In this document: positions 1 to 64,000 of the stretch, one piece after another
Layout: every line of letters starts with the position of its first letter
Position numbering within the stretch: the first letter of the stretch is position 1
Source: Moorena sp. SIOASIH
Lineage (GTDB): Bacteria > Cyanobacteriota > Cyanobacteriia > Cyanobacteriales > Coleofasciculaceae
Assembly: GCF_010671925.1 (NCBI RefSeq)
Contig: NZ_JAAHIH010000001.1
Coordinates: forward strand, 933,053-997,052
Direction of reading: 5' to 3'
DNA: 64,000 bases
Translations under genes and position numbers: made by a program
Notes under the pieces: generated by a model
What the model was told of the DNA's origin: nothing
What the model saw: the letters and a program-made list of their open reading frames with translations, nothing else
The model's database searches: none

Positions 1-407
1 TGACCTGCTCTAAATGTCGGCTAGCATCTGAGAAGCGTCTTTCTAGTTCCTCTACAATTCTGGGTTTTTTCCCACGAGGCTGTCCATGGATTAGTCTTCT
101 TACTCGCTTCCCTAGGGATAAAAGATGGGTATGGAGAGCAAAACGTAGTAAAATTACGAATACTGATGGGATTACCACCAGTACTACAGTCAGGGCAATT
201 AAGTAATCAGGTATTGGTAGCATAGCAGCAGCTGGGGAACTCTACAGGTGAAATGGTAGCGCAGCATCCTCAGGATGCTAACCCCTTTCTTTATAACCTA
301 AGGATACCCAGACTTATCTCAAAGCATTGATGTTTCACTACGAAATAATACGACGTTATTGAGTGTTAACACTTAATGGTAAACACTCAACACTACACAC
401 TCAACAC

Positions 408-1691
408 TCAACGCAATTGTTCTATCTGCCCTTTTAACTGCTCAGTTTTATCCAATAAATCAGCTTGGCTCATAGTTTCTTGTTCCCCAGAGGCCAACCA
501 TTTCAAATTCACGGTGTTGCTCTGAGCTTCAGCATCTCCGATCACTAAACAAGCCACCGCACCACTGCGGTCAGCTCGCTTAAACTGTTTACCAAAAGCA
601 CTTCCACTCAAGTCCAGTTCTACAGCTAACCCAGCTTTGCGCAGTTGCTGAGCCAGTTTCAATCCTTGAGCTTGAGCTACTTCACCTCTGGATACTAGAT
701 AAAAATCTAGCGCTAGGGCTGGTGAAGCTTGCAGTTGTTGCAGCAAAATCACTAAACGCTCTAAACCAATCGCCCAACCAACGGCTGGAGTTTTATTTCC
801 CCCCAATTCATCGACTAATCCGTCATAGCGACCACCACCACAAACTGTTGCTTGAGCGCCTAAGTCATCAGAGATAATTTCAAAGGCAGTGTGGGTGTAG
901 TAATCCAACCCCCGCACCAAGCGAGGATTGAGCTGGTAACTAATCCCTAAATCCTTCAACAACTGCTTGACCTGATCAAAATGACTTTGGGACTCTGAAC
1001 TGAGATAGTCTAATATACTCGGAGCATCCTGAGCAATCTCTTGAGTGCGTTTGTCTTTACTATCTAAAATCCTAAGGGGATTGCGAGTTAAACGGTCTTG
1101 AGAATCTTCGTCCAACTCATCTTTGTAAGGAGTGAGGTAATCTACCAGGGCCTGTCGGTAATGTTGACGGTCTTCGGTACTACCGACAGAATTAAGGTCA
1201 AGTTTCAGGTTAACTAGACCCAAGGTATTGAGGATATCGATTGCGATCGCAATTACCTCTGCATCTGCCCTCGGATCACGAGAACCAATCACCTCTACCC
1301 CCAATTGATGAAACTGTCGCTGTCGTCCAGCTTGGGGATTTTCATAGCGAAACATCGGACCGGTATACCAGAGGCGTTGTACCCCACCAGCAGCATAGAG
1401 GCTATTTTGAATATAAGCTCGCACTACTCCTGCTGTTCCTTCTGGACGTAGTGTCACGGAACGAGGAGGGGTTGCCCGGTCGTTGAAGGTATACATTTCC
1501 TTCCCCACCACATCAGTAGCTTCCCCAATCCCTCGTTCAAACAGTTCCGTGCGCTCAAAAATGGGAGGACGAATTTCTCGATAAGCCGCTCTATTGAGAA
1601 TCTGTTGTGCGATCGCTTCTACTTGCTGCCAATATCCAACTTCCTCTGGCAGGATATCCCGTGTTCCTCGTAAAGCCTGGATTAAACCCAT
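408..1691 (-). CDS. hisS: Histidyl-tRNA synthetase (class II aaRS)
   Basis: 427 aa. The N-terminal [18 protein letters not shown] and the overall class II HisRS motif pattern are recognised by eye. Confidence 0.88.
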
Positions 1692-1718
1692 TAACGTTTT
1701 GCTTCCCCATCATGTGAG

Positions 1719-2006
1719 CTAGTGTCCACCATCGGAAGTGTCTTCTTCCCAGGCACCATAGCGATTTTGATAATAGGACAAAATTTGCTTGACCCGTTCT
1801 CTTTCTACTTTATCAGTAGTCTCGGCATACTCAATCCACAATCCACCAACTTGGCTCTGATTGTAATCAAACTGCTGGGATGTTTGGGGTAGTAAATCAG
1901 CGTCTACCCCTGTCACTTGCCGTAAATGGGCAGCAACCTCTCGATAAACTGCCAAGGGTAAACCAGGACAACTAATTTGATAACGCAATAGTTTACACTG
2001 CTCCAT
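1719..2006 (-). CDS. Small conserved hypothetical protein (95 aa)
   Basis: ORF with no overlap, directly downstream of hisS. No motif recognised. Confidence 0.4.
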   Translation of the reverse strand: MEQCKLLRYQISCPGLPLAVYREVAAHLRQVTGVDADLLPQTSQQFDYNQSQVGGLWIEYAETTDKVERERVKQILSYYQNRYGAWEEDTSDGGH

Positions 2007-2316
2007 GATCCTAGGGTACCTTGTATTAGGGATTAACTAGCAGAACCATTAACCCAATTCCTAACACCTTTAGCTATCAGCGTGTCGCGTATCAGCTATC
2101 AGCCAAAGGTCTGTGGCAACGCTACGGCAACAGTTTATGCCCATAGCGTACGCTACTAATGGTACTTTTTCATAAAATCAGCACAATTAGTAGCGTCAGC
2201 CAAGGCCAAAGGCTTTTGGGCCACGGTACGGGAATGGCTGATGGCTGACGGCTGATAGCTGAATGCTTACCTAACACCTAACACCGTGCCACCTAAAACC
2301 TAACACTGAGGTTACC

Positions 2317-3396
2317 TTAAGAAGCTGATCCTGAGTTTTCTCCAACTCGTCTAGACACTTCAACACCGTTTTCTTCCAGAATCACCACTGGATCTAAACC
2401 TCTAAACATTTCAATTCGCTTGACTAGCACTTGTCCACCTAATATAAACTGTCCAGCTTGAACACTACGACTAGGCTCATTAGGGACATCTAGGATAGCG
2501 TAATAGACACCCCTACCATTGTCAACTACCCCTGTGACACTGATTGTATATGCCAGCTCTGGTTCTGGTAGGATTGGCAGTTGCAGATCAAATTCAGGAG
2601 GGATAGGAGGAATACCATCCTTGACAACAGAGCTATTGTCTGGTATGGAACTAGGCTTAGCTTTGCTGGTCTCTGTAGGCCGAGTGTTCTCGCGCCGTGG
2701 CAAAACATTTCCTCTTGATGAGCCAGGAGACCTTCTAGCGATTGATGAGCTTGGAGGCTTACGGTCGGGCCTGGTAGCTCTTGAGGGGCTGGTGGGTCTG
2801 CTAGCTCTTGAGGGGCTGGTGGGCCTGGTAGCTCTTGAGGGGCTGGTGGGCCTGGTAGCTCTTGAAGGGCTGGTGGGCCTGGTAGCTCTTGAAGGGCTGG
2901 TGGGCCTGGTAGCTCTTGAAGGGCTGGTGGGCCTGGTAGCTCTTGAGGGGCTGGTGGGTTTTACCGCTACACTACTTCCTGTTCCAGGACGCGATCGCAA
3001 AGGCGGTCTTGCTGGTGGAGGAGTCAGAGGCTGTACCCTCGTAGGGGAGCTACTTGGTCTGCCGGGATTGGGCAAAATCTCCACCTCTGGTTGCACTGAA
3101 ATTGCCGCAAACGGGTCAAGACGCCCCTTATCAATCCGATTTCTTACTTCATTGCTTGGCAAGGTGGTGATCAATGGTGGTATTGGTATTACCTTTTCCT
3201 GCTCCGGTGTTTCCGGGGATTTAGGAGCAAATTCAGCTACAGGAGGAGAAGGTTTGGTGCTATCCGGGGAAGCCACCGGCGTTGGTTTAGGGGTAGTCTG
3301 CTCCCCCTGTTCAGTCTTTCTACCCGGTTGACAGCCTCCTATAAGCAGAGCCAGCACACTCACCCATACGATGCATGATACTTTACCCATGACCAC
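2317..3396 (-). CDS. Proline-rich putative lipoprotein with 9 tandem SPSRATRPT repeats and a C-terminal beta-rich domain
   Basis: Signal peptide ending in LLIGGC (lipobox-like). Long P/S/T-rich linker encoded by a 27-bp DNA tandem repeat. Globular C-terminus. Confidence 0.55.
   Translation of the reverse strand: MVMGKVSCIVWVSVLALLIGGCQPGRKTEQGEQTTPKPTPVASPDSTKPSPPVAEFAPKSPETPEQEKVIPIPPLITTLPSNEVRNRIDKGRLDPFAAISVQPEVEILPNPGRPSSSPTRVQPLTPPPARPPLRSRPGTGSSVAVKPTSPSRATRPTSPSRATRPTSPSRATRPTSPSRATRPTSPSRATRPTSPSRASRPTSPSRATRPDRKPPSSSIARRSPGSSRGNVLPRRENTRPTETSKAKPSSIPDNSSVVKDGIPPIPPEFDLQLPILPEPELAYTISVTGVVDNGRGVYYAILDVPNEPSRSVQAGQFILGGQVLVKRIEMFRGLDPVVILEENGVEVSRRVGENSGSAS
2768..2962. repeat. 27-bp in-frame tandem repeat (about 7 copies, GGGCCTGGTAGCTCTTGAAGGGCTGGT-like) inside the lipoprotein CDS
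   Basis: Read directly in the sequence; encodes the SPSRATRPT units on the minus strand. Confidence 0.9.
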
Positions 3397-3540
3397 CTAA
3401 AAATAACGCTTTATCCGAGCATACCCTTGAAGTTATCGATCTATGGCACCAACTTCTTTTAAGATAGGATTTTTTTGGCAAACTTCCAAAACTGGAGACT
3501 CTCAGCAAAAAGCTGTGGGCATGCTATGGGCAATAACACC

Positions 3541-3722
3541 CAACTCAAGTAAGCATTCAGCCGTCAGCCGTCAGCCGTCAGCCGTCAGCCGTCAGCCGTC
3601 AGCATTCAGCTGACGTAACAAAGATTAAACGAATGCTTACTTGTTTTATTTAAAAGCTCAAAGCTGAGAGCTTATAGCTGATAGCTTATAGCTTATAGCT
3701 GATAGCTGATAGCTGATAGCTT
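3541..3722. repeat. STRR heptamer arrays (CAGCCGT)n and (AGCTGAT/AGCTTAT)n
   Basis: Direct reading: about 9 copies of cagccgt, then alternating agctgat and agcttat units. Confidence 0.9.
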
Positions 3723-3779
3723 ACCAACTCAATAATCCCAAAGCGGCTTTCAGCTATCACTTAGCTATCAAGTCCAGTT

Positions 3780-4200
3780 ACTTTGCCAGCTGTATTTGAC
3801 ACTCCCCGGCGTGAACGCGCGGGGATTCAAAGCGAGGAGGTACCCAAACGGGCATTGCTCGTAACAACCACATCGACCTCCCGTGCCGTAGCACCAAGAA
3901 ATCGGTAGTCCACTTGGCGGTGCCAATTGCCTCTACTCTCTCCGACAAAATATTGCCATTGAGTCTACTTTCAAAGTAAGTAATGTGATTCGCGTGGCTT
4001 TAAAGACTATTTGCTTGTAGAGGGCTGGGATTGGAGTCTTTGACCGAGCACCATTTCGGTTAACTACCTTTTAACCAAAGCGTCCCACTACCAGGAATCT
4101 CACCCTTTCTTTTTAGGTCGTTGCGTCTTCTTTATTCTAGCACAAAGCCGTCGAACGAAGGACGGGCTTTCAGACCCATTTTCTTTGATGATTTTATAGC
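3780..4200. other. ORF-free GC-hairpin-containing block within a 970-bp intergenic region; possible sRNA or repeat element
   Basis: No ORF of 60 aa or more on any frame across 3397-4366. Contains the hairpin GACACTCCCCGgcgtgaacgcgCGGGGATTC, which recurs at 14945-14975. Confidence 0.3.
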
Positions 4201-4366
4201 AGTTATCAATTCGGTGAGGTAAACAGTCCTAGATTTCAGGGAGTATATATTACTGATAATAAAATTTACTGTACCTCTTAAGTATGATCAACGCTATATA
4301 TTATATTATTATCCTTCAATTATTAGGCTTCAATAGTTAGGAAATGTAATAAAAATGTAGTAAAAA

Positions 4367-5143
4367 TTAATCTTGCGTCCCTTTCATTAACTTTTGCAAC
4401 GCTTCCAAGCCTTTTTTAACGCGGCGGGATACCGTTACTACACTGATGTCTAACCGTTGTGCTACCTCTTTTTGGGTCAAGTCATGTAAAAAAACAAATT
4501 CCAGCACTTCACGAGTGCGCTTTTCCAAATGAGCTAGGGCTTGTTGAATGCGGATTTGGTCTTCCTGTGCCAGCTGAAAACTGCGATAGCGAGGATCTGG
4601 CACTAACTCACCCAAGCTGGTGTTTCTATCCTCTGAATCTCCCACTGGTGTATCTAAGCTCAGAGGTTCCCGATTTTGATGAGCTAGGGTAATTTCTTGC
4701 CATTCTTCTAGGGAAATGTTTAATGCTGCTGCTATTTCTTCTTCTGTCGGTTGCCGATTTAACCTTGATCGTAGATTTTGAGTAATTTCCACAGACTTTT
4801 GCCGTAGTGCTAGCCAGCGTCGAGGGATGCGAATTGAATAACCCCGATCTCGTAAATAGTGCTGAATTTCACCACGAATGTAGGGGATAGCGAAGGAACT
4901 AAATGCTATGCCCTTGGTGGAATCAAATCTTTCTATGGCACCAATTAAGCCAATACAGCCAACCTGAAGTAAGTCTTCGTAGCTTTCATGACACTGATTG
5001 ACCCAATGATGAGCTTCTCTCCTCACTAGTCCTAAATTGAGACCAACTAGCTGATTGCGAAGTTCAGGTTCAGGAGATTGCTGGTACTTTTGTAATAATG
5101 TTAAGCTTTGATACTTAAGATTATGATTAAGGTTAGTCGCCAT
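4367..5143 (-). CDS. RNA polymerase sigma factor, group 3 (SigB/F/G-type sigma-70 family)
   Basis: 258 aa. Region 2 (DLLQVGCIGLIGAIERFD) and a region 4 helix-turn-helix (LTQKEVAQRLDISVVTVSRR) are recognisable. Confidence 0.85.
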   Translation of the reverse strand: MATNLNHNLKYQSLTLLQKYQQSPEPELRNQLVGLNLGLVRREAHHWVNQCHESYEDLLQVGCIGLIGAIERFDSTKGIAFSSFAIPYIRGEIQHYLRDRGYSIRIPRRWLALRQKSVEITQNLRSRLNRQPTEEEIAAALNISLEEWQEITLAHQNREPLSLDTPVGDSEDRNTSLGELVPDPRYRSFQLAQEDQIRIQQALAHLEKRTREVLEFVFLHDLTQKEVAQRLDISVVTVSRRVKKGLEALQKLMKGTQD

Positions 5144-5681
5144 AACAAAGTTTAATGTGGTAGATTACAAGTAGATCACAATTAGCTCACAATCGGCTAT
5201 CAGACCCCTAACTCATCCCAATTATCCTGGATGGAACAAATTTTTTATCCTGGTAATGGTTCAGGTCGAATTGGTAATGGTTGTGGGATTGCCGATTGAC
5301 GATTTCCCGGATCCAATCCCCGGATGATCTTATGTTGCATCCCTTTTAGAGCAAGGGGATAAGTTTGAGTTGCTTGGTTAATTGTGCAGTTTGGTTTGAT
5401 AACATAGTTGATTTAGTTAATCTAGTTTATTAATCTCCAAAAGCACCGCCCTGATCATAGTGTTATTGCTTTAATTGTAGATTTACCATTAAGTTTCTTA
5501 AAACAGTAATTTCACCCGAATCGCGAATAAGAAAGGGATGAAAGTTTATTAATAATACATACAGGATAACGAAAACGCCACATTCCGATCAAAAAAGGGG
5601 CATACGCCCCTTAGCAATTAACGTTTTTGCCAATTTCCCATTCTGGGAGTCAGTGGCTTCAAAGACTCAAACCAACGTCAG

Positions 5682-6524
5682 CTATGCTTGTTTTGGTTGA
5701 ATGCGACCGTAAAATATCCCCTGAACTTTCACTTCTTCTGGCTCATCAGCACCTAAGTCAGTATCTGAGGGTTGTTCACTTATGAATGTACCAGCAATTT
5801 CCCCACTCTCCCTATCTACTTGAGCTATTCGCAGCTCAATGGTGCCTTCGCCTACATCTGCGCTCTTAACATTGGCAAACTCTTGGCTATCCGCTTGAGA
5901 TGGCAGAGCAACCGAATTATCATAACCACTAGCCAGACCTCGACCTTTGGGATCTAGGAAAACAGCACCCCGATAGGAGGGGACGTAGAAATCGCCAACA
6001 AAGTCGGTGGAAGCATTGATACTCTCCAAACCAGGCTCAGTTGTGGCAACCAATTGCTTAATGGTGAACAGGAATGGGACTTGCTCACCTCCAGGCAACT
6101 GAATAGTGATGGCTTGGAAATCTATACCATCCTTTTCAACAAAGCTCAGACTACCATCTTCTTGATAAACTAAGTCTCCTCGAACTTGATCCAGGCTAGA
6201 GGTATAACGGGTCAATAATTTGCCGGGAACATATTCTGCCTCTTTGCGCTTAGTTCCTTCTTCCTTGACAAAGAAGGTGGTTGGCTGTAAGCACATATCC
6301 ACAATCTGATAGGACTGGCTGGGGTCTAGAGGAATAGCACCCCGAGTCATTTCTGACAGCTGTGGACAGTTATTGGCTAAACCAGTGTTTTTAATCTGGT
6401 CATAGGTGAGTCCTTCGATACTTTCCAAGCTTGCTATATCTGGAGAACAGGAAGCTGTAAAGACCCCCAGACATAACGCCAGGAAGGCACAAATCAAAGC
6501 ACGATACTTCATAGTCAATCTCAA
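5682..6524 (-). CDS. psbO: Photosystem II manganese-stabilising protein PsbO
   Basis: 280 aa with a signal peptide. Characteristic PsbO blocks (GRGLASGYDNSVALP, LTYDQIKNTGLANNCP). Confidence 0.88.
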   Translation of the reverse strand: MRLTMKYRALICAFLALCLGVFTASCSPDIASLESIEGLTYDQIKNTGLANNCPQLSEMTRGAIPLDPSQSYQIVDMCLQPTTFFVKEEGTKRKEAEYVPGKLLTRYTSSLDQVRGDLVYQEDGSLSFVEKDGIDFQAITIQLPGGEQVPFLFTIKQLVATTEPGLESINASTDFVGDFYVPSYRGAVFLDPKGRGLASGYDNSVALPSQADSQEFANVKSADVGEGTIELRIAQVDRESGEIAGTFISEQPSDTDLGADEPEEVKVQGIFYGRIQPKQA

Positions 6525-6697
6525 TCGTCAATAATCAGATCTAAAAATGTATGTTAGGTTGGTTCTTGAATTGGGTTGCTGGTGCCATAGGAGTTAAACA
6601 GCTGCTGCCCTCTAGGCATTGACCAGTATTATCCACAATTCACACCACACCCATGTTATAAGTCGGGCTACACACAAACTATCGGGAAGCTTGTTAT

Positions 6698-7114
6698 TTG
6701 GTTGAACTACTGCCATTGGGGCATAGGGCATGCAAAAATGGCACCGATTCCGTGAGCCTCAGCTGTTCTTTAGAGCATTGTACACGGGAAGAGCCGCCTT
6801 TACTGCGACAGTTATTTGATGGAATGGATCGGGATAAAGATTTGGATTCAGAGCAATTACAGGCTAAATTACTAGAGATTAGCGCTGATATTCGTTCTTT
6901 GGCAAAGAATTACCAAGGTGATAACTTAGCGCTGTTGGCTATACTCAGGGGTTTAGAGGAAGTCCATGGCGAGATTCGAGACGGGTTCTTTCAAGCCTCA
7001 TTGCCGGATACTCGCCAGAAACTATATGATTTGCTAAAGGATATTGAAGAAAAGGGTGGTTGGCCCTACATTGAACGTATGAATCTAATCTCTGTACTTA
7101 AGAAGCTGCCTTAG
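6698..7114 (+). CDS. Hypothetical protein (138 aa or shorter; the real start may be the internal Met)
   Basis: ORF only. Acidic and helical. Confidence 0.35.
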   Translation: MVELLPLGHRACKNGTDSVSLSCSLEHCTREEPPLLRQLFDGMDRDKDLDSEQLQAKLLEISADIRSLAKNYQGDNLALLAILRGLEEVHGEIRDGFFQASLPDTRQKLYDLLKDIEEKGGWPYIERMNLISVLKKLP

Positions 7115-7503
7115 TCAGCCCGAACTAAGCATATCAGCGACGACCACTAGGAAACTGTTGCCCTTGTCGTGGGATGATTGATAGGGATTTAGAACAGACC
7201 GAAGAGTCCGGAAGAGGGGAAAAACCTGACTATATCCCGCTTACATTTAGGAAAAACCTTGGTTGCTGAGCAACTCATCGGTGCTAGCCAATGGTCCAAC
7301 GTCAATGGTGGTAGCCAATACACCCACTGGACAAAATCCCGAAAGAGTGACTTAAGTTAAGTAATTACTATCAGTACTACTAGATGACGACAAAATGGCG
7401 ACACAAGCCAGATCAAGCTTTGGCGGGTCAGCAAGACACTAACTCTTTCCAATGCTAGGATTTTGCCGTCAGAGTATTAAAATTTAAGTAACTATATACT
7501 ACT

Positions 7504-8946
7504 ATGGCGATTGCCGGAGATTCAATTAAATTTGGGACAGACGGCTGGCGAGGTATCATTGCCGCCGATTTTACCTTCGAGCGCTTGGCAATAGTTGCCC
7601 CTGTTGCTGCTCAAGTTCTGGCAGATGCTTATGGGGAAACCACGGGTAGCCAAACGATTATAGTGGGGCATGACCGACGCTTCATGGCAGAAGACTTTGC
7701 CAAAAAAACCGCAGAGGTGGTTCAAGCTGCTGGTTTTGATGTCTTACTCTCTAACAGTTATGCTCCTACACCAGCATTCAGTTGGGCAGCCAAGTCCCAA
7801 AATGCTTTGGGAGCTTTGGTAATTACTGCTAGTCATAATCCTGGCAATTACCTAGGCTTAAAAGTGAAAGGAGCGTTTGGTGGATCAGTTCCTATAGAAA
7901 TAACTAAACAGATTGAAGCTAAACTTTCTCAAGCACCAGCATTACCTGAAAAAGAGGGGAGTATCAAGACCTTTGACCCATGGTCAAGTTACTGTGATGC
8001 CTTAAGACAAAAGGTTGATATTGCCCTGATTCAACAGCTGATTAGTCAGCAGAAACTGACTGTCTTTGCCCATGTCATGAATGGTGCAGCAGCAGGAGGC
8101 TTGAACAAGATTCTTGGGTTACCCATTATCGAAATTAAGGCCGAACGGGATCCCTTATTTGGTGGTAAAGCCCCAGAACCTTTACCTGGTTATCTGTCTG
8201 AGCTATTTGAAGCGCTCCAGAATCACCAGCGTCAACCGGGTGTTGAATTAGCAGTTGGGTTGGCATTTGATGGGGATAGCGATCGCATTGCAGCCGCTGA
8301 TGGTCAAGGCAATTTCCTTAGCCCCCAAATCCTGATTCCCATCCTGATTGAACATCTAGCATCACGACGTAACTTTAGTGGTGAAGTGGTCAAAACCCTT
8401 AGTGGTTCTGACCTAATTCCTAGAGTGGCAGCACTGTATAATTTGCCAGTTTATGAGACGGCTATCGGTTATAAGTATATTGCTGACCGGATGTTATCCA
8501 CTCCTGCTTTGCTAGGGGGTGAGGAATCCGGAGGCATTGGGTATGGCAACCATATTCCTGAGCGAGATGCTCTATTATCAGCACTGTATATATTAGAAGC
8601 GATCGCTAAATCTGGAAAAGACTTAAGTGAACTCTACAAGAGTCTGCAAGAGCAAACTGGCTATGCTTCTGCCTATGACCGGATCGATTTACATCTATCG
8701 GGGATGGAAGTGCGATCGCGTATACAAGAACAATTACAAACCCAGCCTCTCCAAGAAATTAATGGTCAGGCAGTGGTGGATTGCCAAACCACCGATGGGT
8801 ACAAATTCCGTTTAGCTAACGACAGCTGGTTGCTGATTCGTTTTAGTGGCACTGAACCCTTATTGCGACTCTACTGTGAAGCAGCTACCCTTGAACAGGT
8901 AACTCAAACCTTAAACTGGGCTAAAGATTGGGCCAGTAAGTTTTAG
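7504..8946 (+). CDS. Phosphoglucomutase/phosphomannomutase family protein
   Basis: GTDGWRG N-terminal motif, the phosphoserine loop TASHNPGNYLGLK, and the sugar-binding GEESGG. Confidence 0.85.
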   Translation: MAIAGDSIKFGTDGWRGIIAADFTFERLAIVAPVAAQVLADAYGETTGSQTIIVGHDRRFMAEDFAKKTAEVVQAAGFDVLLSNSYAPTPAFSWAAKSQNALGALVITASHNPGNYLGLKVKGAFGGSVPIEITKQIEAKLSQAPALPEKEGSIKTFDPWSSYCDALRQKVDIALIQQLISQQKLTVFAHVMNGAAAGGLNKILGLPIIEIKAERDPLFGGKAPEPLPGYLSELFEALQNHQRQPGVELAVGLAFDGDSDRIAAADGQGNFLSPQILIPILIEHLASRRNFSGEVVKTLSGSDLIPRVAALYNLPVYETAIGYKYIADRMLSTPALLGGEESGGIGYGNHIPERDALLSALYILEAIAKSGKDLSELYKSLQEQTGYASAYDRIDLHLSGMEVRSRIQEQLQTQPLQEINGQAVVDCQTTDGYKFRLANDSWLLIRFSGTEPLLRLYCEAATLEQVTQTLNWAKDWASKF

Positions 8947-9477
8947 AGTTTAAATTTGGGATTAATGTTGGATTTTGGATTGGCTAGTTTTGGTTGGGTT
9001 ATTGAAAATCTGGGCTTTGGTGAGTAAGATCGCAATCGCGCATTAAACGCTGCTTGAGCTGTATCGAACTGACTCTGATTGCTAGTTAACCTTTCATCAA
9101 ACAGAAAAACAACAAACTAGGGTTAGCCACTTAATTTATTGAGTGGACAGCGAGTGCGCCGGGATAAATCCAGGCAATTGTGTTAGAATAGAATGGTAAG
9201 TAGGGACAAGGTTGGTCACGTTTATATTTTGCTAGTACGGTGAAATTCCGGCCAGGAAGAGACGGGGTATATCCTACGACTATGGTACAGGCAAGTAACG
9301 CAGCAAAAAGTAGTGATTTATTGCCCTAATTTGTTGGTACAACCACTCCGAAAGCTAGTTAAATTGAAAGTAAATCCACAGGTTAACTGTTTGAGTTAAT
9401 CCGAGGGAGGTAGGGCAGTGTTGAGTCTGCCAAACTATATAGACTAGGTTACTCTAGGCTTTAGTATAGTAAGCGTC

Positions 9478-10182
9478 GTGGAGCGCGGTTTCAACCCGCG
9501 TAACGACATCAGCTTAGAATCCCTGTGTTTTCAAACCAGGGAGAACTCAAAATCTGACCTTGTTGCTTTGAGTAATCCAAAATCCCAACATCAAACCCCA
9601 AAATTGCTGCCAAAATTGCTGGTTGTAGCTACAGGCAATCCTGGTAAGCTGCAGGAGATGCAGACATACCTAGATGCTTTGGACTGGGAATTGCAGTTAA
9701 AGCCACCAGAGCTAGAGATTGAAGAAACTGGGGATACATTTGCTGCCAATGCTTGTCTGAAGGCATCAGTAGTAGCCCAGGCAACTGGGCAATGGGCAAT
9801 TGCTGATGATTCCGGTTTGCAAGTCGATGCCCTAGATGGTGCTCCAGGGATTTATTCTGCACGCTATGGCAAAACTGACCAAGAGCGAATTGAGCGGCTA
9901 CTGGGGGAGCTAGGTTTGGAAGTGAATCGGCAAGCCCAGTTTGTTTGTGTAGTGGCGATTGCCCGTCCAGATGGTGCGATCGCTCTCCAAGCGGAAGGAA
10001 TTTGTCGGGGAGAAATTTTGCCAGCTCCTCGGGGAACTGGTGGCTTTGGCTACGACCCAATTTTTTTTGTTCCAGAGCAGGGGTTGACCTTTGCTGAGAT
10101 GGAGCCTGAGATGAAGCGATCTTGCTCTCATCGTGGCAAGGCTTTTGAATTACTACTGCCTCAGTTGAAACAGTTAGGTTAA
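9478..10182 (+). CDS. rdgB: RdgB/HAM1 non-canonical purine NTP pyrophosphatase (dITP/XTP pyrophosphatase)
   Basis: The LLVVATGNPGKLQEM motif, and FGYDPIFF near the C-terminus. The real start is probably an alternative codon (TTG at about 9604 or 9616), which would make the first roughly 40 aa of this ORF non-coding. Confidence 0.75.
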   Translation: MERGFNPRNDISLESLCFQTRENSKSDLVALSNPKSQHQTPKLLPKLLVVATGNPGKLQEMQTYLDALDWELQLKPPELEIEETGDTFAANACLKASVVAQATGQWAIADDSGLQVDALDGAPGIYSARYGKTDQERIERLLGELGLEVNRQAQFVCVVAIARPDGAIALQAEGICRGEILPAPRGTGGFGYDPIFFVPEQGLTFAEMEPEMKRSCSHRGKAFELLLPQLKQLG

Positions 10183-10276
10183 CTAGGGTGGCTAAAACCG
10201 TCAGCTCCCTATAAAAATCAACTGAGGCACGCTAACTCAGTAAACCGTGCCTCAGCTACCTTGGTATATAGGGTAT

Positions 10277-10627
<351 letters not shown>

Positions 10628-10939
10628 TCAGTTGTTCTGCTATTCATTTGTTATATGATAAGCATGACACTTTATCTGACTGTGGATGTGGAAATTTTTC
10701 TAAATGCTGATAGGGTGACTCTGAGGTGTTGATATCGATTCATCAACCGCGAAGACGACTGGGTTTTCTATATTTATCTATTTATTAGCTGCACAGGTCT
10801 TTGGTGACTCCCCACCGACTTCTTATACTCCTCTGCTTTTCTGCCTTAGCATCCTTCCCGTCTTTGCAGTTCAATTCCTTAACTATACCTTGAGCCTGTG
10901 GCAAAATTGAGGTAAGCCCATCTATTCACCATTCCCAGC

Positions 10940-13900
10940 ATGAGCGCAACCACACCCACCCTGGCAACCAAATACGAACCGAAAACCACCGAAGCCAAGT
11001 GGCAACAATACTGGGAAGAAAACCAAGTCTTCAAAGCTGACCCCAATCACCAGGGTGAACCCTACTGCGTTGTTATCCCCCCACCTAACGTTACTGGGAA
11101 GTTGCACATGGGTCACGCCTTCGAGAGTGCCCTGATTGACACCCTCGTCCGTTACCACCGGATGACAGGACGCAATACCCTGTGGCTACCGGGAACTGAC
11201 CACGCTAGTATTGCTGTACAAACCATTCTCGATAGACAGCTAGAAGCTGAAGGCAAAACCCGCTATGACTTGGGACGGGAAAAGTTTCTTGAACGGGCTT
11301 GGGAGTGGAAGGAAGAATCAGGTGGCACCATCGTTAACCAGCTGAGGCGTTTGGGGGTTTCGGTGGATTGGTCCCGGGAACGGTTCACTATGGATGAAGG
11401 CTTATCGAAAGCGGTAATTGAAGCCTTTGTCCAACTTTATGATCAGGGACTGATTTACCGGGGCGAATATATGGTCAACTGGTGTCCAGCCTCGGAGTCC
11501 GCTGTCTCAGATTTGGAAGTGGAAAATAAGGAAGTTGATGGGCATTTGTGGCATTTTCGATATCCCCTTACCGATAGCAATGGTTTTTTGGAAGTAGCTA
11601 CGACTAGACCAGAAACTATGTTGGGGGATACGGCAGTTGCAGTTAATCCTAATGATGAACGCTACCAGGATTTAATTGGTAAAACTGTAACCTTGCCAAT
11701 TATGGGACGAGAAATTCCGATTATTGCTGATGAGTTGGTTGATCCAGGGTTTGGCACCGGTTGTGTCAAGGTAACTCCTGCCCATGACCCTAATGACTTT
11801 CAAATGGGTCAGCGTCATAGTCTGCCATTCATTAACATCATGAATAAGAATGGCACGTTAAATGAAAAAGCTGGCCATTTCCAAGGACAAGACCGGTTTG
11901 AAGCCCGGAAAAATGTGGTGAAGCAGCTGGAAGCAGAAGAGCTGTTGGTTAAGGTAGAGGACTACAAACATACGGTACCCTATAGCGATCGCGGAAAGGT
12001 TCCGGTTGAACCCCTAATCTCAACGCAATGGTTTGTCAAAATTCGCCCCCTAGCTGACCGAGCCCTAGAATCTCTTGACCAACACCATTCTCCAGTATTT
12101 ATCCCGGAACGTTGGACGAAGGTCTACCGAGATTGGTTGGTGAAATTAAAAGACTGGTGCATCTCCCGCCAACTCTGGTGGGGACACCAAATTCCGGCTT
12201 GGTATGTGGTAAGTGAAACCAATGGCACAATCACTAGCGAGACTCCGTTTATTGTGGCTCACCATGAAGCAGAGGCTAAGAAGAAAGCAACAGCAAAATT
12301 TGGAGAAAATGTCAAGCTAGAGCAAGACCCAGATGTGCTGGATACCTGGTTTTCCTCAGGATTGTGGCCCTTCTCGACTATGGGCTGGCCTGATGAGACC
12401 AAGGATTTGAAGACATACTATCCCACTACCACCCTGGTAACAGGTTTTGACATCATTTTCTTCTGGGTTGCCCGCATGACCATGATGGCAGGACATTTTA
12501 CGGGTCAGATGCCGTTTAAGAGTGTTTACATCCACGGTCTAGTGCGGGATGAGAACAATAAGAAAATGTCTAAGTCGGCTAATAATGGTATTGACCCCTT
12601 AATCATGATTGACAAGTATGGTACGGATGCCGTGCGCTATACCTTGGTTCGGGAAGTGGCAGGTGCAGGTCAAGATATCCGATTAGAGTATGACCGCAAG
12701 ACGGATGAGTCAGCTTCTGTAGAAGCATCCCGCAATTTTGCCAATAAACTGTGGAATGCAGCCCGGTTTGTAATGCTAAACCTTGATGGTAAGACTCCCG
12801 AAGAGTTGGGTCAACCAAAAGTAGAGGAATTGGAATTATGCGATCGCTGGATTCTTTCCCGTTTTCATCAAGTGGTGCGTCAAACTAGGGATTATCTAGA
12901 TGCTTATGGCTTGGGAGAAGCGGCTAAGGGACTTTATGAGTTCATCTGGGGTGATTTTTGTGATTGGTACATTGAACTGGTAAAATCCAGGCTGCGTCAG
13001 GATGCCAATTCTCCGTCGCGGGTTGTGGCACAGCAAACTCTAGCTTGCGTTTTAGAGGGTATCCTAAAGCTACTCCATCCATTCATGCCCCATATCACTG
13101 AAGAAATCTGGCACACCTTGACCCAGAAATCTGGGGAGGTGTTGGCACTACAACCTTATCCTTTAGAGTACCTAGATGGTCAAACTGGGGAAGAGGAACT
13201 ACAGACAACGGACAGCGAACTGCTAACCGATAATACATCCGATTACCCTGATGCCCAATCACCCAGGTCAGGAACATCGTTGTCTAAGGAAAAGGAAATC
13301 TCTAAGCAAAGTGTAGCTGTATTGTTTAAAGTGCGAGAAATTTCTAGGAAGTTGTTCGAGGACTACAAAGAACCGATAATCGCAGCAGGGTTGGTTGTCG
13401 GAGGAATTATTGCCCTGAATATCCTCACAGCCTTCGTGGGTGCGCTCAATCGCATTTCCTTAGTCTCAACTAGTTTAGAACTGATTGGTCTAGGATATGC
13501 CATTTGGTTTGTTTACCGTTATGTGCTCAAGGCTGAGAATCGTCAAGAGTTATCCGAAAAAATTCAATCCATCTTAGCAGAAATTGTTGGTAAGGAAGAC
13601 AGTCAGCAATCCTCGGAATTGAGGAAAATTGAGTCCAAAATGGGGATTATTGATGGAAATATCAAACAGGGAGAAGATATTAAAGATATAGAAGATATCA
13701 AAGATATAGAAGAGGGGCAGGTTAAAATAGACCATGACGTTCCGCCCATAGGCAATACCCACTCTTCTATATCCCCGAGTTCTCTAATTGACTCAGAACT
13801 AGAGCAAAGGTTTGAGCTGCTAATCGGTACAATCCGTACTATCCGCAACCTCCGGGCTGAGGCAGAGATTAAACCAGGGGTGACCGCACCTGTGATTCTA

Positions 13901-14272
13901 CAAAGCAGCAACAGTGACGAACGTCAAATTTTGGAGGCGGGTCAAGCCTATATCAAAGACTTAGGTAAGGTCAATCAATTAACCATCACTCCAGCCTTGG
14001 AGAAAGAGGTAAAGAATACCATGGCGGGTGTAGTCGGTACTGTCCAGGTGCTAATTCCCCTAACTGGTGTGGTGGATGTGGATGCTCTACGGGCTAAGTT
14101 AGAAAAGAAGTTACGTAAAGTAGAGGCGGAAGTCAAATCCTTGTCTGGGCGTCTGGGTAATAAGAACTTTGTGAGTAAAGCTCCAGAAGCTGTGGTTAAG
14201 GGTGCTCAAGAGGCTTTAGCTGAGGCTAAAAAGCAAGAGTTTATTTTACGCGATCGCTTAAATAGACTTTAA
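10940..14272 (+). CDS. valS: Valyl-tRNA synthetase with a CAAD (cyanobacterial aminoacyl-tRNA synthetase appended domain) insertion
   Basis: HMGH and KMSKS class I motifs. An inserted segment of about 180 aa contains two hydrophobic helices ([24 protein letters not shown] and [15 protein letters not shown]) ahead of the C-terminal coiled-coil domain. Confidence 0.93.
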
Positions 14273-14294
14273 ACAGATTTCAATCAAACCGATA

Positions 14295-14762
14295 ATGCTA
14301 CACCTAGCTCAAGTTCAAGACAATGATGATTTTGGCGGGCTCCAATTACAACTACTTGCCCGCCAAAACTCTGATCAATTCTGGGAAGTCATTGAGCCAA
14401 GACCTGTTGCGTTTAGTAATTCCCAAGCTTTTAAAGAAGGTTGCTTAGTCTTAATCGATCTGGCTGAAACTCAACAGGTGATCACTATTCAATCTGCCAC
14501 CGATTGGGTGTTAGATTTAGTCAAGAAGTATTTAACAGCTGAGGTTAAGTCTACCTTTTTAGAGGAAGAAATGAAACGGGCTGAACAATGGCGGCAAGAG
14601 CTAACCTTGAAAAGCCAAGGGTTAGATATCCGCGATTTAGAAGTAGAAGCACGTCGCGAAAAAATTGAAACCTTAGCAGAAAACTTGAAATTGGAGAAGC
14701 AACAGCTGGAGCAAAAGGTAGCTCAATTGCAGGCTAAAATTGATGAAGCTGGTAATGAGTAA
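14295..14762 (+). CDS. Hypothetical protein with a C-terminal coiled coil (155 aa)
   Basis: ORF 22 bp downstream of valS, likely co-transcribed. Confidence 0.45.
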   Translation: MLHLAQVQDNDDFGGLQLQLLARQNSDQFWEVIEPRPVAFSNSQAFKEGCLVLIDLAETQQVITIQSATDWVLDLVKKYLTAEVKSTFLEEEMKRAEQWRQELTLKSQGLDIRDLEVEARREKIETLAENLKLEKQQLEQKVAQLQAKIDEAGNE

Positions 14763-14882
14763 AGGGAATAGGGAATAGGGAATAGGGAATAGGGAATAGG
14801 GAATAGGGAGTAGGGAATAGGGAATAGGGAATAGGGAATAGGGAATAGGGAATAGGGAATAGGGAATAGGGAATAGGGAAAC
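14763..14882. repeat. STRR heptamer array (GGGAATA), about 17 copies
   Basis: Direct reading. Confidence 0.95.
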
Positions 14883-15406
14883 AGAGGGAGGTGTGGGTCG
14901 AAATTCCTGTTGGAAGTAACCGGGAAACTCAAGAAGTGATTCTTGACACTCCCCGCCCTGGAAGGACGGGGATTCTTGTTTCAACGAGGTGACTTGTTTA
15001 ACCAGGCCGGAGCCAGGCAAAATAGAGGTCTCCTCTCCACAAGCGTAGTTGGTCTTTGACCTAGGTTTCGGTGTGCCCCACCGTACCTTTTTTTTATATA
15101 GATAGATACTTTTTTTATCTAATTTTTTCATAGACGTTCAAGTCGTTAGACCCAATTACGCAATATGTACGCTCTACATATTTTTTACGTTGCCTACTTA
15201 TGATTAGATAGTATCTCTCTACTTTTAAAGTCTATTGTTTATACTTTAATTATACCACATCTATTACAAACTTTCATTGAAAGCCTTCGTTCGCGTAGCG
15301 TGGCCAAAGGCCAACGAAGGACGGGGCGCGATTACCCAAAATTTTCGGTAAAGTAATGCGTAGGATAACCCGTTATACCTGTAAAGGATAACGGGGGAGG
15401 AGGATA

Positions 15407-16075
15407 CTACGAATGAATCTGACTCAAAATATACCGCAAGCGGTCATAATCATCCTTAAGTAAGACACTCAAGGTTCGTCCGGCCTTGACTAACCAGTCA
15501 CGGTCAGTCTGACGAAGACGATAAACTTCCCTAATCACAGCTGCTGTCAGGGGGTCTACTGGGGCACCATTCACTTCCAAAAGTGTTCGCAAAAAATCCA
15601 ACTGTTCACTAAAGTGAATAACCTCTGATGGTTCACACTGGTAGACAGGTTGATGAATTTGCGGGGGACGGGGTGGAAGATACTGATAGACTCGACCGTG
15701 ATGGTTGCTAAAACCATTCACACCCTCTTCGGCAGACATAAATCCAACGATGGCAGCACGGAACTCAGTTTTGAGCATGGCGAAAATCTGAGGCTGCTGC
15801 TCACGTAATTCTGCCAGTGACAATCCTAAAGCTGTTGCTCGATGAACTGAGTCAATCGGGCTAGTGGTAGCATAATAAACTACAGCAAAAATTTGATTAC
15901 CTGACTCATCATCTACAGATTTTACCCAGCTGCCAAAGGGAGGCATGACTGGAAAGCTTAGATCTTCTGGCTCTAAACATTGAGCTAGAAATTCTGTAGT
16001 TGCTGTTTCAATCACCTCAGCAAGGTGATGTTCTGAGCGATTACTGGGGGTAAACTGGGGTAAGGGAAGGCGCAT
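15407..16075 (-). CDS. Conserved hypothetical protein (222 aa)
   Basis: Clean ORF. No motif recognised. Confidence 0.45.
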   Translation of the reverse strand: MRLPLPQFTPSNRSEHHLAEVIETATTEFLAQCLEPEDLSFPVMPPFGSWVKSVDDESGNQIFAVVYYATTSPIDSVHRATALGLSLAELREQQPQIFAMLKTEFRAAIVGFMSAEEGVNGFSNHHGRVYQYLPPRPPQIHQPVYQCEPSEVIHFSEQLDFLRTLLEVNGAPVDPLTAAVIREVYRLRQTDRDWLVKAGRTLSVLLKDDYDRLRYILSQIHS

Positions 16076-16219
16076 GGTTTAGTTATTAGTCATTAGTCGT
16101 GAGTTATTGATCTATGCCCCTTGATCTATACCCCAGTTTGACGAGAGTGTTTAAACAGTAGTCTGTTAGGTTTTTTTAGAGCATGATTAGGGGCTTACTG
16201 GAGACGACAACTGATGAAT

Positions 16220-16411
16220 CTAACCCTTTTTACCAATTTTTGGTTTCACCTCTTCGATTTCCGACAGCTGAAACGTCACTAATTTATCCCAGTTACCTCC
16301 TTCAAACAGCACAGCTGCTTTACCATCACTAACGCGCTGTACTAGCCCCTCAAAGCGATAATAGGTATCGTCAACATTAATTACGCGAACTATAGAACCT
16401 GGAAAAATCAT
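16220..16411 (-). CDS. ndhS: NDH-1 complex subunit NdhS-like (ferredoxin-binding, SH3-like fold)
   Basis: Core [47 protein letters not shown] closely resembles Ssl0352/NdhS. The 25-aa extension reaching 16486 in the ORF track is probably not translated. Confidence 0.6.
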
Positions 16412-16486
16412 GAGTGCCTCAAAACTTAGATTTCCTTTACTAGGATAGGAGCTAATGGACTTATTGTGGGGTATAGGAGCACCCAT

Positions 16487-16535
16487 AACGTCAGCTGTCA
16501 GCCGTCAGCTGTCAGCCGTCAGCTATCATGCTTAA
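16487..16535. repeat. STRR heptamers (CAGCCGT/CAGCTGT)
   Basis: Direct reading. Forms the 5' part of a dispersed repeat family that also occurs at 56000-56110. Confidence 0.9.
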
Positions 16536-16598
16536 AATAAAGATCGTTGGCGTAGCCTGCGCAAACGGGAGAATTTAAGAGTTCGAGATTTTACAGAA

Positions 16599-18772
16599 GT
16601 GCGGCCTGTTCTTGCTAGGAGCCTAGGGCAACCCTAGGGGTATGAGTAAGGAATCCGCGAGGGTAACACCCTCAAAAGATTTAACTGTCTAACGGATGTG
16701 GGTGCAAACCCCACCCTTGAGGAGACAAGTGACTCCCTACCTTGACCACACCGAGCGGGCGGTATCTCCGCAGAGTGAAGCTGGTACCAGGGCGCAATCA
16801 GTTGACCATAAGCAGGTAACAACACTGGCGCTAATGGGGAGGTGACATGGGAAAACTGGTTCTAAAAAAGTGTCTGAAAATCAAGCCACAACCTGAAAAC
16901 CAATGTGGACTTCATCCTTTCATTCTCGCAGCATTTTTTCTGTGATAGCTGCAAACTCCGAGAAGAGGATAGGCAAAGTGAACCTCCCTAAATCACCATA
17001 ACAATCTGATAGATGGAACAGGTAAAAACGACAGAAATGAGGTCTAAGGAGTAGTCGAACCTTAGTAAGTTATGCCAAACCTAATCCCTCCTGTCGGGTA
17101 GGATGTAGCCGAAAAACTGGCTACGGGTATCCAGAATATAGAAATCCAATGGAGAGCATGGTTAGACACACAAAAAAAATTTGTAGTGAACTATGGAAGA
17201 GTCAAAAGTGGAAACAACTCCGCCGCCACCTATTCCGCCTACAGAGGAGACTATACAAAGCAGTTCAAGCTGGCGACCGTCAGAAAGCTAGGTCTCTACA
17301 AAAACTGATTCTGAAATCTCGTTCAGCACAACTTTTGGCAATACGTCAAGTTACACAGCTAAATCAAGGCAAGAGGACAGCCGGTATTGATGGGAAGTCT
17401 TCCCTTGATTGCCGGGAGAGATTCGAGCTTCTAGATAACCTGAACCACTATGCCTATAATTGGAAGCATAGCGAATTAAGGGAAATACCCATTCCTAAGA
17501 AAAATGGAAAAACTCGAATCCTTAAAGTTCCTACAATCGCCGACAGAGCATGGCAATGTTTAATAAAATATGCTCTAGAACCAGCTCATGAAGCGACGTT
17601 CAGTGCTGACAGCTATGGATTTAGACCTGGTAGGAGCGCACAAGATGCGCAAAAACGCCTATTCAACCACCTAAAATCCGACGCCAACGGCATAACAAAA
17701 AGAGTAATCGAATTAGACATCAAGAAATGCTTCGACAGGATTTCACACGACTCTATAATGGAAAGGCTCATAGCCCCACAATCCATTAAATCAGGAGTAT
17801 ACCGATGCCTGAAAGCAGGCATAAATCCGGAATTTCCAGAACAAGGGGCTCCACAGGGAGGCGTCGTAAGTCCACTATTAGCAAATGTAGCCTTGAACGG
17901 CATAGAAGATTGTCACCCTTCGATACGATATGCGGACGACATGGTGATAATCCTCAAACCAAAAGATAACGCCGGAAAAATCCTTCAAAAATTCAAGGAT
18001 TTCCTGGCCGAACGAAAAATGGAAATAAGTGAAGAAAAGACCAAGATAACCAAAACGACAGACGGATTTGACTTCCTGGGCTGGAACATTCGAGTCCAGA
18101 AAAACGGAAAGTTTAAAAGTATTCCCTCAGAGGAAAATCACAGAACAATCCGAAAGAAGATTAAAACCGTGGTCAACAGCTCGAATTATGGTGCAGAAGT
18201 TAAAGCCAAGAAATTAGCGCCGATTGTACGTGGATGGAGAAACTACCACAAAAACTGCGATATGAGCAGCAGCCGGGATAGTTTATGGTTCATGAATAAA
18301 ACCGCAAACCGTAAATTCCGAAAGGAGAAAAAGGTAAACCGGTATCAAGCTAATGAACTATGTGATAAAGCCTTCCCAGCAGTGGGGTACAAACAAAACA
18401 AACACGTCAATGTCAGAGGGACTAAGTCCCCCTTCGACGGGGACTTAGTATACTGGAGCAAACGCAACAGTAAGCTCTATGATAACGCAACATCAAAAAC
18501 TTTAACCAAGCAAAACCATTCCTGTGAACATTGCGGACACAAGTTCTTAAGCGACGAATATGTACACCTTCATCACGTCGATGGAAACCACGACAATTGG
18601 AAGCCAAAGAACTTAATGGCAGTTCACCAAAGCTGCCACCAAGAAATCCACTGGAGCAGGCCAAAAGGCAAGTCGAGAGACTGAAGGATATCTAGGAGCT
18701 GGATGAAGGGAAACTTTCACGTCCAGTTCTGAAGGAGAGGTGCTCCCGATAATATGGGACATCGACTCTAAC
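16599..18772 (+). mobile_element. Group II intron (bacterial, ORF in domain IV)
   Basis: 5' GTGCG at 16599. Domain V hairpin GAGCTGGATGAAGGGAAACTTTCACGTCCAGTTC at 18697-18730. 3' end ...CTAAC at 18772, set by comparison with the intron-less paralogous site at 56081-56106. Encodes an RT/maturase/HNH protein. Confidence 0.85.
17149..18684 (+). CDS. Group II intron-encoded reverse transcriptase / maturase with C-terminal HNH endonuclease
   Basis: RT blocks (RIPKKNGKTRILKVP, YADD active site in RYADDMVII) and an HNH/zinc-finger tail (CEHCGHK...HHVDGNHDN...CH). Confidence 0.9.
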   Translation: MESMVRHTKKICSELWKSQKWKQLRRHLFRLQRRLYKAVQAGDRQKARSLQKLILKSRSAQLLAIRQVTQLNQGKRTAGIDGKSSLDCRERFELLDNLNHYAYNWKHSELREIPIPKKNGKTRILKVPTIADRAWQCLIKYALEPAHEATFSADSYGFRPGRSAQDAQKRLFNHLKSDANGITKRVIELDIKKCFDRISHDSIMERLIAPQSIKSGVYRCLKAGINPEFPEQGAPQGGVVSPLLANVALNGIEDCHPSIRYADDMVIILKPKDNAGKILQKFKDFLAERKMEISEEKTKITKTTDGFDFLGWNIRVQKNGKFKSIPSEENHRTIRKKIKTVVNSSNYGAEVKAKKLAPIVRGWRNYHKNCDMSSSRDSLWFMNKTANRKFRKEKKVNRYQANELCDKAFPAVGYKQNKHVNVRGTKSPFDGDLVYWSKRNSKLYDNATSKTLTKQNHSCEHCGHKFLSDEYVHLHHVDGNHDNWKPKNLMAVHQSCHQEIHWSRPKGKSRD

Positions 18773-18895
18773 TTGAAAGTCTCCGGATTTGCCCATCTAA
18801 GCATTTAGGGGTCAGCCATTAGCTATTGGCCTTTGGCCAAGCGTGCTCATAAGCTGATACGCGACACGCTGATAGCTGAATACTTACGCTATAAC

Positions 18896-20164
18896 TCATT
18901 GAAACTTCAATCGCTGTCGATAATTGGCCACTGCTTGGGCCAACCCTAGGCCAAGAAAGTTGCTTAGCAGGGCTGAACGACCGTAACTGAGTAAAGGTAG
19001 AGGAATTCCTGTGATGGGAGCTAAGCCAATAGTCATCCCAATGTTGATCACGGTTTGAAACACAATCATTGAGAGAACGCCAATTGTTACCAGAGAGCCA
19101 AAGTTGTCTTTAGCATTCTGAGCAATCAGCACCAAGCGTAGGCACAACCACCACAAGGCTAATAAAATACACAAGCAACCTACAAAGCCTAGTTCTTCAC
19201 CAATGGCTGAGAAAATGAAGTCAGTATGCTGTTCCGGGATAAAGTGGAGTTGAGTTTGAGTTCCCTGGTTCAGTCCCCTTCCCCAAAGTTGACCAGCACC
19301 GATCCCAATCCGAGACTGAATTAGGTGATACCCTCCTCCGAGAGGGTCTAGATCGGGGTTCAAAAAGAGCGTTAATCGGTCTTTTTGATAGTCCTTTAAT
19401 AGATTCCAGAAGACTTTTCCTAAAGGTCCGACAACTAGGTTAATAACCAGGGTACCCAAGGCTCCTAACCAGCGCCAAGGGAGACTGAGGAAGGCAATCA
19501 GTGTGATTACTGTAGCCCAGGTATACCATGCAGGTAAAGATATACTGAAGACAATGGCTGAAACCAGAGGGGAAATCAACACGACCAACCAGGCGGGATT
19601 GGCATTTGCCCAGTAAAGCATACTCAAGGTAATTGCCCCAAACACCAAGGATGTTCCCAGATCAGGCTGTCCAAACACTAATGCCCAAGGTAATATAGTT
19701 ACTGCTAAAGCTGCTATTACTGCTGGAATGCTAGTAGCTGGTCGTTTGTGCAAGATGGCAGCTAGAGTAATAATCAACCCGATCTTGGCAAATTCTGAGG
19801 GTTGAACATTAAACCCTCCAATGGTAACCCAACGCTGAGCCCCCTTAGCGCTAGCACCGATAATCATTACAGCAATTAAGGACAGATTGGTGATCCCGTA
19901 AATTAACCAATGCCATTGGATCAGGGATTGATAGCGCGATCGCGCAATGAATAGAGCGATGAACAATCCAATACTACCAATGAGCAAGTGGGAGAGCCAA
20001 TAGTCTTCACCATTGTCGATGGCTGCAGAGCGAATCATCACTGCCCCAAAGATGGTCAGCCCCACAGTCAGGAATAACAGTTGCCAGTCTAATTCCTGCC
20101 AGGGGGCCCAAAACAGCCGCCAACGAATACTATTTCTAATTCTAAATTTATTAATTTGTACCAT
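18896..20164 (-). CDS. SEDS-family cell-shape/division protein (RodA/FtsW)
   Basis: Polytopic. Conserved loop GIGAGQLWGRGLNQGTQTQLHFIPEQHTDFIFSAIGEELGF. The probable start is MVQINKF at 20164; the longer ORF runs into an STRR array. Confidence 0.8.
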   Translation of the reverse strand: MVQINKFRIRNSIRWRLFWAPWQELDWQLLFLTVGLTIFGAVMIRSAAIDNGEDYWLSHLLIGSIGLFIALFIARSRYQSLIQWHWLIYGITNLSLIAVMIIGASAKGAQRWVTIGGFNVQPSEFAKIGLIITLAAILHKRPATSIPAVIAALAVTILPWALVFGQPDLGTSLVFGAITLSMLYWANANPAWLVVLISPLVSAIVFSISLPAWYTWATVITLIAFLSLPWRWLGALGTLVINLVVGPLGKVFWNLLKDYQKDRLTLFLNPDLDPLGGGYHLIQSRIGIGAGQLWGRGLNQGTQTQLHFIPEQHTDFIFSAIGEELGFVGCLCILLALWWLCLRLVLIAQNAKDNFGSLVTIGVLSMIVFQTVINIGMTIGLAPITGIPLPLLSYGRSALLSNFLGLGLAQAVANYRQRLKFQ

Positions 20165-20185
20165 CCGTTTGAGGTATGAGCTATA

Positions 20186-20262
20186 GCAAAGGGAACAGGG
20201 AATAGGGAATAGGGAATAGGGAGCAGGGAGTAGGGAGCAGCGAGCAGGGAAGAAAAATTCTC
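20186..20262. repeat. STRR heptamers (GGGAATA/GGGAGCA)
   Basis: Direct reading. Confidence 0.9.
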
Positions 20263-20369
20263 GCAATTTATTTAGGGTCCCTATATTAGCTATGAGCTAT
20301 TAGGTATTAACCCTGAGAAAATTGTTAATGGTGATTTTCCATTTTCTATTTTTGAGTGGCAAGCCTTTG

Positions 20370-21437
20370 TTAATTAGACAGGGCAGCAATGGAAACTTTG
20401 GCAGCAATCTGAGATGCGATCGCTACCAGTGCTTTAGCGGAGGCTGACTCTGGATTACCAACAGCGATGGGCAATCCTTGATCTCCTCCCTGCCGTAGGG
20501 AAATTTCTAGGGGAATACAACCGAGCAAGGGAATACCTAGTTCTTTTGATGTTTTTTCACCTCCTCCAGAGCCAAACAGGTCATACTGACGATCGGGCAA
20601 GTCTGGTGGGATAAAGTAACTCATATTTTCTATGATTCCCAACACGGGGACTCCCATTTGCTCGAACATTTTCAACCCTCGGCGGGAGTCTAACAGAGCC
20701 ACATTTTGGGGTGTTGTCACAATTACTGCTCCTGCCATCGGTACTGCTTGGGCTAAGGTTAGCTGAGCATCCCCAGTTCCTGGTGGCATATCCACAATCA
20801 GATAGTCCAATTCACCCCACTCTACCTGATAGAGGAACTGGCGAATAATCCCATTTAACATTGGTCCGCGCCAAATAACTGGCTGGTCTGGATCAATTAG
20901 AAATCCCATGGACACTAGCTTGACACCGTGGTTGAAGGCTGGCTCGATCACATCCCCCTGTTTTCCTTTCTGAACCATGACTTTGGCATCAGCTAATCCC
21001 AGCATGGCTGGAGCATTGGGACCATAGATATCAGCGTCTAGGAGACCGACTTTAGCCCCCAACTGAGCCAAAGCAACTGCCACATTTACCGCAACAGTAC
21101 TCTTACCGACGCCACCCTTACCACTGGAAATGGCTAAAATATTTTTTACCCCCTCAATACCAGTGCGGTCAGGCAAGGATTTTTGCTGAGGTGTTTCAGC
21201 GGTAACATCCACCACTACCTCTTCTACTCCCGATAGTTGTTTCACTGCCTTCTGGCAATCCTCTACAATAAATTCCCGCAAGGGACAGGCTGGGGTGGTC
21301 AACACTAAGGTAAAACTGACTGTACCGTTGTCAACCTTGACATTGCGGATCATATTTAATTCCACTAAACTCTTCTGGAGTTCGGGGTCTTGTACCGGTC
21401 GTAATACGTCTAAAACTGAATTTGTATCAAGCATCAC
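20370..21437 (-). CDS. Mrp/ApbC/NBP35-family Fe-S cluster carrier ATPase with an N-terminal DUF59-like domain
   Basis: P-loop ISSGKGGVGKST, a CxxC-type motif, and an N-terminal MIP18/DUF59-like region. Confidence 0.88.
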   Translation of the reverse strand: MMLDTNSVLDVLRPVQDPELQKSLVELNMIRNVKVDNGTVSFTLVLTTPACPLREFIVEDCQKAVKQLSGVEEVVVDVTAETPQQKSLPDRTGIEGVKNILAISSGKGGVGKSTVAVNVAVALAQLGAKVGLLDADIYGPNAPAMLGLADAKVMVQKGKQGDVIEPAFNHGVKLVSMGFLIDPDQPVIWRGPMLNGIIRQFLYQVEWGELDYLIVDMPPGTGDAQLTLAQAVPMAGAVIVTTPQNVALLDSRRGLKMFEQMGVPVLGIIENMSYFIPPDLPDRQYDLFGSGGGEKTSKELGIPLLGCIPLEISLRQGGDQGLPIAVGNPESASAKALVAIASQIAAKVSIAALSN

Positions 21438-21759
21438 AGATTTGCGGGCATAGCGTTTGTGTTAGCTAAGGCCACGAGTTAGGGGCTACGGTTAGATTGT
21501 AGAGCTTTACTAGGCGCAGTGATTCCCAATCAGACTAAGAAAATAGACTATTGAGGGGATCGCGACCAACTGTCTCGAAATGCATCTGATTATTTTTGTA
21601 TTTGACTCACAGGCTAACCCCTGTCTTCTTGTCTTGATGCAGTCGCTGATGGTGAAAACCCCCTTTGGCCGCGCTGCATCGCTTTTAGCTTTGTTGTCAC
21701 GCCCTCAACCCAAATACTTATAATCAAAATATCAACACGGAGGCTTGGCATATGAGCCT

Positions 21760-22171
21760 CGCAAAGTTTATTCAACCTATGGAGATTTTGGTCTTATTTA
21801 AGAACTAGTGCAACAACATAAAATTGTTTTATTTTGAAAATAAACTTATTAAAATTTACAAATTGTTTATATTTAAACTATTGAATAATTAATAAAAAAA
21901 CATAATATAAACTTTAAGGTTATTATGCTCTTGTTTTTATTGATTAAATTGAATTATTTAGTCTAAATTTAATAGATTTAAATAGCATTTAAAATAGTTT
22001 TTATTGATAGTAAAGTCTGCTATAAAAAGGTTTTATTGATGGTATTTAATCACTCCCAAAAGCTATTATTTATGATCCTCATATTTTTTTTAAATACATT
22101 AGCCAATCTTATAAATAAATTGTGACATTATTACCAAAACCTGGCTAGTCTAAACTAGAGCTTAGAATATT
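21760..22171. promoter_or_regulatory. Extremely AT-rich (about 20% GC) 400-bp block upstream of the 22172 operon
   Basis: Base composition read directly. Contrasts with the roughly 45% GC elsewhere. Confidence 0.6.
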
Positions 22172-23275
22172 ATGAAAATCTCTCGTATTTCCGTCTATCA
22201 AGTAACCTTACCTCTAGAGCATCCTTACCGGCTATCAGGGGGTAGGTTGTATTTTGATAAACTTGATTCCACCATAGTTGCTATCGATACAGATGAAGGA
22301 ATCCGAGGTTGGGGAGAAGGATGTCCTTGGGGTTCAACTTATTTACCCGCTTTTGCCGGAGGTGTCAGGGCTGGAATTGAAGAGTTAGCTCCTCAACTCC
22401 TTGGACTCGATCCCAGACGTACGGATTTTATCTATCGGACGATGGATATTGCTCTACCGGGTCATCCCTACATTAAATCAGCGCTGGATATGGCTTGTTG
22501 GGATATCCTCGGCAAAGCAACGGGGCTAGCGCTTTGTGAACTGTTTGGTGGTCGTTTAGACCAACCAGTGATCATCCAAGATCTGATTTCCACCGGTACC
22601 CCAGAAGAAATGATCGAATCGATCGCCAGAGGTCAACAAAAAGGCTACACCATCCATAGTTGTAAGATTGGAGCAGATGTGGCTCTAGACATTGAGAGAA
22701 TTAAAGCGATTGGTGCTTATTTACCTGCCAATGAAAGTGCAACCTTTGATGTGAATCGAGCTTGGTTAGTAGATGAAGGGATGCGGGTGATGAACTCAAT
22801 AACGGAGCCAATTCTGTATTTTGAACAGCCCTGTGAAACCTATGAAGAATGTCTGCAACTGCGTCGAGTGACTTCTCATCCCATTATCCTAGATGAATGT
22901 ATTCAGCAGTATGGGGATATTGTCCGTGCTCAAGCAGACGGTGCTTGTGAGGCAATTGGGCTGAAGATTAATCGGGTTGGTGGTTTAACTAAAGCCAAGC
23001 GCATCCGAGACTTTTGTGTGGAAACGGGGATTCGGATGAATATTGAAGAAACTGGTGGTAGTGTAATTGCAGATACCGGAGCCGTACATCTGGCTCAGAG
23101 TACCCCAGAAACCCACTTGCGTGCAACTTGGTTATGCCATGATATGCTCACGGTTGAAACAGCCACAGGTGGTGCGCGGAATCAAGGGGGTAAGACTTTT
23201 GCGCCAGAAGCTCCAGGGCTTGGTGTAGAGCCAATACTTGATGTTTTGGGTGAAGCGATCGCGGTGTATGAATAG
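22172..23275 (+). CDS. Enolase-superfamily enzyme (mandelate racemase / muconate lactonising / amino-acid epimerase-dehydratase type)
   Basis: Spacing of the metal ligands D (FDVN), E (YFEQP) and D (ILDEC), a catalytic Lys in HSCKIG, and a capping N-terminal domain. Confidence 0.75.
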   Translation: MKISRISVYQVTLPLEHPYRLSGGRLYFDKLDSTIVAIDTDEGIRGWGEGCPWGSTYLPAFAGGVRAGIEELAPQLLGLDPRRTDFIYRTMDIALPGHPYIKSALDMACWDILGKATGLALCELFGGRLDQPVIIQDLISTGTPEEMIESIARGQQKGYTIHSCKIGADVALDIERIKAIGAYLPANESATFDVNRAWLVDEGMRVMNSITEPILYFEQPCETYEECLQLRRVTSHPIILDECIQQYGDIVRAQADGACEAIGLKINRVGGLTKAKRIRDFCVETGIRMNIEETGGSVIADTGAVHLAQSTPETHLRATWLCHDMLTVETATGGARNQGGKTFAPEAPGLGVEPILDVLGEAIAVYE

Positions 23276-23707
23276 ATGAAACCATGGTTTATACCCACAT
23301 TAGGCGCAATTTTGTGTTGGGGAGCTTGGGCCTTTTTGCCTAAACTTTCGGCTCAGTATATTAGCGATGGAAGTGGAATGGTCTATCAGGGATTAGGAGG
23401 AGCAATTGTTGCAACGCTTATCTTTCTGCATCTCAGGGATGGCCTGGAAACCCATCCAGGCGGGATTATAGCTGTAATTGCAGGAATGCTCAATTTTTTG
23501 GGAGTCCTATTTTATATCAAGGCAGTTTCTAAGGGGTCAGTAGCGATCGTTTCTACCCTATCTGCCCTTTATCCCTTAGTGGTCATTGTTCTGGGATTAG
23601 TTGTTTTGCACGAAACACTGACCCTGAAACAAAGCATTGGTATTGGTTTTGCCCTAGTTGCGATCGCCTTTGGCGCGGCGAAGCCGATCGCGCTAATTGC
23701 TACATAA
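23276..23707 (+). CDS. Small EamA/DMT-like membrane transporter (143 aa, about 4 TM helices)
   Basis: Hydrophobic helices. Start overlaps the upstream stop (TAGATG). EamA-like glycine-rich helices. Confidence 0.5.
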   Translation: MKPWFIPTLGAILCWGAWAFLPKLSAQYISDGSGMVYQGLGGAIVATLIFLHLRDGLETHPGGIIAVIAGMLNFLGVLFYIKAVSKGSVAIVSTLSALYPLVVIVLGLVVLHETLTLKQSIGIGFALVAIAFGAAKPIALIAT

Positions 23708-23728
23708 ATCAGGATAATTATATTGTAA

Positions 23729-24712
23729 ATGAATACCTTACCCATAATCTCGTTAACAAAATTAAAAGACCTCAATGGTTCAAACTCAGGCAACGAAGAA
23801 CACAAACGCCTCTACAACATCTGCTTAGAGCATGGATTTTTCTATTTGAAAGATCATGGCATTTCCGCCGATTTAGTTCAACAAACGATCGACAGCTCTC
23901 GTAAATTTTTCCAGTTGCCAGAGGACATTAAAAAAGCCTACGGCCAAGACAAACAAACCGTTTATCCCAACACCTCTAGGGGCTACATTCCCCTTTATGG
24001 CGAAACCTTCCATGAAGATGTTGGTCCTGATCCCAAGGAAGTTTTTGACCTTGGCATAGAACATCCACCTTCAGACAAGCCGTTTACTGGCTCTACCTTG
24101 ATTCCTGATGATACTGTAGCCCCTGGTTTTGCTGCATCCCACTATCAGCTTCAAGGGGAAATTATGACTAAAATTGTTCCCCACCTTCTCAGGGCACTGG
24201 CTGTTGCCTTGAACCTTGACCCGAATTGGTTTGACCCTTATTTTGATGATCCAATCCTGATCCATCGAGCCAATTACTATCCTTCTGAGTATGGCATTGC
24301 CGGAAAACACACAGATACCGGCATCTTCACCGTGTTAATCCAAGAGTATTTCCCAACCCCTTCCCTACGGGTTTATGCCAAAAATGCCTGGATTGATGCG
24401 GTTTGTTTACAAGATGCTTTTGTGATTAATTTGGGGGATATGTTGCAATACTGGACCAATGGCTTATTTGTCAGCACTGCCCATGAAGTGATTCATACAA
24501 GCCCCAATAGTCGGGTTTCTATCCCTGTTTTTGTATTCCCTAATTCCCATACAATTATTGAGCCAATGGGAACCAATGAAAAGATTAATTCTACCGACAT
24601 TATGCTGGAAAACTTTAATTCAGTTTGGGTGACTAAAACAGGGGCAGGTCGAGCTCGGGAATTAAAGTATTCTGAAAATGAAAAAACAAGACTAGCACGG
24701 TTACCAAAGTAG
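23729..24712 (+). CDS. 2-oxoglutarate/Fe(II)-dependent oxygenase (isopenicillin-N-synthase-like family)
   Basis: N-terminal DIOX_N-like region, an HxD...H facial triad (HTDTGIFTVL ... STAHEV), and RxS. Confidence 0.75.
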   Translation: MNTLPIISLTKLKDLNGSNSGNEEHKRLYNICLEHGFFYLKDHGISADLVQQTIDSSRKFFQLPEDIKKAYGQDKQTVYPNTSRGYIPLYGETFHEDVGPDPKEVFDLGIEHPPSDKPFTGSTLIPDDTVAPGFAASHYQLQGEIMTKIVPHLLRALAVALNLDPNWFDPYFDDPILIHRANYYPSEYGIAGKHTDTGIFTVLIQEYFPTPSLRVYAKNAWIDAVCLQDAFVINLGDMLQYWTNGLFVSTAHEVIHTSPNSRVSIPVFVFPNSHTIIEPMGTNEKINSTDIMLENFNSVWVTKTGAGRARELKYSENEKTRLARLPK

Positions 24713-25130
24713 CATGATTAGGATTTGGAGGAAAGGGAAAGATCAGTTGCAGGATTAGGGTGGAGGAAAAAATTGCAGTTTTAAAACCCGGTGTAGGCAC
24801 GACTGGGAATAAAAAACGATCGATATTTGCCCAACCCGCGAAACCCCAGCCGCGACACCAGGTCTTATTTTTCCCCTTCTTGTACCCTGCTTGACCGAAC
24901 CCAAGTTTTGCGATCGCATTAATCTTTACCTCTACAATCCCATCTCAATCCTCAAATACCTCTTTATCTCCTTAAAGGTGCTGCACTTGAGTCAATTTTG
25001 ATATAACCAAGACACAAAATCCCCCTCACCTTCAAAATCCAACAACCTGAGGAGGTGACAACACGGTCAATTTCTATAGCGCTTCTGATAGTAATTAGGT
25101 AAACAGGATTTTTTCCCTCTTGCCTCTAGC

Positions 25131-25321
25131 ATGCATCCCTCTTGCCTCTTGCCTCTTGCCTCTTGCCTATTATCTGCTTCACCCTTTATCGAAAATTAAT
25201 AGCTAGCAATTTTTGAAAATTGGTATAGGGTACCTAAATGAATTGTAAGAATTTTTGATGCCATAGTCCCTACTCCCTACTCCCTACTCCCTACTCCCTA
25301 CTCCCTACTCCCTGCTCCCTT
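25131..25321. repeat. STRR heptamers (CCTCTTG)n and (CCCTACT)n
   Basis: Direct reading. Confidence 0.9.
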
Positions 25322-25375
25322 TGTTATATAAGCTATCGTGGTGATTAAAGACTCGCGAACCAGCGACAGATTGCC

Positions 25376-27145
25376 ATGAGAAAATTTTTGATATTGTGTC
25401 TGTTTGTAATAGGGCTGGGTTTTGCCCTGTTTAACTTTAAAGGATTGGCAAATCAGGGGAATTTTGAGTCGATTGTGATCGACTTCCGGGAAGATATCCC
25501 AGCTGCTCAACTTAATGAGCAATTGCAAGCGATCGCACAACAATACGAGGTTAATCCCCAACTCAATAGTGAATTTTCAGCAGCGGATCACATTTATATC
25601 CTAAAAGGAGATAAACAACTGCTGAATACCCTGAAACAATCAGGACTCTCCCAAGCAACAGAATATATTGAACCGAACTATACCTATAGTGCCTTCGAGG
25701 TTCCCAATGACCCTGACTATGGCAAGCAGTGGAACCTGCGCAGCATTAATGTAGAATCTGCCTGGGATGACACCAAGGGTAGTGGCGTAACAGTAGCAGT
25801 GATTGACACTGGGATCAGCGCAGTCCCGGATTTGAAAGATACTGAATTTGTTGAAGGCTACGACTTTGTCAATGACCGGATTGAAGCATGGGATGATCAA
25901 GGTCACGGTACTCACGTAGCCGGTACCATTGCCCAATCTACCAACAATGGTTACGGTGTTGCCGGAATTGCTTACGAAGCTAGCCTGATGCCCCTAAAGG
26001 TATTGGCAGCCAGTGGTGGTGGTACAGTGGCTGATATTGCGGAAGCAATTCGCTTTGCCGCTGATCATGAGGTAGATGTAATCAACATGAGTTTAGGAGG
26101 GGCTGGTGAAAGCAATCTGATGGCAGAGGCAATCGACTATGCCTATCACAAAGGTGTTGTCCTAGTGGCTGCTGCTGGTAACTCTAACCAAAATGCTGCC
26201 GCTTATCCTGCCCGCTATCCCCATGTTATTGGTGTTTCTGCCCTTGATTCCGCAGGTCTGAAAGCTCCCTACTCTAACTTTGGTGCTGGGGTAGATATCT
26301 CAGCCCCTGGTGGCAGTGAAAATGGTAAGATTTTGCAAGAGACGATTGATGGAGAGACAGGCAGCCCCGTATTTGCTGGCTTCCAAGGCACCAGTATGGC
26401 ATCGCCTCACGTTGCTGGTGTGGCAGCTTTAATCAAAGCTAGTGGGATTCAAGACCCTGCTGATGTGTTGAATGTACTCAAGCAGTCTACCCGAGCGATA
26501 GAAGATGACCCCCTAAACCACTATGGTGCTGGACAATTGGATGCTGGTGCTGCGGTTAAACTGGCTCTGAAAGGACAAATTACCTTCCAAGACTTCTTCC
26601 GCTGGTTACGGGATAACGGCTATCTCAATCCTCGCTTTTGGATTGACGGTGGTGTGATCGCCCTGTGGCCAAAGATTGCTATGGTACTAGGTTCCTACCT
26701 GTTGGCCTGGTTCTTGCGCAATTATTTTCCCTTTACTTGGAGTTGGTCCCTGGCCACTGGCTTAGTAGCCGGGAGTTCAGGATTATTCTTCCTGAAAGGT
26801 TTGTATATATTTGACTTACCCCAATGGCCCTTCCGAGTCATGGGCAGTTCGATTCCAGAATTGGGTAGCGCTATTGGCAGCAGCAGTTTTCTTAACCCTC
26901 TATTTGCCAGTGTTGTGATTCCATTTATATTAATCGCGCTACTGTTAGGACATCCCCAATGGAAGTGGTTAGCAGTTGGTTCAGCTCTCGGTGTGGCCAG
27001 TTGCCTAGCCGTGAGTGCTGTGGTCTCACCTGAGCTAATCTGGCTTGGAGGCGGGGTTTTGTCTCGGGTGTTCCTGATTGCCAATGCCTTGCTCTGTTTT
27101 GGACTAGCTTATTTAGCCGTTCAAGGGGAGAAACAATCAGCATGA
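25376..27145 (+). CDS. S8 subtilisin-like serine peptidase fused to a C-terminal polytopic membrane domain
   Basis: Signal peptide. The D/H/S triad blocks VAVIDTGI, HGTHVAGTIA and GTSMASPHVAG. About 5-6 predicted TM helices in the last 170 aa. Confidence 0.85.
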   Translation: MRKFLILCLFVIGLGFALFNFKGLANQGNFESIVIDFREDIPAAQLNEQLQAIAQQYEVNPQLNSEFSAADHIYILKGDKQLLNTLKQSGLSQATEYIEPNYTYSAFEVPNDPDYGKQWNLRSINVESAWDDTKGSGVTVAVIDTGISAVPDLKDTEFVEGYDFVNDRIEAWDDQGHGTHVAGTIAQSTNNGYGVAGIAYEASLMPLKVLAASGGGTVADIAEAIRFAADHEVDVINMSLGGAGESNLMAEAIDYAYHKGVVLVAAAGNSNQNAAAYPARYPHVIGVSALDSAGLKAPYSNFGAGVDISAPGGSENGKILQETIDGETGSPVFAGFQGTSMASPHVAGVAALIKASGIQDPADVLNVLKQSTRAIEDDPLNHYGAGQLDAGAAVKLALKGQITFQDFFRWLRDNGYLNPRFWIDGGVIALWPKIAMVLGSYLLAWFLRNYFPFTWSWSLATGLVAGSSGLFFLKGLYIFDLPQWPFRVMGSSIPELGSAIGSSSFLNPLFASVVIPFILIALLLGHPQWKWLAVGSALGVASCLAVSAVVSPELIWLGGGVLSRVFLIANALLCFGLAYLAVQGEKQSA

Positions 27146-27369
27146 CGATCAGCATCACAGGCGTGATTGAGCGCAAAGAGATGGGGTCAGGAGTCTGGGC
27201 ACTGGTTTCTGACTCAGGGGGGGAAACCTATGAACTCAAGGACACTCCCGCACAGTTAAAGCAATCGGGACTGAAGGTCACGGTTACAGGAGAGGTGCGA
27301 GAGGATGTGATGACCTTTGCGATGATTGGTCCGGTTTTGGAGATCAAGTCCTTTGAGTTACTTGATTGA
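27142..27369 (+). CDS. Small hypothetical protein (75 aa), translationally coupled to the S8 peptidase (ATGA overlap)
   Basis: The 4-bp start/stop overlap suggests co-expression. No motif recognised. Confidence 0.4.
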   Translation: MTISITGVIERKEMGSGVWALVSDSGGETYELKDTPAQLKQSGLKVTVTGEVREDVMTFAMIGPVLEIKSFELLD

Positions 27370-27399
27370 GTATCTTGCCTCTTAAAGCAAGATAATCAG

Positions 27400-27465
27400 G
27401 ACGTAAGTATTCAGCTATCAGCGTGTCGCGTATCAGCTATCAGCTGACGGCTGAATGCTTACATC
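27400..27465. repeat. STRR-associated dispersed repeat (AGCTATCAGCGTGTCGCGTATCAGCTATCAGC ... GAATGCTTAC)
   Basis: The same unit is present at 2083-2110 and, inverted, at 18850-18890. Confidence 0.85.
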
Positions 27466-28088
27466 AGGACTTACCCATCAAGACCCTTAAAGCCCGCTTT
27501 CTAGTTATAAATCAAAGGCTGAAATCGCTGTAATTAGCGTCGATAAGCGGGTTTGTGCATCAGTCCTGACAAGTTAAGATGCTCCGGATCACCCTATTTG
27601 CCCATCATCCCATCAGCCTATTTCCCCATCACCCCATCACCCCATGTTCACTAGCTCCCTAAAAGCTATGCTCAAACATTATCTACCGATGGGGTGAAAC
27701 CCCAAGACTCAGTAATTACCGAGTCTTGTCAAAATCTTTACAAAAACCATAACAAAGCTCAAACAATACACCTAGAGCTTCTCCCTAAGACTGACAAACT
27801 GGTTAATACCAAGGATTAGGCAGTGTTGACCTGAATTAGCCAAGTTGAGGATCAGGCTGACTAAAATGCTCTGCAGACAGTGATGAAACCCCAAAGGAGT
27901 ATCTTGGGGAAAATTTCAGATGTTAAGCTAGTTGATAACACGCTTATCATAGTATCGATCAACCTAACCCTAATCCTTTCTCCTGGAAACCTTACTGATT
28001 CAGTAAATCCAAGGCTGGGTATGAGTACCAATTTCCAAAGGTGAAATTAGCTGGTTGCCAAGGCAATTTCCCCTGTTTTAAGTGCTTA

Positions 28089-28465
28089 AGACCGTGTCTT
28101 GATGCAAAGCGCGAGTGGGGGAAACCACGGCAGTTGCTCATCGGGGGAACCCCCAAGACCGCACTGCCTCACGGTCATCTCAAGCACCATTAGCAAGTTC
28201 AGGTGACGTGACCTCCCCAAGACCGTAATGGTGCGTTTGACCCGTAATTAAATTCGCCACGGGTCGCACCTCTGCATAGCTTAATCAGTTGGTGTTTAGA
28301 AGAAAAGGAGCAAGCAAACTAATCTATAGAGATGGCTAGATAGAGTGGGTAACACCTTACCACCCAGCGATGCAGCGCGGTCTTGGGGAGGCAGCGCGGT
28401 CTTGGGGGTTCCCCCCATGAGCGACTGCCGTGGTTTCCCCCATGAGCGACTGCATCAAGAAGTGA
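28089..28465. repeat. Large imperfect palindrome (about 95-nt arms, about 140-nt spacer) built from sub-repeats (GGGGGAAACCACGGCAGTYGCTCATSGGGGG and CCCCAAGACCGC)
   Basis: The reverse complement of 28370-28465 aligns to 28089-28165 and 28205-28225 with more than 85% identity. Candidate MITE or structured regulatory RNA. Confidence 0.8.
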
Positions 28466-28811
28466 AAAAAAATCCCCAGCTCACCAAAGTGAACCGGGGG
28501 TGTCAATCAGGGTGCATCTACCATTTCACTTTTCCGAGATTGGTGATAGCAATCCGGAAAAATCTGGGTAAAGTGGCACCCAAATGCTGGAATTAGGAAA
28601 TTTTCTGATTCACAACAATTAACAGAGTATGCCTTGGAAACCTTAAATAAAAAACGGCATCAATACCATGAGCCAACAAGAATTTTCCCCTAAAGGAATA
28701 CTCCTCAATAAGCAAATAGTAAACAAATATTCAAGAATTTTTAAACCTTCAGCCAAAGCTCGTCACTATGAGCAAAATTGATCCCTTGAAATTGAGCAAA
28801 ATTGGGCAACA

Positions 28812-31340
28812 GTGGCACAGGAATTCCATATCTCCGTAACCCCCTTAGGAAAACATGATGATTATCTGGTGCGCATCGAACGAGTGGCACCGGGAGTCTC
28901 ATTGGCAGAAGAACAAGTCAGTTGGCCGGTAGAAGAATGGTTAACCCAGGCCAAGCAACTGATGAATGACCCCCTATTTAGTGTCCTGCAGGGTAGGGCA
29001 GCTGGGGTGGATGGCAGTTTTGCCATGCCATCTTGGGGAGAACCGTACTCTCAATCCTCTTTAAACTTAGTTGCCTTGGGTCAGGAGCTATACAATGCCC
29101 TATTTAAAGGAAGCTTGCGCGATAGCTGGATGATGGCGCAAGCGATCGCTCAAAATCAACGGTCGGTTTTGCGGCTGCGTCTGGGATTGAAAGGCACAGA
29201 ATTACCCCGCCTACCTTGGGAAGTGCTTCATGCTGGGGATCGCCCCCTAGCCACAGGAACTGATGTGGCTTTCTCCCGCTACCAAATGACTAAAGGCTTG
29301 ATTAGACCAGTTCCTAAGCCTTTCTCCCAACCGAATCAACCTCTGAAAATTTTGATGGTGATCGCGGGTCCAAGTGATCAAGAAAGTTTAGAACTCTTAC
29401 AAGAAGCATCTCACCTGAAAGAAGAACTCCGCCATCGTTCACCCAATGGCCCCCCAGCGATTCATCTGACAATTCTGGAACAGCCAGGACGGGAACAGTT
29501 AACCCAAGCCCTGGAACAAGGAAAATATCAAGTCTTCCACTATGCTGGTCACTCTAACCTAGGGGAATCAGGTGGTGATGTTTACCTGGTTAGTAAAAAA
29601 ACTGGTTTGACAGAGACCGTAAGGGGTGATGATCTAGCGGGATTGTTAGTTAATAATGGTGTCCAGCTGGCTGTATTCAACTCCTGTCGTGGTGCTCATA
29701 CAGCTGCTTCAGATAGCCAGGAAAACGGTAACGATCAAAATCTCGCCCAAGCACTGGTTAAGCGTGGTATTCCTGGTGTTTTAGCCATGGCAGAGCGCAT
29801 CCCCGATGAGGTAGCCCTGACCCTAACCCGACTATTATACCGTAACATCAACCAGGGTTATCCCATTGACCTAAGCCTCTCGCGAGCTAGACAAGGACTC
29901 ATTTCTGCTTATGGCTCGAACCAGCTTTATTGGGCATTACCTGTTCTCTATCTGCATCCGGAATTCGATGGTTTCTTGACCAATGATGACCAGAGTTATG
30001 ACCGAAATCAAATATTTAGCCTGCCCGATCCTCCTGGAATGTCTGTAGGGTTAGACCCAGAAGAGGGTTTTTTTACACCACCAGCAGATAATGATTCTAC
30101 CACATTCTCAGAATTTGAGGAAGAGTCAGCTCTTGTCTCTAGGGGAGAAGCTGAGTATGACCATGAAAGTCTCACTGGTGTACCACAGGGTTTAGAATCT
30201 CATCCACTAGAAGCAGACGATCCCGCTGCTTTCATTAAGGGATTGCTGGATCAGCTGAATACAGAGGCTCAGGGTGGGGAATCAACAATAGCAGCATCGA
30301 ATTTAGAGGGGTTATCGGAAAACCCTTACTCAGACACTGCTCAGAAGAACTTACCAGTCCATACCCCAAGTCAACTCCCTGCTGCTAGGAAAGCAACAGC
30401 TGCCACCCTGACTGCGGCTTTGTCTACGGAGGGCTCAACCCAATCAGCGCCAAAGCTTGAGGATACCACAGCAGCAGTTGAGGCTAAAAAGGTAACTAAT
30501 CCTAAACAGAAGGGTTCAAGGTTACCACGTTCACCATTGTGGATCGGACTAGGAGCAACGGGAACTCTTGCCTTAGTACTTTTGGGCGTTTGGTTTTTCC
30601 AGAACCCTCCTACTTCTGGGCCAGGGAGACAATTACCACCAGGTCTCTCCAAACCTGTTGATTACTCAAATGTGAATTTGAAAAAAGCTAAAACCAACAC
30701 GGTCACAGCGATCGCAATTCAAGCATTCAGTAAGGGTAATATTATTCGAGGAACCGAAGCTGTAACGGCATTGCTAGACCGGGGTGCATTACCCGAGGCT
30801 TCTGCTGCCCTTCAGGAAGTTCCCTCAGAACAATTGAATCAGTCAATGGTGAGTTTTTTAAGAGGGCGTCTGGCATGGCAGTCGATCCAGACCGGCTCGG
30901 ATGAATACAGTCTGGATGATGTCAGACGTTATTGGCAAAGAGCAGTCAAACAAGAACCTGACTCTTGGACTTACCGTAATGCCCTAGGGTTTGCCTATTA
31001 CGCTGAAGGCAAATACGAAGGAGCTAACCAAGCTTGGTATGATGCATTGTACAGGAGTAGCAACAAGAAATCTACAACAGTTGGATCTGGAAAATCCAGC
31101 AATTCCCAAAAATTGAATACCTATGCTGGCTTAGCGCTAGGGTCGTGGAAATCGGCTCAAGAACAAAACGGAGCTAAGCGGGCGAGTTTGTCCCAACAAT
31201 CCCTCAAGCTACGGCAACATGTGCTCACCAATGACCCGATTAACTTCCAACCTGATGCCTTGAGCAAGAACTGGCTTTGGTCACAGCAAGCGATTAAAGA
31301 TTGGCAATCGCTTTTAGAGGTTAGAACTTCTAACAATTGA
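28812..31340 (+). CDS. Membrane-anchored CHAT-domain (caspase-like) peptidase with a C-terminal TPR-like region
   Basis: CHAT core with His in FHYAGHSNLG and Cys in AVFNSCRGAH. One TM helix (LWIGLGATGTLALVLLGVWFF). C-terminal helical repeats. GTG start. Confidence 0.8.
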   Translation: MAQEFHISVTPLGKHDDYLVRIERVAPGVSLAEEQVSWPVEEWLTQAKQLMNDPLFSVLQGRAAGVDGSFAMPSWGEPYSQSSLNLVALGQELYNALFKGSLRDSWMMAQAIAQNQRSVLRLRLGLKGTELPRLPWEVLHAGDRPLATGTDVAFSRYQMTKGLIRPVPKPFSQPNQPLKILMVIAGPSDQESLELLQEASHLKEELRHRSPNGPPAIHLTILEQPGREQLTQALEQGKYQVFHYAGHSNLGESGGDVYLVSKKTGLTETVRGDDLAGLLVNNGVQLAVFNSCRGAHTAASDSQENGNDQNLAQALVKRGIPGVLAMAERIPDEVALTLTRLLYRNINQGYPIDLSLSRARQGLISAYGSNQLYWALPVLYLHPEFDGFLTNDDQSYDRNQIFSLPDPPGMSVGLDPEEGFFTPPADNDSTTFSEFEEESALVSRGEAEYDHESLTGVPQGLESHPLEADDPAAFIKGLLDQLNTEAQGGESTIAASNLEGLSENPYSDTAQKNLPVHTPSQLPAARKATAATLTAALSTEGSTQSAPKLEDTTAAVEAKKVTNPKQKGSRLPRSPLWIGLGATGTLALVLLGVWFFQNPPTSGPGRQLPPGLSKPVDYSNVNLKKAKTNTVTAIAIQAFSKGNIIRGTEAVTALLDRGALPEASAALQEVPSEQLNQSMVSFLRGRLAWQSIQTGSDEYSLDDVRRYWQRAVKQEPDSWTYRNALGFAYYAEGKYEGANQAWYDALYRSSNKKSTTVGSGKSSNSQKLNTYAGLALGSWKSAQEQNGAKRASLSQQSLKLRQHVLTNDPINFQPDALSKNWLWSQQAIKDWQSLLEVRTSNN

Positions 31341-31424
31341 CGGGTTTTGCGTCAACGGTCAAGAGTGAACCAAGGGCAAATTAGCAAATTAAGGGCACAT
31401 TAAATCACCACTAGCATCAGCTGA

Positions 31425-32012
31425 TTATTGATCCCGCATCAAGGAAGACAGAGAGCGGCGCTTACGCATATCCATCATGTTGGCAAGAGTCTCGTCTTGA
31501 GCATTGGTCTGATCAGTAGGCTCTGGTGGCAAAACCGTTACCTCGGTCTGTTGGTCATCACTCCTGTTTTGTGATGGTGGTAATAATGGTACTGATTTGA
31601 CTGGTTGTTGTTTGCGAGTCGCCTTACGGCGTCTAGAATTACGGCGTCGCCTTCTACTGCTGACACTAGATGTTATCGGTCTTTTCGGTTTCGTTTTCCG
31701 GCTTGAAAATTTTAGAGCCTGAGTAAGCAATAAGCAACCGCTGGCGCAGCCTACAGCAACAACACCAAACAAAGACAGAGGCACAGCCTCTTTCGCTGCT
31801 GATGCCCGCAGTTGGGCCAGAGCTGGTTGTGGATTATTGGCTTCTTCTTCAATCGGTCCAGGATCAATCAGACCAATAGTTGCTATGCTACCGGCTAAGA
31901 CCATAACAACCCAAAGCCCAACCCAAACAGCAATCTGATGATTGTATATTAGCGTTTGGATGGACTGGAAGTAATCTTGCTTTTGAGCCTGATGACCAGA
32001 TGGTTTAGACAT
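31425..32012 (-). CDS. Hypothetical membrane protein with an Arg-rich cytoplasmic segment (195 aa)
   Basis: Two TM helices and the RRRRRNSRRRKATRK block. ORF only. Confidence 0.4.
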   Translation of the reverse strand: MSKPSGHQAQKQDYFQSIQTLIYNHQIAVWVGLWVVMVLAGSIATIGLIDPGPIEEEANNPQPALAQLRASAAKEAVPLSLFGVVAVGCASGCLLLTQALKFSSRKTKPKRPITSSVSSRRRRRNSRRRKATRKQQPVKSVPLLPPSQNRSDDQQTEVTVLPPEPTDQTNAQDETLANMMDMRKRRSLSSLMRDQ

Positions 32013-32076
32013 CGACGCTCACGATTAGTTAAAAAACACGCTGACGGCATTTTAGCATGGCTAGTCAGTTCGACCA

Positions 32077-34224
32077 ATGTCTTTAAGGAGGTTATTGGTG
32101 ACACTACAGCGTAAATCCCAGTTTCAAGAGTATTTAACCCCTGAGAGTACTAATGAGACTACTACTGAGATCTCGACTCAAAATCCTACAGATTATGGTG
32201 TTAATTTGATAGACTCATCCTGTTCTCCAATCCCTAACCATAACCAAAACCATAACCAAGATCACAAGACCTCTCAATCTTGGACAATTGAGAAAAGTGA
32301 GGAGCTTTATCAGATCCAAGGCTGGGGAGAACCCTACTTTGCCATTAACACTGCTGGTCATATCATGGTGTCCCCTAAAGGCAATGGGGGCGGCTCGTTG
32401 GATTTGTTGGAACTGGTAGAATCCCTTAAGCAGCGCAACTTGGGACTACCATTACTAATCCATTTTTCAGATATTTTGGCAGACCAGATAGAGCAATTAA
32501 ACGCCTGTTTTGCCCAAGCCATTAGTCGCTACAAATACCCTGGTCGTTACCAGGGAGTGTTTCCAGTTAAATGCAACCAGCATCGACATGTGGTAGAGGA
32601 TGTCGTGTATTTTGGTCAACCTTATCAATTTGGTTTAGAAGTCGGTTCTAAACCTGAATTGATGATTGCTCTAGCAACATTGCTCACTCCGGATTCCCTA
32701 ATTATTTGTAACGGCTACAAAGACCGGGAGTATCTTGAAACTGCCCTTTTAGCTAGGCGATTGGGACATAATCCGATAATTGTCCTAGAACAGCTAGAGG
32801 AAGTGCAGCTAATCATTGAGGTGGCGGCTTCGTTAGGAAGCATCAAACCAGTGCTGGGGGTGCGAGCCAAACTGAGTACACAAAGCATGGGTCGTTGGGG
32901 AAACTCTGTAGGAGATAAAGCTAAATTTGGTCTGAAAATTCCAGAAATACTCCAAGCCATTGACCAGCTACGGGAGGCTGGGATGCTTGATTCATTGCAG
33001 CTGTTGCACTTCCACATCGGCTCTCAAATCTCTGCCATTAGCGTGATTAAAGATGCTATTCGCGAAGCCAGCCAAATTTATGCTGAGCTGAAGGGATTAG
33101 GGGTGAATATGCAGTATCTAGATGTAGGTGGTGGCTTGGCAGTGGATTACGATGGCTCGAAAACCAACTTCCATGCCTCCAAAAACTACAACATGCAGAA
33201 CTATGCTAATGACATTGTGGCTGCGGTGAAGGAAGCTTGTGAGGAACATCAAATTCCAGCACCAACACTGATTAGTGAAAGTGGTCGTGCGATCGCATCC
33301 CATCAATCAGTCCTGATCTTTGATGTTTTGAGTACCAGTGATGTCGCATCTCAATCCCCTCCACTGACAACGGAACAAGACCATCTAATTATCCGAAATC
33401 TTTGGGAAACTTACTGTACTATCGACCTTGAAAACTACCAGGAAGCTTATCATGATGCCATCGAGCTTAACCAAGAAGCAAAAAGCCTGTTTAGTTTAGG
33501 CTATCTGAGCATTACTGAGCGGGCTCAAGCCGAGCAGCTTTATTGGGCGTGCTGTCAGAAGATTCGGGAAATTATCAGAACACAAGAGTATGTTCCTGAG
33601 GATCTAGCAGACCTCGAAACGATCATGGCATCAATTTACTATGTCAACCTATCAGTCTTCCAATCAGTCCCAGATTGCTGGGGAATTAACCAGCTATTTC
33701 CGATTATGCCCATCCATCGGCTGGATGAAGAACCAACTCAAAGGGGTATCCTGGCTGACCTTACCTGCGATAGTGATGGTAAAATAGACCAATTTATTAA
33801 CCTGCGGGATGTTAAATCGTTGCTGGAACTACATCCTTTGCGCAAAGCCAAGGAGCCGGGGACAATTTCCAATTCCAAATCCCAAATCCCAAATCCCAAA
33901 TCCAAAGAACCCTACTATTTGGGTTTCTTCCTAGTCGGTGCCTACCAAGAGATTATGGGGAATTTACACAATCTTTTTGGTGATAGTAATGCAGTTCACA
34001 TCAAATTAAGCCCCAGAGGGTATGAAATTGAACACGTGGTTAAGGGAGATACAATCACAGAAGTTTTGGGTTATGTGCAGTATGATACTGAAGATTTGGT
34101 GGAAGGTATGCGCCGTCGCACAGAACAGGCGTTGCAAGAAAAGCGAATTACTTTGGCAGAATCTCAACGGCTGCTGCAAAATTATGAGCGGAGTTTGAGT
34201 AGTTATACCTATTTTAGTTCTTAA
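32077..34224 (+). CDS. speA: Biosynthetic arginine decarboxylase
   Basis: PLP-fold blocks (FPVKCNQHRHVVEDVV, the HFHIGSQI lysine region, ESGRAIASH). N-terminal N/H/Q-rich extension. Short in-frame STRR insertion at 33868-33905. Confidence 0.88.
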   Translation: MSLRRLLVTLQRKSQFQEYLTPESTNETTTEISTQNPTDYGVNLIDSSCSPIPNHNQNHNQDHKTSQSWTIEKSEELYQIQGWGEPYFAINTAGHIMVSPKGNGGGSLDLLELVESLKQRNLGLPLLIHFSDILADQIEQLNACFAQAISRYKYPGRYQGVFPVKCNQHRHVVEDVVYFGQPYQFGLEVGSKPELMIALATLLTPDSLIICNGYKDREYLETALLARRLGHNPIIVLEQLEEVQLIIEVAASLGSIKPVLGVRAKLSTQSMGRWGNSVGDKAKFGLKIPEILQAIDQLREAGMLDSLQLLHFHIGSQISAISVIKDAIREASQIYAELKGLGVNMQYLDVGGGLAVDYDGSKTNFHASKNYNMQNYANDIVAAVKEACEEHQIPAPTLISESGRAIASHQSVLIFDVLSTSDVASQSPPLTTEQDHLIIRNLWETYCTIDLENYQEAYHDAIELNQEAKSLFSLGYLSITERAQAEQLYWACCQKIREIIRTQEYVPEDLADLETIMASIYYVNLSVFQSVPDCWGINQLFPIMPIHRLDEEPTQRGILADLTCDSDGKIDQFINLRDVKSLLELHPLRKAKEPGTISNSKSQIPNPKSKEPYYLGFFLVGAYQEIMGNLHNLFGDSNAVHIKLSPRGYEIEHVVKGDTITEVLGYVQYDTEDLVEGMRRRTEQALQEKRITLAESQRLLQNYERSLSSYTYFSS

Positions 34225-34503
34225 GCTCAGGACTTACCCAGTAACTTTAATTCTAGGGAATCCTAAAACTTATAGGGTTTGGTGCTCAGTTTTGGTGCTC
34301 AATTTTGGGTAAGTCCTGCTTAAGGAAAGGATTTCATTGTACTCGCTACAGTAAAACCGATGGATAATATGATTTATGGGAAAGACTTTTCCTAAGGTAA
34401 CCTATGCCATGAATCACGAACCATGAACCTTGACATTACAGAATGTTGATCAATAAGTTATAACGGTCGTTAAGCGCAAGTTTTCCCCAGTGATTTAACT
34501 AAC

Positions 34504-35613
34504 ATGCCCACCAAAGAAAATCGGTTTTTGCAAGGGCGTAAAATCGCTCCGAATCCGATTACCGCAGGAATCCCAATCACAGAGTTGATTGACCAGACGT
34601 TTCTAGCCTACAATTCCGGTCGGTTACGAGAAGCCTGCCAATTATTGGTAGAGCGGATGTTGCAGCCCAACGTAACGGTGGGTTTAAGTTTGACAGGAGC
34701 ATTAACCCCCGCAGGGTTAGGAATGGCTGCAGTGATTCCACTGATGGAGGCAGGGTTTGTCGATTGGATAGTATCTACGGGAGCCAATCTCTACCACGAC
34801 GCTCACTTTGGGATCGGATTGGAACTCCATCAAGGGCGGCACGATATTAGTGATGTGGTATTGCAGAAAGAAGGAGTTGTCCGGATCTATGACATTTTCT
34901 TCGATTATGACGTGCTGCTATCAACGGATAAGTTCTTTCGTCAGATCATTGAACAGCCTGAGTTTAAGGGTCGAATGGGAACGGCAGAGTTTCACTACCT
35001 CTGCGGTAAGTACATTGCTGCACGGGAGCAGACATTGGCACTGGAAAACCAATCCCTGCTGGCGGCAGCTTATCGATTAGGAGTCCCCATCTATACCTCC
35101 AGTCCTGGAGATAGTTCGATTGGGATGAATTTAGCAGCGCTAGGGTTGCAGGAAACCGGACCAATCATTGATGTGTCCTTGGATGTGAATGAAACGGCAG
35201 CAATTGTGCTGGCAGCTAAAAACAATGGCGGAGCCAGTGGGATTTGGATCTTGGGAGGTGGCTCGCCGAAAAATTTCATCTTGCAGACGGAACCGTATCT
35301 TCAAGAAGTCTTGGGTATTGATGAGAAGGGGCATGATTACTATCTTCAGGTAACTGATGCCCGTCCAGACACAGGGGGTTTGTCAGGAGCAACCCCATCA
35401 GAGGCGGTCTCTTGGTGCAAGCTTGATCCACAGAAGTTATCAGAAACAGTAGTGGTTTATTGCGACTCGACCATTGCTATGCCCCTACTGACAGCTTACT
35501 GCCTAGCTAAGGTAGCGCCTCGTCCTCTAAAACGCCTCTATGACCAACGGAAAGCTTTACTGGAGCAGTTGAAAAAGGCACATTTGGCTACCCAGGCTAC
35601 AGCAGTCAGGTGA
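34504..35613 (+). CDS. Deoxyhypusine-synthase-like protein (cyanobacterial SpeY-type homospermidine synthase candidate)
   Basis: DHS-family fold and length (369 aa). Positioned between speA and the agmatinase gene, as in the Anabaena polyamine cluster. Confidence 0.78.
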
Positions 35614-35743
35614 ATTAGGATTTATGGTAACAGCGGATCTCGGAACAGGGAACTTTAGGAAAGAGCGATGCATCACTACTCCCTACTCCCTACTCCCTAC
35701 TCCCTAAAACCTAGAACTTTTTACCTGACCCAATTGAGAACTG

Positions 35744-36784
35744 CTATAAACTATTCCTATACCTAGTCAAACAGGCAAGCTTGTACAAAATTCTAGCCCC
35801 AACATTGCCATCCCACTCATCCCCAGAGTCTCCGGGAGCAACTTCGCACAGATCAAAACCAATAATAGTTTTTCCAGCTTTGACTAGCGATCGCACTAAA
35901 TAAATTGCCTCGTTATATTCCAATCCTCCCGGTACAGGAGTACCTGTATTGGGACAATAAGAGGGGTTTAATCCGTCAATGTCAAAGCTAATATAAACTT
36001 TATTCGGTAAATTAGCAATAATTTCCTGGCACTGGGCTGCCCAGGTTATACCTTCGTAAGTGTTAGCTTTGAGCTGCCAGTCATCAAACACTACAATCCG
36101 GTGATCGCTATGAGCCCAAGACATTTCCTCTTCACAAACATCTCGGATGCCAACCTGAACTAAACGATTAATCTGAGGTAGGGTCAGGGCATTGTACATG
36201 ATCGAGGCATGGGAGTAAGTAAACCCTTCATAGGCTTGCCGGAGATCGGCATGGGCATCAATTTGTAAAATGCCGTATTCCTCGTGTTGCTGTGTTAGGG
36301 CTTGCATTAACCCAAGAGGAACACTGTGATCTCCACCGACGATGGCAACCAGCTTGCCTTGCTCCAGCAGTTCGAGTGCTTGAGTGTAAACCCAGTTGTT
36401 GAGTCCAGCACAGGCAGTATTAACGATGGCTAACTGTTTTGCGATCGCATCATCATCCACATTGCCACCAGCTTCTAAATACTGAATAATCCCTTTAGCT
36501 ATCAACCTCATGGCACGATTTTGGTCAAGGAGAGCTGAGTTAATCGGTATAGTCCCGCACCTGGTTTCCCAAGCTTGGGGTACATCAAAGTCGTACCAAT
36601 CTAACTGTACCGAAGCTTCTATTATTGCTTGGGGACCGTTTGCTGCGCCCTCTCGGTAAGATGTGGTCACGTCCCAAGGAACAGGCAGGAAAACGATTGA
36701 AGCCTCTTCAACCGAATAGGGCAAGCCAAAGAAGCAGCCATTGGGCACAGTAATCTCATTTGGATTAAAACTGGCTTGATTCAT
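35744..36784 (-). CDS. speB: Agmatinase (ureohydrolase/arginase family)
   Basis: Mn-binding motifs GGDHSV, DAHADL and SFDIDGLNP. Confidence 0.85.
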   Translation of the reverse strand: MNQASFNPNEITVPNGCFFGLPYSVEEASIVFLPVPWDVTTSYREGAANGPQAIIEASVQLDWYDFDVPQAWETRCGTIPINSALLDQNRAMRLIAKGIIQYLEAGGNVDDDAIAKQLAIVNTACAGLNNWVYTQALELLEQGKLVAIVGGDHSVPLGLMQALTQQHEEYGILQIDAHADLRQAYEGFTYSHASIMYNALTLPQINRLVQVGIRDVCEEEMSWAHSDHRIVVFDDWQLKANTYEGITWAAQCQEIIANLPNKVYISFDIDGLNPSYCPNTGTPVPGGLEYNEAIYLVRSLVKAGKTIIGFDLCEVAPGDSGDEWDGNVGARILYKLACLTRYRNSL

Positions 36785-36967
36785 TAGCCCTTGGTTAATT
36801 TTTCCTATTTTACCCGACCCTAGTCCCTACGGGAATCCTGGTATTAGGGATTAAGAATGCTTAGATTAGGCAAGCTTACATTAAGTACAAAAACCATTAA
36901 CCCAACCCCTAACGCCTAATCCCCAACCCTATTACCATCAAAACTAAATTGACAAATTATTAGCACT

Positions 36968-37231
36968 ATGGTATACATCAAAGAAATTCCCCTAGAACAA
37001 ATCCGCCGTCCCCTACCACGACAAAATGATCCAAACAAGGTGGCGGCGCTAATGGAATCAATTGCCAAAGAGGGTTTGCGCGAACCCATTGATGTGTTAG
37101 AAGTAGATGGGCAATACTATGGTTTTTCCGGTTGCCACCGTTACGAAGCACACCAGCGTTTAGGAAAAAAAACCATTAAATGCCGCGTTCGTCGCGCTCC
37201 TCGGTCGGTCTTAAAACGGCATTTAGCCTGA
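36968..37231 (+). CDS. srx: Sulfiredoxin (ParB-like nuclease fold)
   Basis: 87 aa. Catalytic signature FSGCHR. Confidence 0.7.
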   Translation: MVYIKEIPLEQIRRPLPRQNDPNKVAALMESIAKEGLREPIDVLEVDGQYYGFSGCHRYEAHQRLGKKTIKCRVRRAPRSVLKRHLA

Positions 37232-37365
37232 AAATTAGCAATTTTGGGACAAAAATAGGTTCATACCTTGGGTGAATTCCCAAGTAAACCCTAATTGCTT
37301 AAAGTTAAGGTGTTTAAAGCTTACGGTCACCACTAGTTTTTGCTAGGAACCTTGAGGAGAATACT

Positions 37366-37845
37366 ATGGCAACGATTGTACCTGTCAATATTGGTATCAA
37401 TGAACAAGACCGCAAAGAGATTGCTGAGGGACTGTCTCGTCTGCTAGCGGACACTTATACCCTATACCTGAAGACTCATGCCTTCCACTGGAATGTTACC
37501 GGACCAATGTTCAACTCCCTACACCTGATGTTTGAGCAACAGTACAATGAGTTGGCTTTAGCAGTGGATGCGGTAGCAGAGCGGATTCGTACCCTAGGCT
37601 ATCCTGCTCCTGGTAGCTACAGTCAGTATGCGGAATTATCCTCCATTCCAGAAACCAGCGATGTTCCGGAGGCTGAGGAAATGGTGCGCTTGCTAGTGGA
37701 AGGCAATGAGGCAGTGGTAAGAACTGCACGGTCTGTTTTCCCAGCCGCTGAACGTGCTAACGATGAGTCCACAGCTGACCTGTTGACCCAACGGATGAGC
37801 ATACACGAGAAAACGGCTTGGATGCTGCGCAGTATTTTAAAATAG
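37366..37845 (+). CDS. dps: Dps-family ferritin-like DNA-binding protein
   Basis: 159 aa. Ferroxidase-centre residues in the [25 protein letters not shown] block. Confidence 0.88.
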
Positions 37846-37974
37846 AAGTATTAAGTATGAAGGATAAAGGATGAAGTATTAGGTATTAATGATGAAGGAT
37901 GAAATAGTTCAACTTATCGGTTGTTCAACAACTGGTATATTTTGATCTATATGTATTCATCCCTCAAGATGTCA

Positions 37975-38008
37975 CTTTCATCCTTTATCTTTCATACTTC
38001 AGCCTTTA
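37975..38008. repeat. 34-bp dispersed repeat, copy 1 (TTTCATCCTTTATCTTTCATACTTCAGCCTTTAG)
   Basis: Near-identical copy at 43555-43589, in direct orientation. Degenerate inverted copy at 37862-37900. Confidence 0.85.
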
Positions 38009-38307
38009 GGTGAAGCCTTCAATAGTTATAAATTTTATTCCCAATAAATATAGCGCTATATTTAGCGGTTCTACACAATATCTCACTTTGCAACTGTTAA
38101 AGCAACTTATCCCTAAAAATTACCTTTCCCTAGCTGAATTATAAAAATGGTATTTGAGTAAAATAAAAAAATTTTGCTCGTTTGTAGAACTTCAGGATTT
38201 TTTCGATACAAGTAGCTAAGCGGGTTGTGGTACGGAACTTCATATATGAGTTTTAGCTGACAACCGCTGTCCAGAGAGCAAAACAGCTGATTTAAGGACA
38301 TTCCTCT

Positions 38308-39066
38308 ATGAATGAAAAGAAAAAGCCAGCATCCTCTGAGGAAAATAAGGATATCACTGAATCTACAACCGATGATAACATAAATGCTCAAGGTCTGAAA
38401 GCTCAGAACCTACCTTCTAGGAGCTTTGAGCAGAATCGTGCTCTGAGAAAGCTGATTTCAGACATTTCCCAACCTGGTTGGCTTAAAGTGTCTCCAAAAA
38501 ACCATGAATTACCCTTACCAAGGGAGATTTACCAAGAGGTTACTGAAGTAACCACACAAGAAATTAGTCTGAGACTTACTAGGAAGATTCAGAATAGGGA
38601 AATTGACCCCAACAAAGGAAGTGTAACACGTTATGTGAGATCTCTCAAAACTCACATAGTTAACCAGACTACAAACGATCACCTCGGCAACTATTCCTTT
38701 GTCAAGCAGGGAACAAAGAAATGGGTCAAAACAGTTTCTATCTATACACCAATTACCAATTCTGAGTCTGGTAACACTGACGAGTCTTGTGTGTTGTTAG
38801 ATATCCTCCCTTCTGAAACAGCTCCTCTGCTTTCCGAACAGATTGTGGATTGTATCAGGGAAGATCCAGAAGGACTTTTCATGTGCAGCCATATGCGGAA
38901 GCTTCCCAAAGCAAATTTTCGAGCAATTGCACTACTGAGGGTTGATGGTTATGAGTGGCAAGAAATTGCATACTACTTAGGTACTAAACTGAAAGCAACT
39001 GCTAAATTTCACGACCGTTGCCTTCGAGAATTTGCACCCAAAATCAGGGAGTACTTGCAGTCATGA
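38308..39066 (+). CDS. Hypothetical protein with a C-terminal sigma-70 region-4-like helix-turn-helix
   Basis: The C-terminal FRAIALLRVDGYEWQEIAYYLGTKLKATAKFHDRCLREF resembles sigma r4_2. No region 2 recognised. Confidence 0.4.
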   Translation: MNEKKKPASSEENKDITESTTDDNINAQGLKAQNLPSRSFEQNRALRKLISDISQPGWLKVSPKNHELPLPREIYQEVTEVTTQEISLRLTRKIQNREIDPNKGSVTRYVRSLKTHIVNQTTNDHLGNYSFVKQGTKKWVKTVSIYTPITNSESGNTDESCVLLDILPSETAPLLSEQIVDCIREDPEGLFMCSHMRKLPKANFRAIALLRVDGYEWQEIAYYLGTKLKATAKFHDRCLREFAPKIREYLQS

Positions 39067-39240
39067 CTAAATCAAAGGGGCAAATCAGCCCAACCTGACA
39101 GTAGAGGAATGGAATGACTTTGATAGTTCCCCTGGCAGATTGCATGGTGGTTCTAACGGGGGATTATTAATCCTTGAAAGCACATACTACCTGGTCTTGT
39201 CAGTGACTGATAAATGTGACTCAGACCCAGTAATTAAATT

Positions 39241-42200
39241 ATGGATGAACAATCTAGTAAAGCTTATTTAAAATTAATCAATGCTTTACTTACCTGCTCT
39301 AGTGGTAAAGAATCAGAAATTTTGAGAGCTAATCAAGAGTTGATAGATAAAAAATTGATACTCACAATGGTAATAGTGTCCGAAACACTTGCAGAACAGG
39401 GTGATCGTACAGCGGCTGATTGGTTGCAAAACCTAGCAGAGCAATTAGCTGAAGCGCTGGGAGGATTAGAGCAGTTTAAAAGTCAGACAAATAAAAAAAG
39501 TAACTCAGCAGCATTGTCTATTTCTGAAGTCTATGTTGAGTTTTTGATGGAGGTATTACAGGCGACTGCGGAGAGCCAGGGTAATCATCAGGTGGTCTAT
39601 CCATTACTACAAGCAAATCTGGACAAACTAGATGATAACTTAACTCAAATTTTGAGAGTCTGGTTTGAGGGAATACTATCGGAAAACCAGCCAGACCAGG
39701 CACAAAATATCGCCGTTATAGTTAGTGATTTCAGTAACTTGATTAAACAGTTTCCGCTAGGGAGTAGAGCAATCAATCTGGAGATTGCAATCACTGGATT
39801 TGAAATTGGATTAACGACCTTCACCCGCGAAGCCTTTCCAGAGGAGTGGGGCATAATCCAAAATAATCTGGGCAATGGATATAAAGACCGGATTTTGGGA
39901 AATAGAGCTGAGAATCTGGAGCAAGCCATTGCTTGCTATCAAAATGCTTTACGAGTATACACCTGTAATGAATTTCCACAGCTATGGGCTGCTACTCAAA
40001 ACAATTTAGCAAATGCCTATAGTGATCGCATTTACAAAGAAAGGACTGACAATTTGGAACAAGCCATTGGTTGCTATCAAAATGCTTTGCGGGTTTATAC
40101 TCGCGAGGCATTTCCTCAACAGTGGTCTACAATCAACAATAACTTAGGTGCGGTCTACAGCAAACGCATTCGCGGTGATCAAGCTGATAACCTGGAAATA
40201 GCACTCCAAGCCTACCATCGTGCTTTGGAAGTCCGCACTAGAGAGGCTTTTCCGATGGATTGGGCTGCGACTAAAAGTAATCTGGCAACTGCCTATAGCG
40301 ATCGCATTCGTGGAAACAGAGCTGACAATCTTGAACTTGCCATTGCCTGCTATCAAAATGCTCTAGAGGTTTATACTCGTTTAGCATTTCCCCAGGCTTG
40401 GGCAATGACCCAAAACAACCTAGCAGTTGCTTACCGGGAGCGTATTCGAGGTGACAAAGCAACAAACCTGGAAATGTCGATTCAGGCTTACTATAGTGCT
40501 TTGGAAGTCCGCACTAGAGAGGCTTTTCCAATTGATTGGGCTGCTACTCAAAGTAATCTGGCCATTGCCTATAGCGATCGCATTCGTGGAAACAGAGCTG
40601 ACAATCTTGAACTTGCTATTGCCTGCAGCCAAAGTGCCTTACAGGTTTACACCCGCGAGGCATTCCCAGAACAATGGGCTAGGACTCAGAGTAATTTAGC
40701 TACTGCTTATCGCGAGTTGGGACAGATTGCCAAGGCACTTACTTGCTATAAAAATGCTTTAGAGGTTTTTTTCCCTACAGCTTTTCCAGTAGACTGCCTT
40801 AGGGTTGGACGGAATTTAGGCGATACAGCTTTTGCTGCTGGCTTCTGGACAGAAGCCATTGAAGGGTATGATATTGCTATTGAAGCGGTCGAGCAAAGCC
40901 GTACCTGGGCTAGTACTGAGGCAAGGCGTGAAGAGATTCTCTCAGCAGCGATAGATGTTTACGGCAACATGGTGCAAGCCTGCATCAATAGCGAACAGTT
41001 TGACCGGGCTCTTGAATACGTCGAGCGCAGCAAAGCTCGTAACCTTGTGGAAATACTGGTCACTAAAAACCTTTACCCCAAAGGCAACATTCCCAAAACT
41101 GTCCTCAAAGAGCTAGATCGCCTGCGCCGGGAAATTGTCGGGGAACAGCGTAGGCTTAAGATCGAAGAAAGCATTAGATCTACAGATGGTAGTTTTGATC
41201 CCTCTATTGATATAAAGCAAAACCGCATTAAATTAGAGCAACTGATCAGACAACTAGATCAGTTAATCAAGCACGATATTCACCCCATCGATCCTGCCTT
41301 TAACTTTACTCAAAAAGTTGAACCAATCTCCTTTAAACAGATTCAGCAATTGCTGCCCGATCAGCAAACTGCTCTGATTGAGTGGTATGTCACAAGCGAG
41401 ACATTTTTAACTTTCATTATCACATCCAGCAGCCATATGCCCATGGTCTGGCAAGCCTCCCCAGAAGACCTACAAACCTTGTTAGATTGGACTAGTAGCT
41501 ATCTCAGTTCCTACTATGATAATAGGCAAAAATGGCGACATGAATTAGATGATCGTTTACGGCAACTTGCTGATCTTCTAAACCTCAACCATTTACTCTC
41601 TCTCATTCCCATAGACTGCGAGAGACTGATTTTAATCCCCCATCGCTTTCTCCATATGTTTCCCCTCCACGCCCTAGAGATAGCAGGTCAAAATGCAAAA
41701 GTCAACAGTCAGAATAGCGCTACTGAATTACTTAATAATTTGACTCTCGGAGAATCTCTGGCAATATCTACTCAGCTTAGGGAAGAAAATACCAAAAGAG
41801 AATTGCCTCTGGCAAAAGATGACATTGTTGAGCAAAAACGTCAAAATTGCCTGTTAGACCTCTACCCTGGTGGAGTAAGTTATGCTCCCAGCTGCAAGCT
41901 ATTGCAAACTGTAGAGGCAACACATACCTCACCTCAACAGCATAATTTTGATCGTCTGTTCACTGTCCAAAATCCCACTGATGACCTAGACTTCACTGAC
42001 CTTGAAGTAACCGCTATTAGTTCCTACTTTGACCATGCTTATATCTTGGCTAAACAAGCTGCTACTAAAGCTGCTACTAAAGAGGCATTGAATCAGGAAA
42101 ATGCTCTACAGAATGCTAACTGTGTTCACTTCTCTTGCCATGGTTACTTCAACTTAGCTTCACCTCTAGAATCAGGGCTTAGATTAGCAAATGATGAACA

Positions 42201-42642
42201 CTTAACTTTGGGGGAAATATTTGAATTTAACTTACCAAAATGCCGCTTGGTTACTCTCTCAGCTTGTGAGACAGGATTGACAGACATTACTAGTCTCAGT
42301 GACGAGTACACAAGTTTACCCAGTGGCTTTCTCTATGCAGGAAGTTCCAATGTCGTTAGCAGTCTCTGGGCAGTGAATGACCTTCCCACAACATTTCTGA
42401 TGATCAAGTTTTATGAAAATCTCAAACATAAAACATCAGCCAATATAGCACTCAGCCAAGCTCAACTTTGGCTCCGAGATACCACTCTCTACGAACTGGA
42501 GGAGTGGATTGAGCAGAGGCAGTTACCTTTTGATCACAAGTTAAGGAAACTTTGGTCGCAATGGTTTAATCAAGTTCAAGGTAGTGACAAACCTTTTGCA
42601 CACCCATTCTACTGGGCTGCTTTTACATGTCAAGGATTGTAA
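39241..42642 (+). CDS. TPR-repeat / CHAT-domain protein (1133 aa)
   Basis: About 10 tandem units of about 42 aa (REAFPxxWAxTQNNLAxAYxDRIRGxRAxNLExAIxxYQNALxVYT) encoded by near-identical DNA repeats. C-terminal CHAT with His in VHFSCHGYF and Cys in LSACETG. Confidence 0.85.
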   Translation: MDEQSSKAYLKLINALLTCSSGKESEILRANQELIDKKLILTMVIVSETLAEQGDRTAADWLQNLAEQLAEALGGLEQFKSQTNKKSNSAALSISEVYVEFLMEVLQATAESQGNHQVVYPLLQANLDKLDDNLTQILRVWFEGILSENQPDQAQNIAVIVSDFSNLIKQFPLGSRAINLEIAITGFEIGLTTFTREAFPEEWGIIQNNLGNGYKDRILGNRAENLEQAIACYQNALRVYTCNEFPQLWAATQNNLANAYSDRIYKERTDNLEQAIGCYQNALRVYTREAFPQQWSTINNNLGAVYSKRIRGDQADNLEIALQAYHRALEVRTREAFPMDWAATKSNLATAYSDRIRGNRADNLELAIACYQNALEVYTRLAFPQAWAMTQNNLAVAYRERIRGDKATNLEMSIQAYYSALEVRTREAFPIDWAATQSNLAIAYSDRIRGNRADNLELAIACSQSALQVYTREAFPEQWARTQSNLATAYRELGQIAKALTCYKNALEVFFPTAFPVDCLRVGRNLGDTAFAAGFWTEAIEGYDIAIEAVEQSRTWASTEARREEILSAAIDVYGNMVQACINSEQFDRALEYVERSKARNLVEILVTKNLYPKGNIPKTVLKELDRLRREIVGEQRRLKIEESIRSTDGSFDPSIDIKQNRIKLEQLIRQLDQLIKHDIHPIDPAFNFTQKVEPISFKQIQQLLPDQQTALIEWYVTSETFLTFIITSSSHMPMVWQASPEDLQTLLDWTSSYLSSYYDNRQKWRHELDDRLRQLADLLNLNHLLSLIPIDCERLILIPHRFLHMFPLHALEIAGQNAKVNSQNSATELLNNLTLGESLAISTQLREENTKRELPLAKDDIVEQKRQNCLLDLYPGGVSYAPSCKLLQTVEATHTSPQQHNFDRLFTVQNPTDDLDFTDLEVTAISSYFDHAYILAKQAATKAATKEALNQENALQNANCVHFSCHGYFNLASPLESGLRLANDEHLTLGEIFEFNLPKCRLVTLSACETGLTDITSLSDEYTSLPSGFLYAGSSNVVSSLWAVNDLPTTFLMIKFYENLKHKTSANIALSQAQLWLRDTTLYELEEWIEQRQLPFDHKLRKLWSQWFNQVQGSDKPFAHPFYWAAFTCQGL

Positions 42643-42793
42643 TTATTTTATCTATCACTTGTAGAATATCGGGATTATTTGCCTATACGTCATTGTAGGA
42701 ATATAGAGCAATTTTAATGATTAAAAAATATTGTTATAATAAAAATATAACAAATAATAATTATGAAAACTATAAAAAATAATAATAATAAAA

Positions 42794-43306
42794 ATGAATA
42801 TAACTTTAAATAGACCCAATTTGCAAATATTTATTAGTAGTATTAGTATTTTGAGTTCACTAATTACAGTATTCTATTTAGTGAACGATTTTCTTCTACC
42901 GAAGCCAGAAATAAATCCCGTTTCCCAAGAGTGGGTTGCTACTAAAATTATAAATACCGATACCAATTTTTATGAAAATTATAAAAAGGCAGGAACCTAT
43001 GAAGTTTGGACTGACAGACAAGCAAATACTCACCATTTCTCCTTGATCAATATAGATGAAGGTGCAAAGAAAAATTCCTCGGATTTTCAGGGAGTATTAA
43101 AAGAATTGGAAAAATCTGGTCAACCTGTCTGCCTTGGGCTTACAGGTAAGAGAAGCTGGAGCAAATCTGAGCGAAAGAATATCGTTGAAATCAGAGTATT
43201 TCCTGAGCAATCTAAGTACGATCAATTAGGACAAGCTAAGGGTGATACACTGTGTGAGCAAAAACCAGGAGAGGTAATAATTGAAGCAAGAAGCGACACG
43301 CAATGA
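42794..43306 (+). CDS. Hypothetical N-terminally membrane-anchored protein (170 aa) in very AT-rich DNA
   Basis: One N-terminal TM helix. ORF only. Confidence 0.35.
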   Translation: MNITLNRPNLQIFISSISILSSLITVFYLVNDFLLPKPEINPVSQEWVATKIINTDTNFYENYKKAGTYEVWTDRQANTHHFSLINIDEGAKKNSSDFQGVLKELEKSGQPVCLGLTGKRSWSKSERKNIVEIRVFPEQSKYDQLGQAKGDTLCEQKPGEVIIEARSDTQ

Positions 43307-43554
43307 TATAGCGCTACGCGCAAGGCAAGAGGCAAGAGGCAAGAGGCAAAAGTTCACTAAAAGAGCGTTTCAGCTTGTATCAATGTCCTAACCTTAATAC
43401 GTAGTGCTATATAAGATGCGTTGGGTGCATCTCAATGCATGCTGTTTGACCCGGTGGGTGGAACGGGCATCTTGCCCGTTACAATCGGGCAGCAACCTAA
43501 CCCGGGCGTTGAGGCGGAAAATGAGGGTGAGCGCCCCTAAGGCACCCTACTGGA

Positions 43555-43589
43555 CTTTCTTCCTTTATCTTTCATACTTCAGCCTTTAG
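43555..43589. repeat. 34-bp dispersed repeat, copy 2
   Basis: TTTCTTCCTTTATCTTTCATACTTCAGCCTTTAG; matches copy 1 at 32 of 34 positions. Confidence 0.85.
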
Positions 43590-43605
43590 CTAAACTTGTC
43601 ATAAC

Positions 43606-45018
43606 TTAGGAATTGGACTGAAAAAAAACTTGAGCGCTAAAGTGTTCCTGATCAAAGGAATTAACTGCCTTGGGTAATCGAAGAGTAAACCTACTACCAA
43701 CACCTCGTTCGCTGTATACTTGTAAGCTACCGTGGTGTGCTTGAGCGATCGCATTAGCAATTGCCAGTCCTAATCCGGAACCTCCTGTGTGACGAGAGCG
43801 ATCGCAATTTACCCGATAAAAGCGATCAAAAATTCGCCCTTGGTCTTCTTGGGCAATACCAATCCCCGTATCTTCTACCTGGATCACCGCGTGTTGGTCG
43901 CTCTTGTCTAAAATAACAGTTACTTTACCACCCACAGGGGTGTATTGGATACCATTAATAATTAAATTAGAAACTAGGCGATAAAGCTGCTCAGAATCAC
44001 CCACAACTTCCAGAGGAGTTTGCACTCGCACCGAAGATGTCAGTGTAATTTCGGAAGCGATTGCCAAGGCTGCTAATTCCTCAACTAAATCGCTAACCAG
44101 GTCATTGAGACAGCATGTCTGGTGAGCCACAGAAGGTTGTCTATCTAAGCGAGACAACAACAACAAATCGGCAACTAACTGACTCAGCCGCTGATTTTGA
44201 CGTTCAACAATTTCCAGAATGTTTCGTGCTTCTTGTTGATCCAAGCTAGGCATCAAAAGCCCCGATTCAACAGTTGCCAGTGTAGCCGCTATCGGTGTCC
44301 GTAGCTCGTGGGCAGCATCGGCGGTAAACTGTTGAATCTGTCTGTAGGATTGGTAAATAGGTTCCATTGCCAACCCTGCTAACCACCAACTGCCACTGCC
44401 GACTAAGATCATGGCCATTGGCAGCCCTAATGCCAAGATTAATTTTACCGTATTGAGGTAGTCGTTGAGGTCTTGTAGAGAGTGCCCCACCTGCAAATAC
44501 CCCCAATCCCGCTGATCTTGAGTATGTAGCGATAGAGAAATTTGGTGATAGGAGTTGCCCTTACCATCGGAAATGGTTTGCCAAGGTGCTTGATTAAACA
44601 CGTGGGGTAATCCCTCTGGGTAACTTCCTGCAACGGCAATTAAACGTCCTGAGGTATCAAATAGGCGGATGTAGTAGTGACCTTGGCTAAGAGCACTGAG
44701 GATGTGGCGTTGGGAACTCACCAGTGGTTTAGAACAGTTCACTCCAACGATACACAGATTCGGTAAAAGTTCCCCAATTATCGGCTCTACCTGTCCCGGT
44801 TCCTTGAGCTTCCATTCGAGACTATCATGGAGTGTCCCCGCAACGGATTTTAACTCCCGGTCTGAAGTGACTAAATGGGTATGAACGATCGCTCTGTAAA
44901 CACCAAATCCCAACAGGCTCAAAATAAACCCCATGACGATGGCATAGGAAAGTGCTAATTTCCCACGAGTCTGGTTAAATAGCTTATTTCGATTCATTAT
45001 TTTTTCAAATTGAGACAA
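43606..45018 (-). CDS. Two-component sensor histidine kinase (periplasmic sensor domain, two TM helices)
   Basis: H-box AAHELRTPIAA. N, G1 and G2 boxes (GGSGLGLAIA). Confidence 0.85.
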   Translation of the reverse strand: MSQFEKIMNRNKLFNQTRGKLALSYAIVMGFILSLLGFGVYRAIVHTHLVTSDRELKSVAGTLHDSLEWKLKEPGQVEPIIGELLPNLCIVGVNCSKPLVSSQRHILSALSQGHYYIRLFDTSGRLIAVAGSYPEGLPHVFNQAPWQTISDGKGNSYHQISLSLHTQDQRDWGYLQVGHSLQDLNDYLNTVKLILALGLPMAMILVGSGSWWLAGLAMEPIYQSYRQIQQFTADAAHELRTPIAATLATVESGLLMPSLDQQEARNILEIVERQNQRLSQLVADLLLLSRLDRQPSVAHQTCCLNDLVSDLVEELAALAIASEITLTSSVRVQTPLEVVGDSEQLYRLVSNLIINGIQYTPVGGKVTVILDKSDQHAVIQVEDTGIGIAQEDQGRIFDRFYRVNCDRSRHTGGSGLGLAIANAIAQAHHGSLQVYSERGVGSRFTLRLPKAVNSFDQEHFSAQVFFQSNS

Positions 45019-45692
45019 TACCCCAAACCATGCACAGTTTCAATGGGAATGCTGGAGTTGATTGATTCGAGTTTCCGACGTAGCAAGCGCATTTGAGCCG
45101 CCACTACGTTACTAATCGGTTCTGCACTAACTTCCCAAAGCTGATTGCGAATTTGGTTGGTGGTCATCACCTGATTGGGATGCTTCATGAAATACTCTAA
45201 GAGCTGGAATTCTTTATTTGTTAGTGGAATCTCGAGTTTCTCACTGTTAGCAGCAAGACGATAAACCGTTCGGTTACCATAGTCTAAAATAAGCTCACCC
45301 ACCTGAAGTTGTTGGGGCTGGAGTACCGGTGTTCGCCGGTGCAAGGCTCTAACTCTTGCTAGCAACTCTGCCATTCGGAAGGGTTTGACTAAATAGTCAT
45401 CGGCTCCCGTATCCAAACCCATCACTCTATCTTCCAAGCGGTCTTTTGCCGTTAGCATCAAAATAGGTAAGGGATTATTACGATAGCGTAACTGACGCAG
45501 TAACTCTAGTCCCGATAGCCCTGGCAGCAACCAGTCGAAGATAGCTAGGGTATATTGGGTTTCGTGGTTGTTTAAATAACCCCAAGCGTCAGTGCCGTTA
45601 ACAACCAAGTCCACCACGTACTTCTCTATATTCAACGCTCGCTTAATTGCAGCACCCAAATCTGGCTCATCTTCAACTAGCAGTACTCTCAT
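44997..45692 (-). CDS. OmpR-family response regulator
   Basis: Receiver domain MRVLLVEDEPDL...D...K and a winged-helix C-terminus. Overlaps the kinase gene by 22 bp. Confidence 0.9.
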   Translation of the reverse strand: MRVLLVEDEPDLGAAIKRALNIEKYVVDLVVNGTDAWGYLNNHETQYTLAIFDWLLPGLSGLELLRQLRYRNNPLPILMLTAKDRLEDRVMGLDTGADDYLVKPFRMAELLARVRALHRRTPVLQPQQLQVGELILDYGNRTVYRLAANSEKLEIPLTNKEFQLLEYFMKHPNQVMTTNQIRNQLWEVSAEPISNVVAAQMRLLRRKLESINSSIPIETVHGLGYCLNLKK

Positions 45693-46176
45693 CTGTCTTT
45701 TCCCGCTGGATACTTTGTCTATAGTAGCGATATGCGGGAAAGAAAGCGGGGCAGGGTGTAACTTTACAGAGGATAAATTGGCTTAAAGCTGCACAAACCT
45801 ATAGCCAATTTATCTAATAGCAAAGATAACTTCGGAGCAGGGATTAGCGAGTAGCAATTATATAATATGGCCTCAAAAATTATAACAATTTATACATAAA
45901 TTATAAAGCATAAATTCTAAAAAATAGAATGAAATTGTGACAGTAATTAACAAATTTTAACAAATCAATTTCCTACTCTCAGAAGCTGAAGGCTTACCAA
46001 AGTCCTAACAAAAATAATTTCATTGATACCTAACATTTCATCCTGATTTCATATTTGCTTGTGATACTGAATCAATACGACAGCAAATGACCATCCAGCC
46101 ACGTTAGGTGTCTGGGTGGAGGCTATGGTGACTACTTGCACCCTCTGCTGAGCATAAAAAGCACTGATCCAAAATT

Positions 46177-47838
46177 ATGCATAAGACAGAAACAATCCTG
46201 GCTTCAACGTTTACTTTTTTGCTGCTGATAGCGATCGCACCAGTTGCTGTTTTCGCCCATGCCGGGCATGGTAATGAGTTCCAAAGCGGAACCGAAGCCA
46301 CCAGCAATCCGGAAGGAATTGAGGTAGATGCCACCACCGCTAGTCAAATTGGGATTAAACTCCAATCCGTCTCTAGGCAGTTTTTGGATATTGGTATTAA
46401 AACCACTGGGCAAATTGAAACCCAGCCCAACCAACAGGCGCAAGTAACAGCGCCGATTCCCGGTACAGTTGCTAAACTTTTGGTCAAACCAGGTCAGAGG
46501 GTCAAAAAAGGTCAAGCGGTTGCTGTCATCTCTAGCTTGGAGTTAATTGAATTGCGGGTTGAGTCTCTCGACAGACTGACTGAAGCTAAGGCAACATTGG
46601 GAGAAGCTGAGGCAAATCTGGAACTAGCTCGGGAAAATTTAGAACGTCAGCGTCAAATTGCTGCTGCTGAAATCGATGAAGCTGAAACTCAGCTAGCAGT
46701 AGCCCAAGAAGAGTACGATAAAGACCTAGCATTAGCAATCGAAGGTGCTCTGGCTCGACGTCAGATGCTAGAGTCGAAAACTAAACTAGCAGAGGCTAAA
46801 ACGTTACTGAAAAGAGCATTTAGCCGTCGGGAAGTTCTGGAAGCAGAAGCGGAACTAAAACGGGCTCAAACAGCGGTTAAGGCTGCCAAATCTCGGGTTC
46901 AACTGAGCGATACTACCTACAAAACCCGACTGCAACAACTTAGTAATTCTGCTAATAACCAAGGAAGGGTAACGGTGCTTGCTCCAATTTCCGGTACAGT
47001 AGCGCAATGGCAAGTAACCTTGGGTGAATCCTTTGAAGACGCAGGTGGGCAACTGATGACGATTGTTAACAATAATCAAGTCTGGGCAACTGCTAATATT
47101 TATGAAAAAGACTTATACAAGGTAAAAATAGGTCAGAAGGTCAGATTAGAAGTTTCTAGTCTGCCTAATCAGACTTTTACAGGTCAAGTTACCCAAATCG
47201 ACCCGATAGTAGCAGGTCAGACACGAGTAGTGCCAGTGAGGGTAAGGTTGGATAATCCTGGAGGGCAACTAAAACCAGGAATGTTTGCTCAATTAAAGAT
47301 TTTCACTGATAAAACCAATGTAGCTACTTTAGCGATTCCTCAAGATGCTTTGGTGGATGCTAATGGTAAACAACTGATTTATGTAGAAAATGGTAAGAAC
47401 TTCTATGAACCTGTAGAACTTGCTCTTGGTTCAACTTTTGGGGATTTGGTGGAAGTCAAGAATGGTTTATTTGAAGGTGACCAGATTGTGGCTCAAGGGG
47501 GGGTGATGTTGTATGCCCAATCCTTAAGGGGTGGCTCTAAAGCTGATCACCATGAACATGAGCAAGAAGAACATAATCATGAGGCAACATCCACTAACCT
47601 TAATGTTGCTAGCCTACCCTGGTGGTGGGTTTTGCCTGTAGGAGGGGTAATTACAGCTGGTGCTTTTATGCTTGGACAGCGCACTGCTTCACAATCAAGA
47701 CCAGCACCTATAGAAATTTCAGATGAACCGACCAATAATAACTATCATTCCACTGCTGATGTAAAAGGAAATGGTCAGAGCAATGGGGATGGCTATTTAG
47801 ATTCCGCGATTCCTAATCGTTTCGCAAACAAGCAATAA
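46177..47838 (+). CDS. RND efflux membrane-fusion protein (CzcB/CusB family) with a His-rich C-terminal tail
   Basis: Lipoyl/beta-barrel MFP architecture with a long coiled-coil hairpin. HHEHEQEEHNHE tail. Confidence 0.8.
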   Translation: MHKTETILASTFTFLLLIAIAPVAVFAHAGHGNEFQSGTEATSNPEGIEVDATTASQIGIKLQSVSRQFLDIGIKTTGQIETQPNQQAQVTAPIPGTVAKLLVKPGQRVKKGQAVAVISSLELIELRVESLDRLTEAKATLGEAEANLELARENLERQRQIAAAEIDEAETQLAVAQEEYDKDLALAIEGALARRQMLESKTKLAEAKTLLKRAFSRREVLEAEAELKRAQTAVKAAKSRVQLSDTTYKTRLQQLSNSANNQGRVTVLAPISGTVAQWQVTLGESFEDAGGQLMTIVNNNQVWATANIYEKDLYKVKIGQKVRLEVSSLPNQTFTGQVTQIDPIVAGQTRVVPVRVRLDNPGGQLKPGMFAQLKIFTDKTNVATLAIPQDALVDANGKQLIYVENGKNFYEPVELALGSTFGDLVEVKNGLFEGDQIVAQGGVMLYAQSLRGGSKADHHEHEQEEHNHEATSTNLNVASLPWWWVLPVGGVITAGAFMLGQRTASQSRPAPIEISDEPTNNNYHSTADVKGNGQSNGDGYLDSAIPNRFANKQ

Positions 47839-47864
47839 TCAGCAAGGCTGTAGGTAAGACCAAA

Positions 47865-50800
47865 ATGCTTAACTCGATCCTGAAGTGGTCTATTGCTCGA
47901 CGTTGGCTAGTTGTAATTGGCGCTATCATCGTCACAGTTTGGGGATTTCGCATTGTTTCCCAAATGCCCTTAGATGTATTTCCCAACTTTGCTCCTCCCC
48001 AAGTTGAAATTCAAACGGAAGCACCGGGATTGGCTCCAGAAGAAGTGGAATCTTTAGTCACAATGCCTGTCGAAAGTGCGATCAATGGCATTCCTGGATT
48101 GACTACAGTACGCTCTTCTTCGGGAGTGGGCATTTCGGTAGTAAAAGTTATTTTTAAATGGGATACTAATATTTATCAAGCTCGCCAGTTAGTAACTGAA
48201 CGGTTACAACAAGCTGCTGCCAGATTACCGGAAGGAGTAGAATCACCGCAAATTTCTCCCCTTTCCTCGCCCATTGGTACCATTCTTTCCTACGCTTTTA
48301 CCATTGACGAAGATGTAGAGACGGGAGATGTCCCCTCTAAAATTGACCTAATGGCTGTGCGTCGATTGGTTGACCGAGATATTACCAACCAATTATTGGC
48401 AGTAGCGGGGGTAACTCAGGTAATTGCCTATGGGGGAGATGTGCGTCAGTATCAGGTACTGGTTGACCCTGCCAAGTTAACCGCTTTTGATGTTTCCTTA
48501 GCAGAAGTTACCCAAGCAGCAGCAGCAGCAAATACTAATGCAGCGGGTGGCTTTCTGATTAGTCCAGACAAGGAACTATTAATTCGAGGCATTGGACGAG
48601 TTGAGTCAATCGAGGATTTAGAACAATCGGTGGTAGTGGCACGTAATGGCACACCAGTGCTGCTTTCTGATCTCGCTGATGTCCGCATTGGTGCTGCCTT
48701 GAAGCGGGGTGATGGTAGCTTGGATGGGAAAAAAGCGATTGTGGTGCTAGTTAACAAACAGCCCCTCGCTGATACTCCTACTGTTACTAAAGCCGTAGAA
48801 GCAGCAATGGAGGAAATTAAAGCGGGTTTGCCTAATAATGTCAAGGTTACTGTTACCTTCCGCCAATCCGATTTTATTGATGCCTCAATTAAAAATGTCA
48901 GGAATGCTTTGCGCGATGGCATCATTATTGTTTCTATTATTTTGTTTCTGTTCTTGATGAACTGGCGCAGTGCCATTATTACCCTAAGCGCCATTCCTCT
49001 GTCTTTGTTGATTGGGATGATGCTACTCAATCTCTTTGGTTTGGGAATTAATACCATGACTTTGGGAGGACTAGCTGTAGCAATTGGGTCAGTGGTAGAT
49101 GACTCAATTGTAGACATGGAAAATTGCTACCGGGGATTACGAAAAAATCAGCAAGCAGGAAATCCTATCAACCCTTTACAGGTGGTTTATAACACCTCAG
49201 TGGAAGTGCGAGTTAGTGTGCTGTTTTCTACAGTAATTATTGCTGTAGTCTTCGCACCAATTTTTACCCTTACTGGTGTTGAAGGTCGTATCTTTGCACC
49301 GATGGGAGTAGCCTATCTAGTGTCAATTTTCGCCTCTACATTTGTAGCCTTGACTCTGAGTCCAGCTTTGTGTGCTTTCTTGCTTGCTACTGTACAGTTA
49401 CCGGAAGAAGAAACTTGGGTAGCACGGTTTTCTAAAAAACTATATCAGCCATTAATTCGATTTTCTCTTCATGCTCCCAGTCTAGTTTTGCTAACAGCAG
49501 TAGCCGGGTTTGTGGCTTCTCTAATTATTTTTACCTCTCTAGGACGAGTCTTCTTACCAGAGTTTCAGGAGCGATCGCTTGTGAATGCTTTCACTCTCTA
49601 TCCCGGTGTCTCTCTGGAAATGACGAATCGGGTTGGTTCAGCCATGCAACTAGCTCTCAAAGATGACCCCCGGTTTGAGTCAGTGCAGTTACGTTCAGGG
49701 CGTGCTCCCGGTGATGCTGATGCTGGTAGTGTTACTCTGGGCCATTTGGATGTGGAAATTTCAGAGGAGGGGATGAAAGACCGAAAAGCAACGATTGAGA
49801 AACTCCGTGAGGAATTTGCTAAGTTACCGGGGGTAGCTCCCAGTATTGGTGGTTTTATTTCCCACCGCATGGATGAAGTCCTCTCAGGAGTCAGGAGTGC
49901 GATCGCAGTAAAAATTTTTGGTCCGGAACTTTCGGAATTACGAACTATTGGTGCTCAAGTTCGAGATGCCATGCAAGATATTCCTGGTGTGGTTGATCTA
50001 ATTCTTGAACCCCAAATTCCGATCAAACAGGTGCAAATTACGTTTGACCGGGCTGCTGCTGCCCGTTATGGTCTTAGTGTTGGTCAGCTTTCAGAAATTG
50101 TTGAAACTGCTCTCAATGGTAGAGTTGTCTCGCAAGTACTCGAAGAGCAACAGTTATTTGATTTAGTAGTGTGGTTGAAAGCCGAATACCGCAATAATCT
50201 TAATACCATTAGCAACCTGCTAGTTGACACTCCCACGGGCACTAAAATTCCTCTTGCCCAAGTTGCTCAGATTAGTTATGGTAAGGGACCCAACACAATC
50301 AACCGCGAAAATGTTTCTCGCCTGATTGTGGTTTCAGCTAATGTTGCTGATCGAGATTTAGGTAGTGTAGTTGAAGAGATTCAAGCCACAGTCAAGGATA
50401 AAGTACAATTACCTTCCGGCTACTTTATCCAATATGGAGGACAGTTTGAATCAGAACAACGAGCATCTCAAAATTTACTAGTATTCGGTACTCTGGCACT
50501 GATTGTGATTGCTATTTTAATGTACTTTGCTGTCAAGTCAATTTCAGCAACAGTAATGATTATGCTCAATCTGCCTCTAGCATTAACTGGCGGAATTTTT
50601 TCCGTTGCCCTCGGTGGTGGTATTCTCTCTGTTGCTTCCATGGTAGGGTTTATCACTCTCTTTGGTGTTGCTACCCGCAATGGTTTACTTCTGGTAGATA
50701 ATTACAATAATAAATTTGCTCAGGGAATGCCTTTAAAGCAAGTAATTATTGAAGGTTCAACGGAACGATTAGTGGCAATTTTAATGACAGCGTTGACTTC

Positions 50801-51035
50801 AGCGTTAGGAATGGTTCCTCTCGTAATTGGCACGGGGGCAGGGAAAGAAATTTTACAGCCATTAGCAATAGTTGTTTTGGGAGGGTTGTTTACGTCTACA
50901 GCTTTAACCTTATTGGTATTACCAGCTCTGTATGCTCAGTTTGGTCGCTTTTTCATATCTAAACCCATAAATTCTGGGATTTCACCTGAAGAATTAAATT
51001 CATCTTTTAAACGGGGTTCAGTGGTGGGTAAATAG
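47865..51035 (+). CDS. Heavy-metal efflux RND transporter (CzcA/CusA family)
   Basis: 1056 aa, 12-TM RND topology. N-terminal MLNSILKWSIARRWLVV...FPNFAPPQVEIQTEAPG is typical of the HME subgroup. Confidence 0.9.
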   Translation: MLNSILKWSIARRWLVVIGAIIVTVWGFRIVSQMPLDVFPNFAPPQVEIQTEAPGLAPEEVESLVTMPVESAINGIPGLTTVRSSSGVGISVVKVIFKWDTNIYQARQLVTERLQQAAARLPEGVESPQISPLSSPIGTILSYAFTIDEDVETGDVPSKIDLMAVRRLVDRDITNQLLAVAGVTQVIAYGGDVRQYQVLVDPAKLTAFDVSLAEVTQAAAAANTNAAGGFLISPDKELLIRGIGRVESIEDLEQSVVVARNGTPVLLSDLADVRIGAALKRGDGSLDGKKAIVVLVNKQPLADTPTVTKAVEAAMEEIKAGLPNNVKVTVTFRQSDFIDASIKNVRNALRDGIIIVSIILFLFLMNWRSAIITLSAIPLSLLIGMMLLNLFGLGINTMTLGGLAVAIGSVVDDSIVDMENCYRGLRKNQQAGNPINPLQVVYNTSVEVRVSVLFSTVIIAVVFAPIFTLTGVEGRIFAPMGVAYLVSIFASTFVALTLSPALCAFLLATVQLPEEETWVARFSKKLYQPLIRFSLHAPSLVLLTAVAGFVASLIIFTSLGRVFLPEFQERSLVNAFTLYPGVSLEMTNRVGSAMQLALKDDPRFESVQLRSGRAPGDADAGSVTLGHLDVEISEEGMKDRKATIEKLREEFAKLPGVAPSIGGFISHRMDEVLSGVRSAIAVKIFGPELSELRTIGAQVRDAMQDIPGVVDLILEPQIPIKQVQITFDRAAAARYGLSVGQLSEIVETALNGRVVSQVLEEQQLFDLVVWLKAEYRNNLNTISNLLVDTPTGTKIPLAQVAQISYGKGPNTINRENVSRLIVVSANVADRDLGSVVEEIQATVKDKVQLPSGYFIQYGGQFESEQRASQNLLVFGTLALIVIAILMYFAVKSISATVMIMLNLPLALTGGIFSVALGGGILSVASMVGFITLFGVATRNGLLLVDNYNNKFAQGMPLKQVIIEGSTERLVAILMTALTSALGMVPLVIGTGAGKEILQPLAIVVLGGLFTSTALTLLVLPALYAQFGRFFISKPINSGISPEELNSSFKRGSVVGK

Positions 51036-51236
51036 GTAAGCTATCAGCCATCAGCTATCAGCGGTCAGCTTAGTCAGTGTCAACTGTTTTACTGGTTATC
51101 TAGCAATTCTCTTTCCCATCAGGTACAAAGGGATCCCCCTAAATCCCCCTTAAAAAGGGGGACTTTGAGGTTTATAAGTGTACCTCATAGATGCAATAAA
51201 CGCTATAAACTAAATTAGTTTGAAAGGAGTAAAAGT

Positions 51237-51710
51237 ATGGGTTCATGGTTGCAGTCAAGTTTAATTGTTATCTCTAGTGTGGGATTGATATTTATAGCCT
51301 CCTGCGGCAATACTACGAAAGAGACTACTCAAACTACCTCTTCAGAAACTGTCACCAAAACTGAGAAGGTTGATTCCTCTCCCCATGATCACAATCACTC
51401 CCAAGGTGGTCAAGTGATTGAATCTGGTTCTTATCATTTAGAGTTGTTACCTATCGTAGAAAAACAGGGAATTCACTTAGACTTTTTCCTACAACAGGGT
51501 GAGGAACACAAAAGTGTATCTAATGCCAAAGTCAAGGCTCAAATCCAGTTACCAAATGGTGAGCAAAAGAATCTGGATTTCAGCTATGACCAGGCTGGTA
51601 AACATTACGCCGCTTTTTTACCTGGGAAAGCTACTGGGGAATATAAGGTTGTCATTCAAACTGACATTAACGGGGAAAAAGTCAACGGTCGCTTTTCATT
51701 TAAACAATAA
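51237..51710 (+). CDS. Putative periplasmic lipoprotein of the metal-efflux cluster (157 aa)
   Basis: Lipobox-like IASCGN. HDHNH motif. Confidence 0.4.
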   Translation: MGSWLQSSLIVISSVGLIFIASCGNTTKETTQTTSSETVTKTEKVDSSPHDHNHSQGGQVIESGSYHLELLPIVEKQGIHLDFFLQQGEEHKSVSNAKVKAQIQLPNGEQKNLDFSYDQAGKHYAAFLPGKATGEYKVVIQTDINGEKVNGRFSFKQ

Positions 51711-51741
51711 ATCTTGAATAAATATTGTGGGTAAATAGATC

Positions 51742-52614
51742 ATGAATCGTTTGGTTAGCGCATTACTAGTTAGTTCTACTTTGTTTCTGGCTCAAAGTTG
51801 TTCAACACCAGTGCAATCTGGAGATGCATCTGTTGAGGGAGATAAACACCATGGTCACCATAATCACAATGAGCATGGTCATCACCATGGTAGCCATGGT
51901 CACGGAAATAAACCATCAGTAAAGACTAAAGCTATACTAACGACTCCCTCAACAATTACTTTAGATAAACCAAATAATTTGGTAATTGATATTCAAGACT
52001 CTGAGGGAAATGCTGTTCCTGATTTTGAGGTTTTCCAAGAAAAAATAATGCATTTAATTGTAGTCAGTGATGATCTTGATTTTTACGATCATATTCATCC
52101 TGATTACAAAGGGAATGGAAGGTTTGAAGTTGAAGCTAATTTTCCTAAACCTGGTAATTACACTCTTTTTAGCGATTACAAACCAACCGGAAACCCAGAG
52201 CGAGTGTCGGTGCTAAAAGTAAAAGCACCAGGCACTAGTTCATCTCTAAATGATAGAGAAATTAAAAATACTAAAGTCTTTGGCAAGACCAAGGTTGAGC
52301 TGAGTTTTGATAAACCCAAAGTTCAGGCTAATGAAGAAGTGATGATTAGCTTTAATTTAAAGGATGCTGCTAATAATAATCCGGTTAATGATTTACAACC
52401 TTATTTGGGAGAAGTTGGTCATTTAGTAATTGTTAAAAAATCAGAATCTATAACAGCATCTGATTACATTCATGCTCACGCACTTCCAGGTAAAACTACT
52501 GAACCGATACGTTTTGCTACCCAATTTCCTGAAACAGGCACATATAAAGTGTGGGGTCAATTTAAGCGTAATGGTGAGATTGTAACCGCTGATTTCTGGG
52601 TCAATGCACTTTGA
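51742..52614 (+). CDS. His-rich periplasmic metal-binding protein with an internally duplicated domain (290 aa)
   Basis: Signal peptide. The HHGHHNHNEHGHHHGSHGHG tract. Two homologous domains of about 100 aa (DHIHPDY... and DYIHAHALPG...). Confidence 0.5.
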   Translation: MNRLVSALLVSSTLFLAQSCSTPVQSGDASVEGDKHHGHHNHNEHGHHHGSHGHGNKPSVKTKAILTTPSTITLDKPNNLVIDIQDSEGNAVPDFEVFQEKIMHLIVVSDDLDFYDHIHPDYKGNGRFEVEANFPKPGNYTLFSDYKPTGNPERVSVLKVKAPGTSSSLNDREIKNTKVFGKTKVELSFDKPKVQANEEVMISFNLKDAANNNPVNDLQPYLGEVGHLVIVKKSESITASDYIHAHALPGKTTEPIRFATQFPETGTYKVWGQFKRNGEIVTADFWVNAL

Positions 52615-52639
52615 GTAAATATCTCATTTGGTAAGCACT

Positions 52640-52740
52640 CAGCAGTTGGCCGTAAGCATTCAGCAGTTGGCAGTCAGCATTCAGCAGTCAGCAGTCAGCA
52701 GTCAGCCGTTGGCTGATAGCTGATAGCTGATCGGACTTAC
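52640..52740. repeat. STRR heptamers (CAGCAGT/AGCTGAT)
   Basis: Direct reading. Confidence 0.9.
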
Positions 52741-52841
52741 CAATAATCACAATCAGGGATATCATAATTACTCTACTGGAGTTGATCAGATTTGCGGAAT
52801 CTTCTCCTGTTATCCTTTATCCTTGATACGTCAGCCTGGAA

Positions 52842-53471
52842 ATGACCGAGTCTTCCTATCCCAATTACAGTGAACAGTTGCGACAACTTATGGCACAAGT
52901 GGGTATTCCTAGTTTTAAGCAACTCAGTCGCAGGGCTGATGTTTCCGAGTTGCAACTGAGGCGTTTGCGGAAAGGTCAGGTGTCCCAGATGCAGCTAAAA
53001 ACGCTGCTGAAACTTGCTCAAGCGTTGCAGGTGTCGGTGAATCAGTTACTGGTTATGTTTTTGCCAGATTCTGTTTCTACCTTACAGGAGGAAGACTCAA
53101 CATTAAAGCAGGAGTACCAGCGTCTGGAACAGCAGTTGGAACAGCAGCGCGAGACTTTAATGCAAGAGTTTCAGCAATCTAGTTTACAAGTGCTAGAATC
53201 CTGGCTAGTGCAATGGCCCACTGCTGCTTATGCGGCACAACAGAATGAGCAGTTACCAGCAGTGAGATTATTGCCCCTGGTAAAGCCAGTGGAACAGTTG
53301 CTAGAAAAATGGGGTGTGGAAGCGATCGCATCTGTGGGTGAAGAACTCCCTTACGATCCACAAAAACACCAACTCATGTCAGGCACTGCTCAACCAGGTG
53401 ATACGGTTAGGGTACGTTACACTGGTTACCGCATTGGTGATAAGTTGCTGCATCGTGCTAAAGTCACCTAG
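52842..53471 (+). CDS. XRE-type helix-turn-helix protein with a GrpE-like C-terminal domain
   Basis: N-terminal HTH (SFKQLSRRADVSELQLRRLRKG). C-terminal VRVRYTGYRIGDKLLHRAKV resembles the GrpE beta-domain. Confidence 0.45.
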   Translation: MTESSYPNYSEQLRQLMAQVGIPSFKQLSRRADVSELQLRRLRKGQVSQMQLKTLLKLAQALQVSVNQLLVMFLPDSVSTLQEEDSTLKQEYQRLEQQLEQQRETLMQEFQQSSLQVLESWLVQWPTAAYAAQQNEQLPAVRLLPLVKPVEQLLEKWGVEAIASVGEELPYDPQKHQLMSGTAQPGDTVRVRYTGYRIGDKLLHRAKVT

Positions 53472-53693
53472 TGTAAGCCTTGGCAATTCCCGGTAATCTC
53501 CGTAATTGCCCACTAGGTTGCAGACTCAGGATGATTTGCTTCCTACGTTGCTTTGGTTATGACACCTAGGAGTGAACTCCAGCCCCTAGCTCTGTCGCCA
53601 ATCATTAAGACAAAGGCAAAACGTGTGGTTGGCAAAACACAAGCCATAGCAACATTGTCGAGGAACACATTACCAATTTTGAGGCATTTAACA
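53472..53693 (+). ncRNA. Candidate omega-RNA scaffold associated with IscB-1
   Basis: Non-coding block immediately 5' of iscB. Shares conserved segments (ATGACACCTA..., ...CTGTCG..., ...ACATTGTCRAGG...) with the block upstream of IscB-2. Boundaries uncertain. Confidence 0.35.
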
Positions 53694-54953
53694 ATGCAAA
53701 ATTATGTCTTTGTTGTTGACACAAATAAACAACCATTGAATCCTATATCACCGAAGAAAGCACGGCGATTACTAGACAAAGGTAAGGCGGCGGTTTTCAG
53801 AATGTACCCGTTCACGATCATCTTGAAGACTGCGGTTGATAATCCCACCATCTCACCCTGCCAAATCAAGATTGATCCTGGCAGTAAGGTGACTGGATTT
53901 GCCTTAGTCCAAAACCACCAAGTTATTTGGGGAATGGAATTAGAACACAGAGGAGGGTTGATCAAGAAAAAACTAGAGTCTAGAAGAGCAGTGAGGCGTG
54001 GAAGACGCAATCGTAATACCCGCTACAGAAAACCCAGATTCCTTAACCGTAGGCGTCCAGGAGGTTGGCTTGCCCCTAGTTTAGAGCACCGGGTTTTGAC
54101 TATTGAGACTTGGGTAAAACGATTAACTAAGTTTTGCCCGGTTGATGAGATTTGGATCGAAAGAGTTAAGTTTAATACCCAAAAAATACAAAACCCTGAA
54201 ATTAATGGTGTTGAGTACCAACAAGGCGAATTAGCTGGGTATGAGGTCAGAGAGTACTTATTAGAGAAATGGGGAAGGGAATGCACTTACTGCGGCAAGA
54301 AATCCGTACCATTACAAATTGAGCACATTCGCCCAAAATCTAAAGGGGGGAGCGATAGGGTAAGCAACCTTTGTTTAGCTTGCGAGAAATGTAATCAACG
54401 AAAAGGAAACAAACCTATAGAGGAATTTATCAAAAAAAAGCCAAACTTATTGCAAAAAATTAAAACCAAAGCCAAACAACCACTATTGGATGCAGCGGCA
54501 GTAAATACGACTCGCAACAAGTTAGTAAAAGTGCTCCAGAGAATCAAGCCTGTAATTACTGGAACCGGAGCGCAGACCAAGTATAACCGGACTAAATTAG
54601 GTTTTCCTAAGGAACATTGGATTGATGCTGCCTGTGTCGGTAATATTGAGACATTGGTCTTGAAAACCTCTCAACCACTGTTAGTCACTTGCAAGGGGCA
54701 GGGGGGTAGACAAAAAGCAGTACTTAACAAGCACGGTTACCCGATTAGACACAATCCATTAAGACCGATCAAGGGTTGGTGTAGTGGAGACATAGCCAAA
54801 AACCTCCTGACCGGAAAGTTTGGGAGAGTTAACCCTAGGAGCAAAAGCAACTCTTTCAATTACACAGTCCCAAGAAAAAAGGCAATAAGCTTACACGTTA
54901 AGAACTTGACCAGGGTTCACAGAAAAGATGGGTACACTTACGGTTTTTGCTAA
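53694..54953 (+). CDS. iscB: IscB RNA-guided nuclease (OMEGA system; PLMP, RuvC-I, Arg-rich bridge, RuvC-II, HNH, RuvC-III)
   Basis: PLMP-like N-terminus (VFVVDTNKQPLNPISPKKARRLLDKGKAAVF). RuvC-I KIDPGSKVTGFAL. Bridge helix RRAVRRGRRNRNTRYRKPRF. RuvC-II IETW...E. HNH CTYCG...EHIRPKSKGG...CEKCNQRKGN. RuvC-III HWIDAAC. Confidence 0.85.
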   Translation: MQNYVFVVDTNKQPLNPISPKKARRLLDKGKAAVFRMYPFTIILKTAVDNPTISPCQIKIDPGSKVTGFALVQNHQVIWGMELEHRGGLIKKKLESRRAVRRGRRNRNTRYRKPRFLNRRRPGGWLAPSLEHRVLTIETWVKRLTKFCPVDEIWIERVKFNTQKIQNPEINGVEYQQGELAGYEVREYLLEKWGRECTYCGKKSVPLQIEHIRPKSKGGSDRVSNLCLACEKCNQRKGNKPIEEFIKKKPNLLQKIKTKAKQPLLDAAAVNTTRNKLVKVLQRIKPVITGTGAQTKYNRTKLGFPKEHWIDAACVGNIETLVLKTSQPLLVTCKGQGGRQKAVLNKHGYPIRHNPLRPIKGWCSGDIAKNLLTGKFGRVNPRSKSNSFNYTVPRKKAISLHVKNLTRVHRKDGYTYGFC

Positions 54954-55014
54954 TAAATACCAGGAACTGCCTGGAAATAGTCGTCCTATTACTTACAGTT
55001 AATATAGCAAAGGT

Positions 55015-55232
55015 AACAGGGAGTAGGGAGTAGGGAGTAGGGAGTAAAGAATAAAAATTATCACATAATTCAATTTAGTCATTATAAAATTGTTAATTGC
55101 TATTTTATATTTTCGATTAACAATTTTATATTTTATATTTGTCAGCCGTTTACCTTAAGCTGATGTGAATTTAAATTGGTTATTACCTGTTCCCTGTTCC
55201 CTGTTCCCTGTTCCCTTTGACTAATTTTAGAT
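55015..55232. repeat. STRR heptamers (GGGAGTA)n and (CCCTGTT)n flanking an AT-rich spacer
   Basis: Direct reading. Confidence 0.9.
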
Positions 55233-55256
55233 ATCCCAATCTAAATGCTGAACAGC

Positions 55257-55952
55257 TTAATTAACTGCTTTGATACCATTAAGATGCCCATCTTCCATAT
55301 TAACAATCCGGTCAGCAATATCGAGAATTCGATTGTCGTGAGTAACGAGTAAAATAGTACATCCCTGTTCTTTTGCTAACTGCTGCATTAAATCCACCAC
55401 TTCACGACCGGATTTACTGTCTAGGGCTGCTGTTGGTTCATCGGCTAAGAGTATCTTGGGATTACCCACTAAAGCACGAGCGATCGCAACTCGTTGTTTT
55501 TGTCCTCCAGAAAGTTTATCTGGGTAGTAATTCACCCACTTACCTAACCCCACTGCTTCCAATATAGCTACTGATTTAGTCATAGCATCTTTAGTGGAAA
55601 GTTCTGGGTGTAGTTCTGCTGACATTTGCACATTTTGGCGAGCTGTTAAACTCTTGAGTAAGTTATGAGCCTGGAAAATATAGCCAATATGACGCCGCAC
55701 TGCTATCAAATGACGTTTATTGGCTCCTAGCAGTTGCTGTCCTAGGATTTTGAGACTACCAGCTTGAGGCGATCGCAATCCTCCGATTAGGGTTAGTAAT
55801 GTGGTCTTACCCGATCCAGAAGGACCAGTCATCAACACAATTTCTCCTTGGTGGATGTCTAGGTCAATATCAAACAAAACCTGTTTCCGTAGGAAACCCT
55901 TACCAAAGTAATGGTTGAGATGCTTAATGGATACAACTGGTTCGTCCACCAT
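55257..55952 (-). CDS. ABC transporter ATP-binding protein, DevA/MacB/LolD type
   Basis: Walker A GPSGSGKTT, the LSGGQKQRVAIARAL signature, and Walker B LLADEPT. Confidence 0.85.
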   Translation of the reverse strand: MVDEPVVSIKHLNHYFGKGFLRKQVLFDIDLDIHQGEIVLMTGPSGSGKTTLLTLIGGLRSPQAGSLKILGQQLLGANKRHLIAVRRHIGYIFQAHNLLKSLTARQNVQMSAELHPELSTKDAMTKSVAILEAVGLGKWVNYYPDKLSGGQKQRVAIARALVGNPKILLADEPTAALDSKSGREVVDLMQQLAKEQGCTILLVTHDNRILDIADRIVNMEDGHLNGIKAVN

Positions 55953-55989
55953 GACAGTTTTCGTTCCTACCTAGTTATTAGTTATTGAT

Positions 55990-56290
55990 TATAGTTTTAG
56001 GGTAAGCATTCAGCCGTCAGCTGTCAGCTGTCAGCCTAATGCTTAAAATAAACCTCGAATGGGAGAATTTAATAGTTCGAGATTTTATCGAATTGAAATT
56101 CTGGGGAAAAGCCCTTGGCCTGTGGCCGCGCTACTTGAGGTGCAGATGTAACTCAGATTAAACGAATGCTTACCTCTTTTATTCAAAAGCTGTTCGCAAA
56201 GCGTGCGCATCGCCCATAAGTTGATAGCTGATAGCTGATAGCTGATAGCTGATAGCTGATAGCTGATAGCTGATAGCTGATAGCTTACAT
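55990..56290. repeat. STRR arrays plus a dispersed repeat unit (AATGCTTAAAATAAA...GGGAGAATTTAATAGTTCGAGATTTTATCGAATTGAAATTCTGGGG), and (GATAGCT) in about 9 copies
   Basis: Intron-less paralogue of the group II intron insertion site, lying in the devC-devA intergenic region. Confidence 0.85.
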
Positions 56291-57439
56291 TTAAAAAATA
56301 TCAGCGGGATCGGCTGCTTGGAGTTTCCCGATCGCGATCGCACCGGAAATACAACACATGATAATCGTCAGAATCAACACTGTCAGTGCCCTAGCTAGAC
56401 TCATAGCTATGGGTAAACTGGTAGCATTTTTAGTTAAACTATACAACCCTAATGCCAGTCCATATCCGGGAAAATAACCTAAAATTGCCAGAATCAGAGC
56501 TTCTTGAAAAACAACAATCAATAGGTAGGTGGTTTTATAACCCATGGCTTTGAGGGTAGCATACTCAGGTAAATGATCCGCGACATCAGTATATAGAATT
56601 TGATAAACAATCACTGTACCCACGATAAATCCCATCGCGCTACCGAGGGTAAAAATAAAGCCAATAGCTGTACTGCTTTGCCAGTAAGCTTTCTCCCAAT
56701 TAACAAACTCTTCCTTGGATAAAACTCTAACATCCTTGGAAAGTTCGCGCCTCATCTTCTCTACAACTGTCTCCAAATCTAACCCTGGTTCTAATTCAAT
56801 CAAACCGATATCAATCAGTCCTCTATGGCGGTCAGGGAAAAGGCGGAAAAAGTTTAAATCACTGGTGATCACATTTCCATCTGCTGCAAAGGAAGCCCCT
56901 AGGGTGAATAAGCCTCCTACTCGAATGCGACGTTCTTTGACTTCAGTGGTTATCTCTTTGCCCTGATTAAACTCTTCAGCAATAGGACCATATTCAGGTC
57001 TGGATCTGTCATCGAACAAAACTACATCCGGCATTTTAATCGTATCCAGATTGCTGGTTACTCCAGATAAATTGAAGACGTTGTCAGTAGGATTAAACCC
57101 AATCACAAGTACATTACGACTTTCACGGGTTTGAGGATTTTTCCAGAGGGCAAAGTCCATATATATCCCACTAATTGATTTGACCCCATCAAATGCAATA
57201 CTTTGATACAACCTGCGACTAGGAAAACTTTTCATAGCGAGTGTTGCCTGGGACTGGGGACTAATCAAAAAAATGTCACCTTGTAAGCTATTATGTAGTG
57301 TCACATTACTTTCAAACAGGGCATCCCGAAAACCCATTTGCATAAACATTAAAATATCGGCAAAAGCAATTCCTGCCAGTGCCACCAGCAAACGCATTTT
57401 TTCATGGGTCAATTGTAACCATGCTAAAGGTATTTTCAT
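56291..57439 (-). CDS. ABC transporter permease, DevC/FtsX-like
   Basis: N-terminal TM helix, a large periplasmic domain, and C-terminal FtsX-type TM helices. Confidence 0.8.
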   Translation of the reverse strand: MKIPLAWLQLTHEKMRLLVALAGIAFADILMFMQMGFRDALFESNVTLHNSLQGDIFLISPQSQATLAMKSFPSRRLYQSIAFDGVKSISGIYMDFALWKNPQTRESRNVLVIGFNPTDNVFNLSGVTSNLDTIKMPDVVLFDDRSRPEYGPIAEEFNQGKEITTEVKERRIRVGGLFTLGASFAADGNVITSDLNFFRLFPDRHRGLIDIGLIELEPGLDLETVVEKMRRELSKDVRVLSKEEFVNWEKAYWQSSTAIGFIFTLGSAMGFIVGTVIVYQILYTDVADHLPEYATLKAMGYKTTYLLIVVFQEALILAILGYFPGYGLALGLYSLTKNATSLPIAMSLARALTVLILTIIMCCISGAIAIGKLQAADPADIF

Positions 57440-57613
57440 GATTAATATTTACTGGTTAATTACTATTTTTTAATTCAAAATCAAAAATTAAAAATTAAAA
57501 ATTAATAGCCTTATACTTTGTAAGTGTTTCCACCGGATACAAGCCCACGAATTAATTTATAGGTTAGTTTTGAATTTTGAATTGATAATTTTTAATTGGA
57601 GCAAAGCGATTGA

Positions 57614-58933
57614 CTAATCACTAATCACTATTTTTACGATGACTTGGGAGTTAGTTAAATCAGCAACTGTTTTGCTGTCTTCCGGATTGAGACGAATATC
57701 TACTTCGACAACTCTGGCATCTACGTCAGCGGCTGGATCAGTGTCAAGAACATCCTGTTTGTCAATTTGTTGCCCAATTCTAACTACACTGCCATTGAGT
57801 TTATCCTCAAATGCCTTGCTTTCACTAATAATTGTTACTTTCTGTCCTAGCTTGACTTTACCAATATCACTTTCGTAGACTTCAGCAACAACCATCATTT
57901 GGTCAGTTTGCCCTAGTTCCACAATTCCCTTTTCTTGATCTACGGTTTCTCCTGGATAAGTGTTAATTTTCAAAATTTGACTATCTAGTGGAGAATGCAC
58001 GTAAGCAAATTTTAATTCTGCTTCGGCTTGCTTGACTTGTGCCATAGCCATTTCTAGCTCCGCTTCAGCCTGTCTAATATCTACTAGACGTACTTCTTTT
58101 ATCTCTTCGAGGGTAGCTTTGGCTTCGTTAATCTGTGCTTCTACCACAGCTAGGGTTTGGTTGCGGTTGACAATAGCTTCTTTGAGTTGTTCCCTGAGGG
58201 TGCTTATAGTTTGGGTGCGGTTGGCTATGGCTTCACTCACGCTCTCTTGGGCGGTTTCTACGTTTAGGCGGCGGCTGTCCAATTCGGAAATTGCGATCGC
58301 ACCGTCTCGTTCTAACTGGTCATAGCGCTGAAAATCTGCTTGCACATTCCTTAACTGAGCCTTTAATCGCCTGACTGTGGCATCTTTTTCTTGTTGTGTT
58401 TCTTGCAGCTGAGTCTGTAAACGGTCAATGCGAGTTTGTAGCGCCTCCTTCTGCCCCCGATACTCTGCCTCTAGTCGTTTAATCTTAGCCTCCTGAGCAG
58501 CAATGGTTCCACTTTTAGCACCGGCTTTGACTTTCTCCAAGTTCGCACGGCTTACTTTAACCTCCGCTTTCGCCCGTTCTAAATCCGCTTGTAAGCGATC
58601 GCGATTTTCCATGATGGCAATCAATTGATTGGCACCTACTTTATCCCCTTCCTTAACCAGTAACTGAGCCACCCTTGGTGCTTGAAAAGTTGTTGGAGCA
58701 GCTAATTGAATAACTTCCCCCTCAGGTTCGAGACGTCCTAGAGCAGTTACAGCTCGGATAGCTGGGGTTGTACTGGGGGATGGCACTGGTTCTGGTGGGC
58801 GCTCACGGACCATTTCCAAACTGTATCGGCTAGCGACCACAGTTGCCAGAATCCCAACACCAGCCAGTACAATCACCCAACGGCTTAGGGGCTTTGATAA
58901 TCCCTGATCTTTTATGCCAATCTTTGGCTCCAT
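57614..58933 (-). CDS. Membrane-fusion protein, DevB/HlyD-like, with a long coiled coil
   Basis: N-terminal TM helix. Extended alpha-helical coiled coil (QADLERAKAEV...). C-terminal beta domain. Confidence 0.75.
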   Translation of the reverse strand: MEPKIGIKDQGLSKPLSRWVIVLAGVGILATVVASRYSLEMVRERPPEPVPSPSTTPAIRAVTALGRLEPEGEVIQLAAPTTFQAPRVAQLLVKEGDKVGANQLIAIMENRDRLQADLERAKAEVKVSRANLEKVKAGAKSGTIAAQEAKIKRLEAEYRGQKEALQTRIDRLQTQLQETQQEKDATVRRLKAQLRNVQADFQRYDQLERDGAIAISELDSRRLNVETAQESVSEAIANRTQTISTLREQLKEAIVNRNQTLAVVEAQINEAKATLEEIKEVRLVDIRQAEAELEMAMAQVKQAEAELKFAYVHSPLDSQILKINTYPGETVDQEKGIVELGQTDQMMVVAEVYESDIGKVKLGQKVTIISESKAFEDKLNGSVVRIGQQIDKQDVLDTDPAADVDARVVEVDIRLNPEDSKTVADLTNSQVIVKIVISD

Positions 58934-59079
58934 GACTCCTCCGGTTAAATCAACCTCTGTCGGTTATATGAGTCATAACCATTTCTTGTGTGCCATATTA
59001 TATGGCTCCTTACTATTTAATCTATCATAAAGTTAATAATATATGAGCACCGCTAACAGATTTTTTGAGAAGTCCCTCA

Positions 59080-59607
59080 TTACTGGGTCAGCTGAAATTC
59101 AGCAGAGTGCATAGCAGGGGTTCCCGCTCGCAACTTTGCTAAAAGTTTAACGAAGGTTTTCTTTTCTGCACCAGTCAGGTGAGCCATCAAACCTGTCACC
59201 CGATTAAAGTGGTCGGGAAGCATTTGCTTCAAGAACTGCCAACCCTTTGGAGTCAGCTGAACCATCAGCATCCGTCGGTCATCTGGGTGCGGCTGGCGTT
59301 TAACTAACCCTTGACGTTCGAGACCATCGAGCAGACCTGTGATCGTCCCACGAGTAACACCAGCCTGTTGAGCACATTCGGAAGGAGTCAAGCCTAACGA
59401 ACCCGCCTTGTGTAATAGCATGAGTACAGTAAACTTACCGATTGATAACTCGTAGCGACCCAAATGAGTCTCAATCGCTTCGTAGATTTCAGTGGTAGTT
59501 TTCAGGAACGACAGACAAGTAAACACTGATGCTATATCTAGCTCAGGGTACTGTCTCGCCACATTTAGCAGTTCCTGCTCTGAGGGAAGGTCACGTTTAG
59601 TGAACAT
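59080..59607 (-). CDS. MarR-family transcriptional regulator
   Basis: Winged HTH: LSIGKFTVLMLLHKAGSLGLTPSECAQQAGVTRGTITGLLDGLERQGLVKR...DDRR. Confidence 0.85.
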   Translation of the reverse strand: MFTKRDLPSEQELLNVARQYPELDIASVFTCLSFLKTTTEIYEAIETHLGRYELSIGKFTVLMLLHKAGSLGLTPSECAQQAGVTRGTITGLLDGLERQGLVKRQPHPDDRRMLMVQLTPKGWQFLKQMLPDHFNRVTGLMAHLTGAEKKTFVKLLAKLRAGTPAMHSAEFQLTQ

Positions 59608-59853
59608 AGTCTATCCCCTTAAAAAAGTTTGCCGACTTATTATTATCGTGCCTTACTATAGTATTTCTCAAATAGGTGAGGTATACAAGTTGTGGATTTA
59701 AGGGAACAGGGAATAGGGAATAGGGAATAGGGAACAGGGAACAGGGAACAGGAAAAAAATCCTGTTTACCTCATTAATATGAGAAACGCTATCATCCATT
59801 GCTCCATCCCTAAACTAATCAGCAAACTAATCAGCTTTACGATTGATTAAGTA

Positions 59854-60594
59854 TCAAGATCCTGGCAAGTCAAATAACACCGAAGTCATATAGTTCTCTG
59901 CCCATTCAACACCAAACGCTTTTTCAAGCACCCGCCGGGTTTTGTCATTCTGCCGCTGCTTGCTGCAATAATAGTGTTGACTAGCAATAATTTCTGCTTG
60001 CTTTTCTCTAGAGACCGGTAGCGCATTAGCAGCATGGGCACAGTGAATCTGTAATAAATCATCCACCCATGCCAGGAACTGTGCTTCTTCTTCTGGACCA
60101 TTGGGACGCACAAAAATGCAAAATTCTGAAAAAATGTCTGCCCAAGGTGGTAAGTCACGGGGCTGTTTAAACTCAGGTTTTGGTAGGTTCTCTAAAGAAC
60201 AGTGATAGGCTTCTGGTAAGGTACGTTTAGGGTTGAGTGGAGAAAGGTCTGCGATCGCAGCACTAATTTGTCCTCTAGCTGCCACCACATCACAGCCAAA
60301 CATGGGCAAAGCATAGTCTGGACGAGGAAACATTACACAGTGTAAAATATCCAACATCTCACCTACTTTTGCCAATTCCAGGTGCATTTTCCGAAACTGA
60401 GGTGTCTGATAGCAATGGTTTTCGATAGTCAGTTTCTCTCCCTCAAGCCGTCCTTGTACGTAGCCTAACTCGGCTGGTAAATGATAAGGAGAAAGGTCGA
60501 AGTAGCGCCGCCAGTTCGACTCTATACAGTCTGCCAGCTTAGCGCACAGAGGGTTTTGTTGGGTTCTTAGGGATGGCGTGGAAGTGGTTGACAT
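59854..60594 (-). CDS. pcyA: Phycocyanobilin:ferredoxin oxidoreductase
   Basis: 246 aa. Blocks [44 protein letters not shown] and [10 protein letters not shown] match PcyA. Confidence 0.88.
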
Positions 60595-60930
60595 TCCTTA
60601 ACACTTAAAGGCTATGGGTAAAATTGAGGCAACAGGCTTGCAGACCAAAGGGTTGGATGGTGTTTCCCCCCATTATCCCCTTTAACAAGAGGGGTAGGAA
60701 AAAGACAAAAGGCATACAAGACTTGAAGTATCAACCATTGCATTGATTGTCACCTTTGCCAATGGTATATTTTTATACTTAATCTTTCATCCTTCATCCT
60801 TCGACCTCTATCTTCTCACCTTATCGGTGACCATCAATTGGAGCAAGACATCCTAAGTATGGACCTCGGATAAGCTTAGGATATCAGCTTGCCATGGGCA
60901 ATCCTTTAGCGCTACACAAAACTTTGTTAC

Positions 60931-61221
60931 TGCTGGGATGGGATAAAGGATTTTGTTTGCGATCGCATCGAATTCCGACCATGTAGCATCGACTAGGGGT
61001 GCATTGCTGAATCTTCGGATGAATGTGAGTGGGGTGGCATCCTGCCCGCCCGAAAATGACTACTTTGATTACTGCTGGGATTGCATGTAGGATTTTGTTT
61101 GCGATCGCATGGAATTCCTTCCTAGTAGCATGGACTAGCGGGGCATTGCTGAGGGGCGGGATGAATGTGAGTGGGGTGGGCATCCTGCCCGCCCGAAAAT
61201 GACTACTTTGAGTGGGCGACC
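60931..61221. repeat. Tandem duplication of an approximately 145-bp unit (2 copies, about 85% identical), each containing a GC-rich stem-loop (GGGCGGGATG...CATCCTGCCCGCCC)
   Basis: Direct alignment of 60931-61078 against 61079-61221. Confidence 0.85.
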
Positions 61222-61372
61222 GAGATTTCCCTAGGTTGATTGTGCGCCTAGTAAAACCATAGAGTAGATTAGCTAGACAATTTTTTTGCTTGGCCGTGAA
61301 GTAGGATGGGCTAAGTGCTATAAAGCAGTTCAAGGTTAATTAAAAGTTAAAAGGAGTTTGGAGGAAATTGCT

Positions 61373-61555
61373 ATGTTTGGTTTAGGATGGCCCGAAGTGA
61401 TGATTATTGGTGTTGTGGCAGTTGTGATTTTTGGACCGAAGAAAATTCCTGAAATCGGCAGCGCCCTAGGGAAAACCCTCAGAGGCTTCAAAGACGAGAT
61501 GAATAATCCGACATCAGAAGCTGAGGAGTCACAAACTCAGCAGAAAGATTCATAA
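61373..61555 (+). CDS. tatA: Sec-independent protein translocase subunit TatA/E
   Basis: MFGLGWPEVMIIGVVAVVIFGPKKIPEIGSALGKTLRGFK is canonical TatA. Confidence 0.85.
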   Translation: MFGLGWPEVMIIGVVAVVIFGPKKIPEIGSALGKTLRGFKDEMNNPTSEAEESQTQQKDS

Positions 61556-61791
61556 TTAACAAAACTTTCGACGGTGCATTCATCCCACGCTGACCATTTT
61601 TGAATGGTCGCGAAGCGATTGACGTTAGGGTTCAGATCTGGCTATGGAAGGCGTTGTCAGCTATAACAATGCCTGCATTAGAGGGTTTCTCATAGTAACG
61701 AAGTACACAGGATTTTTTCCCGATTCCCGACTCCCGATTCCCGATTCCCGATTCCCCAATCCCTAGTCTTTTCATCCTTCGTTGTCCGCGA

Positions 61792-62502
61792 TTAGCCCGA
61801 AGGGCTACGCTTCGCGAACGCATCTAACTGCTGCCAGTCATTGATAATAATTTTGCCTCCCCGCTTGTAGGTAACCACTGAATTGATCGAATTTATCTTT
61901 TTGAACAAACGCACGCATTCTTCATAGGTTATACCTATACTGCGAGCAATTTGATAGTACGGAAGGTTGACATTTAAGGAGTCTCCCTGAGCAACAGACT
62001 GAGTTCCATAGCGAGTTGCATAGTATTGCAGCAGACGCACCAGTCGTACAATTGCCCTTTCAGAAATTAGCCCATGTACGGTGTTATGAATTTGTTGCAA
62101 GCGTTGATTAAAGACTTCCAGGATTCGCAACGCCACTTCTGGGGTCTGGCGAATAGTCTCTAACAGCGCCTCTCGTTCTATGGTTAGCACTCGGGAGTCC
62201 ACCTGACAAATAACTGTTGCGGGAGCAATACCATTACCAAAAATTGCCGGAGCCGCAAAAATATCCCCCTCAGGGATGATGCGCAAAAGGCTTTCTTTAC
62301 CACTCGTCCCGGTTTTTTTAATTTGCAGAGTTCCCTTGATTAAGGCATAGAGTTGGCAGGGCAGGCGATCGCCCTCGTAGATCACAATCTCATCCCGCAA
62401 ATAAGTCCTTACTTTGGTATAAGGCTGAAGATTCTCTAGCGCTGAAGTTTCTAGGTCCTTAAGCACCCAGACTTGAGCTAATTGTTCAATCGATGAGACC
62501 AT
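61792..62502 (-). CDS. Crp/Fnr-family transcriptional regulator (cNMP-binding domain plus C-terminal HTH); not NtcA
   Basis: cNMP-binding beta-roll (IYEGD...GKESLLRIIPEGDIFAA) and HTH (YQIARSIGITYEECVRLFKK). Confidence 0.85.
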   Translation of the reverse strand: MVSSIEQLAQVWVLKDLETSALENLQPYTKVRTYLRDEIVIYEGDRLPCQLYALIKGTLQIKKTGTSGKESLLRIIPEGDIFAAPAIFGNGIAPATVICQVDSRVLTIEREALLETIRQTPEVALRILEVFNQRLQQIHNTVHGLISERAIVRLVRLLQYYATRYGTQSVAQGDSLNVNLPYYQIARSIGITYEECVRLFKKINSINSVVTYKRGGKIIINDWQQLDAFAKRSPSG

Positions 62503-62779
62503 GCCTAGTAGTCCTTTGAGAGTGTTTGATAGTTATGATCAACAATTTACTTCGTTTATGAGCTAGCTCAAGGACAGCCCTAACTATTTCTGTCACAGTA
62601 AAAGTAACAACGAGTTCAGAGATATAGCAGAAGTCAGAAGTCAGAAGTCAGAAGTCAGAAGTCAGAAGTCAAACTCTTGCGCTTACTTAGGTTTGAGACT
62701 TTTGTCATGTCCGCGCCTGCCCTGGCGACTGCTATATTTCCAAATCAATGAACTTCCTACCTAAATTTGAGATGAGGAA

Positions 62780-63033
62780 AGGATAGTCAATAACTCACCG
62801 CTAAATCTTTAAGATTATAGCGGGAGCTTGTAAAAAGCTCATAGTTGACCAGACTAAGCTCACTTATGAGCTACGTTATTTCGCTCATGACACCTACAGA
62901 TACGTGCCAGTTTGTAGCAACTGTCGTACAGCTTTAAACAGGTGTAACGAGTTAAGCCAGTGAGTTGTACCTAACAAGGCGTTTATAACATTGTCAAGGC
63001 AAACTTTACCCACATTGTGGAGTGATCAAAGTA
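62780..63033 (+). ncRNA. Candidate omega-RNA scaffold associated with IscB-2
   Basis: Shares conserved blocks with 53472-53693 (CTCATGACACCTACAG..., ...CTGTCGTACAG..., ...CATTGTCAAGG...). Confidence 0.35.
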
Positions 63034-64000
63034 ATGCGAGTTTTCGTACTAGACCAAAATAAACAACCTCTAGACCCTTGTCATCCGGCAAGAGCTAGGG
63101 AACTACTCAAAAAAAGAAGGGCTAAAGTTTTCAAACGTTATCCATTCACAATTATTTTACAAGATAGAACTCTGGAAAATTCAGTAACTCATTCACACCG
63201 AATCAAAATAGACCCTGGCTCTAAAACAACGGGGCTTGCCATTGTTCAAGAGCCAACAGGTCGAGTAACTAGTGCTTTAGAAATCTTTCATAGAGGACAG
63301 CAGATTAAAGATGCTCTTGAGTCTCGTAGAGCTAATAGGCGTGGACGACGTAACCGCAAAACCCGTTACCGTAAGCCTCGTTTCTTGAATCGGACACGCA
63401 CCACAGGATGGCTTGCTCCATCATTAATGAGTCGTATTTTCAATATTGAAACTTGGGTTAGACGACTTACGAAGCTTTGTCCTGTCAGCGCAATATCTCA
63501 AGAGTTAGTCCGCTTTGATCTGCAAAAAATGCAGAATCCTGAAATTAGCGGAGTTGAATACCAACGCGGTGAGTTGTTTGGATTTGAGGTCAAGGAATAC
63601 TTGCTAGCTAAGTGGGGACGAAATTGTGTTTACTGTGGTGCGGAAAATGTGCCGCTAGAAGTAGAACATATTATCCCTAAGTCTAAGGGTGGCAGTAACA
63701 GAGTTAGTAATTTAACCCTAGCTTGTCGGTGTTGTAATCAAAAGAAAGGAAATGACCATATTGAGAAGTTTATCAAGAAAAAGCCAGCCATTCTCAAACG
63801 AGTATTATCCAAGGCAAAAACACCACTGAAGGATGCAGCAGCAGTGAATGCTACTCGCCTTGTATTGTTCAGAAGATTGCATTCAACTGGACTGCTTCTA
63901 GAAACTGGATCTGGTGGTTTGACTAAATTTAACCGAAAGACCAGAGGTATCGAAAAAAACCACTGGACGGATGCTGCTTGTATTGGGAAATCAACGCCGG
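63034..64000 (+). CDS. iscB: IscB RNA-guided nuclease, second paralogue (3' end beyond the window)
   Basis: MRVFVLDQNKQPLDPCHPARARELLKKRRAKVF (PLMP). IKIDPGSKTTGLAI (RuvC-I). RRANRRGRRNRKTRYRKPRF (bridge). HNH CVYCG...EHIIPKSKGG...CRCCNQKKGN. HWTDAAC (RuvC-III). About 60% identical to IscB-1. Confidence 0.85.
   Translation, partial: MRVFVLDQNKQPLDPCHPARARELLKKRRAKVFKRYPFTIILQDRTLENSVTHSHRIKIDPGSKTTGLAIVQEPTGRVTSALEIFHRGQQIKDALESRRANRRGRRNRKTRYRKPRFLNRTRTTGWLAPSLMSRIFNIETWVRRLTKLCPVSAISQELVRFDLQKMQNPEISGVEYQRGELFGFEVKEYLLAKWGRNCVYCGAENVPLEVEHIIPKSKGGSNRVSNLTLACRCCNQKKGNDHIEKFIKKKPAILKRVLSKAKTPLKDAAAVNATRLVLFRRLHSTGLLLETGSGGLTKFNRKTRGIEKNHWTDAACIGKSTP

Follow-up and report, generated by a model that had tools for sequence, protein, structure and literature searches.

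Two hairpin-repeat insertions as the probable origin of a long palindrome upstream of a HetF-like gene in Moorena

The spacer upstream of a HetF-like CHAT protease gene in Moorena contains an imperfect palindrome of ~370 nt, which raises the question of whether this structure is a mobile element, a regulatory signal of the gene or neither. We analysed it within the 64-kb stretch of DNA that surrounds it (the window), and aligned the window with four syntenic Moorena loci (L001, L003, L004 and L006). The features discussed are listed in the table.

The inverted repeat and the genes around it

A sequence-only reading had reported an inverted repeat at this place, and a repeat search confirmed it. 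The main arms (28116-28170 and 28388-28442) are 55 nt each and 95% complementary. A gapped local alignment of 28097-28170 with the reverse complement of 28388-28460 comprises 66 matches, 6 mismatches and 3 gap columns. The arm spacing of about 140 nt proposed in that reading holds for a second, inner pair of short complementary pieces (28212-28225 and 28378-28391, 14/14 nt, ~140-150 nt apart), but the main arms are separated by 217 nt. The arms are indeed built of repeated sub-motifs. For instance, GGTTYCCCCCATGAGCGACTGC (at 28407 and 28432) and GAKGCAGCGCGGTCTTGGG (at 28369 and 28388) are each present twice in the right arm, CCCCAAGACCGY occurs four times versus 0.17 expected, and a 22-mer of the arm occurs twice versus 0.00 expected in shuffles. 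The arm motif CCCCAAGAC is also present near 27700, as had been noted. The long hairpin anticipated for a transcript was recovered by RNA folding of 28080-28480 (-213.3 kcal/mol, z = -13.5). It does not lie immediately 5' of the CHAT gene, as had been claimed, since the palindrome ends at 28460, 351 nt from the GTG at 28812. The 1.4-kb leader of the same description corresponds to a spacer of 1442 nt (27370-28811), but is not merely a leader, as it encloses a minus-strand NsiR1 gene that had been missed and that abuts the right arm.

The HetF-like protein matches the Pfam CHAT domain (E = 5.5e-27) and, over its full length (1-837 against 1-834 of 836), the NCBIfam model NF045509 CellDiv_HetF, with a score of 925 bits (E = 3.6e-278) that is below the equivalog cut-off of 1200. 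It is 52% identical to the named HetF of Crinalium PCC 9333 over 100% of its length, and features one TM-like segment at about residues 578-600. The GTG start assumed earlier is plausible, as relatives of 840-843 residues align over 100% of the ORF, and synteny around the gene is conserved. Exact-protein look-up of the window HetF and of P0016 returned no record, and no tRNA genes were found in the 64-kb window.

The RF02399 match spans model positions 1-60 of 60 (E = 7.7e-11) and exceeds the gathering score of 39. The NsiR1 terminator consists of a stem at 28474-28499 and a U-tract at 28465-28472, and a terminator-like site was also found there in a separate scan. NsiR1 is located upstream of hetF, in the same position and orientation, in eight other loci of five genera. 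It is a single copy in the window and in all eight of these loci, with no tandem array. The TCCGGA motif, defined together with its position as the DIF motif in PMC4030482, is invariant in six aligned loci from four genera. Decayed extra NsiR1 copies were considered as a source of the palindrome and rejected, because Rfam searches gave no second match in the window even at E values up to 10. NsiR1 is antisense-oriented to the HetF-like gene, an arrangement kept in Symploca, Lyngbya and Crinalium without the palindrome. Judged from sequence, what is conserved and functional in the spacer is this antisense-oriented gene with its putative DIF-motif promoter.

An NsiR1-hetF antisense module has been described in heterocystous cyanobacteria (PMC9045159, PMC4030482, PMC8406250). 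The arrangement in Moorena is similar in that a 60-nt NsiR1 with a terminator and TCCGGA at -35 is divergent from, and upstream of, hetF. In contrast, heterocystous cyanobacteria carry a tandem array of up to 12 copies, with HetR-dependent expression specific to heterocysts, where a single copy is present here, and Moorena and its relatives, unlike the hosts of the arrays, have no heterocysts. That filamentous cyanobacteria without heterocysts carry one NsiR1 copy, with a DIF-motif promoter, upstream of hetF suggests that the sRNA-hetF module arose before heterocyst differentiation did.

Table 1 Features of the window discussed in the text
Feature	Position	Strand	Evidence or occurrence
Third family copy, simple, in another intergenic region	21631-21683	+	nhmmer, simple-unit profile, full-length match, E = 4e-13
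Further presence/absence segment of the spacer, 189 nt	27423-27611		Found in L001 but not in L003 or L004
Left arm, compound insertion of the hairpin-repeat family, 186 nt	28095-28280	+	Absent from L003 and L004
Single-copy block between inserts, 85 nt, ordinary intergenic sequence	28281-28365		Common to all five loci
Right arm, nested element, 95 nt, one unit within the loop of another	28366-28460	-	Absent from L001 and L006
Single-copy gene for the small RNA NsiR1, with intrinsic terminator	28465-28523	-	Rfam RF02399, 66.1 bits
TCCGGA, DIF-type -35 motif of the nsiR1 promoter	28553-28558	-	Precedes the predicted NsiR1 5' end by 30-35 nt
Gene for a HetF-like CHAT protease / cell-division protein, 842 aa, GTG start	28812-31340	+	Pfam, NCBIfam, relatives

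The two arms in syntenic Moorena loci

Alignment of the five loci resolved the palindrome into two inserts and an intervening block. The block is 93-98% identical across the syntenic Moorena loci, whichever insert is present, and is found nowhere else. The left insert opens with (T)GTCTTGATGCAAAGCGCGAGTGGGGGAAACC, followed by a nested inner unit, ACGGCAGTTGCTCATCGGGGGAACCCCCAAGACCGCACTGCCTC, and by a filler of ~47 nt (28168-28214) that has no other occurrence in the sequences compared. Its 3' part is a second dispersed hairpin module (28226-28280; GGTGCG..ACGGGTCGCACC), which closes with ..CTCTGCATAGC and recurs in ~10 Moorena loci. The empty left site of L003 and L004 reads TTAAGACCG / TTSRTCAGTT (the slash marks the junction). 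In L001 and L006 the left site is occupied by other forms of the insert, and the ATGCAAAGCGCGAGTGGGGGAAACCACG variant of the left arm is also found in L078 and L105.

The right insert reads, on the minus strand, TCTTGATGCAGTCGCTCATGGGGGAAACC[ACGGCAGTCGCTCATGGGGGGAACCCCCAAGACCGCGCTGCCT]CCCCAAGACCGCGCTGCATCGCT, and starts 4 nt beyond the terminator U-tract of NsiR1. Folded by itself, it forms a nested hairpin (-50.5 kcal/mol, z = -5.4), and the fold is stable on either strand. The empty site of L001 and L006 is CTTACCACCC / AGTGAAAAAAAA. Contents of the filled site vary by lineage: a 52-nt simple unit is present in L004, 95 nt in the window and a ~110-nt variant in L003. Both inserts have identical termini, TCTTGATGCAG...GCTGCATCGC, and comparison of empty and filled sites, with 0-2 nt of ambiguity, revealed no target-site duplication at either of them.

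L001 is the nearest relative of the window in every segment and is 99.7% identical to it in 28461-28811, which abuts the right insert; despite this closest relationship, the right insert is missing from L001. Three loci (the window, L003 and L004) have a filled right site whereas that of L001 is empty, which requires parallel insertion, precise excision or recombination. The further presence/absence segment of the spacer consists of other short repeats, among them a hairpin (27394-27471) and runs of the CCCATCA type, and a 20-22-nt piece of it recurs in the window at 2082-2103, 3549-3568 and 56002-56023. Metagenome scans for additional spacer haplotypes with the queries AATCTATAGAGATGGCTAGATA and GTGTCAATCAGGGTGCATCTACCATTTCAC gave 0 matches each.

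The dispersed hairpin-repeat family

The basic unit of the family is a self-complementary sequence of ~50 nt, (G)TCTTGAT-GCAGTCGCTCATGGGGGAAACCCCCAAGACCGCGCTGC-ATCGC(T). Its 19-nt core motif, GCAGTCGCTCATGGGGGRA, was matched in at least 120 genome stretches, while ~9 chance matches are expected over the whole 596-Gb collection according to our own uniform-composition estimate. Among the matches listed, all are cyanobacterial, and the hosts include Moorena, Okeania, Dapis, Nostoc, Xenococcus, Waterburya, Pleurocapsa, Crocosphaera and others. Individual genomes contribute several of these stretches: at least 9 for M. bouillonii PNG, at least 10 for Moorena SIO3H5, and at least 6 each for SIO3I8 and M. 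producens 3L. The 38-nt core is almost invariant across orders, and in many Nostoc genomes it sits inside other shells.

Elements fall into size classes. With a scan pattern that held the 5' half of the unit fixed, the matches listed include 37 elements measuring 50-52 nt and a longer class of 12 elements (94-97 nt); 22 simple units share one identical sequence, and the 12 longer elements consist of a unit within the loop of a unit. The nested architecture of the right arm is found in L023, L035, L039 (twice), L113 and L121. Heptamer tandem repeats are cleanly interrupted, without target-site duplication, in L045, L064, L086, L101, L111 and L121. Family units fold as hairpins both as RNA and as DNA, with z scores of about -5. 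The window holds three family sites, the two arms and a simple copy, GTCTTGATGCAGTCGCTGATGGTGAAAACCCCCTTTGGCCGCGCTGCATCGCT, that folds at -20 kcal/mol (z = -3.3). The sequence strings of the repeat unit had no match in a literature search.

Clustering of 1194 ORFs from 120 loci of 8 kb revealed no recurrent Y1/RAYT-like protein beside the copies, and no TnpA (Y1) was seen beside them in these loci. Apart from TnpB-like ORFs, the clustering yielded nothing but unrelated housekeeping groups. The TnpB-like ORFs are present in 12 of the 120 loci, a number judged not clearly above background. One TnpB lineage only, in Okeania and Dapis, has a unit at the 3' end of its TnpB-like ORF, and in L006 the hetF spacer itself has received a TnpB gene.

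Origin of the palindrome and related repeat systems

We consider the palindrome, with a probability of roughly 85%, a by-product of two separately inserted, opposite members of the family, without a dedicated role in hetF control. Two very small, self-complementary, non-coding dispersed repeats would have been inserted separately, in opposite orientations, on the two sides of 85 nt of ordinary spacer upstream of the HetF-like gene. Each arm would have become compound as units and other modules nested inside the loop of a resident unit, and the arms would be complementary to each other because both derive from one family. The arms are present or absent independently, have identical termini and lack target duplications, and the family is widely dispersed and occurs in canonical size classes. 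We infer that the units are non-autonomous and spread by a mechanism that depends on the hairpin and leaves no duplication; candidates are single-strand transposition (IS200/IS605 or REP-RAYT type) and copy-and-nest recombination. Two observations weigh against this explanation: no mobilising gene was found beside the copies in the 120 loci, and the right site is empty in L001 but filled in L003 and L004.

Shared family termini and inverted orientation would also be expected if the whole palindrome were one composite mobile element inserted as a unit, either a MITE with long terminal inverted repeats or a REPIN-like doublet, and REP-type repeats do move as inverted doublets (PMC3116915). However, in syntenic relatives either arm can be found alone, the intervening block is single-copy spacer that is present even where an arm is missing, and the outer ends carry no target-site duplication. 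The pairing of the arms is incidental; among the 134 family sites in the matches listed, only two other pairs of neighbours within 600 nt are in opposite orientation. Insertion as a single unit is, in our opinion, extremely improbable. The mobile-repeat or MITE role suggested by the sequence-only reading comes closest, in that the arm family is dispersed in many cyanobacterial genomes, with many copies including identical forms; but two separate elements are involved rather than one unit with terminal inverted repeats, and the target-site duplication named there as a mark of a MITE is absent.

Any transcript across the palindrome would contain a very stable hairpin, and hetF in Anabaena has a long 5' UTR, with a TSS at -256, inside nsiR1.2 (PMC8406250), both of which would suit a cis-acting leader RNA controlling the CHAT/HetF gene. 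The attenuator, RNA thermometer and processing-signal roles proposed earlier are nonetheless unsupported, because one of the two arms is missing in near-identical Moorena relatives, the right in L001 and L006 and the left in L003 and L004. Four hetF loci at greater distance, those of Symploca, Lyngbya aestuarii and Crinalium as well as L132, have neither arm nor any other family copy, yet retain NsiR1 and hetF. Of the eight other hetF loci compared (L001, L003, L004, L006, L129, L130, L131 and L132), none has the intact palindrome. The palindrome ends ~350 nt before the start codon and does not touch the ribosome-binding region. Rfam searches of the arms at a permissive threshold gave nothing credible (mir-30, Spot42, SpF11 and chrB-a scored far below their gathering scores). 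A promoter scan of the spacer found no plus-strand sigma-70-like promoter, and none that is convincing upstream of the palindrome, nor any plus-strand terminator-like site. A leader RNA of this kind is very unlikely.

The right arm alone might matter, as a co-opted extra terminator, insulator or RNA-stability hairpin next to the NsiR1 terminator, of the sort reported for certain REPs and MITEs. One nucleotide position holds three different versions in three lineages, the fold is stable on either strand, and the stability of adjacent mRNAs can be raised or lowered by MITEs and REPs (PMC3733652). Against this, the site is empty in the closest relative, L001, and in L006, with identical NsiR1 and leader, and the family shows no preference for terminators or A/T runs; of 60 elements examined, three, all copies at the NsiR1 site, have an A/T run within 25 nt, versus a random background of 3.5%. 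We find co-option unlikely. It is similarly unlikely that the position 4 nt past the NsiR1 terminator is a preferred landing site and its variable hairpin a lineage-specific tuner of an NsiR1-hetF switch. If the hetF TSS were upstream of NsiR1, as in Anabaena, the cassette would be in the hetF 5' UTR beside the NsiR1 pairing region, and the antisense switch would predate heterocysts, because it is found in non-heterocystous filamentous cyanobacteria. Under our explanation of two separate insertions, the right insert may likewise lie in the hetF 5' UTR, given such a TSS, and may have an incidental effect on expression. The palindrome itself is of little importance: a tempting but false regulatory element is removed from the hetF upstream region, the striking hairpin being repeat debris, and the value lies in the side results, the range of the repeat family and the NsiR1-hetF module.

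The arms are ordinary members of a class of small dispersed repeats (SDR/REP-like). Bacterial MITEs, which include Nezha in cyanobacteria, Correia/NEMIS, RUP and ERIC (PMC3733652), resemble the family in being non-autonomous, with terminal inverted repeats, compound forms of 95-240 nt and presence/absence polymorphism among strains. In contrast, the present family makes no target-site duplication, its basic unit is only ~50 nt and grows by self-nesting, and the flanks of the copies in 120 loci revealed no parent insertion sequence whose ends match. REPs and REPINs are short imperfect palindromes, mostly extragenic and highly repeated, which have no target-site duplication and form hairpins in ssDNA or RNA (PMC3116915; PMC3733652), as seen here. 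In REPs a conserved GTAG or CGTC tag marks one palindrome end (PMC3733652), whereas the consensus of our unit, TCTTGATGCAGTCGC...GCGCTGCATCGC, has no such terminal tag. Moreover, the inverted doublet is not a recurrent unit (three pairs, including that of the window, among the sites listed), and no RAYT-like gene is found in the flanks of the 120 loci.

Ends of the IS200/IS605 family and their miniature derivatives (PATEs) insert in a hairpin-dependent manner without duplication. The present units share insertion without duplication and, in Okeania and Dapis, the location at the 3' end of a TnpB-like ORF, but have one hairpin per unit instead of distinct left and right ends. The SDR of Nostocaceae, which Elhai and co-workers are said to have described in 2008, are reportedly very small, non-coding dispersed modules that nest and leave no duplication. 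They are treated in PMC4390886, PMC5861425 and PMC3116915, and the passage on such repeats in PMC5861425 reports them as not found outside Nostocaceae. Judged by SDR descriptions rather than by the SDR1-SDR8 sequences, the likeness is close: the modules are very small, non-coding and present in many dispersed copies; they are self-complementary, as are some SDR, and nested within one another; and they are inserted precisely, without duplication, often into other short repeats. The difference is one of hosts. A hairpin repeat of SDR-like character, self-nesting and duplication-free, abounds in Moorena, Okeania and Dapis, outside Nostocaceae, and is also present in several unicellular genera (Xenococcus, Waterburya, Pleurocapsa and Crocosphaera), which provides more material for finding the mobilising machinery.

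Structure and assembly of the inverted repeat

The inverted repeat that the sequence-only reading placed upstream of the CHAT gene was recovered by repeat search, gapped alignment and folding. In the repeat search, the main arms (28116-28170 and 28388-28442) are 55 nt long, 95% complementary and separated by 217 nt, and an inner pair (28212-28225 and 28378-28391) is complementary at 14/14 positions; the same search confirmed that the arms are built of sub-repeats. Gapped alignment of 28097-28170 with the reverse complement of 28388-28460 yielded 66 matches, 6 mismatches and 3 gap columns. The structure lies far above chance level. An arm 22-mer occurs twice in the 64-kb window (0.00 in shuffles) and CCCCAAGACCGY four times (0.17 in shuffles). 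The long hairpin expected upon transcription is borne out by the predicted RNA fold of 28080-28480 (-213 kcal/mol, compared with -127 ± 6 for shuffles; z = -13.5).

The window was compared, using BLAST and MAFFT alignments, with four syntenic Moorena loci (L001, L003, L004 and L006), the hetF spacers of which measure 1317, 1071, 1030 and 2640 nt, respectively. The left site is filled in the window, L001 and L006, and the right site in the window, L003 and L004. Both inserts, each read in its own orientation, start with (G)TCTTGATGCA and finish with GCTGCATMGC(T), and empty and filled sites revealed no target duplication at either insert beyond 0-2 ambiguous bases. In every segment, the closest relative of the window is L001, with 99.7% identity over 28461-28811, beside the empty right site of L001. 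The more distant hetF loci of Symploca (L129), Lyngbya aestuarii (L130) and Crinalium (L131), as well as L132, the spacer of which is only 349 nt, carry no repeat copies and retain both the synteny and a single NsiR1 gene.

This presence/absence pattern shows the palindrome to be lineage-specific, made by two separate events and dispensable for the hetF/NsiR1 locus. Since family copies are missing from the hetF loci further away, both sites were likely empty in the ancestor. The distribution of left and right inserts among the Moorena loci rules out two gains alone; it takes at least one more event, be it a parallel insertion, a precise excision or haplotype recombination.

Coordinates of the inserts, NsiR1 genes and TnpB-associated units
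Feature	Locus	Position	Remarks
Left arm	window	28095-28280 (+)	186 nt; absent from L003 and L004, empty site TTAAGACCG/TTSRTCAGTT; other versions in L001 and L006
Block between arms	window	28281-28365	85 nt; in all five loci, nowhere else
Right arm	window	28366-28460 (-)	95 nt; absent from L001 and L006, empty site CTTACCACCC/AGTGAAAAAAAA; 52-nt simple hairpin in L004, roughly 110-nt variant in L003
NsiR1	window	28465-28523 (-)	
NsiR1	L001	5654-5712	
NsiR1	L003/L004/L006	5647-5705	
NsiR1	L129	3749-3808	
NsiR1	L130	3735-3794	
NsiR1	L131	3601-3660	
NsiR1	L132	about 3138-3208	
Unit at TnpB-like ORF 3' end	L010	7028-7078	
Unit at TnpB-like ORF 3' end	L016	2843-2892	
Unit at TnpB-like ORF 3' end	L095	3699-3748	
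Same flanks as these units	L022, L044, L056, L118		

A dispersed family of hairpin repeats

Scanning 185,579 species genomes for the 19-nt core GCAGTCGCTCATGGGGGRA turned up at least 120 matching stretches (chance matches in the whole collection are about 9 by our own uniform-composition estimate). Among the matches listed, all are cyanobacterial, the hosts being Moorena bouillonii, M. producens, several Moorena MAGs, Okeania, Dapis and many Nostoc, together with Calothrix, Scytonema, Xenococcus, Waterburya, Pleurocapsa and Crocosphaera. The simple unit, TCTTGATGCAGTCGCTCATGGGGGAAACCCCCAAGACCGCGCTGCATCGC, is represented among the matches listed by 37 elements of 50-52 nt, 22 of which are identical in sequence. 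A nested class, in which one unit lies within the loop of another, comprises 12 of the listed elements (94-97 nt; for instance, in stretches L023, L035, L039, L113 and L121) and has exactly the architecture of the right arm in the window. The second module of the left arm (28226-28280) is itself dispersed at about ten Moorena loci, and 47 nt of that arm (28168-28214) are unique. Nostoc copies feature the same 38-nt core within different outer shells. Units are predicted to fold into hairpins as RNA or DNA (z about -5). A simple third copy occurs in the window at 21631-21683 (+), within the intergenic region 21438-22171. Among 134 sites of the scanned loci, only two other pairs in opposite orientation lie no more than 600 nt apart; the inverted arrangement does not recur as a unit.

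In L045, L064, L086, L101, L111 and L121, units interrupt tandem heptamer repeats (TGCTCCC, TACTCCC, TGTTCCC) in the same phase, after CCC, and with no duplication, which suggests that this position in heptamer arrays is a preferred target. No preference for terminator-adjacent sites was observed. Other copies may be inserted within coding genes, as they fall in very long stop-free frames (2666, 831 and 679 aa; L029 198-247, L079 3726-3763, L085 1807-1856 and others).

The units are small non-coding hairpin modules that differ in presence from one close relative to another. Their insertion is precise and creates no duplication, and they build up by nesting within copies already in place. They would be non-autonomous mobile elements, with the hairpin as a putative recognition feature. 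Single-strand transposition of the IS200/IS605 or RAYT type is a plausible machinery, as is a copy-and-nest recombination process. No transposase associated with family copies was found among 1194 ORFs in 120 loci of 8 kb. The sole link to a transposition-related gene occurs in Okeania/Dapis, where one lineage of TnpB-like ORFs has the 50-nt unit at its 3' end, always at the same place and in opposite orientation; this unit is either a passenger of that IS or part of its end or guide-RNA region. Further mobile-element content of the window includes a HEARO RNA (IscB/HNH-associated RNA; 62786-63009 (+), Rfam, 132.9 bits) and a group II intron domain (18694-18772 (+), Rfam, 58.8 bits).

The NsiR1 gene and the hetF spacer

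The 1442-nt spacer (27370-28811) is flanked upstream by a 75-aa ORF and downstream by the 842-aa ORF. Its description as an ORF-free leader needs amending, as it houses an overlooked NsiR1 gene (full-length Rfam RF02399 match, 66 bits; gathering score, 39) that adjoins the right arm. The NsiR1 terminator was found independently of the Rfam match. At 28553-28558, 30-35 nt upstream of the NsiR1 5' end, lies TCCGGA, the DIF motif that Anabaena nsiR1 promoters carry at about -35 (PMC4030482). In Anabaena PCC 7120, 12 tandem NsiR1 copies precede hetF, and the hetF-proximal copy, antisense to the hetF 5' UTR, represses hetF translation (PMC9045159); the hetF TSS maps at -256, inside nsiR1.2 (PMC8406250). 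In contrast, the window and related loci carry a single copy. A lone NsiR1 gene that has an invariant TCCGGA, and is placed upstream of hetF in divergent orientation, is found in Moorena, Symploca, Lyngbya aestuarii and Crinalium, all non-heterocystous filamentous cyanobacteria, whereas the literature accounts of NsiR1 that we found concern tandem arrays in heterocystous strains only. This by-product is of more interest than the palindrome.

The 842-aa ORF contains a CHAT domain and gives an end-to-end match to the NCBIfam family "cell division protein HetF" (E = 3.6e-278), with a score of 925 bits that stays under the equivalog cut-off (1200). With the Crinalium PCC 9333 protein that bears the name HetF, it shares 52% full-length identity, and its nearest relatives (90-94% identity) are found in Moorena (Moorea) MAGs and metagenomes. 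The 75-aa ORF follows an S8-peptidase/DUF5942 gene, and this pair (ORF of 74-75 aa; 25376-27369 in the window) immediately precedes the NsiR1/hetF spacer in Moorena, Symploca, Lyngbya and Crinalium (L001-L006, L129-L132). In one Moorena-like metagenome lineage (L006/L007 3786-4982), a TnpB (OrfB_IS605 / Cas12f-like) gene is inserted in the spacer.

Other features of the spacer include a hairpin at 27394-27471 and a 189-nt segment (27423-27611) absent from L003 and L004, which contains a different short repeat (around ATCAGCTGACGGCTGAATGC) recurring in the window at 2082-2103, 3549-3568 and 56002-56023. A possible fourth copy, in decayed form, is ATGGGGTGAAACCCCAAGAC at 27689-27728, which resembles the loop region of the hairpin-repeat unit; all Moorena relatives conserve it, and a nearly perfect 13-nt hairpin (CAAGACTCAGTAA/TTACCGAGTCTTG) comes directly after it. 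A direct repeat (AAAATCTGGGTAAAGTGGCAC / AAAATTGGGCAACAGTGGCAC; 28559-28579 and 28798-28818, 76% identity, 239 nt apart), the second copy of which spans the hetF GTG start, could be due to chance or be a relic duplication.

Alternative readings and likeness to known repeats

The regulatory role envisaged for the palindrome, as a hetF attenuator, RNA thermometer or processing site, is unsupported and indeed contradicted by its lack of conservation among hetF loci and by the hetF start codon being 351 nt away. The right arm may have a local, incidental effect, either through NsiR1 read-through or, if the TSS lies upstream, through the hetF 5' UTR, although L001, the closest relative of the window, lacks this arm. 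The proposal of a MITE or mobile repeat holds in that the family is dispersed and varies in presence/absence; however, the palindrome consists of two separate inserts without TSD rather than one unit. A single composite MITE or REPIN is likewise contradicted by empty sites that lack one arm and by the single-copy middle block.

The palindrome is instead the product of an already known kind of repeat. The behaviour of the family matches that of the small dispersed repeats (SDR) reportedly described in Nostocaceae by Elhai et al. in 2008. REP/REPIN elements are a poorer likeness, since the unit has no GTAG or CGTC tag and the doublet is not the unit. So are MITEs, as the repeats insert without TSD, and no parent IS was found at the scanned loci. 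According to PMC5861425, no SDR-like repeat had been found outside Nostocaceae; the SDR-like family described here has abundant copies in Moorena, Okeania and Dapis, and occurs also in several unicellular genera.

Follow-up and report, generated by a model that had tools for sequence, protein, structure and literature searches.

We analyzed a 64,000-nt stretch of DNA from Moorena sp. SIOASIH (hereafter the window), in which a 5.6-kb block carries three genes on the same strand, encoding an ECF-like sigma factor, a TPR-CHAT protease, and a small membrane protein. The three open reading frames (ORFs) of 252, 1133, and 170 aa agreed with those listed in a preliminary description of this DNA. On the left, the block is flanked by dps (37366–37845, + strand), which encodes a ferritin-like protein of 159 aa (Pfam Ferritin, E = 1.1e-27) and shows 93–98% nucleotide identity among Moorena loci. 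The right flank is a sensor histidine kinase gene (43606–45018, − strand; 470 aa; Pfam HisKA and HATPase_c), which is 94–96% identical in loci L001–L004 and opens a kinase/response-regulator/CzcB/CzcA segment. The nearest neighbors of the cassette are polyamine, Dps, and metal-efflux genes, with no defense island. The same window encodes a second CHAT protein, which is unlinked to the cassette.

The block had been described as low in GC. A value of 17.9% was indeed found at 42650–42800, but the block as a whole is only mildly low (41.2%, vs 44.2% for the window and 45.5% and 43.5% for the flanks). Clear AT-richness is confined to the 170-aa gene (35.5% GC) and the intergenic spacers. Since the sigma-like gene (41.2%) and the CHAT gene (42.9%) lie inside the range of the other window genes (36.9–52.1%), composition is a weak argument for acquisition.

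By homology, the first gene (38308–39066, + strand) is a full-length, divergent ECF-like sigma factor of 252 aa, identified through sub-threshold Pfam matches, a family profile, and hhalign. Its layout comprises regions 2 and 4, a long disordered linker, and an N-terminal extension of approximately 30 aa. With 17 bits against 25.7, the protein stays under all curated sigma cut-offs. All of its close homologs (7/7) gave sub-threshold Sigma70_r4_2 matches, two of them with Sigma70_r2 matches, and its relatives matched TIGR02937 (sigma70-ECF) under the cut-off of that model. The profile of the family, which contains 560 representative clusters, matched the solved SigE, SigK, SigW, and RpoE structures across both regions (E = 2.6e-5 to 0.04), and hhalign against E. 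coli RpoE gave 95% probability over 157 columns. The AF2 model was poor (pLDDT 57), and the fold search gave no informative match. The protein had been taken for a lone region 4 and possibly an anti-sigma-like partner; homology to ECF sigma factors throughout regions 2 and 4 speaks against both readings. A region-2 Trp of the family profile, shared by the solved SigE, is Tyr in the Moorena clade, and therefore RNA polymerase binding is not assured.

In each of the eight metagenome loci tested, a CHAT gene followed the sigma-like gene at a distance of at most two genes, mostly with DUF1822 in between, and the pairing also occurred in L007/L008 and on a Tolypothrix plasmid. Of the triad whose conservation across cyanobacteria was suggested for testing, the sigma-like/CHAT linkage extends far beyond Moorena, but the membrane protein is lineage-restricted.

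The second gene (39241–42642, + strand) encodes a protein of 1133 aa (Pfam CHAT, E = 2.3e-48; TPR_12, 1.2e-21), which, judged by its sequence, is an ordinary TPR-CHAT protease with an intact His/Cys dyad. It consists of an N-terminal domain of approximately 195 aa, a TPR-like array, a helical middle, and a C-terminal CHAT domain (aa 773–1132, nt 41557–42636); no hydrophobic segment was detected in it. Catalytic His967 (nt 42139–42141) and Cys1009 (nt 42265–42267) are present, and the SCHG and SACETG motifs are kept in the 46%-identical ortholog of L012. The array contains six or more 46-aa TPR-like repeats, encoded by a 138-nt DNA repeat family (nt 39860–40722). Alleles of the protein measure 1129, 1133, 1139, 1181, and 1233 aa, and the differences of +48 and +100 aa correspond approximately to one and two 46-aa repeat units. 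This variable array is likely the sensor.

An AT-rich spacer with a 25-nt tandem repeat (42643–42793, + strand), which exceeds its counterpart in the plasmid-type copy described below by about 80 nt, precedes the third gene (42794–43306, + strand). As stated previously, its 170-aa product appears membrane-anchored: it has one N-terminal transmembrane helix (hydropathy peak at about residues 9–33), followed by a C-terminal domain of approximately 135 aa. No match was obtained in Pfam, NCBIfam, or PADLOC, the AF2 model was unusable (pLDDT 49), and only four clusters were recovered among 5.8 billion, all from Moorena genomes or unassigned metagenome assemblies. In L012, whose module is 50% identical, an unrelated soluble ORF stands in place of this gene. 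Given the lineage restriction and the replacement in L012, the 170-aa protein is not a conserved partner.

Upstream of the sigma gene, a GAACTTCA motif is kept down to 50% protein identity. The motif TTTGTAGAACTTCA (38181–38194, + strand) is identical in the window, L005, L006, L009, L011, and L012, which include a plasmid context (L006) and a protein identity of 50% (L012), and was found nowhere else among 31 loci. We propose that TTTGTAGAACTTCA is an ECF-type −35-like promoter element. A second GGAACTTCA box (38234–38242, + strand) is kept in L012 and lost in L006. Only two RGAACTTCA sites exist in the window, both within 130 nt upstream of the sigma-like gene, and the spacing from the GAAC box to a −10-like element is non-canonical for any candidate. 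The sigma factor gene probably has a GAACTT-type promoter of its own. As the three cassette genes share a strand and no terminator is predicted between them, they may be co-transcribed.

The near-identical 34-bp repeats reported to bracket the block proved better than claimed: the direct repeat spans 36 nt (37974–38009 and 43554–43589, both + strand), with 35/36 positions identical and the copies 5,580 bp apart. Their placement after dps and the kinase gene also stood, the left copy starting 128 nt past the dps stop codon and the right copy lying 16 nt beyond the kinase stop codon (43606–43608). The 29-nt core occurs exactly twice in the 64 kb, where shuffles expect 0; outside the 36-nt core, similarity between the two copies was not significant (209/2000 shuffles reached the observed score). 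A partial recurrence noted near 60781 is real (60782–60801) but weak (20 nt at 90%). The other ~150 kb of Moorena DNA examined, most of it orthologous, contained the 36-mer only as weak partial copies, contrary to what is expected of a repeat common at unrelated sites.

The left copy is not free-standing and forms the 3′ arm of an approximately 150-nt heptamer-repeat hairpin directly after dps. This long imperfect hairpin (37846–38006) is built of GAAGGAT/ATCCTTC-type heptamers in two inverted repeats, and its RNA fold reaches −58.9 kcal/mol (z = −7.8), a stability equaled by 0/200 shuffles. In cassette-free genomes, it probably terminates transcription in both directions, serving dps and the kinase gene, which are convergent. 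The hairpin is complete in L003, L005, L009, and L011; L001 and L002 keep only its central part and 3′ side (positions 47–119 of the 128-nt query).

Comparison of synteny in relatives, as suggested in the preliminary description, revealed genomes without the block. In Moorena sp. SIO3I8, M. bouillonii PNG, and M. producens 3L, dps is followed by one repeat copy and then the kinase gene; L001, L002, and L003 are the empty-site loci with a single repeat, to which the left copy of the window aligns. The block is thus not carried by all relatives in identical context. Filled sites at the same position were observed in L005, L009, and L011. In L004, right-copy sequence abuts the kinase gene, and the other side is priA, not dps or the cassette. 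No sigma-like homolog from M. producens or M. bouillonii was detected in a protein collection of 5.8 billion clusters (about 15 billion sequences); holders of the protein are SIOASIH, SIO3H5, SIO3B2, Caldora/Symploca sp. SIO3E6, and further assemblies. Furthermore, L006 matches window positions 38171–43309 at ~90% identity in different surroundings, and its contig encodes a DUF3854 protein matching CyRepA1 plasmid replication proteins on 181 cyanobacterial plasmids. The 36-nt repeat was not found in the readable part of this plasmid-type copy. The presence/absence at one site and the copy on a plasmid-type contig indicate that the block is an accessory, mobile cassette, in line with the earlier view that this is not a housekeeping locus.

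The borders of the cassette were defined by alignment. The 21 nt past the left repeat (38010–38030, + strand) are still like the empty-site allele of L001/L002 (18/21), and homology to the empty sites stops at about 38030. The next segment (38031–38170, + strand), which holds the palindrome AAATATAGCGCTATATTT (38045–38064), is common only to the chromosomal copies (85–99% identity in L005, L009, and L011) and is absent from L006. Within the window, the 11-mer ATATAGCGCTA occurs only in this segment and at the right end of the conserved cassette (43306–43316, + strand), where homology to L006 and L011 ceases at 43309/43310. The filler from there to the right repeat (43310–43553) comprises an (AGGCAAG)x4 array (43323–43349) and a small dispersed repeat (~43423–43527). 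It is common only to L009 and L010, and a 105-nt piece of it was found elsewhere in L003.

No integrase, transposase, or terminal inverted repeat was found in the block. Between the window and L009, synonymous divergence was 0.04–0.08 for block genes and 0.07–0.18 for flanking genes. The near-host GC, the flank-like synonymous divergence, and the absence of an encoded recombinase together rule out a recent foreign import. The block proteins evolve rapidly with their reading frames kept: all block ORFs are unbroken in five copies, and dN/dS is 0.4–0.9 for block genes and 0.03–0.25 for the flanks, a three- to five-fold difference. This high ratio could reflect relaxed constraint instead of an arms race. 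Phylogenies of the flanks are mosaic, and the block-bearing genomes form no clade in any segment.

The most likely history is that a plasmid-borne cassette recombined into the chromosome at the heptamer-repeat element after dps. As the cassette encodes no recombinase, this step would have been performed by host machinery or by an enzyme acting in trans. The cassette would have resided in Moorena for about as long as the flanking genes have diverged, and would later have been lost via recombination between the flanking repeats and/or spread among lineages by homologous recombination. The cassette shares with att-like islets at gene 3′ ends its flanking direct repeats, the single copy in unoccupied sites, a location 16 nt away from a stop codon, and the existence of a plasmid-type counterpart outside the chromosome. 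Unlike such islets, it has no integrase or excisionase, its plasmid-type copy has no repeat in the readable part, and its composition is nearly that of the host. The empty allele of L001/L002, which resembles the left copy plus the kinase gene, is compatible with an unoccupied target as well as with a deletion scar.

A quite plausible alternative, which we rate as the strongest, is that the cassette is ancestral to Moorena and the empty sites are secondary deletions between the 36-nt repeats, without recent acquisition; the repeats would then matter as deletion substrates, not as integration scars. Synonymous divergence is alike in block and flanks and the block-bearing genomes form no clade, as this scenario would have it. 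The empty allele of L003 (repeat, short form, kinase) is the exact product of repeat recombination in an L009-type filled allele, and the L001/L002 allele keeps 18/21 nt after the left copy. However, the repeat pair would still need an original duplication or insertion, and the two different empty alleles would require at least two independent deletions. Moreover, the cassette also lies in a plasmid-type context and a protein of that type occurs in another genus, Caldora, which implies that horizontal movement has taken place at least once.

Neighborhoods of a predicted ECF sigma factor, DUF1822, and an EACC2-caspase (CHAT) were described by Kaur, Iyer, Burroughs and Aravind (eLife 2021; PMC8195603), an arrangement that is itself a computational prediction only. 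The sigma-like protein of the cassette is of the same family, and a caspase-fold CHAT protease is the constant partner. Sigma-like/DUF1822/CHAT operons of this type, led by homologs of 25–34% identity, were present in L007, L013, L014, L017–L021, L023, and the Tolypothrix plasmid; such systems occur mainly in multicellular cyanobacteria, at times on plasmids or beside transposases. The cassette differs in having no DUF1822 gene and in adding a lineage-specific membrane protein. Whereas the proteases of Kaur et al. have an N-terminal EACC2-CHAT followed by a variable C-terminal sensor (CHASE2, STAND, WD40), that of the cassette is reversed, with an N-terminal domain, a TPR array, and a C-terminal CHAT. 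The cassette looks like a rare variant of this predicted protease-plus-sigma "conflict" system. The protease architecture is the same as that of stand-alone cyanobacterial "CHAT domain-containing tetratricopeptide repeat proteins" (40–50% identity); TPR-CHAT homologs formed at least 4,999 clusters at E ≤ 1e-50. Conflict-island surroundings (death-like-domain trypsin, iSTAND, toxin-antitoxin, RloB/AAA_21) are frequent for the stand-alone proteins, the three homologs examined have no sigma-like neighbor, and pairing of TPR-CHAT with a sigma-like protein was seen only in the Moorena/Caldora group and L012.

PADLOC returned no significant system, its sole match being a weak CHAT-domain match to BovA, and no defense gene adjoins the cassette. 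Both results would suit a regulator of physiology or development, such as a HetF-like CHAT protease under a dedicated sigma factor responding to metal or oxidative stress, rather than an anti-invader or suicide system, as would the flanking Dps, polyamine metabolism, and kinase/regulator/CzcBA metal-efflux genes and the unlinked CHAT protein. We regard such a role as unlikely, since the cassette is dispensable in sister genomes and also lies in a plasmid-type context, its dN/dS exceeds that of the flanks, close TPR-CHAT homologs elsewhere adjoin the conflict-type genes listed above, and the sigma family is tied to caspase systems classed as conflict systems by Kaur et al. (PMC8195603).

It is less probable still that the 36-nt repeats are incidental, that is, abundant heptamer-based intergenic terminator arms that played no part when the block was gained or lost. 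The window does contain dozens of period-7 tandem arrays, apparently mostly between large ORFs, the left copy forms an arm of the dps hairpin, and weaker relatives of the repeat lie at 52806–52866 and 60782–60801. Yet the two copies, in which degenerate heptamers follow one another in no periodic order, match at 35/36 positions and occur at the two borders alone, the one copy in empty sites aligns to both window copies, and the L004 rearrangement (priA beside the kinase gene) breaks at the same left repeat edge.

The type III-E Craspase axis comprises Cas7-11/gRAMP, the TPR-CHAT protein Csx29, Csx30, Csx31, and RpoE (PMC10028731, PMC9825189). The likeness pointed out earlier holds only as an analogy: both link a caspase-like TPR-CHAT protease genetically with an ECF-type sigma factor and with small accessory proteins. 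In contrast to type III-E, the cassette has no Cas7-11, CRISPR array, or Csx30 or Csx31 homologs, and RNA cannot guide whatever signal activates it. The block could also be read as what is left of a type III-E CRISPR (Craspase) locus, or as a satellite of one, in view of the similar cast (TPR-CHAT, ECF-like sigma, small protein), a CHAT-domain match to the Csx29 model (E = 1.3e-19), and weak matches to the type III-E sigma model among relatives of the sigma-like protein. As a claim of membership, this reading is effectively refuted, because the Csx29 score of 70.6 bits falls far short of the cut-off (300) with the CHAT domain alone aligning, the Moorena sigma-like protein itself does not match that sigma model, the window has no ORF above 1133 aa and no Cas-like gene, and neither the window nor the related loci examined have a CRISPR array.

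Taken together, we consider it reasonably likely that marine filamentous cyanobacteria (Moorena and relatives) carry this block as an accessory gene cassette, and that it functions as a protease-plus-sigma signaling module. In this module, the sigma factor would be coupled to a cytoplasmic caspase-like CHAT protease, which would be switched on when the TPR array binds a signal. Type III-E provides the precedent for a protease governing a sigma-linked response through cleavage of a partner protein. The active CHAT domain may cleave the disordered linker or N-terminal extension of the sigma factor itself, an inhibitor, or the small membrane protein; which way regulation runs, what is cleaved, and what the signal is are inferred here, as is any role in defense. 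Cleavage would free or change sigma activity and so may trigger a stress, suicide, or anti-invader response at the level of transcription.

Between dps (37366..37845, plus strand) and a convergent kinase gene (43606..45018, minus strand), three plus-strand genes lie between direct repeats. They encode a sigma-like protein of 252 aa (38308..39066), a TPR-CHAT protein of 1133 aa (39241..42642) and a protein of 170 aa (42794..43306), as the preliminary description had stated. The same description called the block low in GC. The stretch 42650-42800 is indeed AT-rich (17.9% GC) and represents an intergenic spacer holding a 25-nt tandem repeat. However, the block has 41.2% GC against 44.2% for the window and 45.5% and 43.5% for its flanks, and the sigma-like gene (41.2%) and the CHAT gene (42.9%) fall within the 36.9–52.1% range of the other window genes; the label was therefore overstated. 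No other credible ORF was found in the block, no plus-strand intrinsic terminator was predicted inside it, and an Rfam scan of 37300-45100 gave no match.

Synteny loci were obtained through a kinase-based scan of genome contigs. Exact searches with the window's CHAT, kinase and sigma-like proteins matched no recorded contig, and the context of the cassette was followed through homologues of the window proteins. Four other Moorena genomes have kinases 94–96% identical to that of the window, and a protein of Moorea/Moorena sp. SIOASIH matches the sigma-like protein at 100% identity. The block is absent from Moorena sp. SIO3I8 (L001), M. bouillonii PNG (L002) and M. producens 3L (L003). There, the hairpin, a single repeat copy and the kinase stop codon come after dps in this order, and both window repeat copies can be aligned to that one copy. 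This order, dps directly followed by the kinase gene, is what the preliminary description had proposed to look for in relatives, and its presence in three Moorena genomes identifies the block as accessory. Filled sites were found in Moorena sp. SIO3B2 (L005), in an ENA assembly with both repeat copies present (L009) and in Moorena sp. SIO3H5 (L011). In SIO3B2, a group II intron (L005 4861-7031) also cuts dps in two, at the equivalent of window 37587/37588; the group II intron reverse transcriptase/maturase at window 17149-18684 is separate from it. Among named sources, the protein collection has sigma-like homologues from SIOASIH, SIO3H5, SIO3B2 and Caldora/Symploca sp. SIO3E6, and none from either M. 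producens or M. bouillonii.

The border repeats, first described as 34 bp long, were confirmed as a direct repeat with 35/36 identity (37974-38009 and 43554-43589, spaced by 5,580 bp). Their 29-nt core has two exact occurrences in the 64-kb window, with 0 expected from shuffles, and the exact 36-mer has no further copy in the window or in about 150 kb of Moorena loci, a sample largely orthologous to the window. The left copy is not a free-standing element, but the 3' arm of a hairpin of about 150 nt that is made of GAAGGAT/ATCCTTC-type heptamers, begins directly after the dps stop codon and folds as RNA with an energy of -58.9 kcal/mol (z = -7.8). Sixteen nucleotides separate the right copy from the stop codon of the convergent kinase gene; a longer duplication extending into the kinase 3' end was not upheld as a firm claim because the window copies share no significant similarity outside the 36-nt core. 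The border repeat falls into a wider group of elements built from heptamers. Tandem heptamer arrays (AGGGAAT, TGATAGC, TCAGCCG, TCCCTAC and others) occur by the dozen across the window, for example at 14763-14880, 56222-56285, 3557-3721 and 25267-25320, apparently mostly between large ORFs and often as inverted pairs. A 27-nt tandem repeat (2767-2958, seven copies, 96% identity) sits within a 359-aa minus-strand ORF (2317-3396) and yields a 9-aa protein repeat.

At least three different junctions share one edge of the repeat: the dps hairpin plus repeat, the cassette with filler plus repeat, and priA plus repeat followed by the kinase. The last was observed in Moorena MAG SS36440 (L004 7511-7642), where kinase and repeat are fused to the priA 3' end, not to dps or the cassette, and the priA breakpoint coincides exactly with the left edge of the repeat. 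In SIO3H5, the metal-efflux segment comprising kinase, response-regulator, CzcB, CzcA, 157-aa and 290-aa (YtkA-like) genes (window about 43554-52734) is missing and is replaced by a Zip transporter gene (L011 6763-7942), and a 61%-similar repeat copy lies at 52806-52866, near the far boundary of this segment. The absence of the segment, together with the repeat-like copy at its boundary, indicates that the region downstream of dps is a variable hotspot with multiple alleles. It offers a clean example of a heptamer-repeat hairpin as a hotspot of structural variation.

Several small elements were noted in and around this region. In L001 and L002 (about 11548-11680), a different insert, with CCCCCC...GGGGGG inverted repeats, takes the place of the hairpin's 5' arm and represents another small element at the hairpin site. 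A GC-rich element of about 105 nt with an internal hairpin (GGGCATCTTGCCC) occupies window 43423-43527 and recurs with 78% identity at an unrelated intergenic position of M. producens 3L (L003 12576-12687). The element is probably a dispersed MITE-like repeat of small size, and units similar to it (GGGCATCCTGCCCGCCCG) are duplicated at 60927-61211. The 11-mer ATATAGCGCTA is present at both inner borders of the block (38048-38061 and 43306-43316), the latter being the point where homology to L006, a plasmid-type copy of the cassette, ends. As a second repeat pair it was set aside and kept as a lead only, since its core, the octamer palindrome TAGCGCTA, is over-represented, with 8 sites in the window (708, 19846, 26866, 31132, 38051, 41715, 43309 and 60907) against 0.67 expected. 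A 466-aa RRXRR-HNH endonuclease gene (window 53553-54953) is missing at the orthologous position in L011, and a relative occupies an insertion between the arginase and ParB_N genes of L005 (2512-3783); the gene looks like a mobile homing-type endonuclease.

How the block came to be bordered in this way was considered next to known types of mobile DNA. A transposon or MITE does not fit: no transposase and no terminal inverted repeats were found at the block ends, and a duplication of at least 36 nt is far above usual target duplications. An integrase-mediated genomic island shares with the cassette the flanking direct repeats and the single copy at unoccupied sites, but the cassette has no integrase or recombinase gene, and none of its three genes encodes a recombinase domain. 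As the block is without a recombinase, integration would have relied on host recombination or on an enzyme supplied in trans.

Between the window and L009, dS was 0.04–0.08 for the block genes and 0.07–0.18 for flanking genes, and dN/dS was 0.42–0.76 and 0.03–0.25, respectively. Although dN/dS of the three block genes ranges from 0.4 to 0.9, they are intact in five independent copies. Pairwise identities of the flanking segments form a mosaic, and the block-bearing genomes never cluster, whichever segment is used. The similar dS of block and flanks and the mosaic flanks suggest that the cassette has been in Moorena for about as long as its lineages have been diverging; losses and/or exchange by recombination account for its patchy distribution. 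In L003, the empty allele consists of repeat, short form and kinase, precisely the arrangement left behind if the two repeat copies of an L009-type allele recombined. The allele of L001 and L002 agrees with filled sites at 18 of the 21 positions after the left copy, as expected of an unoccupied target as well as of a deletion scar.

The ENA contig L006 also carries all three cassette genes, at about 90% nucleotide identity and in entirely different surroundings. Homology is limited to window 38171, in the promoter region, through 43309, just after the third gene, and the 36-mer was not found in the readable part of this contig. The neighbouring gene encodes a 1200-aa DUF3854 protein that matches "plasmid replication protein, CyRepA1 family" at 40–45% identity; in a protein-level search such matches lay on 181 cyanobacterial plasmids, and a megablast of the L006 flank against plasmids gave no match. 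The L006 sigma-like protein shares its 90% cluster with a protein from a MAG of another genus, Caldora, and Nostocales plasmids also carry more distant members of the sigma-like family. Taken together, the plasmid-type copy, the Caldora cluster-mate and the Nostocales plasmid relatives demonstrate that the cassette has moved horizontally at least once.

The 252-aa protein had been described as carrying sigma region 4 only. Searched alone, it matches Sigma70_r4_2 with 17 bits, under the cut-off of 25.7, and gives no region 2 match. All seven close homologues give a sub-threshold region 4 match, and two of them also match region 2. An exhaustive profile search retrieved 560 representative clusters, mostly of 205–250 aa and matched end to end, and a search with a 60-sequence family profile picked up both regions in the solved SigE, SigK, SigW and RpoE (E = 2.6e-5 to 0.04). 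An hhalign comparison with Escherichia coli RpoE gave 95% probability over 157 columns. Below the cut-offs, relatives also score against TIGR02937 sigma70-ECF and, weakly, against the type III-E sigma model. Profile homology thus spans regions 2 and 4 and does not support the region-4-only label. The first gene would accordingly encode a full-length, divergent ECF-like sigma factor, by a homology that is remote but consistent and stays under curated thresholds. Members of the Moorena clade have in addition an N-terminal extension of about 30 aa and a longer linker, apparently disordered. The AlphaFold2 model of the protein (7 sequences) was poor (pLDDT 57), and Foldseek on the PDB returned generic helical bundles only; because the model was too poor for a useful fold search, the sigma assignment rests on the profile comparisons.

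The sigma-like gene is preceded by two (A/G)GAACTTCA boxes, with conservation that reaches down to 50% protein identity. The first, TTTGTAGAACTTCA (38181-38194), is invariant in all five other readable cassette loci, including the plasmid context and the metagenome locus L012, and is absent elsewhere among the fetched loci; the second, GGAACTTCA, occupies 38234-38242. These boxes are the only two RGAACTTCA sites in 64 kb. ECF promoters typically have GGAAC-type -35 elements, and the boxes are therefore read as a candidate autoregulated ECF-type promoter, with no canonical -10 at canonical spacing. A family-wide promoter consensus was dropped, as GAAC boxes upstream of distant members are inconsistent.

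The 1133-aa protein contains TPR repeats and a CHAT domain (Pfam, E = 2.3e-48) whose catalytic His967 and Cys1009 are present and are conserved in L012. It has no hydrophobic segment, and the protease is thus probably cytoplasmic. Across alleles, the CHAT protein measures 1129, 1133, 1139, 1181 or 1233 aa; the gains of 48 and 100 aa approximate one and two 46-aa repeat units, so that variation in repeat number is a likely cause. TPR-CHAT proteins of the same architecture form at least 4,999 clusters at E<=1e-50, and the three homologues whose loci were examined (L028, L030 and L031) have no sigma-like neighbour. L028 (Microcoleus sp. MOSTC5, 1-13498), which contains the closest full-length homologue of the cassette protease outside Moorena, is a dense conflict-system island with three tandem TPR-CHAT genes followed by a bDLD1 (death-like-domain) trypsin, an iSTAND protein and an AAA ATPase. 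In L030 (Microcystis), the TPR-CHAT neighbours are HigB/HTH toxin-antitoxin and RloB/AAA_21 genes, and in L031 (Moorena sp. SIO3I6) a STAND-WD40 gene lies nearby. The window itself holds a second, unrelated CHAT protein of 842 aa (28812-31340) with an N-terminal CHAT domain, a C-terminal TPR region and a putative transmembrane segment, judged by eye from the hydrophobic sequence LWIGLGATGTLALVLLGVWFF. It has no sigma-like neighbour and lies downstream of an S8 subtilase with DUF5942 (25376-27145).

The third protein has one N-terminal hydrophobic helix at about residues 9-33, consistent with the membrane anchoring first proposed for it. It gave no Pfam or NCBIfam match, its AlphaFold2 model was unusable (pLDDT 49), and it forms four clusters only in the whole protein collection; it is a lineage-specific addition. 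A cognate anti-sigma factor, typical but not universal for ECF sigma factors, is missing from the cassette. The 170-aa protein was rejected as an anti-sigma factor because the helix at 9-33 leaves no N-terminal cytoplasmic anti-sigma domain and because no family match was found.

To examine gene linkage, a metagenome scan was performed with the 7-sequence sigma-like alignment, and loci with a full-length sigma-like gene, enough flank and Pfam-tested neighbours were counted. In all eight such loci, a CHAT protein is encoded at most two genes downstream of the sigma-like gene. A gene of about 300–320 aa intervenes in seven (L013, L014, L017, L018, L020, L021 and L023) and is DUF1822 in both loci where it was Pfam-tested; the CHAT proteins of these seven loci carry CHASE2, STAND-NTPase or other C-terminal modules. 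The same layout was found in L007, L008 and a Tolypothrix plasmid. In the eighth of the counted loci, the cyanobacterial metagenome contig L012, flanked by TnpB/IS605 genes, the sigma-like protein is 50% identical to that of the cassette and the TPR-CHAT protein is 46% identical and collinear over its full length, and the third ORF is soluble and unrelated to the 170-aa protein. The preliminary description had suggested testing how widely the triad is conserved among cyanobacteria. Linkage of the sigma-like and CHAT genes extends far beyond Moorena, but the membrane protein does not share it, and the conserved core of the Moorena variant consists of two genes.

The layout of these DUF1822-type loci corresponds to a published neighbourhood of ECF sigma factor, DUF1822 and EACC2-caspase, for which a role as a conflict system acting through transcription has been proposed (Kaur et al., eLife 2021, PMC8195603). 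Our literature search found no experimental study of it. The cassette resembles that system in pairing a sigma factor of the same family with a caspase/CHAT protein. It differs in having no DUF1822 ORF in 39067-39240 or elsewhere in the block, and no Pfam DUF1822 match. Furthermore, the caspase of Kaur et al. begins with an invariable EACC2 plus CHAT part and ends in a variable sensor, whereas the Moorena protease has its CHAT domain (aa 773-1132) at the C terminus, after an N-terminal domain and the TPR array. The cassette represents a compact and rare recombinant form of a pairing of protease and sigma factor so far known from computational prediction.

In type III-E Craspase, the TPR-CHAT protease Csx29 cleaves Csx30, and the sigma factor RpoE is encoded in type III-E loci and has been studied together with Csx30. 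Csx30 is reported to bind and restrain RpoE. By analogy, a cue bound by the TPR array would activate the CHAT protease, which may then cleave one of three targets, namely the linker or extension of the sigma protein itself, a putative inhibitor, or the membrane protein; the resulting change in sigma activity could set off a transcriptional stress, suicide or anti-invader response. It is conceivable, albeit unlikely, that the cassette is a CRISPR-independent counterpart of the Craspase–RpoE axis, that is, a self-contained, horizontally mobile TPR-CHAT switch that licenses a divergent ECF-like sigma factor proteolytically. Equally tentatively, the fast-evolving TPR array may sense a protein cue and the sigma linker/extension or the membrane protein may be cut. 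That a suicide or immunity transcription programme would be launched in a multicellular cyanobacterium is a similarly speculative part of this proposal.

Membership in type III-E itself was rejected. The cassette protease scores 70.6 bits against the Csx29 model NF041237 (cut-off 300), with the CHAT domain alone aligning. There is no Cas7-11/gRAMP gene in the window, where the longest ORF is 1133 aa and the other large ORFs encode valyl-tRNA synthetase, CzcA and similar proteins, and the window contains no spaced repeat array (CRISPR). The valyl-tRNA synthetase (10940-14272) carries an insertion of CAAD, the membrane-anchoring domain of cyanobacterial aminoacyl-tRNA synthetases. Assignment to Borvo can be dismissed, as PADLOC gave only a weak match to BovA (E=2.3e-9) that covers model positions 506-683 of 711, corresponding to the CHAT domain.

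The chromosomal neighbours of the cassette are Dps, polyamine metabolism and metal-efflux genes, and a defence role is predicted only. The preliminary description is borne out in essence, except for the argument from GC content and the region-4-only label. Its view of the block as an acquired module of sensor, protease and regulator is supported in part, in that the block is accessory, has moved horizontally and links a sigma-like gene to a CHAT gene.

CHAT caspase-like proteases are among the most abundant unexplained proteins in filamentous cyanobacteria. To our knowledge, defined roles exist only for HetF-type proteases and the CRISPR-linked Craspase. The sigma-like family of about 560 clusters, so far noted only computationally, was linked to CHAT at every locus tested. 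Natural strains with and without the cassette at a defined site, together with a candidate promoter, make the function of the protease–sigma pair testable, and the hotspot bears on the remodelling of the very repeat-rich genomes of natural-product-producing Moorena. If the cassette is indeed a counterpart of the Craspase–RpoE axis, gating of sigma factors by proteases would be a general effector principle, borrowed by the CRISPR systems of type III-E.

Follow-up and report, generated by a model that had tools for sequence, protein, structure and literature searches.

A probable transposase-less IS200/IS605-family insertion sequence carrying IscB and its omega-RNA in Moorena sp. SIOASIH

The analyzed stretch of DNA, hereafter the window, covers 64,000 nucleotides of the cyanobacterium Moorena sp. 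SIOASIH (contig NZ_JAAHIH010000001.1, positions 933,053 to 997,052 of the forward strand). At the junction of two conserved convergent genes, a grpE-like gene and an ABC-transporter gene, it includes an iscB gene preceded by a structured RNA. The features of this locus, in window coordinates, are as follows.

52842..53471, + strand: host gene with HTH_26 and GrpE domains, 209 aa, in the orientation of iscB, with its stop codon TAG (53469-53471) falling within the element
53449..53464, + strand: putative guide TGCATCGTGCTAAAGT, the last 16 nt of the grpE-like gene, immediately outside the element end
53465..53693, + strand: predicted omega-RNA (HEARO-type) scaffold, corresponding to the transposon right end, 229 nt, based on the HEARO match, covariation and folding
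53694..54953, + strand: iscB coding sequence, 419 aa, from ATG at 53694 to the stop codon ending at 54953
54954..54995, + strand: predicted transposon left end (read on the reverse strand), based on a subterminal hairpin and on homology to L001-L010 past the stop codon
54996..54998, + strand: putative target-adjacent motif CAG, outside the element and conserved next to its end

The mechanical open reading frame begins at TTG 53553. This start was rejected, and ATG 53694 was chosen because all 15 homologues (15/15) begin at MQNY. The protein is identical to RefSeq WP_293091849.1, annotated as "RNA-guided endonuclease IscB" (Moorena sp. SIOASIH). The first-pass annotation of this DNA claimed a complete IscB architecture with intact catalytic positions, and both claims held. 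PLNP is found at residue 14, IDPG at residue 60, an Arg-rich segment at residues 96-121, IERV further downstream, the two CxxC pairs CTYC at 197 and CEKC at 230, EH in the HNH domain, and HWID. The RuvC catalytic set consists of D61, E156, H308, and D311, which match the catalytic residues of solved IscB proteins in the alignment. The HNH set consists of H211, N225, and N234, and the zinc ligands are C197, C200, C230, and C233. In an alignment of 16 homologues, all of these residues are invariant except E156, which is nearly so.

Profile searches for IscB families, proposed as a check on the earlier assignment, agree with it. The Pfam profile RRXRR (PF14239), which covers PLMP, RuvC-I and the bridge helix, matches residues 5-178 with the e-value 3.7e-74 over its entire length (profile positions 1-174 of 174). 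The Pfam HNH profile matches residues 197-240 (e-value 5.5e-14), inserted between RuvC-II and RuvC-III. No profile placed the protein in a non-IscB family. The open reading frame 53694-54953 is thus confirmed, at the level of sequence, as a full-length IscB with intact catalytic residues, and it is predicted to be an active nuclease.

IscB is the ancestor of Cas9. In sequence and family-profile searches against PDB, the best eight matches are solved IscB structures, with which the protein aligns collinearly and without a large insert; at 419 aa, it has no REC lobe. The best match is TbaIscB (PDB 9K30), with e-values of 1.8e-44 in the single-protein search and 9.2e-60 in the family-profile search. 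TbaIscB differs in its length of 1068 aa and its large extra N-terminal regions, and the part corresponding to the Moorena protein is limited to residues of about 498 to 856. OgeuIscB (PDB 7UTN, 7XHT, 8CSZ) shares the same domain order, and the similarity is distant (e-value 7e-26, on the order of 1e-25). The Moorena protein is about 77 residues shorter than OgeuIscB (419 vs. 496 aa), the sequence searches gave no alignment of the C-terminal domain, and one HEARO hairpin is incomplete in the Moorena omega-RNA. D61, H308, and D311 align with D60, H339, and D342 of 11hr_A, a 495-aa IscB chain, and the HNH histidine is aligned as well. The chain 11hr_A is taken here to be OgeuIscB-like, and the three residues presumably correspond to D61, H340, and D343 of OgeuIscB. 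With HfmIscB, the alignment of the family profile stops at position 374 of 418 and leaves out the C-terminal region.

Homologues of this IscB are abundant, with at least 8000 proteins at e-values of 1e-20 or below, and several further paralogues are present in the same genome assembly. The closest copies in other genomes show 88-90% protein identity with saturated synonymous sites, and for this reason there is no direct sign of recent movement of the window copy. The dN/dS ratio is about 0.05 (0.04-0.07) against five copies with dS of at least 1.1, which indicates that iscB has been evolving under purifying selection.

The 5' flanking region of iscB had been proposed to specify an omega-RNA, and the covariance-model search bears this out. 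When the region was searched alone with an e-value threshold, Rfam HEARO (RF02033) matched positions 53482-53673 with 82.5 bits (e-value 4.6e-17). The match spans the full-length model (1-211) and takes in the outer stem as well as both long hairpins and the strands of the pseudoknot. The gathering cut-off of the model is 83 bits, 0.5 bit above this score, and because of it the RNA was missed when the whole window was searched against Rfam. The sole HEARO match in that gathering-threshold run is the copy at the second IscB of the window, with 132.9 bits. In ten relatives, namely nine of L001-L011 and L017, the score is 85-92 bits. The upstream regions of the two IscB genes in the window have the blocks CTACGTT, ATGACACCTA, and AACATTGTC.AGG in common, as the first-pass annotation had noticed.

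RNAalifold with 11 relatives predicted 56 base pairs, 24 of which show compensatory changes. Paired cells amount to 97.7%, vs. 27-42% when the partners are slid, and none of 500 shuffles attained the observed value. The minimum free energy of the scaffold is -68.8 kcal/mol (z -3.1). The first stem is actually formed by CCUAGU (53467-53472) and ACUAGG, with a start 17 nt upstream of the reported HEARO match; the model misplaces this 5' stem. The conserved and covarying structure argues that 53465-53693 is a genuine omega-RNA scaffold. Assignment to a non-IscB family, the lack of a structured RNA upstream, and disrupted catalytic residues had been named as grounds for giving up the original reading; what was found instead are IscB-family profiles, a structured RNA, and intact residues.

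The boundaries of the element were determined through comparison with other copies. With 11 copies in other genomes, whose flanks are unrelated, homology is confined to the segment from 53465 to around 54995. On the 5' side, the homology among 12 copies breaks exactly at 53465, and every copy is different upstream of this position. On the 3' side, homology to L001-L010 runs beyond the stop codon of iscB and ceases at around 54995-54998. The element is thus 1,531 bp in length (53465-54995), and its end lies 42 nt beyond the IscB stop codon. The span originally given, 53472-54953, located the locus correctly and missed its limits. Because the element starts at 53465 rather than at 53472, it overlaps the stop codon of the upstream gene.

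Hairpins are observed near both ends. The left-end hairpin CCAGG-AACTG-CCTGG (54960-54974) was recognized in a scan for terminator-like structures, and its pairing is kept in L006 and L007, since the stem there is CCGG...CCGG. The right-end hairpin GGCAAUU/AAUUGCC lies inside 53482-53510. A TnpA would presumably bind these subterminal hairpins at both ends.

The first three bases of the scaffold, CAC from 53465 on, represent the transposon-encoded end motif on this strand. Beyond the 3' end, CAG is found in the window and in L001-L005 and L010, while CTG is found in L006-L009. The two motifs vary together: CAC/CAG is seen in seven copies and CTC/CTG in four, with no mixed pair, and L011 is degenerate. 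In the distant group L012-L019, GTCA is tentatively paired with RTGA, the 3' boundary and motif having been read by eye from a poor alignment. Conservation of the CAG at 54996-54998 follows from the insertion of the element beside it, and the full target-adjacent motif probably extends beyond these three bases.

The guide and the target-adjacent motif were described as unknown in the first-pass annotation. This is partly superseded, as the element boundary points to 53449-53464 as the likely omega-RNA guide, with its length of 16 nt being assumed from the guides of characterized IscB proteins, and to CAG as the start of the motif. The sequence TGCATCGTGCTAAAGT occurs once in the window. The grpE-like protein is 100% identical to P0001, "nucleotide exchange factor GrpE" (Moorea sp. 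SIOASIH), and its C-terminus is ...KVT here; orthologues have 211 or 221 aa and end in ...KVSPV or ...KVSPA. The element now provides the stop codon of the grpE-like gene. Proteins encoded in the flanks share 93-100% identity with Moorena proteins, and for this reason a Nostocales genome, suggested by an NsiR1 match and the STRRs, was rejected.

The orthologous site differs among sister Moorena strains. It is empty in L025, contains only an STRR block in L026, and is occupied by a TnpB element in L023 and L024. L025 was set aside as a matching empty site because the 250-bp STRR block is missing there, and L026 is the better comparison; neither of them reproduces the window flanks exactly. The element-less allele of M. 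bouillonii reads AAAGT-CAG at the place of insertion. No target-site duplication is found. The closest element-less alleles, those of L026 and L025, exceed the reconstructed empty site by 5 nt, so that the insertion may not be perfectly scarless. IscB and TnpB elements may both land repeatedly at the junction of the grpE-like and ABC-transporter genes.

A scan of 20 other open reading frames of the window yielded no Y1 transposase, in accordance with the earlier statement that TnpA is not nearby; TnpB was not found among them either. The element is classified as non-autonomous because its 1,531 bp leave no room for TnpA and because of this lack of a Y1 family match. Together, these features indicate, with a probability of about 0.9, that 53465-54995 is a non-autonomous, transposase-less insertion sequence of the OMEGA kind in the IS200/IS605 family, carrying IscB and its omega-RNA.

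The locus is already known in kind. Every feature fits the published OMEGA model, and it is not a new system. In that model, the guide lies 5' of a scaffold derived from the right end, outside the transposon, the gene upstream of IscB elements tends to point in the same direction, and just about 1.5% of iscB genes have tnpA nearby (Meers et al., bioRxiv 10.1101/2023.03.14.532601). The ISGst IscB elements of G. stearothermophilus resemble the Moorena element in having the right-end scaffold upstream of iscB, the guide outside, an upstream gene on the same strand, and no tnpA. The target-adjacent and transposon-encoded motifs are related in both cases, one position apart (CAG vs. CAC in the Moorena element). 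TTCAC is a wild-type transposon-encoded motif of ISGst2 (Meers et al., bioRxiv 10.1101/2023.03.14.532601). The Moorena element, whose activity is predicted, differs in its cyanobacterial host and in its end motifs. TnpB-omega-RNA elements (OrfB_IS605), one of which sits at the same gene junction in L023 and L024, belong to the same transposon family and follow the same selfish logic. TnpB differs from IscB in that it has RuvC only, the guide RNA lies at the 3' end of its gene, and the target-adjacent motif is 5' of the target.

Under the OMEGA reading, the element would work as follows. The scaffold would be the RNA from the transposon right end, and the guide would be any DNA just outside that end. 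Read-through from the upstream grpE-like gene, which is on the same strand and gapless, would generate one RNA including guide, scaffold, and iscB. Since no promoter of the scaffold precedes the guide, transcription would have to come from the upstream gene. A promoter scan from the start of the grpE-like gene to the scaffold revealed no sigma-70-like promoter, which is loosely consistent with read-through. IscB would then bind the guide-scaffold RNA. Should a Y1 TnpA from another part of the genome excise the element, this would leave a scarless empty site composed of the guide match followed by CAG; the excised joint would be GCTAAAGT joined directly to CAGTTAATATAG. IscB would recognize and cut this empty site with its RuvC and HNH domains, and repair from the sister chromosome would reinstall the element. 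Read-through transcription and mobilization in trans are both presumed here.

It is improbable, yet the most serious alternative, that the copy is stranded and decaying: ORF and RNA would still be intact, but the element would be immobile without a compatible TnpA, and the functionless IscB would be turning into a pseudogene. The lack of tnpA in the window, the divergence of at least 10% from the closest relatives with saturated synonymous sites, and the truncated relatives (L011 with 310 aa, L016 with 381 aa, and several fragments in the 90% cluster) are in line with such decay. However, the window IscB is full-length with all catalytic and zinc residues intact, its RNA pairs fully, and the family-wide dN/dS is about 0.05. 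Several other IscB paralogues are present in the same assembly, and the absence of tnpA is normal for iscB (about 1.5% are near one; bioRxiv 10.1101/2023.03.14.532601).

The first-pass annotation called the locus stand-alone or domesticated. The former description stands, while the latter is not supported because the transposon ends are defined, the element is present or absent depending on the Moorena strain, and the end motifs covary in the manner expected of IS200/IS605 elements mobilized by TnpA. Domestication would mean that the host keeps the nuclease or its RNA, for example for regulating the convergent grpE-like and ABC-transporter genes. The position between two conserved host genes, the stop codon supplied to one of them, and the lack of a nearby TnpA could be read in this way. 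Cross-species syntenic conservation and lost end motifs would both be expected, but neither is seen: the orthologous site is without the insertion in the closest relatives L025, L026, and L023, and both ends still carry their covarying motifs. Moreover, the catalytic residues have not been inactivated, and the guide is simply flanking DNA as in mobile copies. Domestication is therefore very unlikely.

Another type of HNH protein (a McrA-type restriction endonuclease, a group II intron protein, or a Cas9 fragment) is next to impossible: some JGI homologues are named "5-methylcytosine-specific restriction endonuclease McrA" and older NCBI records give just "HNH endonuclease", but this identity is refuted by the end-to-end RRXRR match, the upstream HEARO RNA, and the IscB proteins at the top of the PDB matches, where the Cas9 match is confined to the HNH domain (e-value 7e-08). 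The Pfam profile search revealed no reverse-transcriptase domain in the 419-aa ORF, and the tandem arrays found in 50000-64000 are all of period 7-21 nt, with no repeats of CRISPR-array length.

Between L006 and the window IscB, identity is 89% at residues 1-355 and just 58% at residues 356-419. These last residues change type along with the end motif: type A is associated with CAC/CAG, type B with CTC/CTG, and a third type with GTCA/RTGA, the last motif being tentative. One possibility, given a little less than an even chance, is that the last ~64 residues, the presumed reader of the target-adjacent motif, constitute an exchangeable module that switches together with both end motifs in this cyanobacterial IscB family. 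If so, this would represent natural re-targeting of IscB by exchange of the C-terminal domain and would provide a ready-made pair for engineering. The covariation could guide domain-swap engineering of motif specificity. This co-switching is a modest new lead.

As a natural example, the locus illustrates the OMEGA model cleanly: the guide, a partial motif, the ends, and element-less alleles are all readable from the sequence. With its defined RNA scaffold, this compact IscB (419 aa) is also a further candidate for genome editing. Its importance beyond annotation is slight, and no long-standing question is opened or settled.

The surrounding DNA is rich in STRRs, as the first reading of the sequence stated, with many 7-nt tandem arrays between 50 and 64 kb. 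A match to NsiR1 was also found in the window, along with the STRRs.

The 1531-bp IscB element at 53465–54995, here copy 1, and the gene in front of it include the following features.

52842–53471, + strand: grpE-like gene, running directly into the element
53694–54953, + strand: iscB ORF, from ATG to the end of the stop codon, 419 aa
54960–54974: hairpin CCAGG-AACTG-CCTGG, 3' of the iscB stop

A longer mechanical ORF for iscB begins at TTG 53553. The start is assigned to ATG 53694 because all 15 aligned homologues begin at the same MQNY N-terminus, with a conserved ATGCAA ahead. The protein is identical to NEO35572.1/WP_293091849.1, named "RNA-guided endonuclease IscB" in RefSeq and UniRef. 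A Pfam search recognized RRXRR (PF14239, E 3.7e-74) at residues 5–178, covering 1–174 of the 174 profile positions, and HNH (E 5.5e-14) at residues 197–240. The eight top matches among solved structures are IscB proteins, such as TbaIscB (1.8e-44), HfmIscB (1.1e-26), and OgeuIscB (7e-26), followed by IsrB and Cas9-like chains; the similarity to classical Cas9 chains is confined to the HNH domain. A profile of 16 homologues improved the scores (TbaIscB, 9.2e-60). D61 (IDPG), E156 (IERV), H308 and D311 (HWID), H211 (EH), N225, and N234 are aligned with the catalytic positions of the solved IscBs, as are the zinc ligands C197, C200, C230, and C233 with theirs, and all of them show little or no variation across the 16 aligned sequences. 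The profile and structure matches and these residues bear out the intact full-length IscB proposed in the first-pass annotation.

Paralogues are encoded elsewhere in the same assembly: P0130 (88% identity), P0150 (81%), P0167 (80%), and P0181. Pairwise Nei–Gojobori comparison of the window iscB with six relatives (L001, L002, L003, L006, L007, and L008) gave dN of 0.06–0.12, dS of 1.1–3.2, and dN/dS of 0.04–0.07; the IscB family is under strong purifying selection. None of the copies compared is close enough to reveal recent movement of the window element.

The omega-RNA proposed upstream of the ORF is likewise supported, by a covariance model and by covariation. At the gathering threshold, the whole-window Rfam run detected HEARO (RF02033), the IscB omega-RNA family, only before the second IscB. 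When 53200–53900 was searched alone, a full-length HEARO match was found at 53482–53673 (82.5 bits, E 4.6e-17), 0.5 bit below the curated cut-off of 83 bits. This cut-off is reached by nine of the 11 close relatives L001–L011 (85–92 bits) and also by the more distant L017. Sequences 5' of the start codon were aligned for the window and 11 related loci; they share homology from a sharp boundary at 53465 (C[A/T]CCTAGT...) onward, and further upstream all copies differ. RNAalifold predicted 56 pairs from 11 scaffolds, 24 of them with compensatory double changes. Standard pairs fill 97.7% of the cells of this structure, against 27–42% in a control with the 3' partners slid by 1–3 columns, and in none of 500 shuffles was the pairing or the covariation score as high as observed. 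The true first stem is CCUAGU (53467–53472) with ACUAGG, which the Rfam model puts in the wrong place; it covaries as CUUAG/CUAAG in L009, and A/U at 53466 stands opposite a U/A partner. Folded by itself, the window RNA has a free energy of -68.8 kcal/mol (z -3.1). The whole element shows ~80% nucleotide identity to its closest copies, and the mean column identity is 75% in the scaffold alignment; this level of identity, despite saturated synonymous sites in the adjoining iscB (dS at least 1.1 between copies), is read as a sign of selective constraint on the RNA.

In some relatives, a 25-nt palindrome (TTCGCGCAAGCGTGTGCGAAGCACT) is inserted within the omega-RNA (L003, about 2955–2980; L007; L008), and the iscB ORFs of L001 and L003 carry in-frame 24-nt (8-aa) inserts. 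These may represent a tiny mobile palindromic repeat tolerated by the element.

Both ends of copy 1 can be delimited. Homology 3' of the iscB stop persists for ~42–45 nt, spans the hairpin, and ends; BLASTN of 53465–54995 against L001 and L002 aligned positions 1 to 1526–1528 of 1531. Across copies, the opening trinucleotide of the element always agrees with the trinucleotide just past its far end: the window, L001–L005, and L010 have CAC and CAG, and L006–L009 have CTC and CTG. Such agreement is expected of IS200/IS605 elements, in which related DNA guides within the ends recognize both the transposon-encoded and the target-adjacent motif (Meers et al., bioRxiv 10.1101/2023.03.14.532601).

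IscB residues 356–419 (window 54759–54950) fall into discrete types that switch with CAC/CAG versus CTC/CTG, as seen against L006, L007, and L009, and outside this segment the proteins remain 80–89% identical. L006, which carries CTC/CTG, is 89% identical to the window IscB over 1–355 and 58% over 356–419. Such a pattern resembles a motif-reading module that is mosaic or has been exchanged. The distant group, including the second copy in the window, starts with GTCA, and its C-terminal module is of a third type; the far end of these elements, read by eye, is apparently followed by RTGA. These patterns suggest co-evolution of the motif-reading domain with the transposon ends, or exchange of the two together. 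Such co-variation would be expected in principle, and may serve engineering.

The upstream grpE-like neighbour is 100% identical to a Moorea sp. SIOASIH protein, and the site takes several states among Moorena genomes.

L025 (neighbour protein 97% identical): grpE-like and ABC-ATPase genes convergent and overlapping, with nothing between
L026 (M. bouillonii): 250-bp AT-rich block flanked by short tandem repeats (STRR), alone
L023:3640–4999 and L024:1734–3093: 405-aa TnpB (OrfB_IS605) element, inserted after TTTAAC, 21 bp further on
Window: IscB element and STRR block

The TnpB elements lie at the junction orthologous to window 53465–55256, and this convergent junction may be a recurrent IS200/IS605 landing site. 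The junction reads GCTAAAGT-CAG-TCCAGC-TAATATAGCAAAGG in L026 and GCTAAAGT/CACCTAG...element...CTTA/CAG-T-TAATATAGCAAAGG in the window (slashes, element boundaries); therefore, the element is placed between AAAGT and CAG. The joined window flanks (53449–53471 and 54996–55010) fall 5 nt short of the alleles in L026 and L025, lacking CCAGC (CAGT-TAATA versus CAGTCCAGCTAATA; L026 span compared, 3612–3645). The shortfall is not what scarless IS200/IS605 insertion predicts; an imprecise event or a strain-specific indel located between the two CAG repeats could account for it. The block at 54999–55256 (~250 bp), outside the IscB element, has an AT-rich core between (GGGAGTA)x4 and (CCTGTTC)x4 arrays and is bordered by ACAG(C)TTAAT direct repeats. 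It is present in M. bouillonii without IscB (L026:3633–3925, 80% identity) and absent from L025, and may be a small STRR-bounded insertion.

Copy 1 is too small to hold a transposase, and, as the first-pass annotation had noted for TnpA, no Y1 transposase (nor TnpB) was found among the 20 other window ORFs scanned, which encode housekeeping functions (HisRS, PsbO, a sigma factor, FtsW, and P-II among them). Meers et al. (bioRxiv 10.1101/2023.03.14.532601) found tnpA near only ~1.5% of iscB genes, so its absence is the usual state of iscB. Domestication, also suggested earlier, is unsupported: the sharp ends, the matched end motifs, and the site without the element in other Moorena genomes indicate a mobile element.

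In IscB elements, the right end of the transposon encodes the scaffold and the DNA just outside it encodes the guide, so transcription must enter from the flank; these elements are biased to sit behind a same-strand gene (Meers et al., bioRxiv 10.1101/2023.03.14.532601). Copy 1 fits this layout exactly. The grpE-like stop TAG (53469–53471) sits within the first RNA stem, and the protein ends with ...KVT; its orthologues end with ...KVSPV or ...KVSPA (211 aa), or have 221 aa. The putative guide is TGCATCGTGCTAAAGT (53449–53464), which occurs once in the window; its 16-nt length is assumed by analogy with OgeuIscB. A promoter scan found no sigma-70-like site between the promoter region of the grpE-like gene and the scaffold, which agrees weakly with read-through transcription. 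Read-through from the grpE-like gene would transcribe the guide and scaffold. TnpA supplied in trans would excise the element and join the guide match to CAG; the predicted nuclease IscB would then cut this joint. With the element in place, CAC rather than CAG adjoins the guide match, which would plausibly spare the occupied locus.

Every feature of copy 1 appears to match the description of OMEGA IscB. HEARO has been an RNA family in Rfam for years, and at least 8000 IscB homologues were found at E ≤ 1e-20. Because of these matches and the RefSeq name, the copy 1 system is already known; only the element-level anatomy is new here: its ends, its guide, a portion of the motif, and how the site looks where the element is absent.

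Three other features were recognized in the window.

62786–64000: second IscB element, with HEARO RNA at 62786–63009 (132.9 bits)
28465–28523, - strand: NsiR1 (nitrogen stress-induced RNA 1), Rfam 66.1 bits, cut-off 39
17149–18772, + strand: group II intron, with a reverse-transcriptase/maturase ORF at 17149–18684 (RVT_N, RVT_1, GIIM)

The second iscB ORF, with its start at 63034, is cut off by the window end; its protein is 61% identical to that of copy 1, and its scaffold begins with GTCA. The nearest gene upstream (61792–62502) is oppositely oriented; a STRR of (CAGAAGT)x6 occupies 62628–62671. The NsiR1 family was described from heterocyst-forming cyanobacteria, and the match here is in a Moorena genome. 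The Rfam Intron_gpII match is at 18694–18772, 3' of the maturase ORF, and the intron adjoins an FtsW/RodA gene (18896–20266, - strand).

Follow-up and report, generated by a model that had tools for sequence, protein, structure and literature searches.

The window analyzed here is the whole stretch of 64,000 nucleotides from Moorena sp. SIOASIH. It carries two iscB genes in the same orientation, each preceded on the same strand by an RNA of the HEARO family. The features that make up the two loci are as follows, with the evidence for each in parentheses.

53449 to 53464, + strand: presumed native guide of omega RNA-1, TGCATCGTGCTAAAGT (collinear with the empty site of Moorena producens PAL up to 53464; unique in the window)
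53465 to 54995, + strand: whole element 1, 1531 bp, comprising omega RNA, iscB, and a short end, with no tnpA (copy comparison, empty site)
53465 to 53693, + strand: omega RNA-1 scaffold of HEARO type, with a reduced or altered 5' domain (Rfam, four family copies)
53694 to 54953, + strand: iscB-1, encoding 419 amino acids, NEO35572.1 (BLASTP, Pfam, protein record, alignment)
54954 to 54995, + strand: gene-distal end of element 1 (shared by four copies as far as the last base ahead of CAG; collinearity with PAL resumes at 54996)
54996 to 54998, + strand: CAG next to the end of element 1, a candidate for the transposon-adjacent motif (TAM) in the IscB-1 lineage (the sole flank bases common to all four copies; present in the empty site too)
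62770 to 62785, + strand: presumed native guide of omega RNA-2, AGATGAGGAAAGGATA (collinear with the uninterrupted locus L066 up to 62785; unique in the window)
62786 to 63033, + strand: omega RNA-2 scaffold (HEARO), the RNA-proximal end of element 2 and the transposon RE in the frame of TnpA (Rfam, copy alignment, covariation)
63034 to 64000, + strand: iscB-2, first 322 of 428 codons (ORF, Pfam, 100% identical protein on record, catalytic residues present)

The two iscB genes and their products

The initial annotation of this region, made from the DNA letters alone, had described a second, diverged IscB about 8 kb downstream of the first, and both parts of this description were borne out. The iscB-2 ORF opens with an ATG at 63034 and runs to the end of the window, so that 322 codons are visible; its product contains RRXRR and HNH domains and shares 61% identity with IscB-1, and 7.8 kb lie between the stop of IscB-1 (54953) and the start of element 2 (62786). 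In a large protein collection, we found a 100% identical product of 428 amino acids from Moorena sp. SIOASIH (NEO35581.1/WP_293091258.1). Given this identity and length, iscB-2 is complete and unfragmented in its genome. The last ~106 amino acids, situated outside the window, where the C-terminal domain for interaction with the target-adjacent motif would be expected, are present in this record and conserved among relatives. The truncation or frameshift beyond the window that the initial annotation had allowed for was thus not found, and a reading of iscB-2 as a pseudogene was rejected on the strength of the intact protein on record.

The two proteins have the same architecture. The RRXRR profile (PF14239) is covered in full by IscB-2 (E = 1.2e-72) and by IscB-1 (E = 3.7e-74), and HNH domains were detected in both. 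A phmmer search against PDB sequences matched IscB-2 to TbaIscB (9k30, E = 1.4e-44) and to OgeuIscB (7xht/7utn, E = 1.8e-25), and in the alignments to the solved IscBs the IDPG Asp of RuvC-I, the Glu of RuvC-II, the HNH His, and the H..D of RuvC-III all line up. D60, E157, H212, N235, H310, and D313 (IscB-2 numbering) are found in both window copies, and these six catalytic positions are near-invariant in an alignment of 226 sequences, with a single exception at D60, the RuvC-I Asp. Judged by sequence, both copies are IscB nucleases, with an HNH domain inserted into a split RuvC and a full catalytic set. IscB-2 in particular looks like a bona fide IscB and is apparently active, which agrees with the earlier proposal that it is probably functional: an intact protein of 428 amino acids with all six catalytic residues is apparently functional. 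NCBI already names both proteins "RNA-guided endonuclease IscB," and both are encoded on one 1.7-Mb contig of Moorena sp. SIOASIH. For iscB-1, an alternative, longer TTG start at 53553 overlaps the RNA; the start of the NCBI protein corresponds to 53694.

Two other features of the window were recorded in passing. A match to the small RNA NsiR1 (Rfam RF02399, 66 bits) lies on the minus strand at 28465 to 28523, in antisense orientation to a CHAT-domain/TPR (HetF-like) gene on the plus strand (28782 to 31337) and ~260 nt upstream of it. We take the position of NsiR1 next to a HetF-like gene to be the arrangement of Nostoc; Moorena is not known to form heterocysts. A group II intron occupies 17041 to 18772 on the plus strand and consists of a reverse transcriptase/maturase ORF (RVT_N, RVT_1, GIIM) followed by a domain V/VI match at 18694 to 18772.

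HEARO-type omega RNAs upstream of both genes

HEARO, whose boundary is that of the transposon RE, has been identified as the omega RNA of IscB (Meers et al. 2023, 10.1101/2023.03.14.532601). Both upstream RNAs cover the full HEARO model (Rfam RF02033). Copy 2 matches at 62786 to 63009 with 132.9 bits (E = 2.3e-27), well placed against the gathering score of 83, and copy 1 at 53482 to 53673 with 82.5 bits (E = 4e-15 for the whole window), which is 0.5 bit below that score. On the strand of the genes, the match stops 25 nt short of the start codon in copy 2 and 21 nt short of it in copy 1. A covariance-model scan of the window gave no further HEARO-like matches besides these two.

The 5' domain of omega RNA-1 departs from the Rfam model. 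By inspection, CACCTAG (53465) pairs with CTAGGTTG and encloses a GGCAATT/AATTGCC hairpin. Because this pairing coincides with the start of conservation among the copies at 53465, the scaffold of omega RNA-1 most likely begins there and not at the 53482 of the Rfam match.

From three short collinear blocks upstream of the two genes, the initial annotation had proposed a conserved omega-RNA core with a divergent guide and periphery, and had expected the similarity to exceed chance under shuffling. The blocks are present in both regions (ATGACACCTA at 53559 and 62887, CTGTCG at 53592 and 62921, and ACATTGTCRAGG at 53652 and 62988), and the conserved core is corroborated by the HEARO matches in both and by covariation. 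The 250-nt blocks are 54% identical when aligned, and as plain sequence their similarity is marginal, with a local score of 28 versus 17.6 +/- 2.2 for dinucleotide shuffles (z = 4.6) and a best score of 29 among 1000 such shuffles; a structure-aware comparison was decisive. In an alignment of 15 sequences, made up of both window copies and 13 relatives found in other cyanobacterial genomes, RNAalifold predicted 54 pairs, and 93.7% of the cells were paired, versus 30 to 40% when partners were slid by 1 to 3 columns. Compensatory changes occur in 35 of the 54 pairs, and 0 of 500 shuffles reached the observed covariation score. Minimum free energy folds of the single sequences were more stable than those of shuffles (z = -3.8 and -3.2); they did not cleanly reproduce the family structure.

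Between the end of the HEARO match and the start of iscB-2, at 63010 to 63033, we noted a hairpin, CCAC-ATT-GTGG, which overlaps the GGAG ribosome-binding site. It covaries among lineage-2 copies (CCG...CGG in others) and is missing from the IscB-1 lineage. Two lineage-2 omega RNAs, in the upstream regions of loci L006 and L008, carry insertions of 45 nt and 24 nt. A simple sigma-70 scan found no plus-strand promoter upstream of omega RNA-2, and the scan for sigma-70 promoters and terminators was uninformative.

Element ends and lineages

A scan of species-representative genomes yielded 58 related loci. Alignment of 16 IscB-2-lineage copies shows similarity from exactly 62786 on (GTCAAnnACTC...), and the upstream flanks are unrelated from copy to copy. 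The distal end of this lineage comprises ~95 to 115 nt that are shared after the stop codon and contain imperfect palindromes. It finishes with ...AG and is followed by ATGG in 10 of 13 copies, and beyond this point the flanks diverge. The conserved ATGG adjoining the distal ends is a candidate TAM of lineage 2. For the IscB-1 lineage, four independent copies were compared, namely that of the window, two from M. producens PAL, and one from M. producens 3L. What they share begins with CACCTAG (53465) and stops directly ahead of CAG (54996), and the distal end of element 1 contains a hairpin, CCAGG-AACTG-CCTGG, at 54960 to 54974. By its position next to this end, the CAG is a candidate for the role of transposon-adjacent motif. 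In both lineages, then, shared ends occur in unrelated genomic contexts, by which a non-autonomous element of the IS200/IS605 family is recognized. Pseudogenes were seen among the sister copies of lineage 2, at L016 (10001 to 10969) and L032 (10001 to 10462), with stops after 322 and 153 codons.

IscB-1 and IscB-2 share 61% identity over 316 amino acids of the visible part (BLASTP) and 54.5% over their full length. The best relatives of IscB-2 are proteins of 84 to 87% identity from other Moorena and those of IscB-1 proteins of 88 to 90% identity in other Moorena, and the SIOASIH genome itself encodes at least 4 further IscB-1-type paralogues (79 to 88%). The full-length relatives, 115 for one copy and 111 for the other, separate into two clean clusters, between which identity is at most 59.7%. 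On this comparison, IscB-1 and IscB-2 are members of two separate multi-copy IscB clades, each with members of 80 to 90% identity dispersed over other Moorena contexts, and the view that they do not represent a recent duplication is upheld by the full-length identity and the separate clusters. An old segmental duplication that produced IscB-2 from IscB-1, followed by divergence, would also account for the same orientation, the distance of 9.3 kb, and the common architecture. However, the full-length identity between the two is below the 86 to 90% that each copy shares with relatives in other genomes, and a common local origin is at odds with the separation of the clusters. Furthermore, the ends and motifs differ (GTCAA...AG followed by ATGG versus CACCTAG... 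followed by CAG), and each site is independently empty in another strain. Identity, clusters, ends, and empty sites together effectively refute a local duplication. Since genomes of ~8 to 10 Mb hold many IscB copies, it is no surprise to find two of them 8 kb apart.

Empty sites in sister genomes

The site of element 2 is uninterrupted in L066, a contig of Moorena GCA_010692495.1 that was reached via an exact match of the neighboring TatA protein. From 60942 onward, this contig and the window are 94% identical, and collinearity persists at 62734 to 62785. Directly after the equivalent of 62785 follows ATGGTTAAT, with which the cupin-globin gene begins, and the base next to 62785 is the first of its start codon (ATGGTTAATGCG...). 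Element 2 was thus inserted between the ribosome-binding region (...GAGGAAAGGATA) and the ATG of the cupin-globin gene. The ATGG that follows the insertion point in L066 is the same motif that follows the element in sister copies. The left junction is exact and no duplication was seen; as the right junction lies beyond the window, the insertion is shown to be scarless on one side.

For element 1, the orthologous locus of M. producens PAL-8-15-08-1 (L069) was reached via homologs of the HTH/GrpE-like gene. Here, window position 53464 is joined to 54996 and IscB is absent, so that both junctions of element 1 are seen, and they show no target-site duplication. The 5 nt TAGTC (L069 4623 to 4629, also in L067) are missing at the IscB-1 junctions 53464/54996, which makes this insertion not perfectly scarless relative to those strains. 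The absence of TAGTC may reflect lineage variation or an imprecise event. Element 1 also supplies the stop codon of the host HTH/GrpE-like gene (ORF 52842 to 53471), as the TAG at 53469 to 53471 is part of CACCTAG; the protein has 209 amino acids in the window versus 211 or 221 in other Moorena.

The empty sites bear on the statement in the initial annotation that both copies "have been kept." This statement found no support, as the copies belong to different multi-copy lineages and both sites are empty in related Moorena.

Guides

Similarity among copies starts exactly at the scaffold (62786 and 53465), and the presumed guides are therefore host DNA flanking each insertion. They are taken to be 16 nt long, the guide length of characterized IscBs. 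The guide segment of omega RNA-2 is the DNA just outside element 2, that is, the 5' UTR/ribosome-binding region of the cupin-globin gene, and that of omega RNA-1 is the 3' end of the HTH/GrpE-like gene; both segments are also present at the empty sites of other strains. This corresponds to the reported organization, in which the scaffold comes from the transposon RE and the guide is specified by DNA beyond the edge of the element (Meers et al. 2023, 10.1101/2023.03.14.532601). iscB genes were further reported to be biased toward co-orientation with the upstream gene, and omega RNA biogenesis to need read-in transcription from host DNA (Meers et al. 2023, 10.1101/2023.03.14.532601). In the window, element 1 is co-oriented with the gene that it clipped, and element 2 resides in the 5' UTR of a co-oriented gene.

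Absence of tnpA and the question of host function

None of the 20 TnpA-sized ORFs of the window contains a Y1 transposase domain, and no tnpA is annotated beside the related IscB copies retrieved. tnpA is found near only ~1.5% of iscB genes, and mobilization in trans is assumed for most of them (Meers et al. 2023, 10.1101/2023.03.14.532601). With the absence of tnpA being the rule for iscB, it says nothing about domestication. The initial annotation was right in noting that tnpA is lacking here, but the use of this lack as a hint of co-option falls away, given how few iscB genes have one.

Co-option itself, in which both IscB-omega RNA pairs would have been domesticated for defense or gene regulation, was the possibility that the initial annotation had raised. 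Pairs of this kind would use fixed guides against phage or host targets. Both ORFs and both RNAs are intact, the window holds no tnpA, and both elements are co-oriented with host transcription, all of which would suit such a function. However, a domesticated locus is expected at a conserved position and with a guide unrelated to its flank, and here the orthologous sites in related Moorena are empty, and the DNA in the guide position is that of the local flank and changes from copy to copy. The element ends are sharp, intact, and common to many copies elsewhere. The nuclease residues, which the known domesticated TnpB/IscB derivatives have lost, are retained, and the lack of tnpA is the norm for iscB. 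We therefore consider co-option very improbable.

A different proposal concerns mobility. Both loci might be genuine IscB elements that are stranded, that is, no longer mobile as the genome has no compatible TnpA, and persist neutrally or driven by their nuclease until they decay. The missing tnpA, in the window as well as in the annotation beside the related copies retrieved, is in line with this proposal, as are the premature stops of the sister copies L016 and L032 and the identity of 86 to 90% to the closest relatives, which gives no sign of very recent copying. Yet presence and absence of the elements between close strains (~94% DNA identity) point to movement or loss on a short timescale, and ORFs, catalytic residues, and RNA structure are all intact. 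In our estimate, stranding is unlikely, with a modest chance of being correct.

A possible recurrent landing site next to the HTH/GrpE-like gene

In two other strains, the spacer that holds IscB-1 in the window is occupied by an element encoding a TnpB of 405 amino acids (OrfB_IS605), found at L067 4640 to 6000 (GCA_010672205.1) and L068 1735 to 3090 (GCA_010692525.1). In both, this spacer lies between the HTH/GrpE-like gene and an ABC ATPase gene, and the TnpB element begins right after ...GTCCAG and replaces ~260 nt of it. The IscB element of the window and the TnpB elements of these two strains are thus located on either side of the same CAG, which suggests that IS200/IS605-type elements land repeatedly in the spacer 3' of the HTH/GrpE-like gene. 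Both insertion sites of the window have tandemly repeated heptamers (GGGAGTA, CCTGTTC, AGAAGTC) in their flanks, at 55015 to 55047, 55186 to 55216, and 62629 to 62670, and the equivalent spacer of L066 (1790 to 2110) contains much longer arrays of similar repeats. A more far-reaching speculation is that the IscB/TnpB spacer acts as a recurrent landing pad for guided-nuclease transposons and that element 2 is a strain-specific regulatory switch of the cupin-globin gene, borrowing the promoter of this gene for its guide RNA. We regard this combined proposal as doubtful and give it a small chance.

Two independently acquired IscB insertions

The anatomy of the elements, the family and covariation of their RNAs, the catalytic residues, the multi-copy lineages, and the empty sites are all directly observed. 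In the light of these observations, we are confident that the two loci are strain-specific IscB insertions, compact non-autonomous elements of the IS200/IS605 family that belong to different lineages and arrived independently, and not a pair maintained for a host function. The stretch from 62786 to 64000 would then be the left part of element 2, made up of the omega RNA (HEARO) scaffold and an intact iscB. By analogy with the sister copies, a terminal segment of ~95 to 115 nt is expected beyond the window. In a clean-insertion model, this segment would start after a stop codon at about 64320, finish with ...AG, and be followed by host sequence beginning with ATGGTTAATGCGATCGC... (cupin-globin gene).

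Transcription would read into element 1 from the co-oriented HTH/GrpE-like gene, and element 2, having hit the 5' UTR of the cupin-globin gene, would be transcribed from that gene's promoter. The resulting RNA would carry the flanking host sequence as its 5' guide, joined to the element-encoded scaffold. According to the established model, IscB cuts the donor joint left by TnpA excision, and recombination then restores the element (Meers et al. 2023, 10.1101/2023.03.14.532601). Applied to the two Moorena elements, the IscB-RNA complex would recognize the donor joint that forms when a TnpA acting in trans excises the element, and this joint would consist of the flank followed by the adjacent motif, ATGG in lineage 2 and CAG in lineage 1. 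IscB would cut the joint with its RuvC and HNH domains, and recombination with the sister chromosome would restore the element. For both elements, this model is the source of what we infer about transcription, the length of the guide, the identity of the TAM, the activity of the nuclease, and mobility at present.

The elements are of a known kind and family and are correctly named in the public annotation, and in themselves they matter little beyond annotation; nor do they open a new question on OMEGA domestication. Nevertheless, they provide a textbook natural example of the IscB lifestyle, with two intact elements from distinct lineages and, for each of them, a sister strain in which the site is empty. 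For these cyanobacterial IscBs of 419 and 428 amino acids, exact element boundaries, empty sites, predicted donor joints, and two candidate TAMs (ATGG, CAG) are modestly useful and could help the mining of small IscB nucleases or the study of transposon dynamics in Moorena.

Comparison with known systems

The closest characterized counterparts are OgeuIscB and the GstIscB element ISGst5 (OMEGA, IS200/IS605). With these, the Moorena proteins share the N-terminus of PLMP, RuvC, and bridge helix (RRXRR), the inserted HNH domain, and RuvC-III, with the complete set of catalytic residues. In these systems as in the Moorena loci, the omega RNA is encoded directly upstream on the strand of the gene, the scaffold begins where the element does, and the guide lies beyond it; the loci further resemble each other in the lack of tnpA within the element, in co-orientation with host transcription, and in a candidate short motif next to the gene-distal end. 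The differences are ones of detail. The Moorena IscBs, with 419 and 428 amino acids, are smaller than OgeuIscB (496 amino acids), to which they are ~25 to 30% identical by eye in the phmmer alignment. Compared with characterized IscBs, the putative adjacent motifs ATGG and CAG appear to be lineage-specific.

The first descriptions of HEARO RNAs drew in part on cyanobacteria, with many copies in a genome, and both Moorena RNAs are full-length matches to RF02033 upstream of an HNH/IscB ORF. There are also deviations from the Rfam model. In copy 1, the first helix is placed at 53482 by Rfam and at 53465 by conservation and pairing, with a different internal hairpin, and both RNAs run ~20 to 25 nt past the model toward the start codon.

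TnpB and its omega RNA (OrfB of IS605/IS607) belong to the same transposon superfamily and follow the same donor-joint homing logic. TnpB differs in being a single RuvC nuclease, in an RNA that overlaps the 3' end of the gene, and in a guide that lies downstream of the element. Cas9, the CRISPR-associated IscBs, and nuclease-dead regulators of the TldR type have a homologous nuclease core and an RNA-guided mode of action in common with the Moorena IscBs. In contrast to the domesticated and CRISPR-associated relatives, the Moorena loci lack a CRISPR array, have neither a fixed nor a reprogrammed guide, keep their catalytic residues and intact transposon ends, and are not in conserved synteny.
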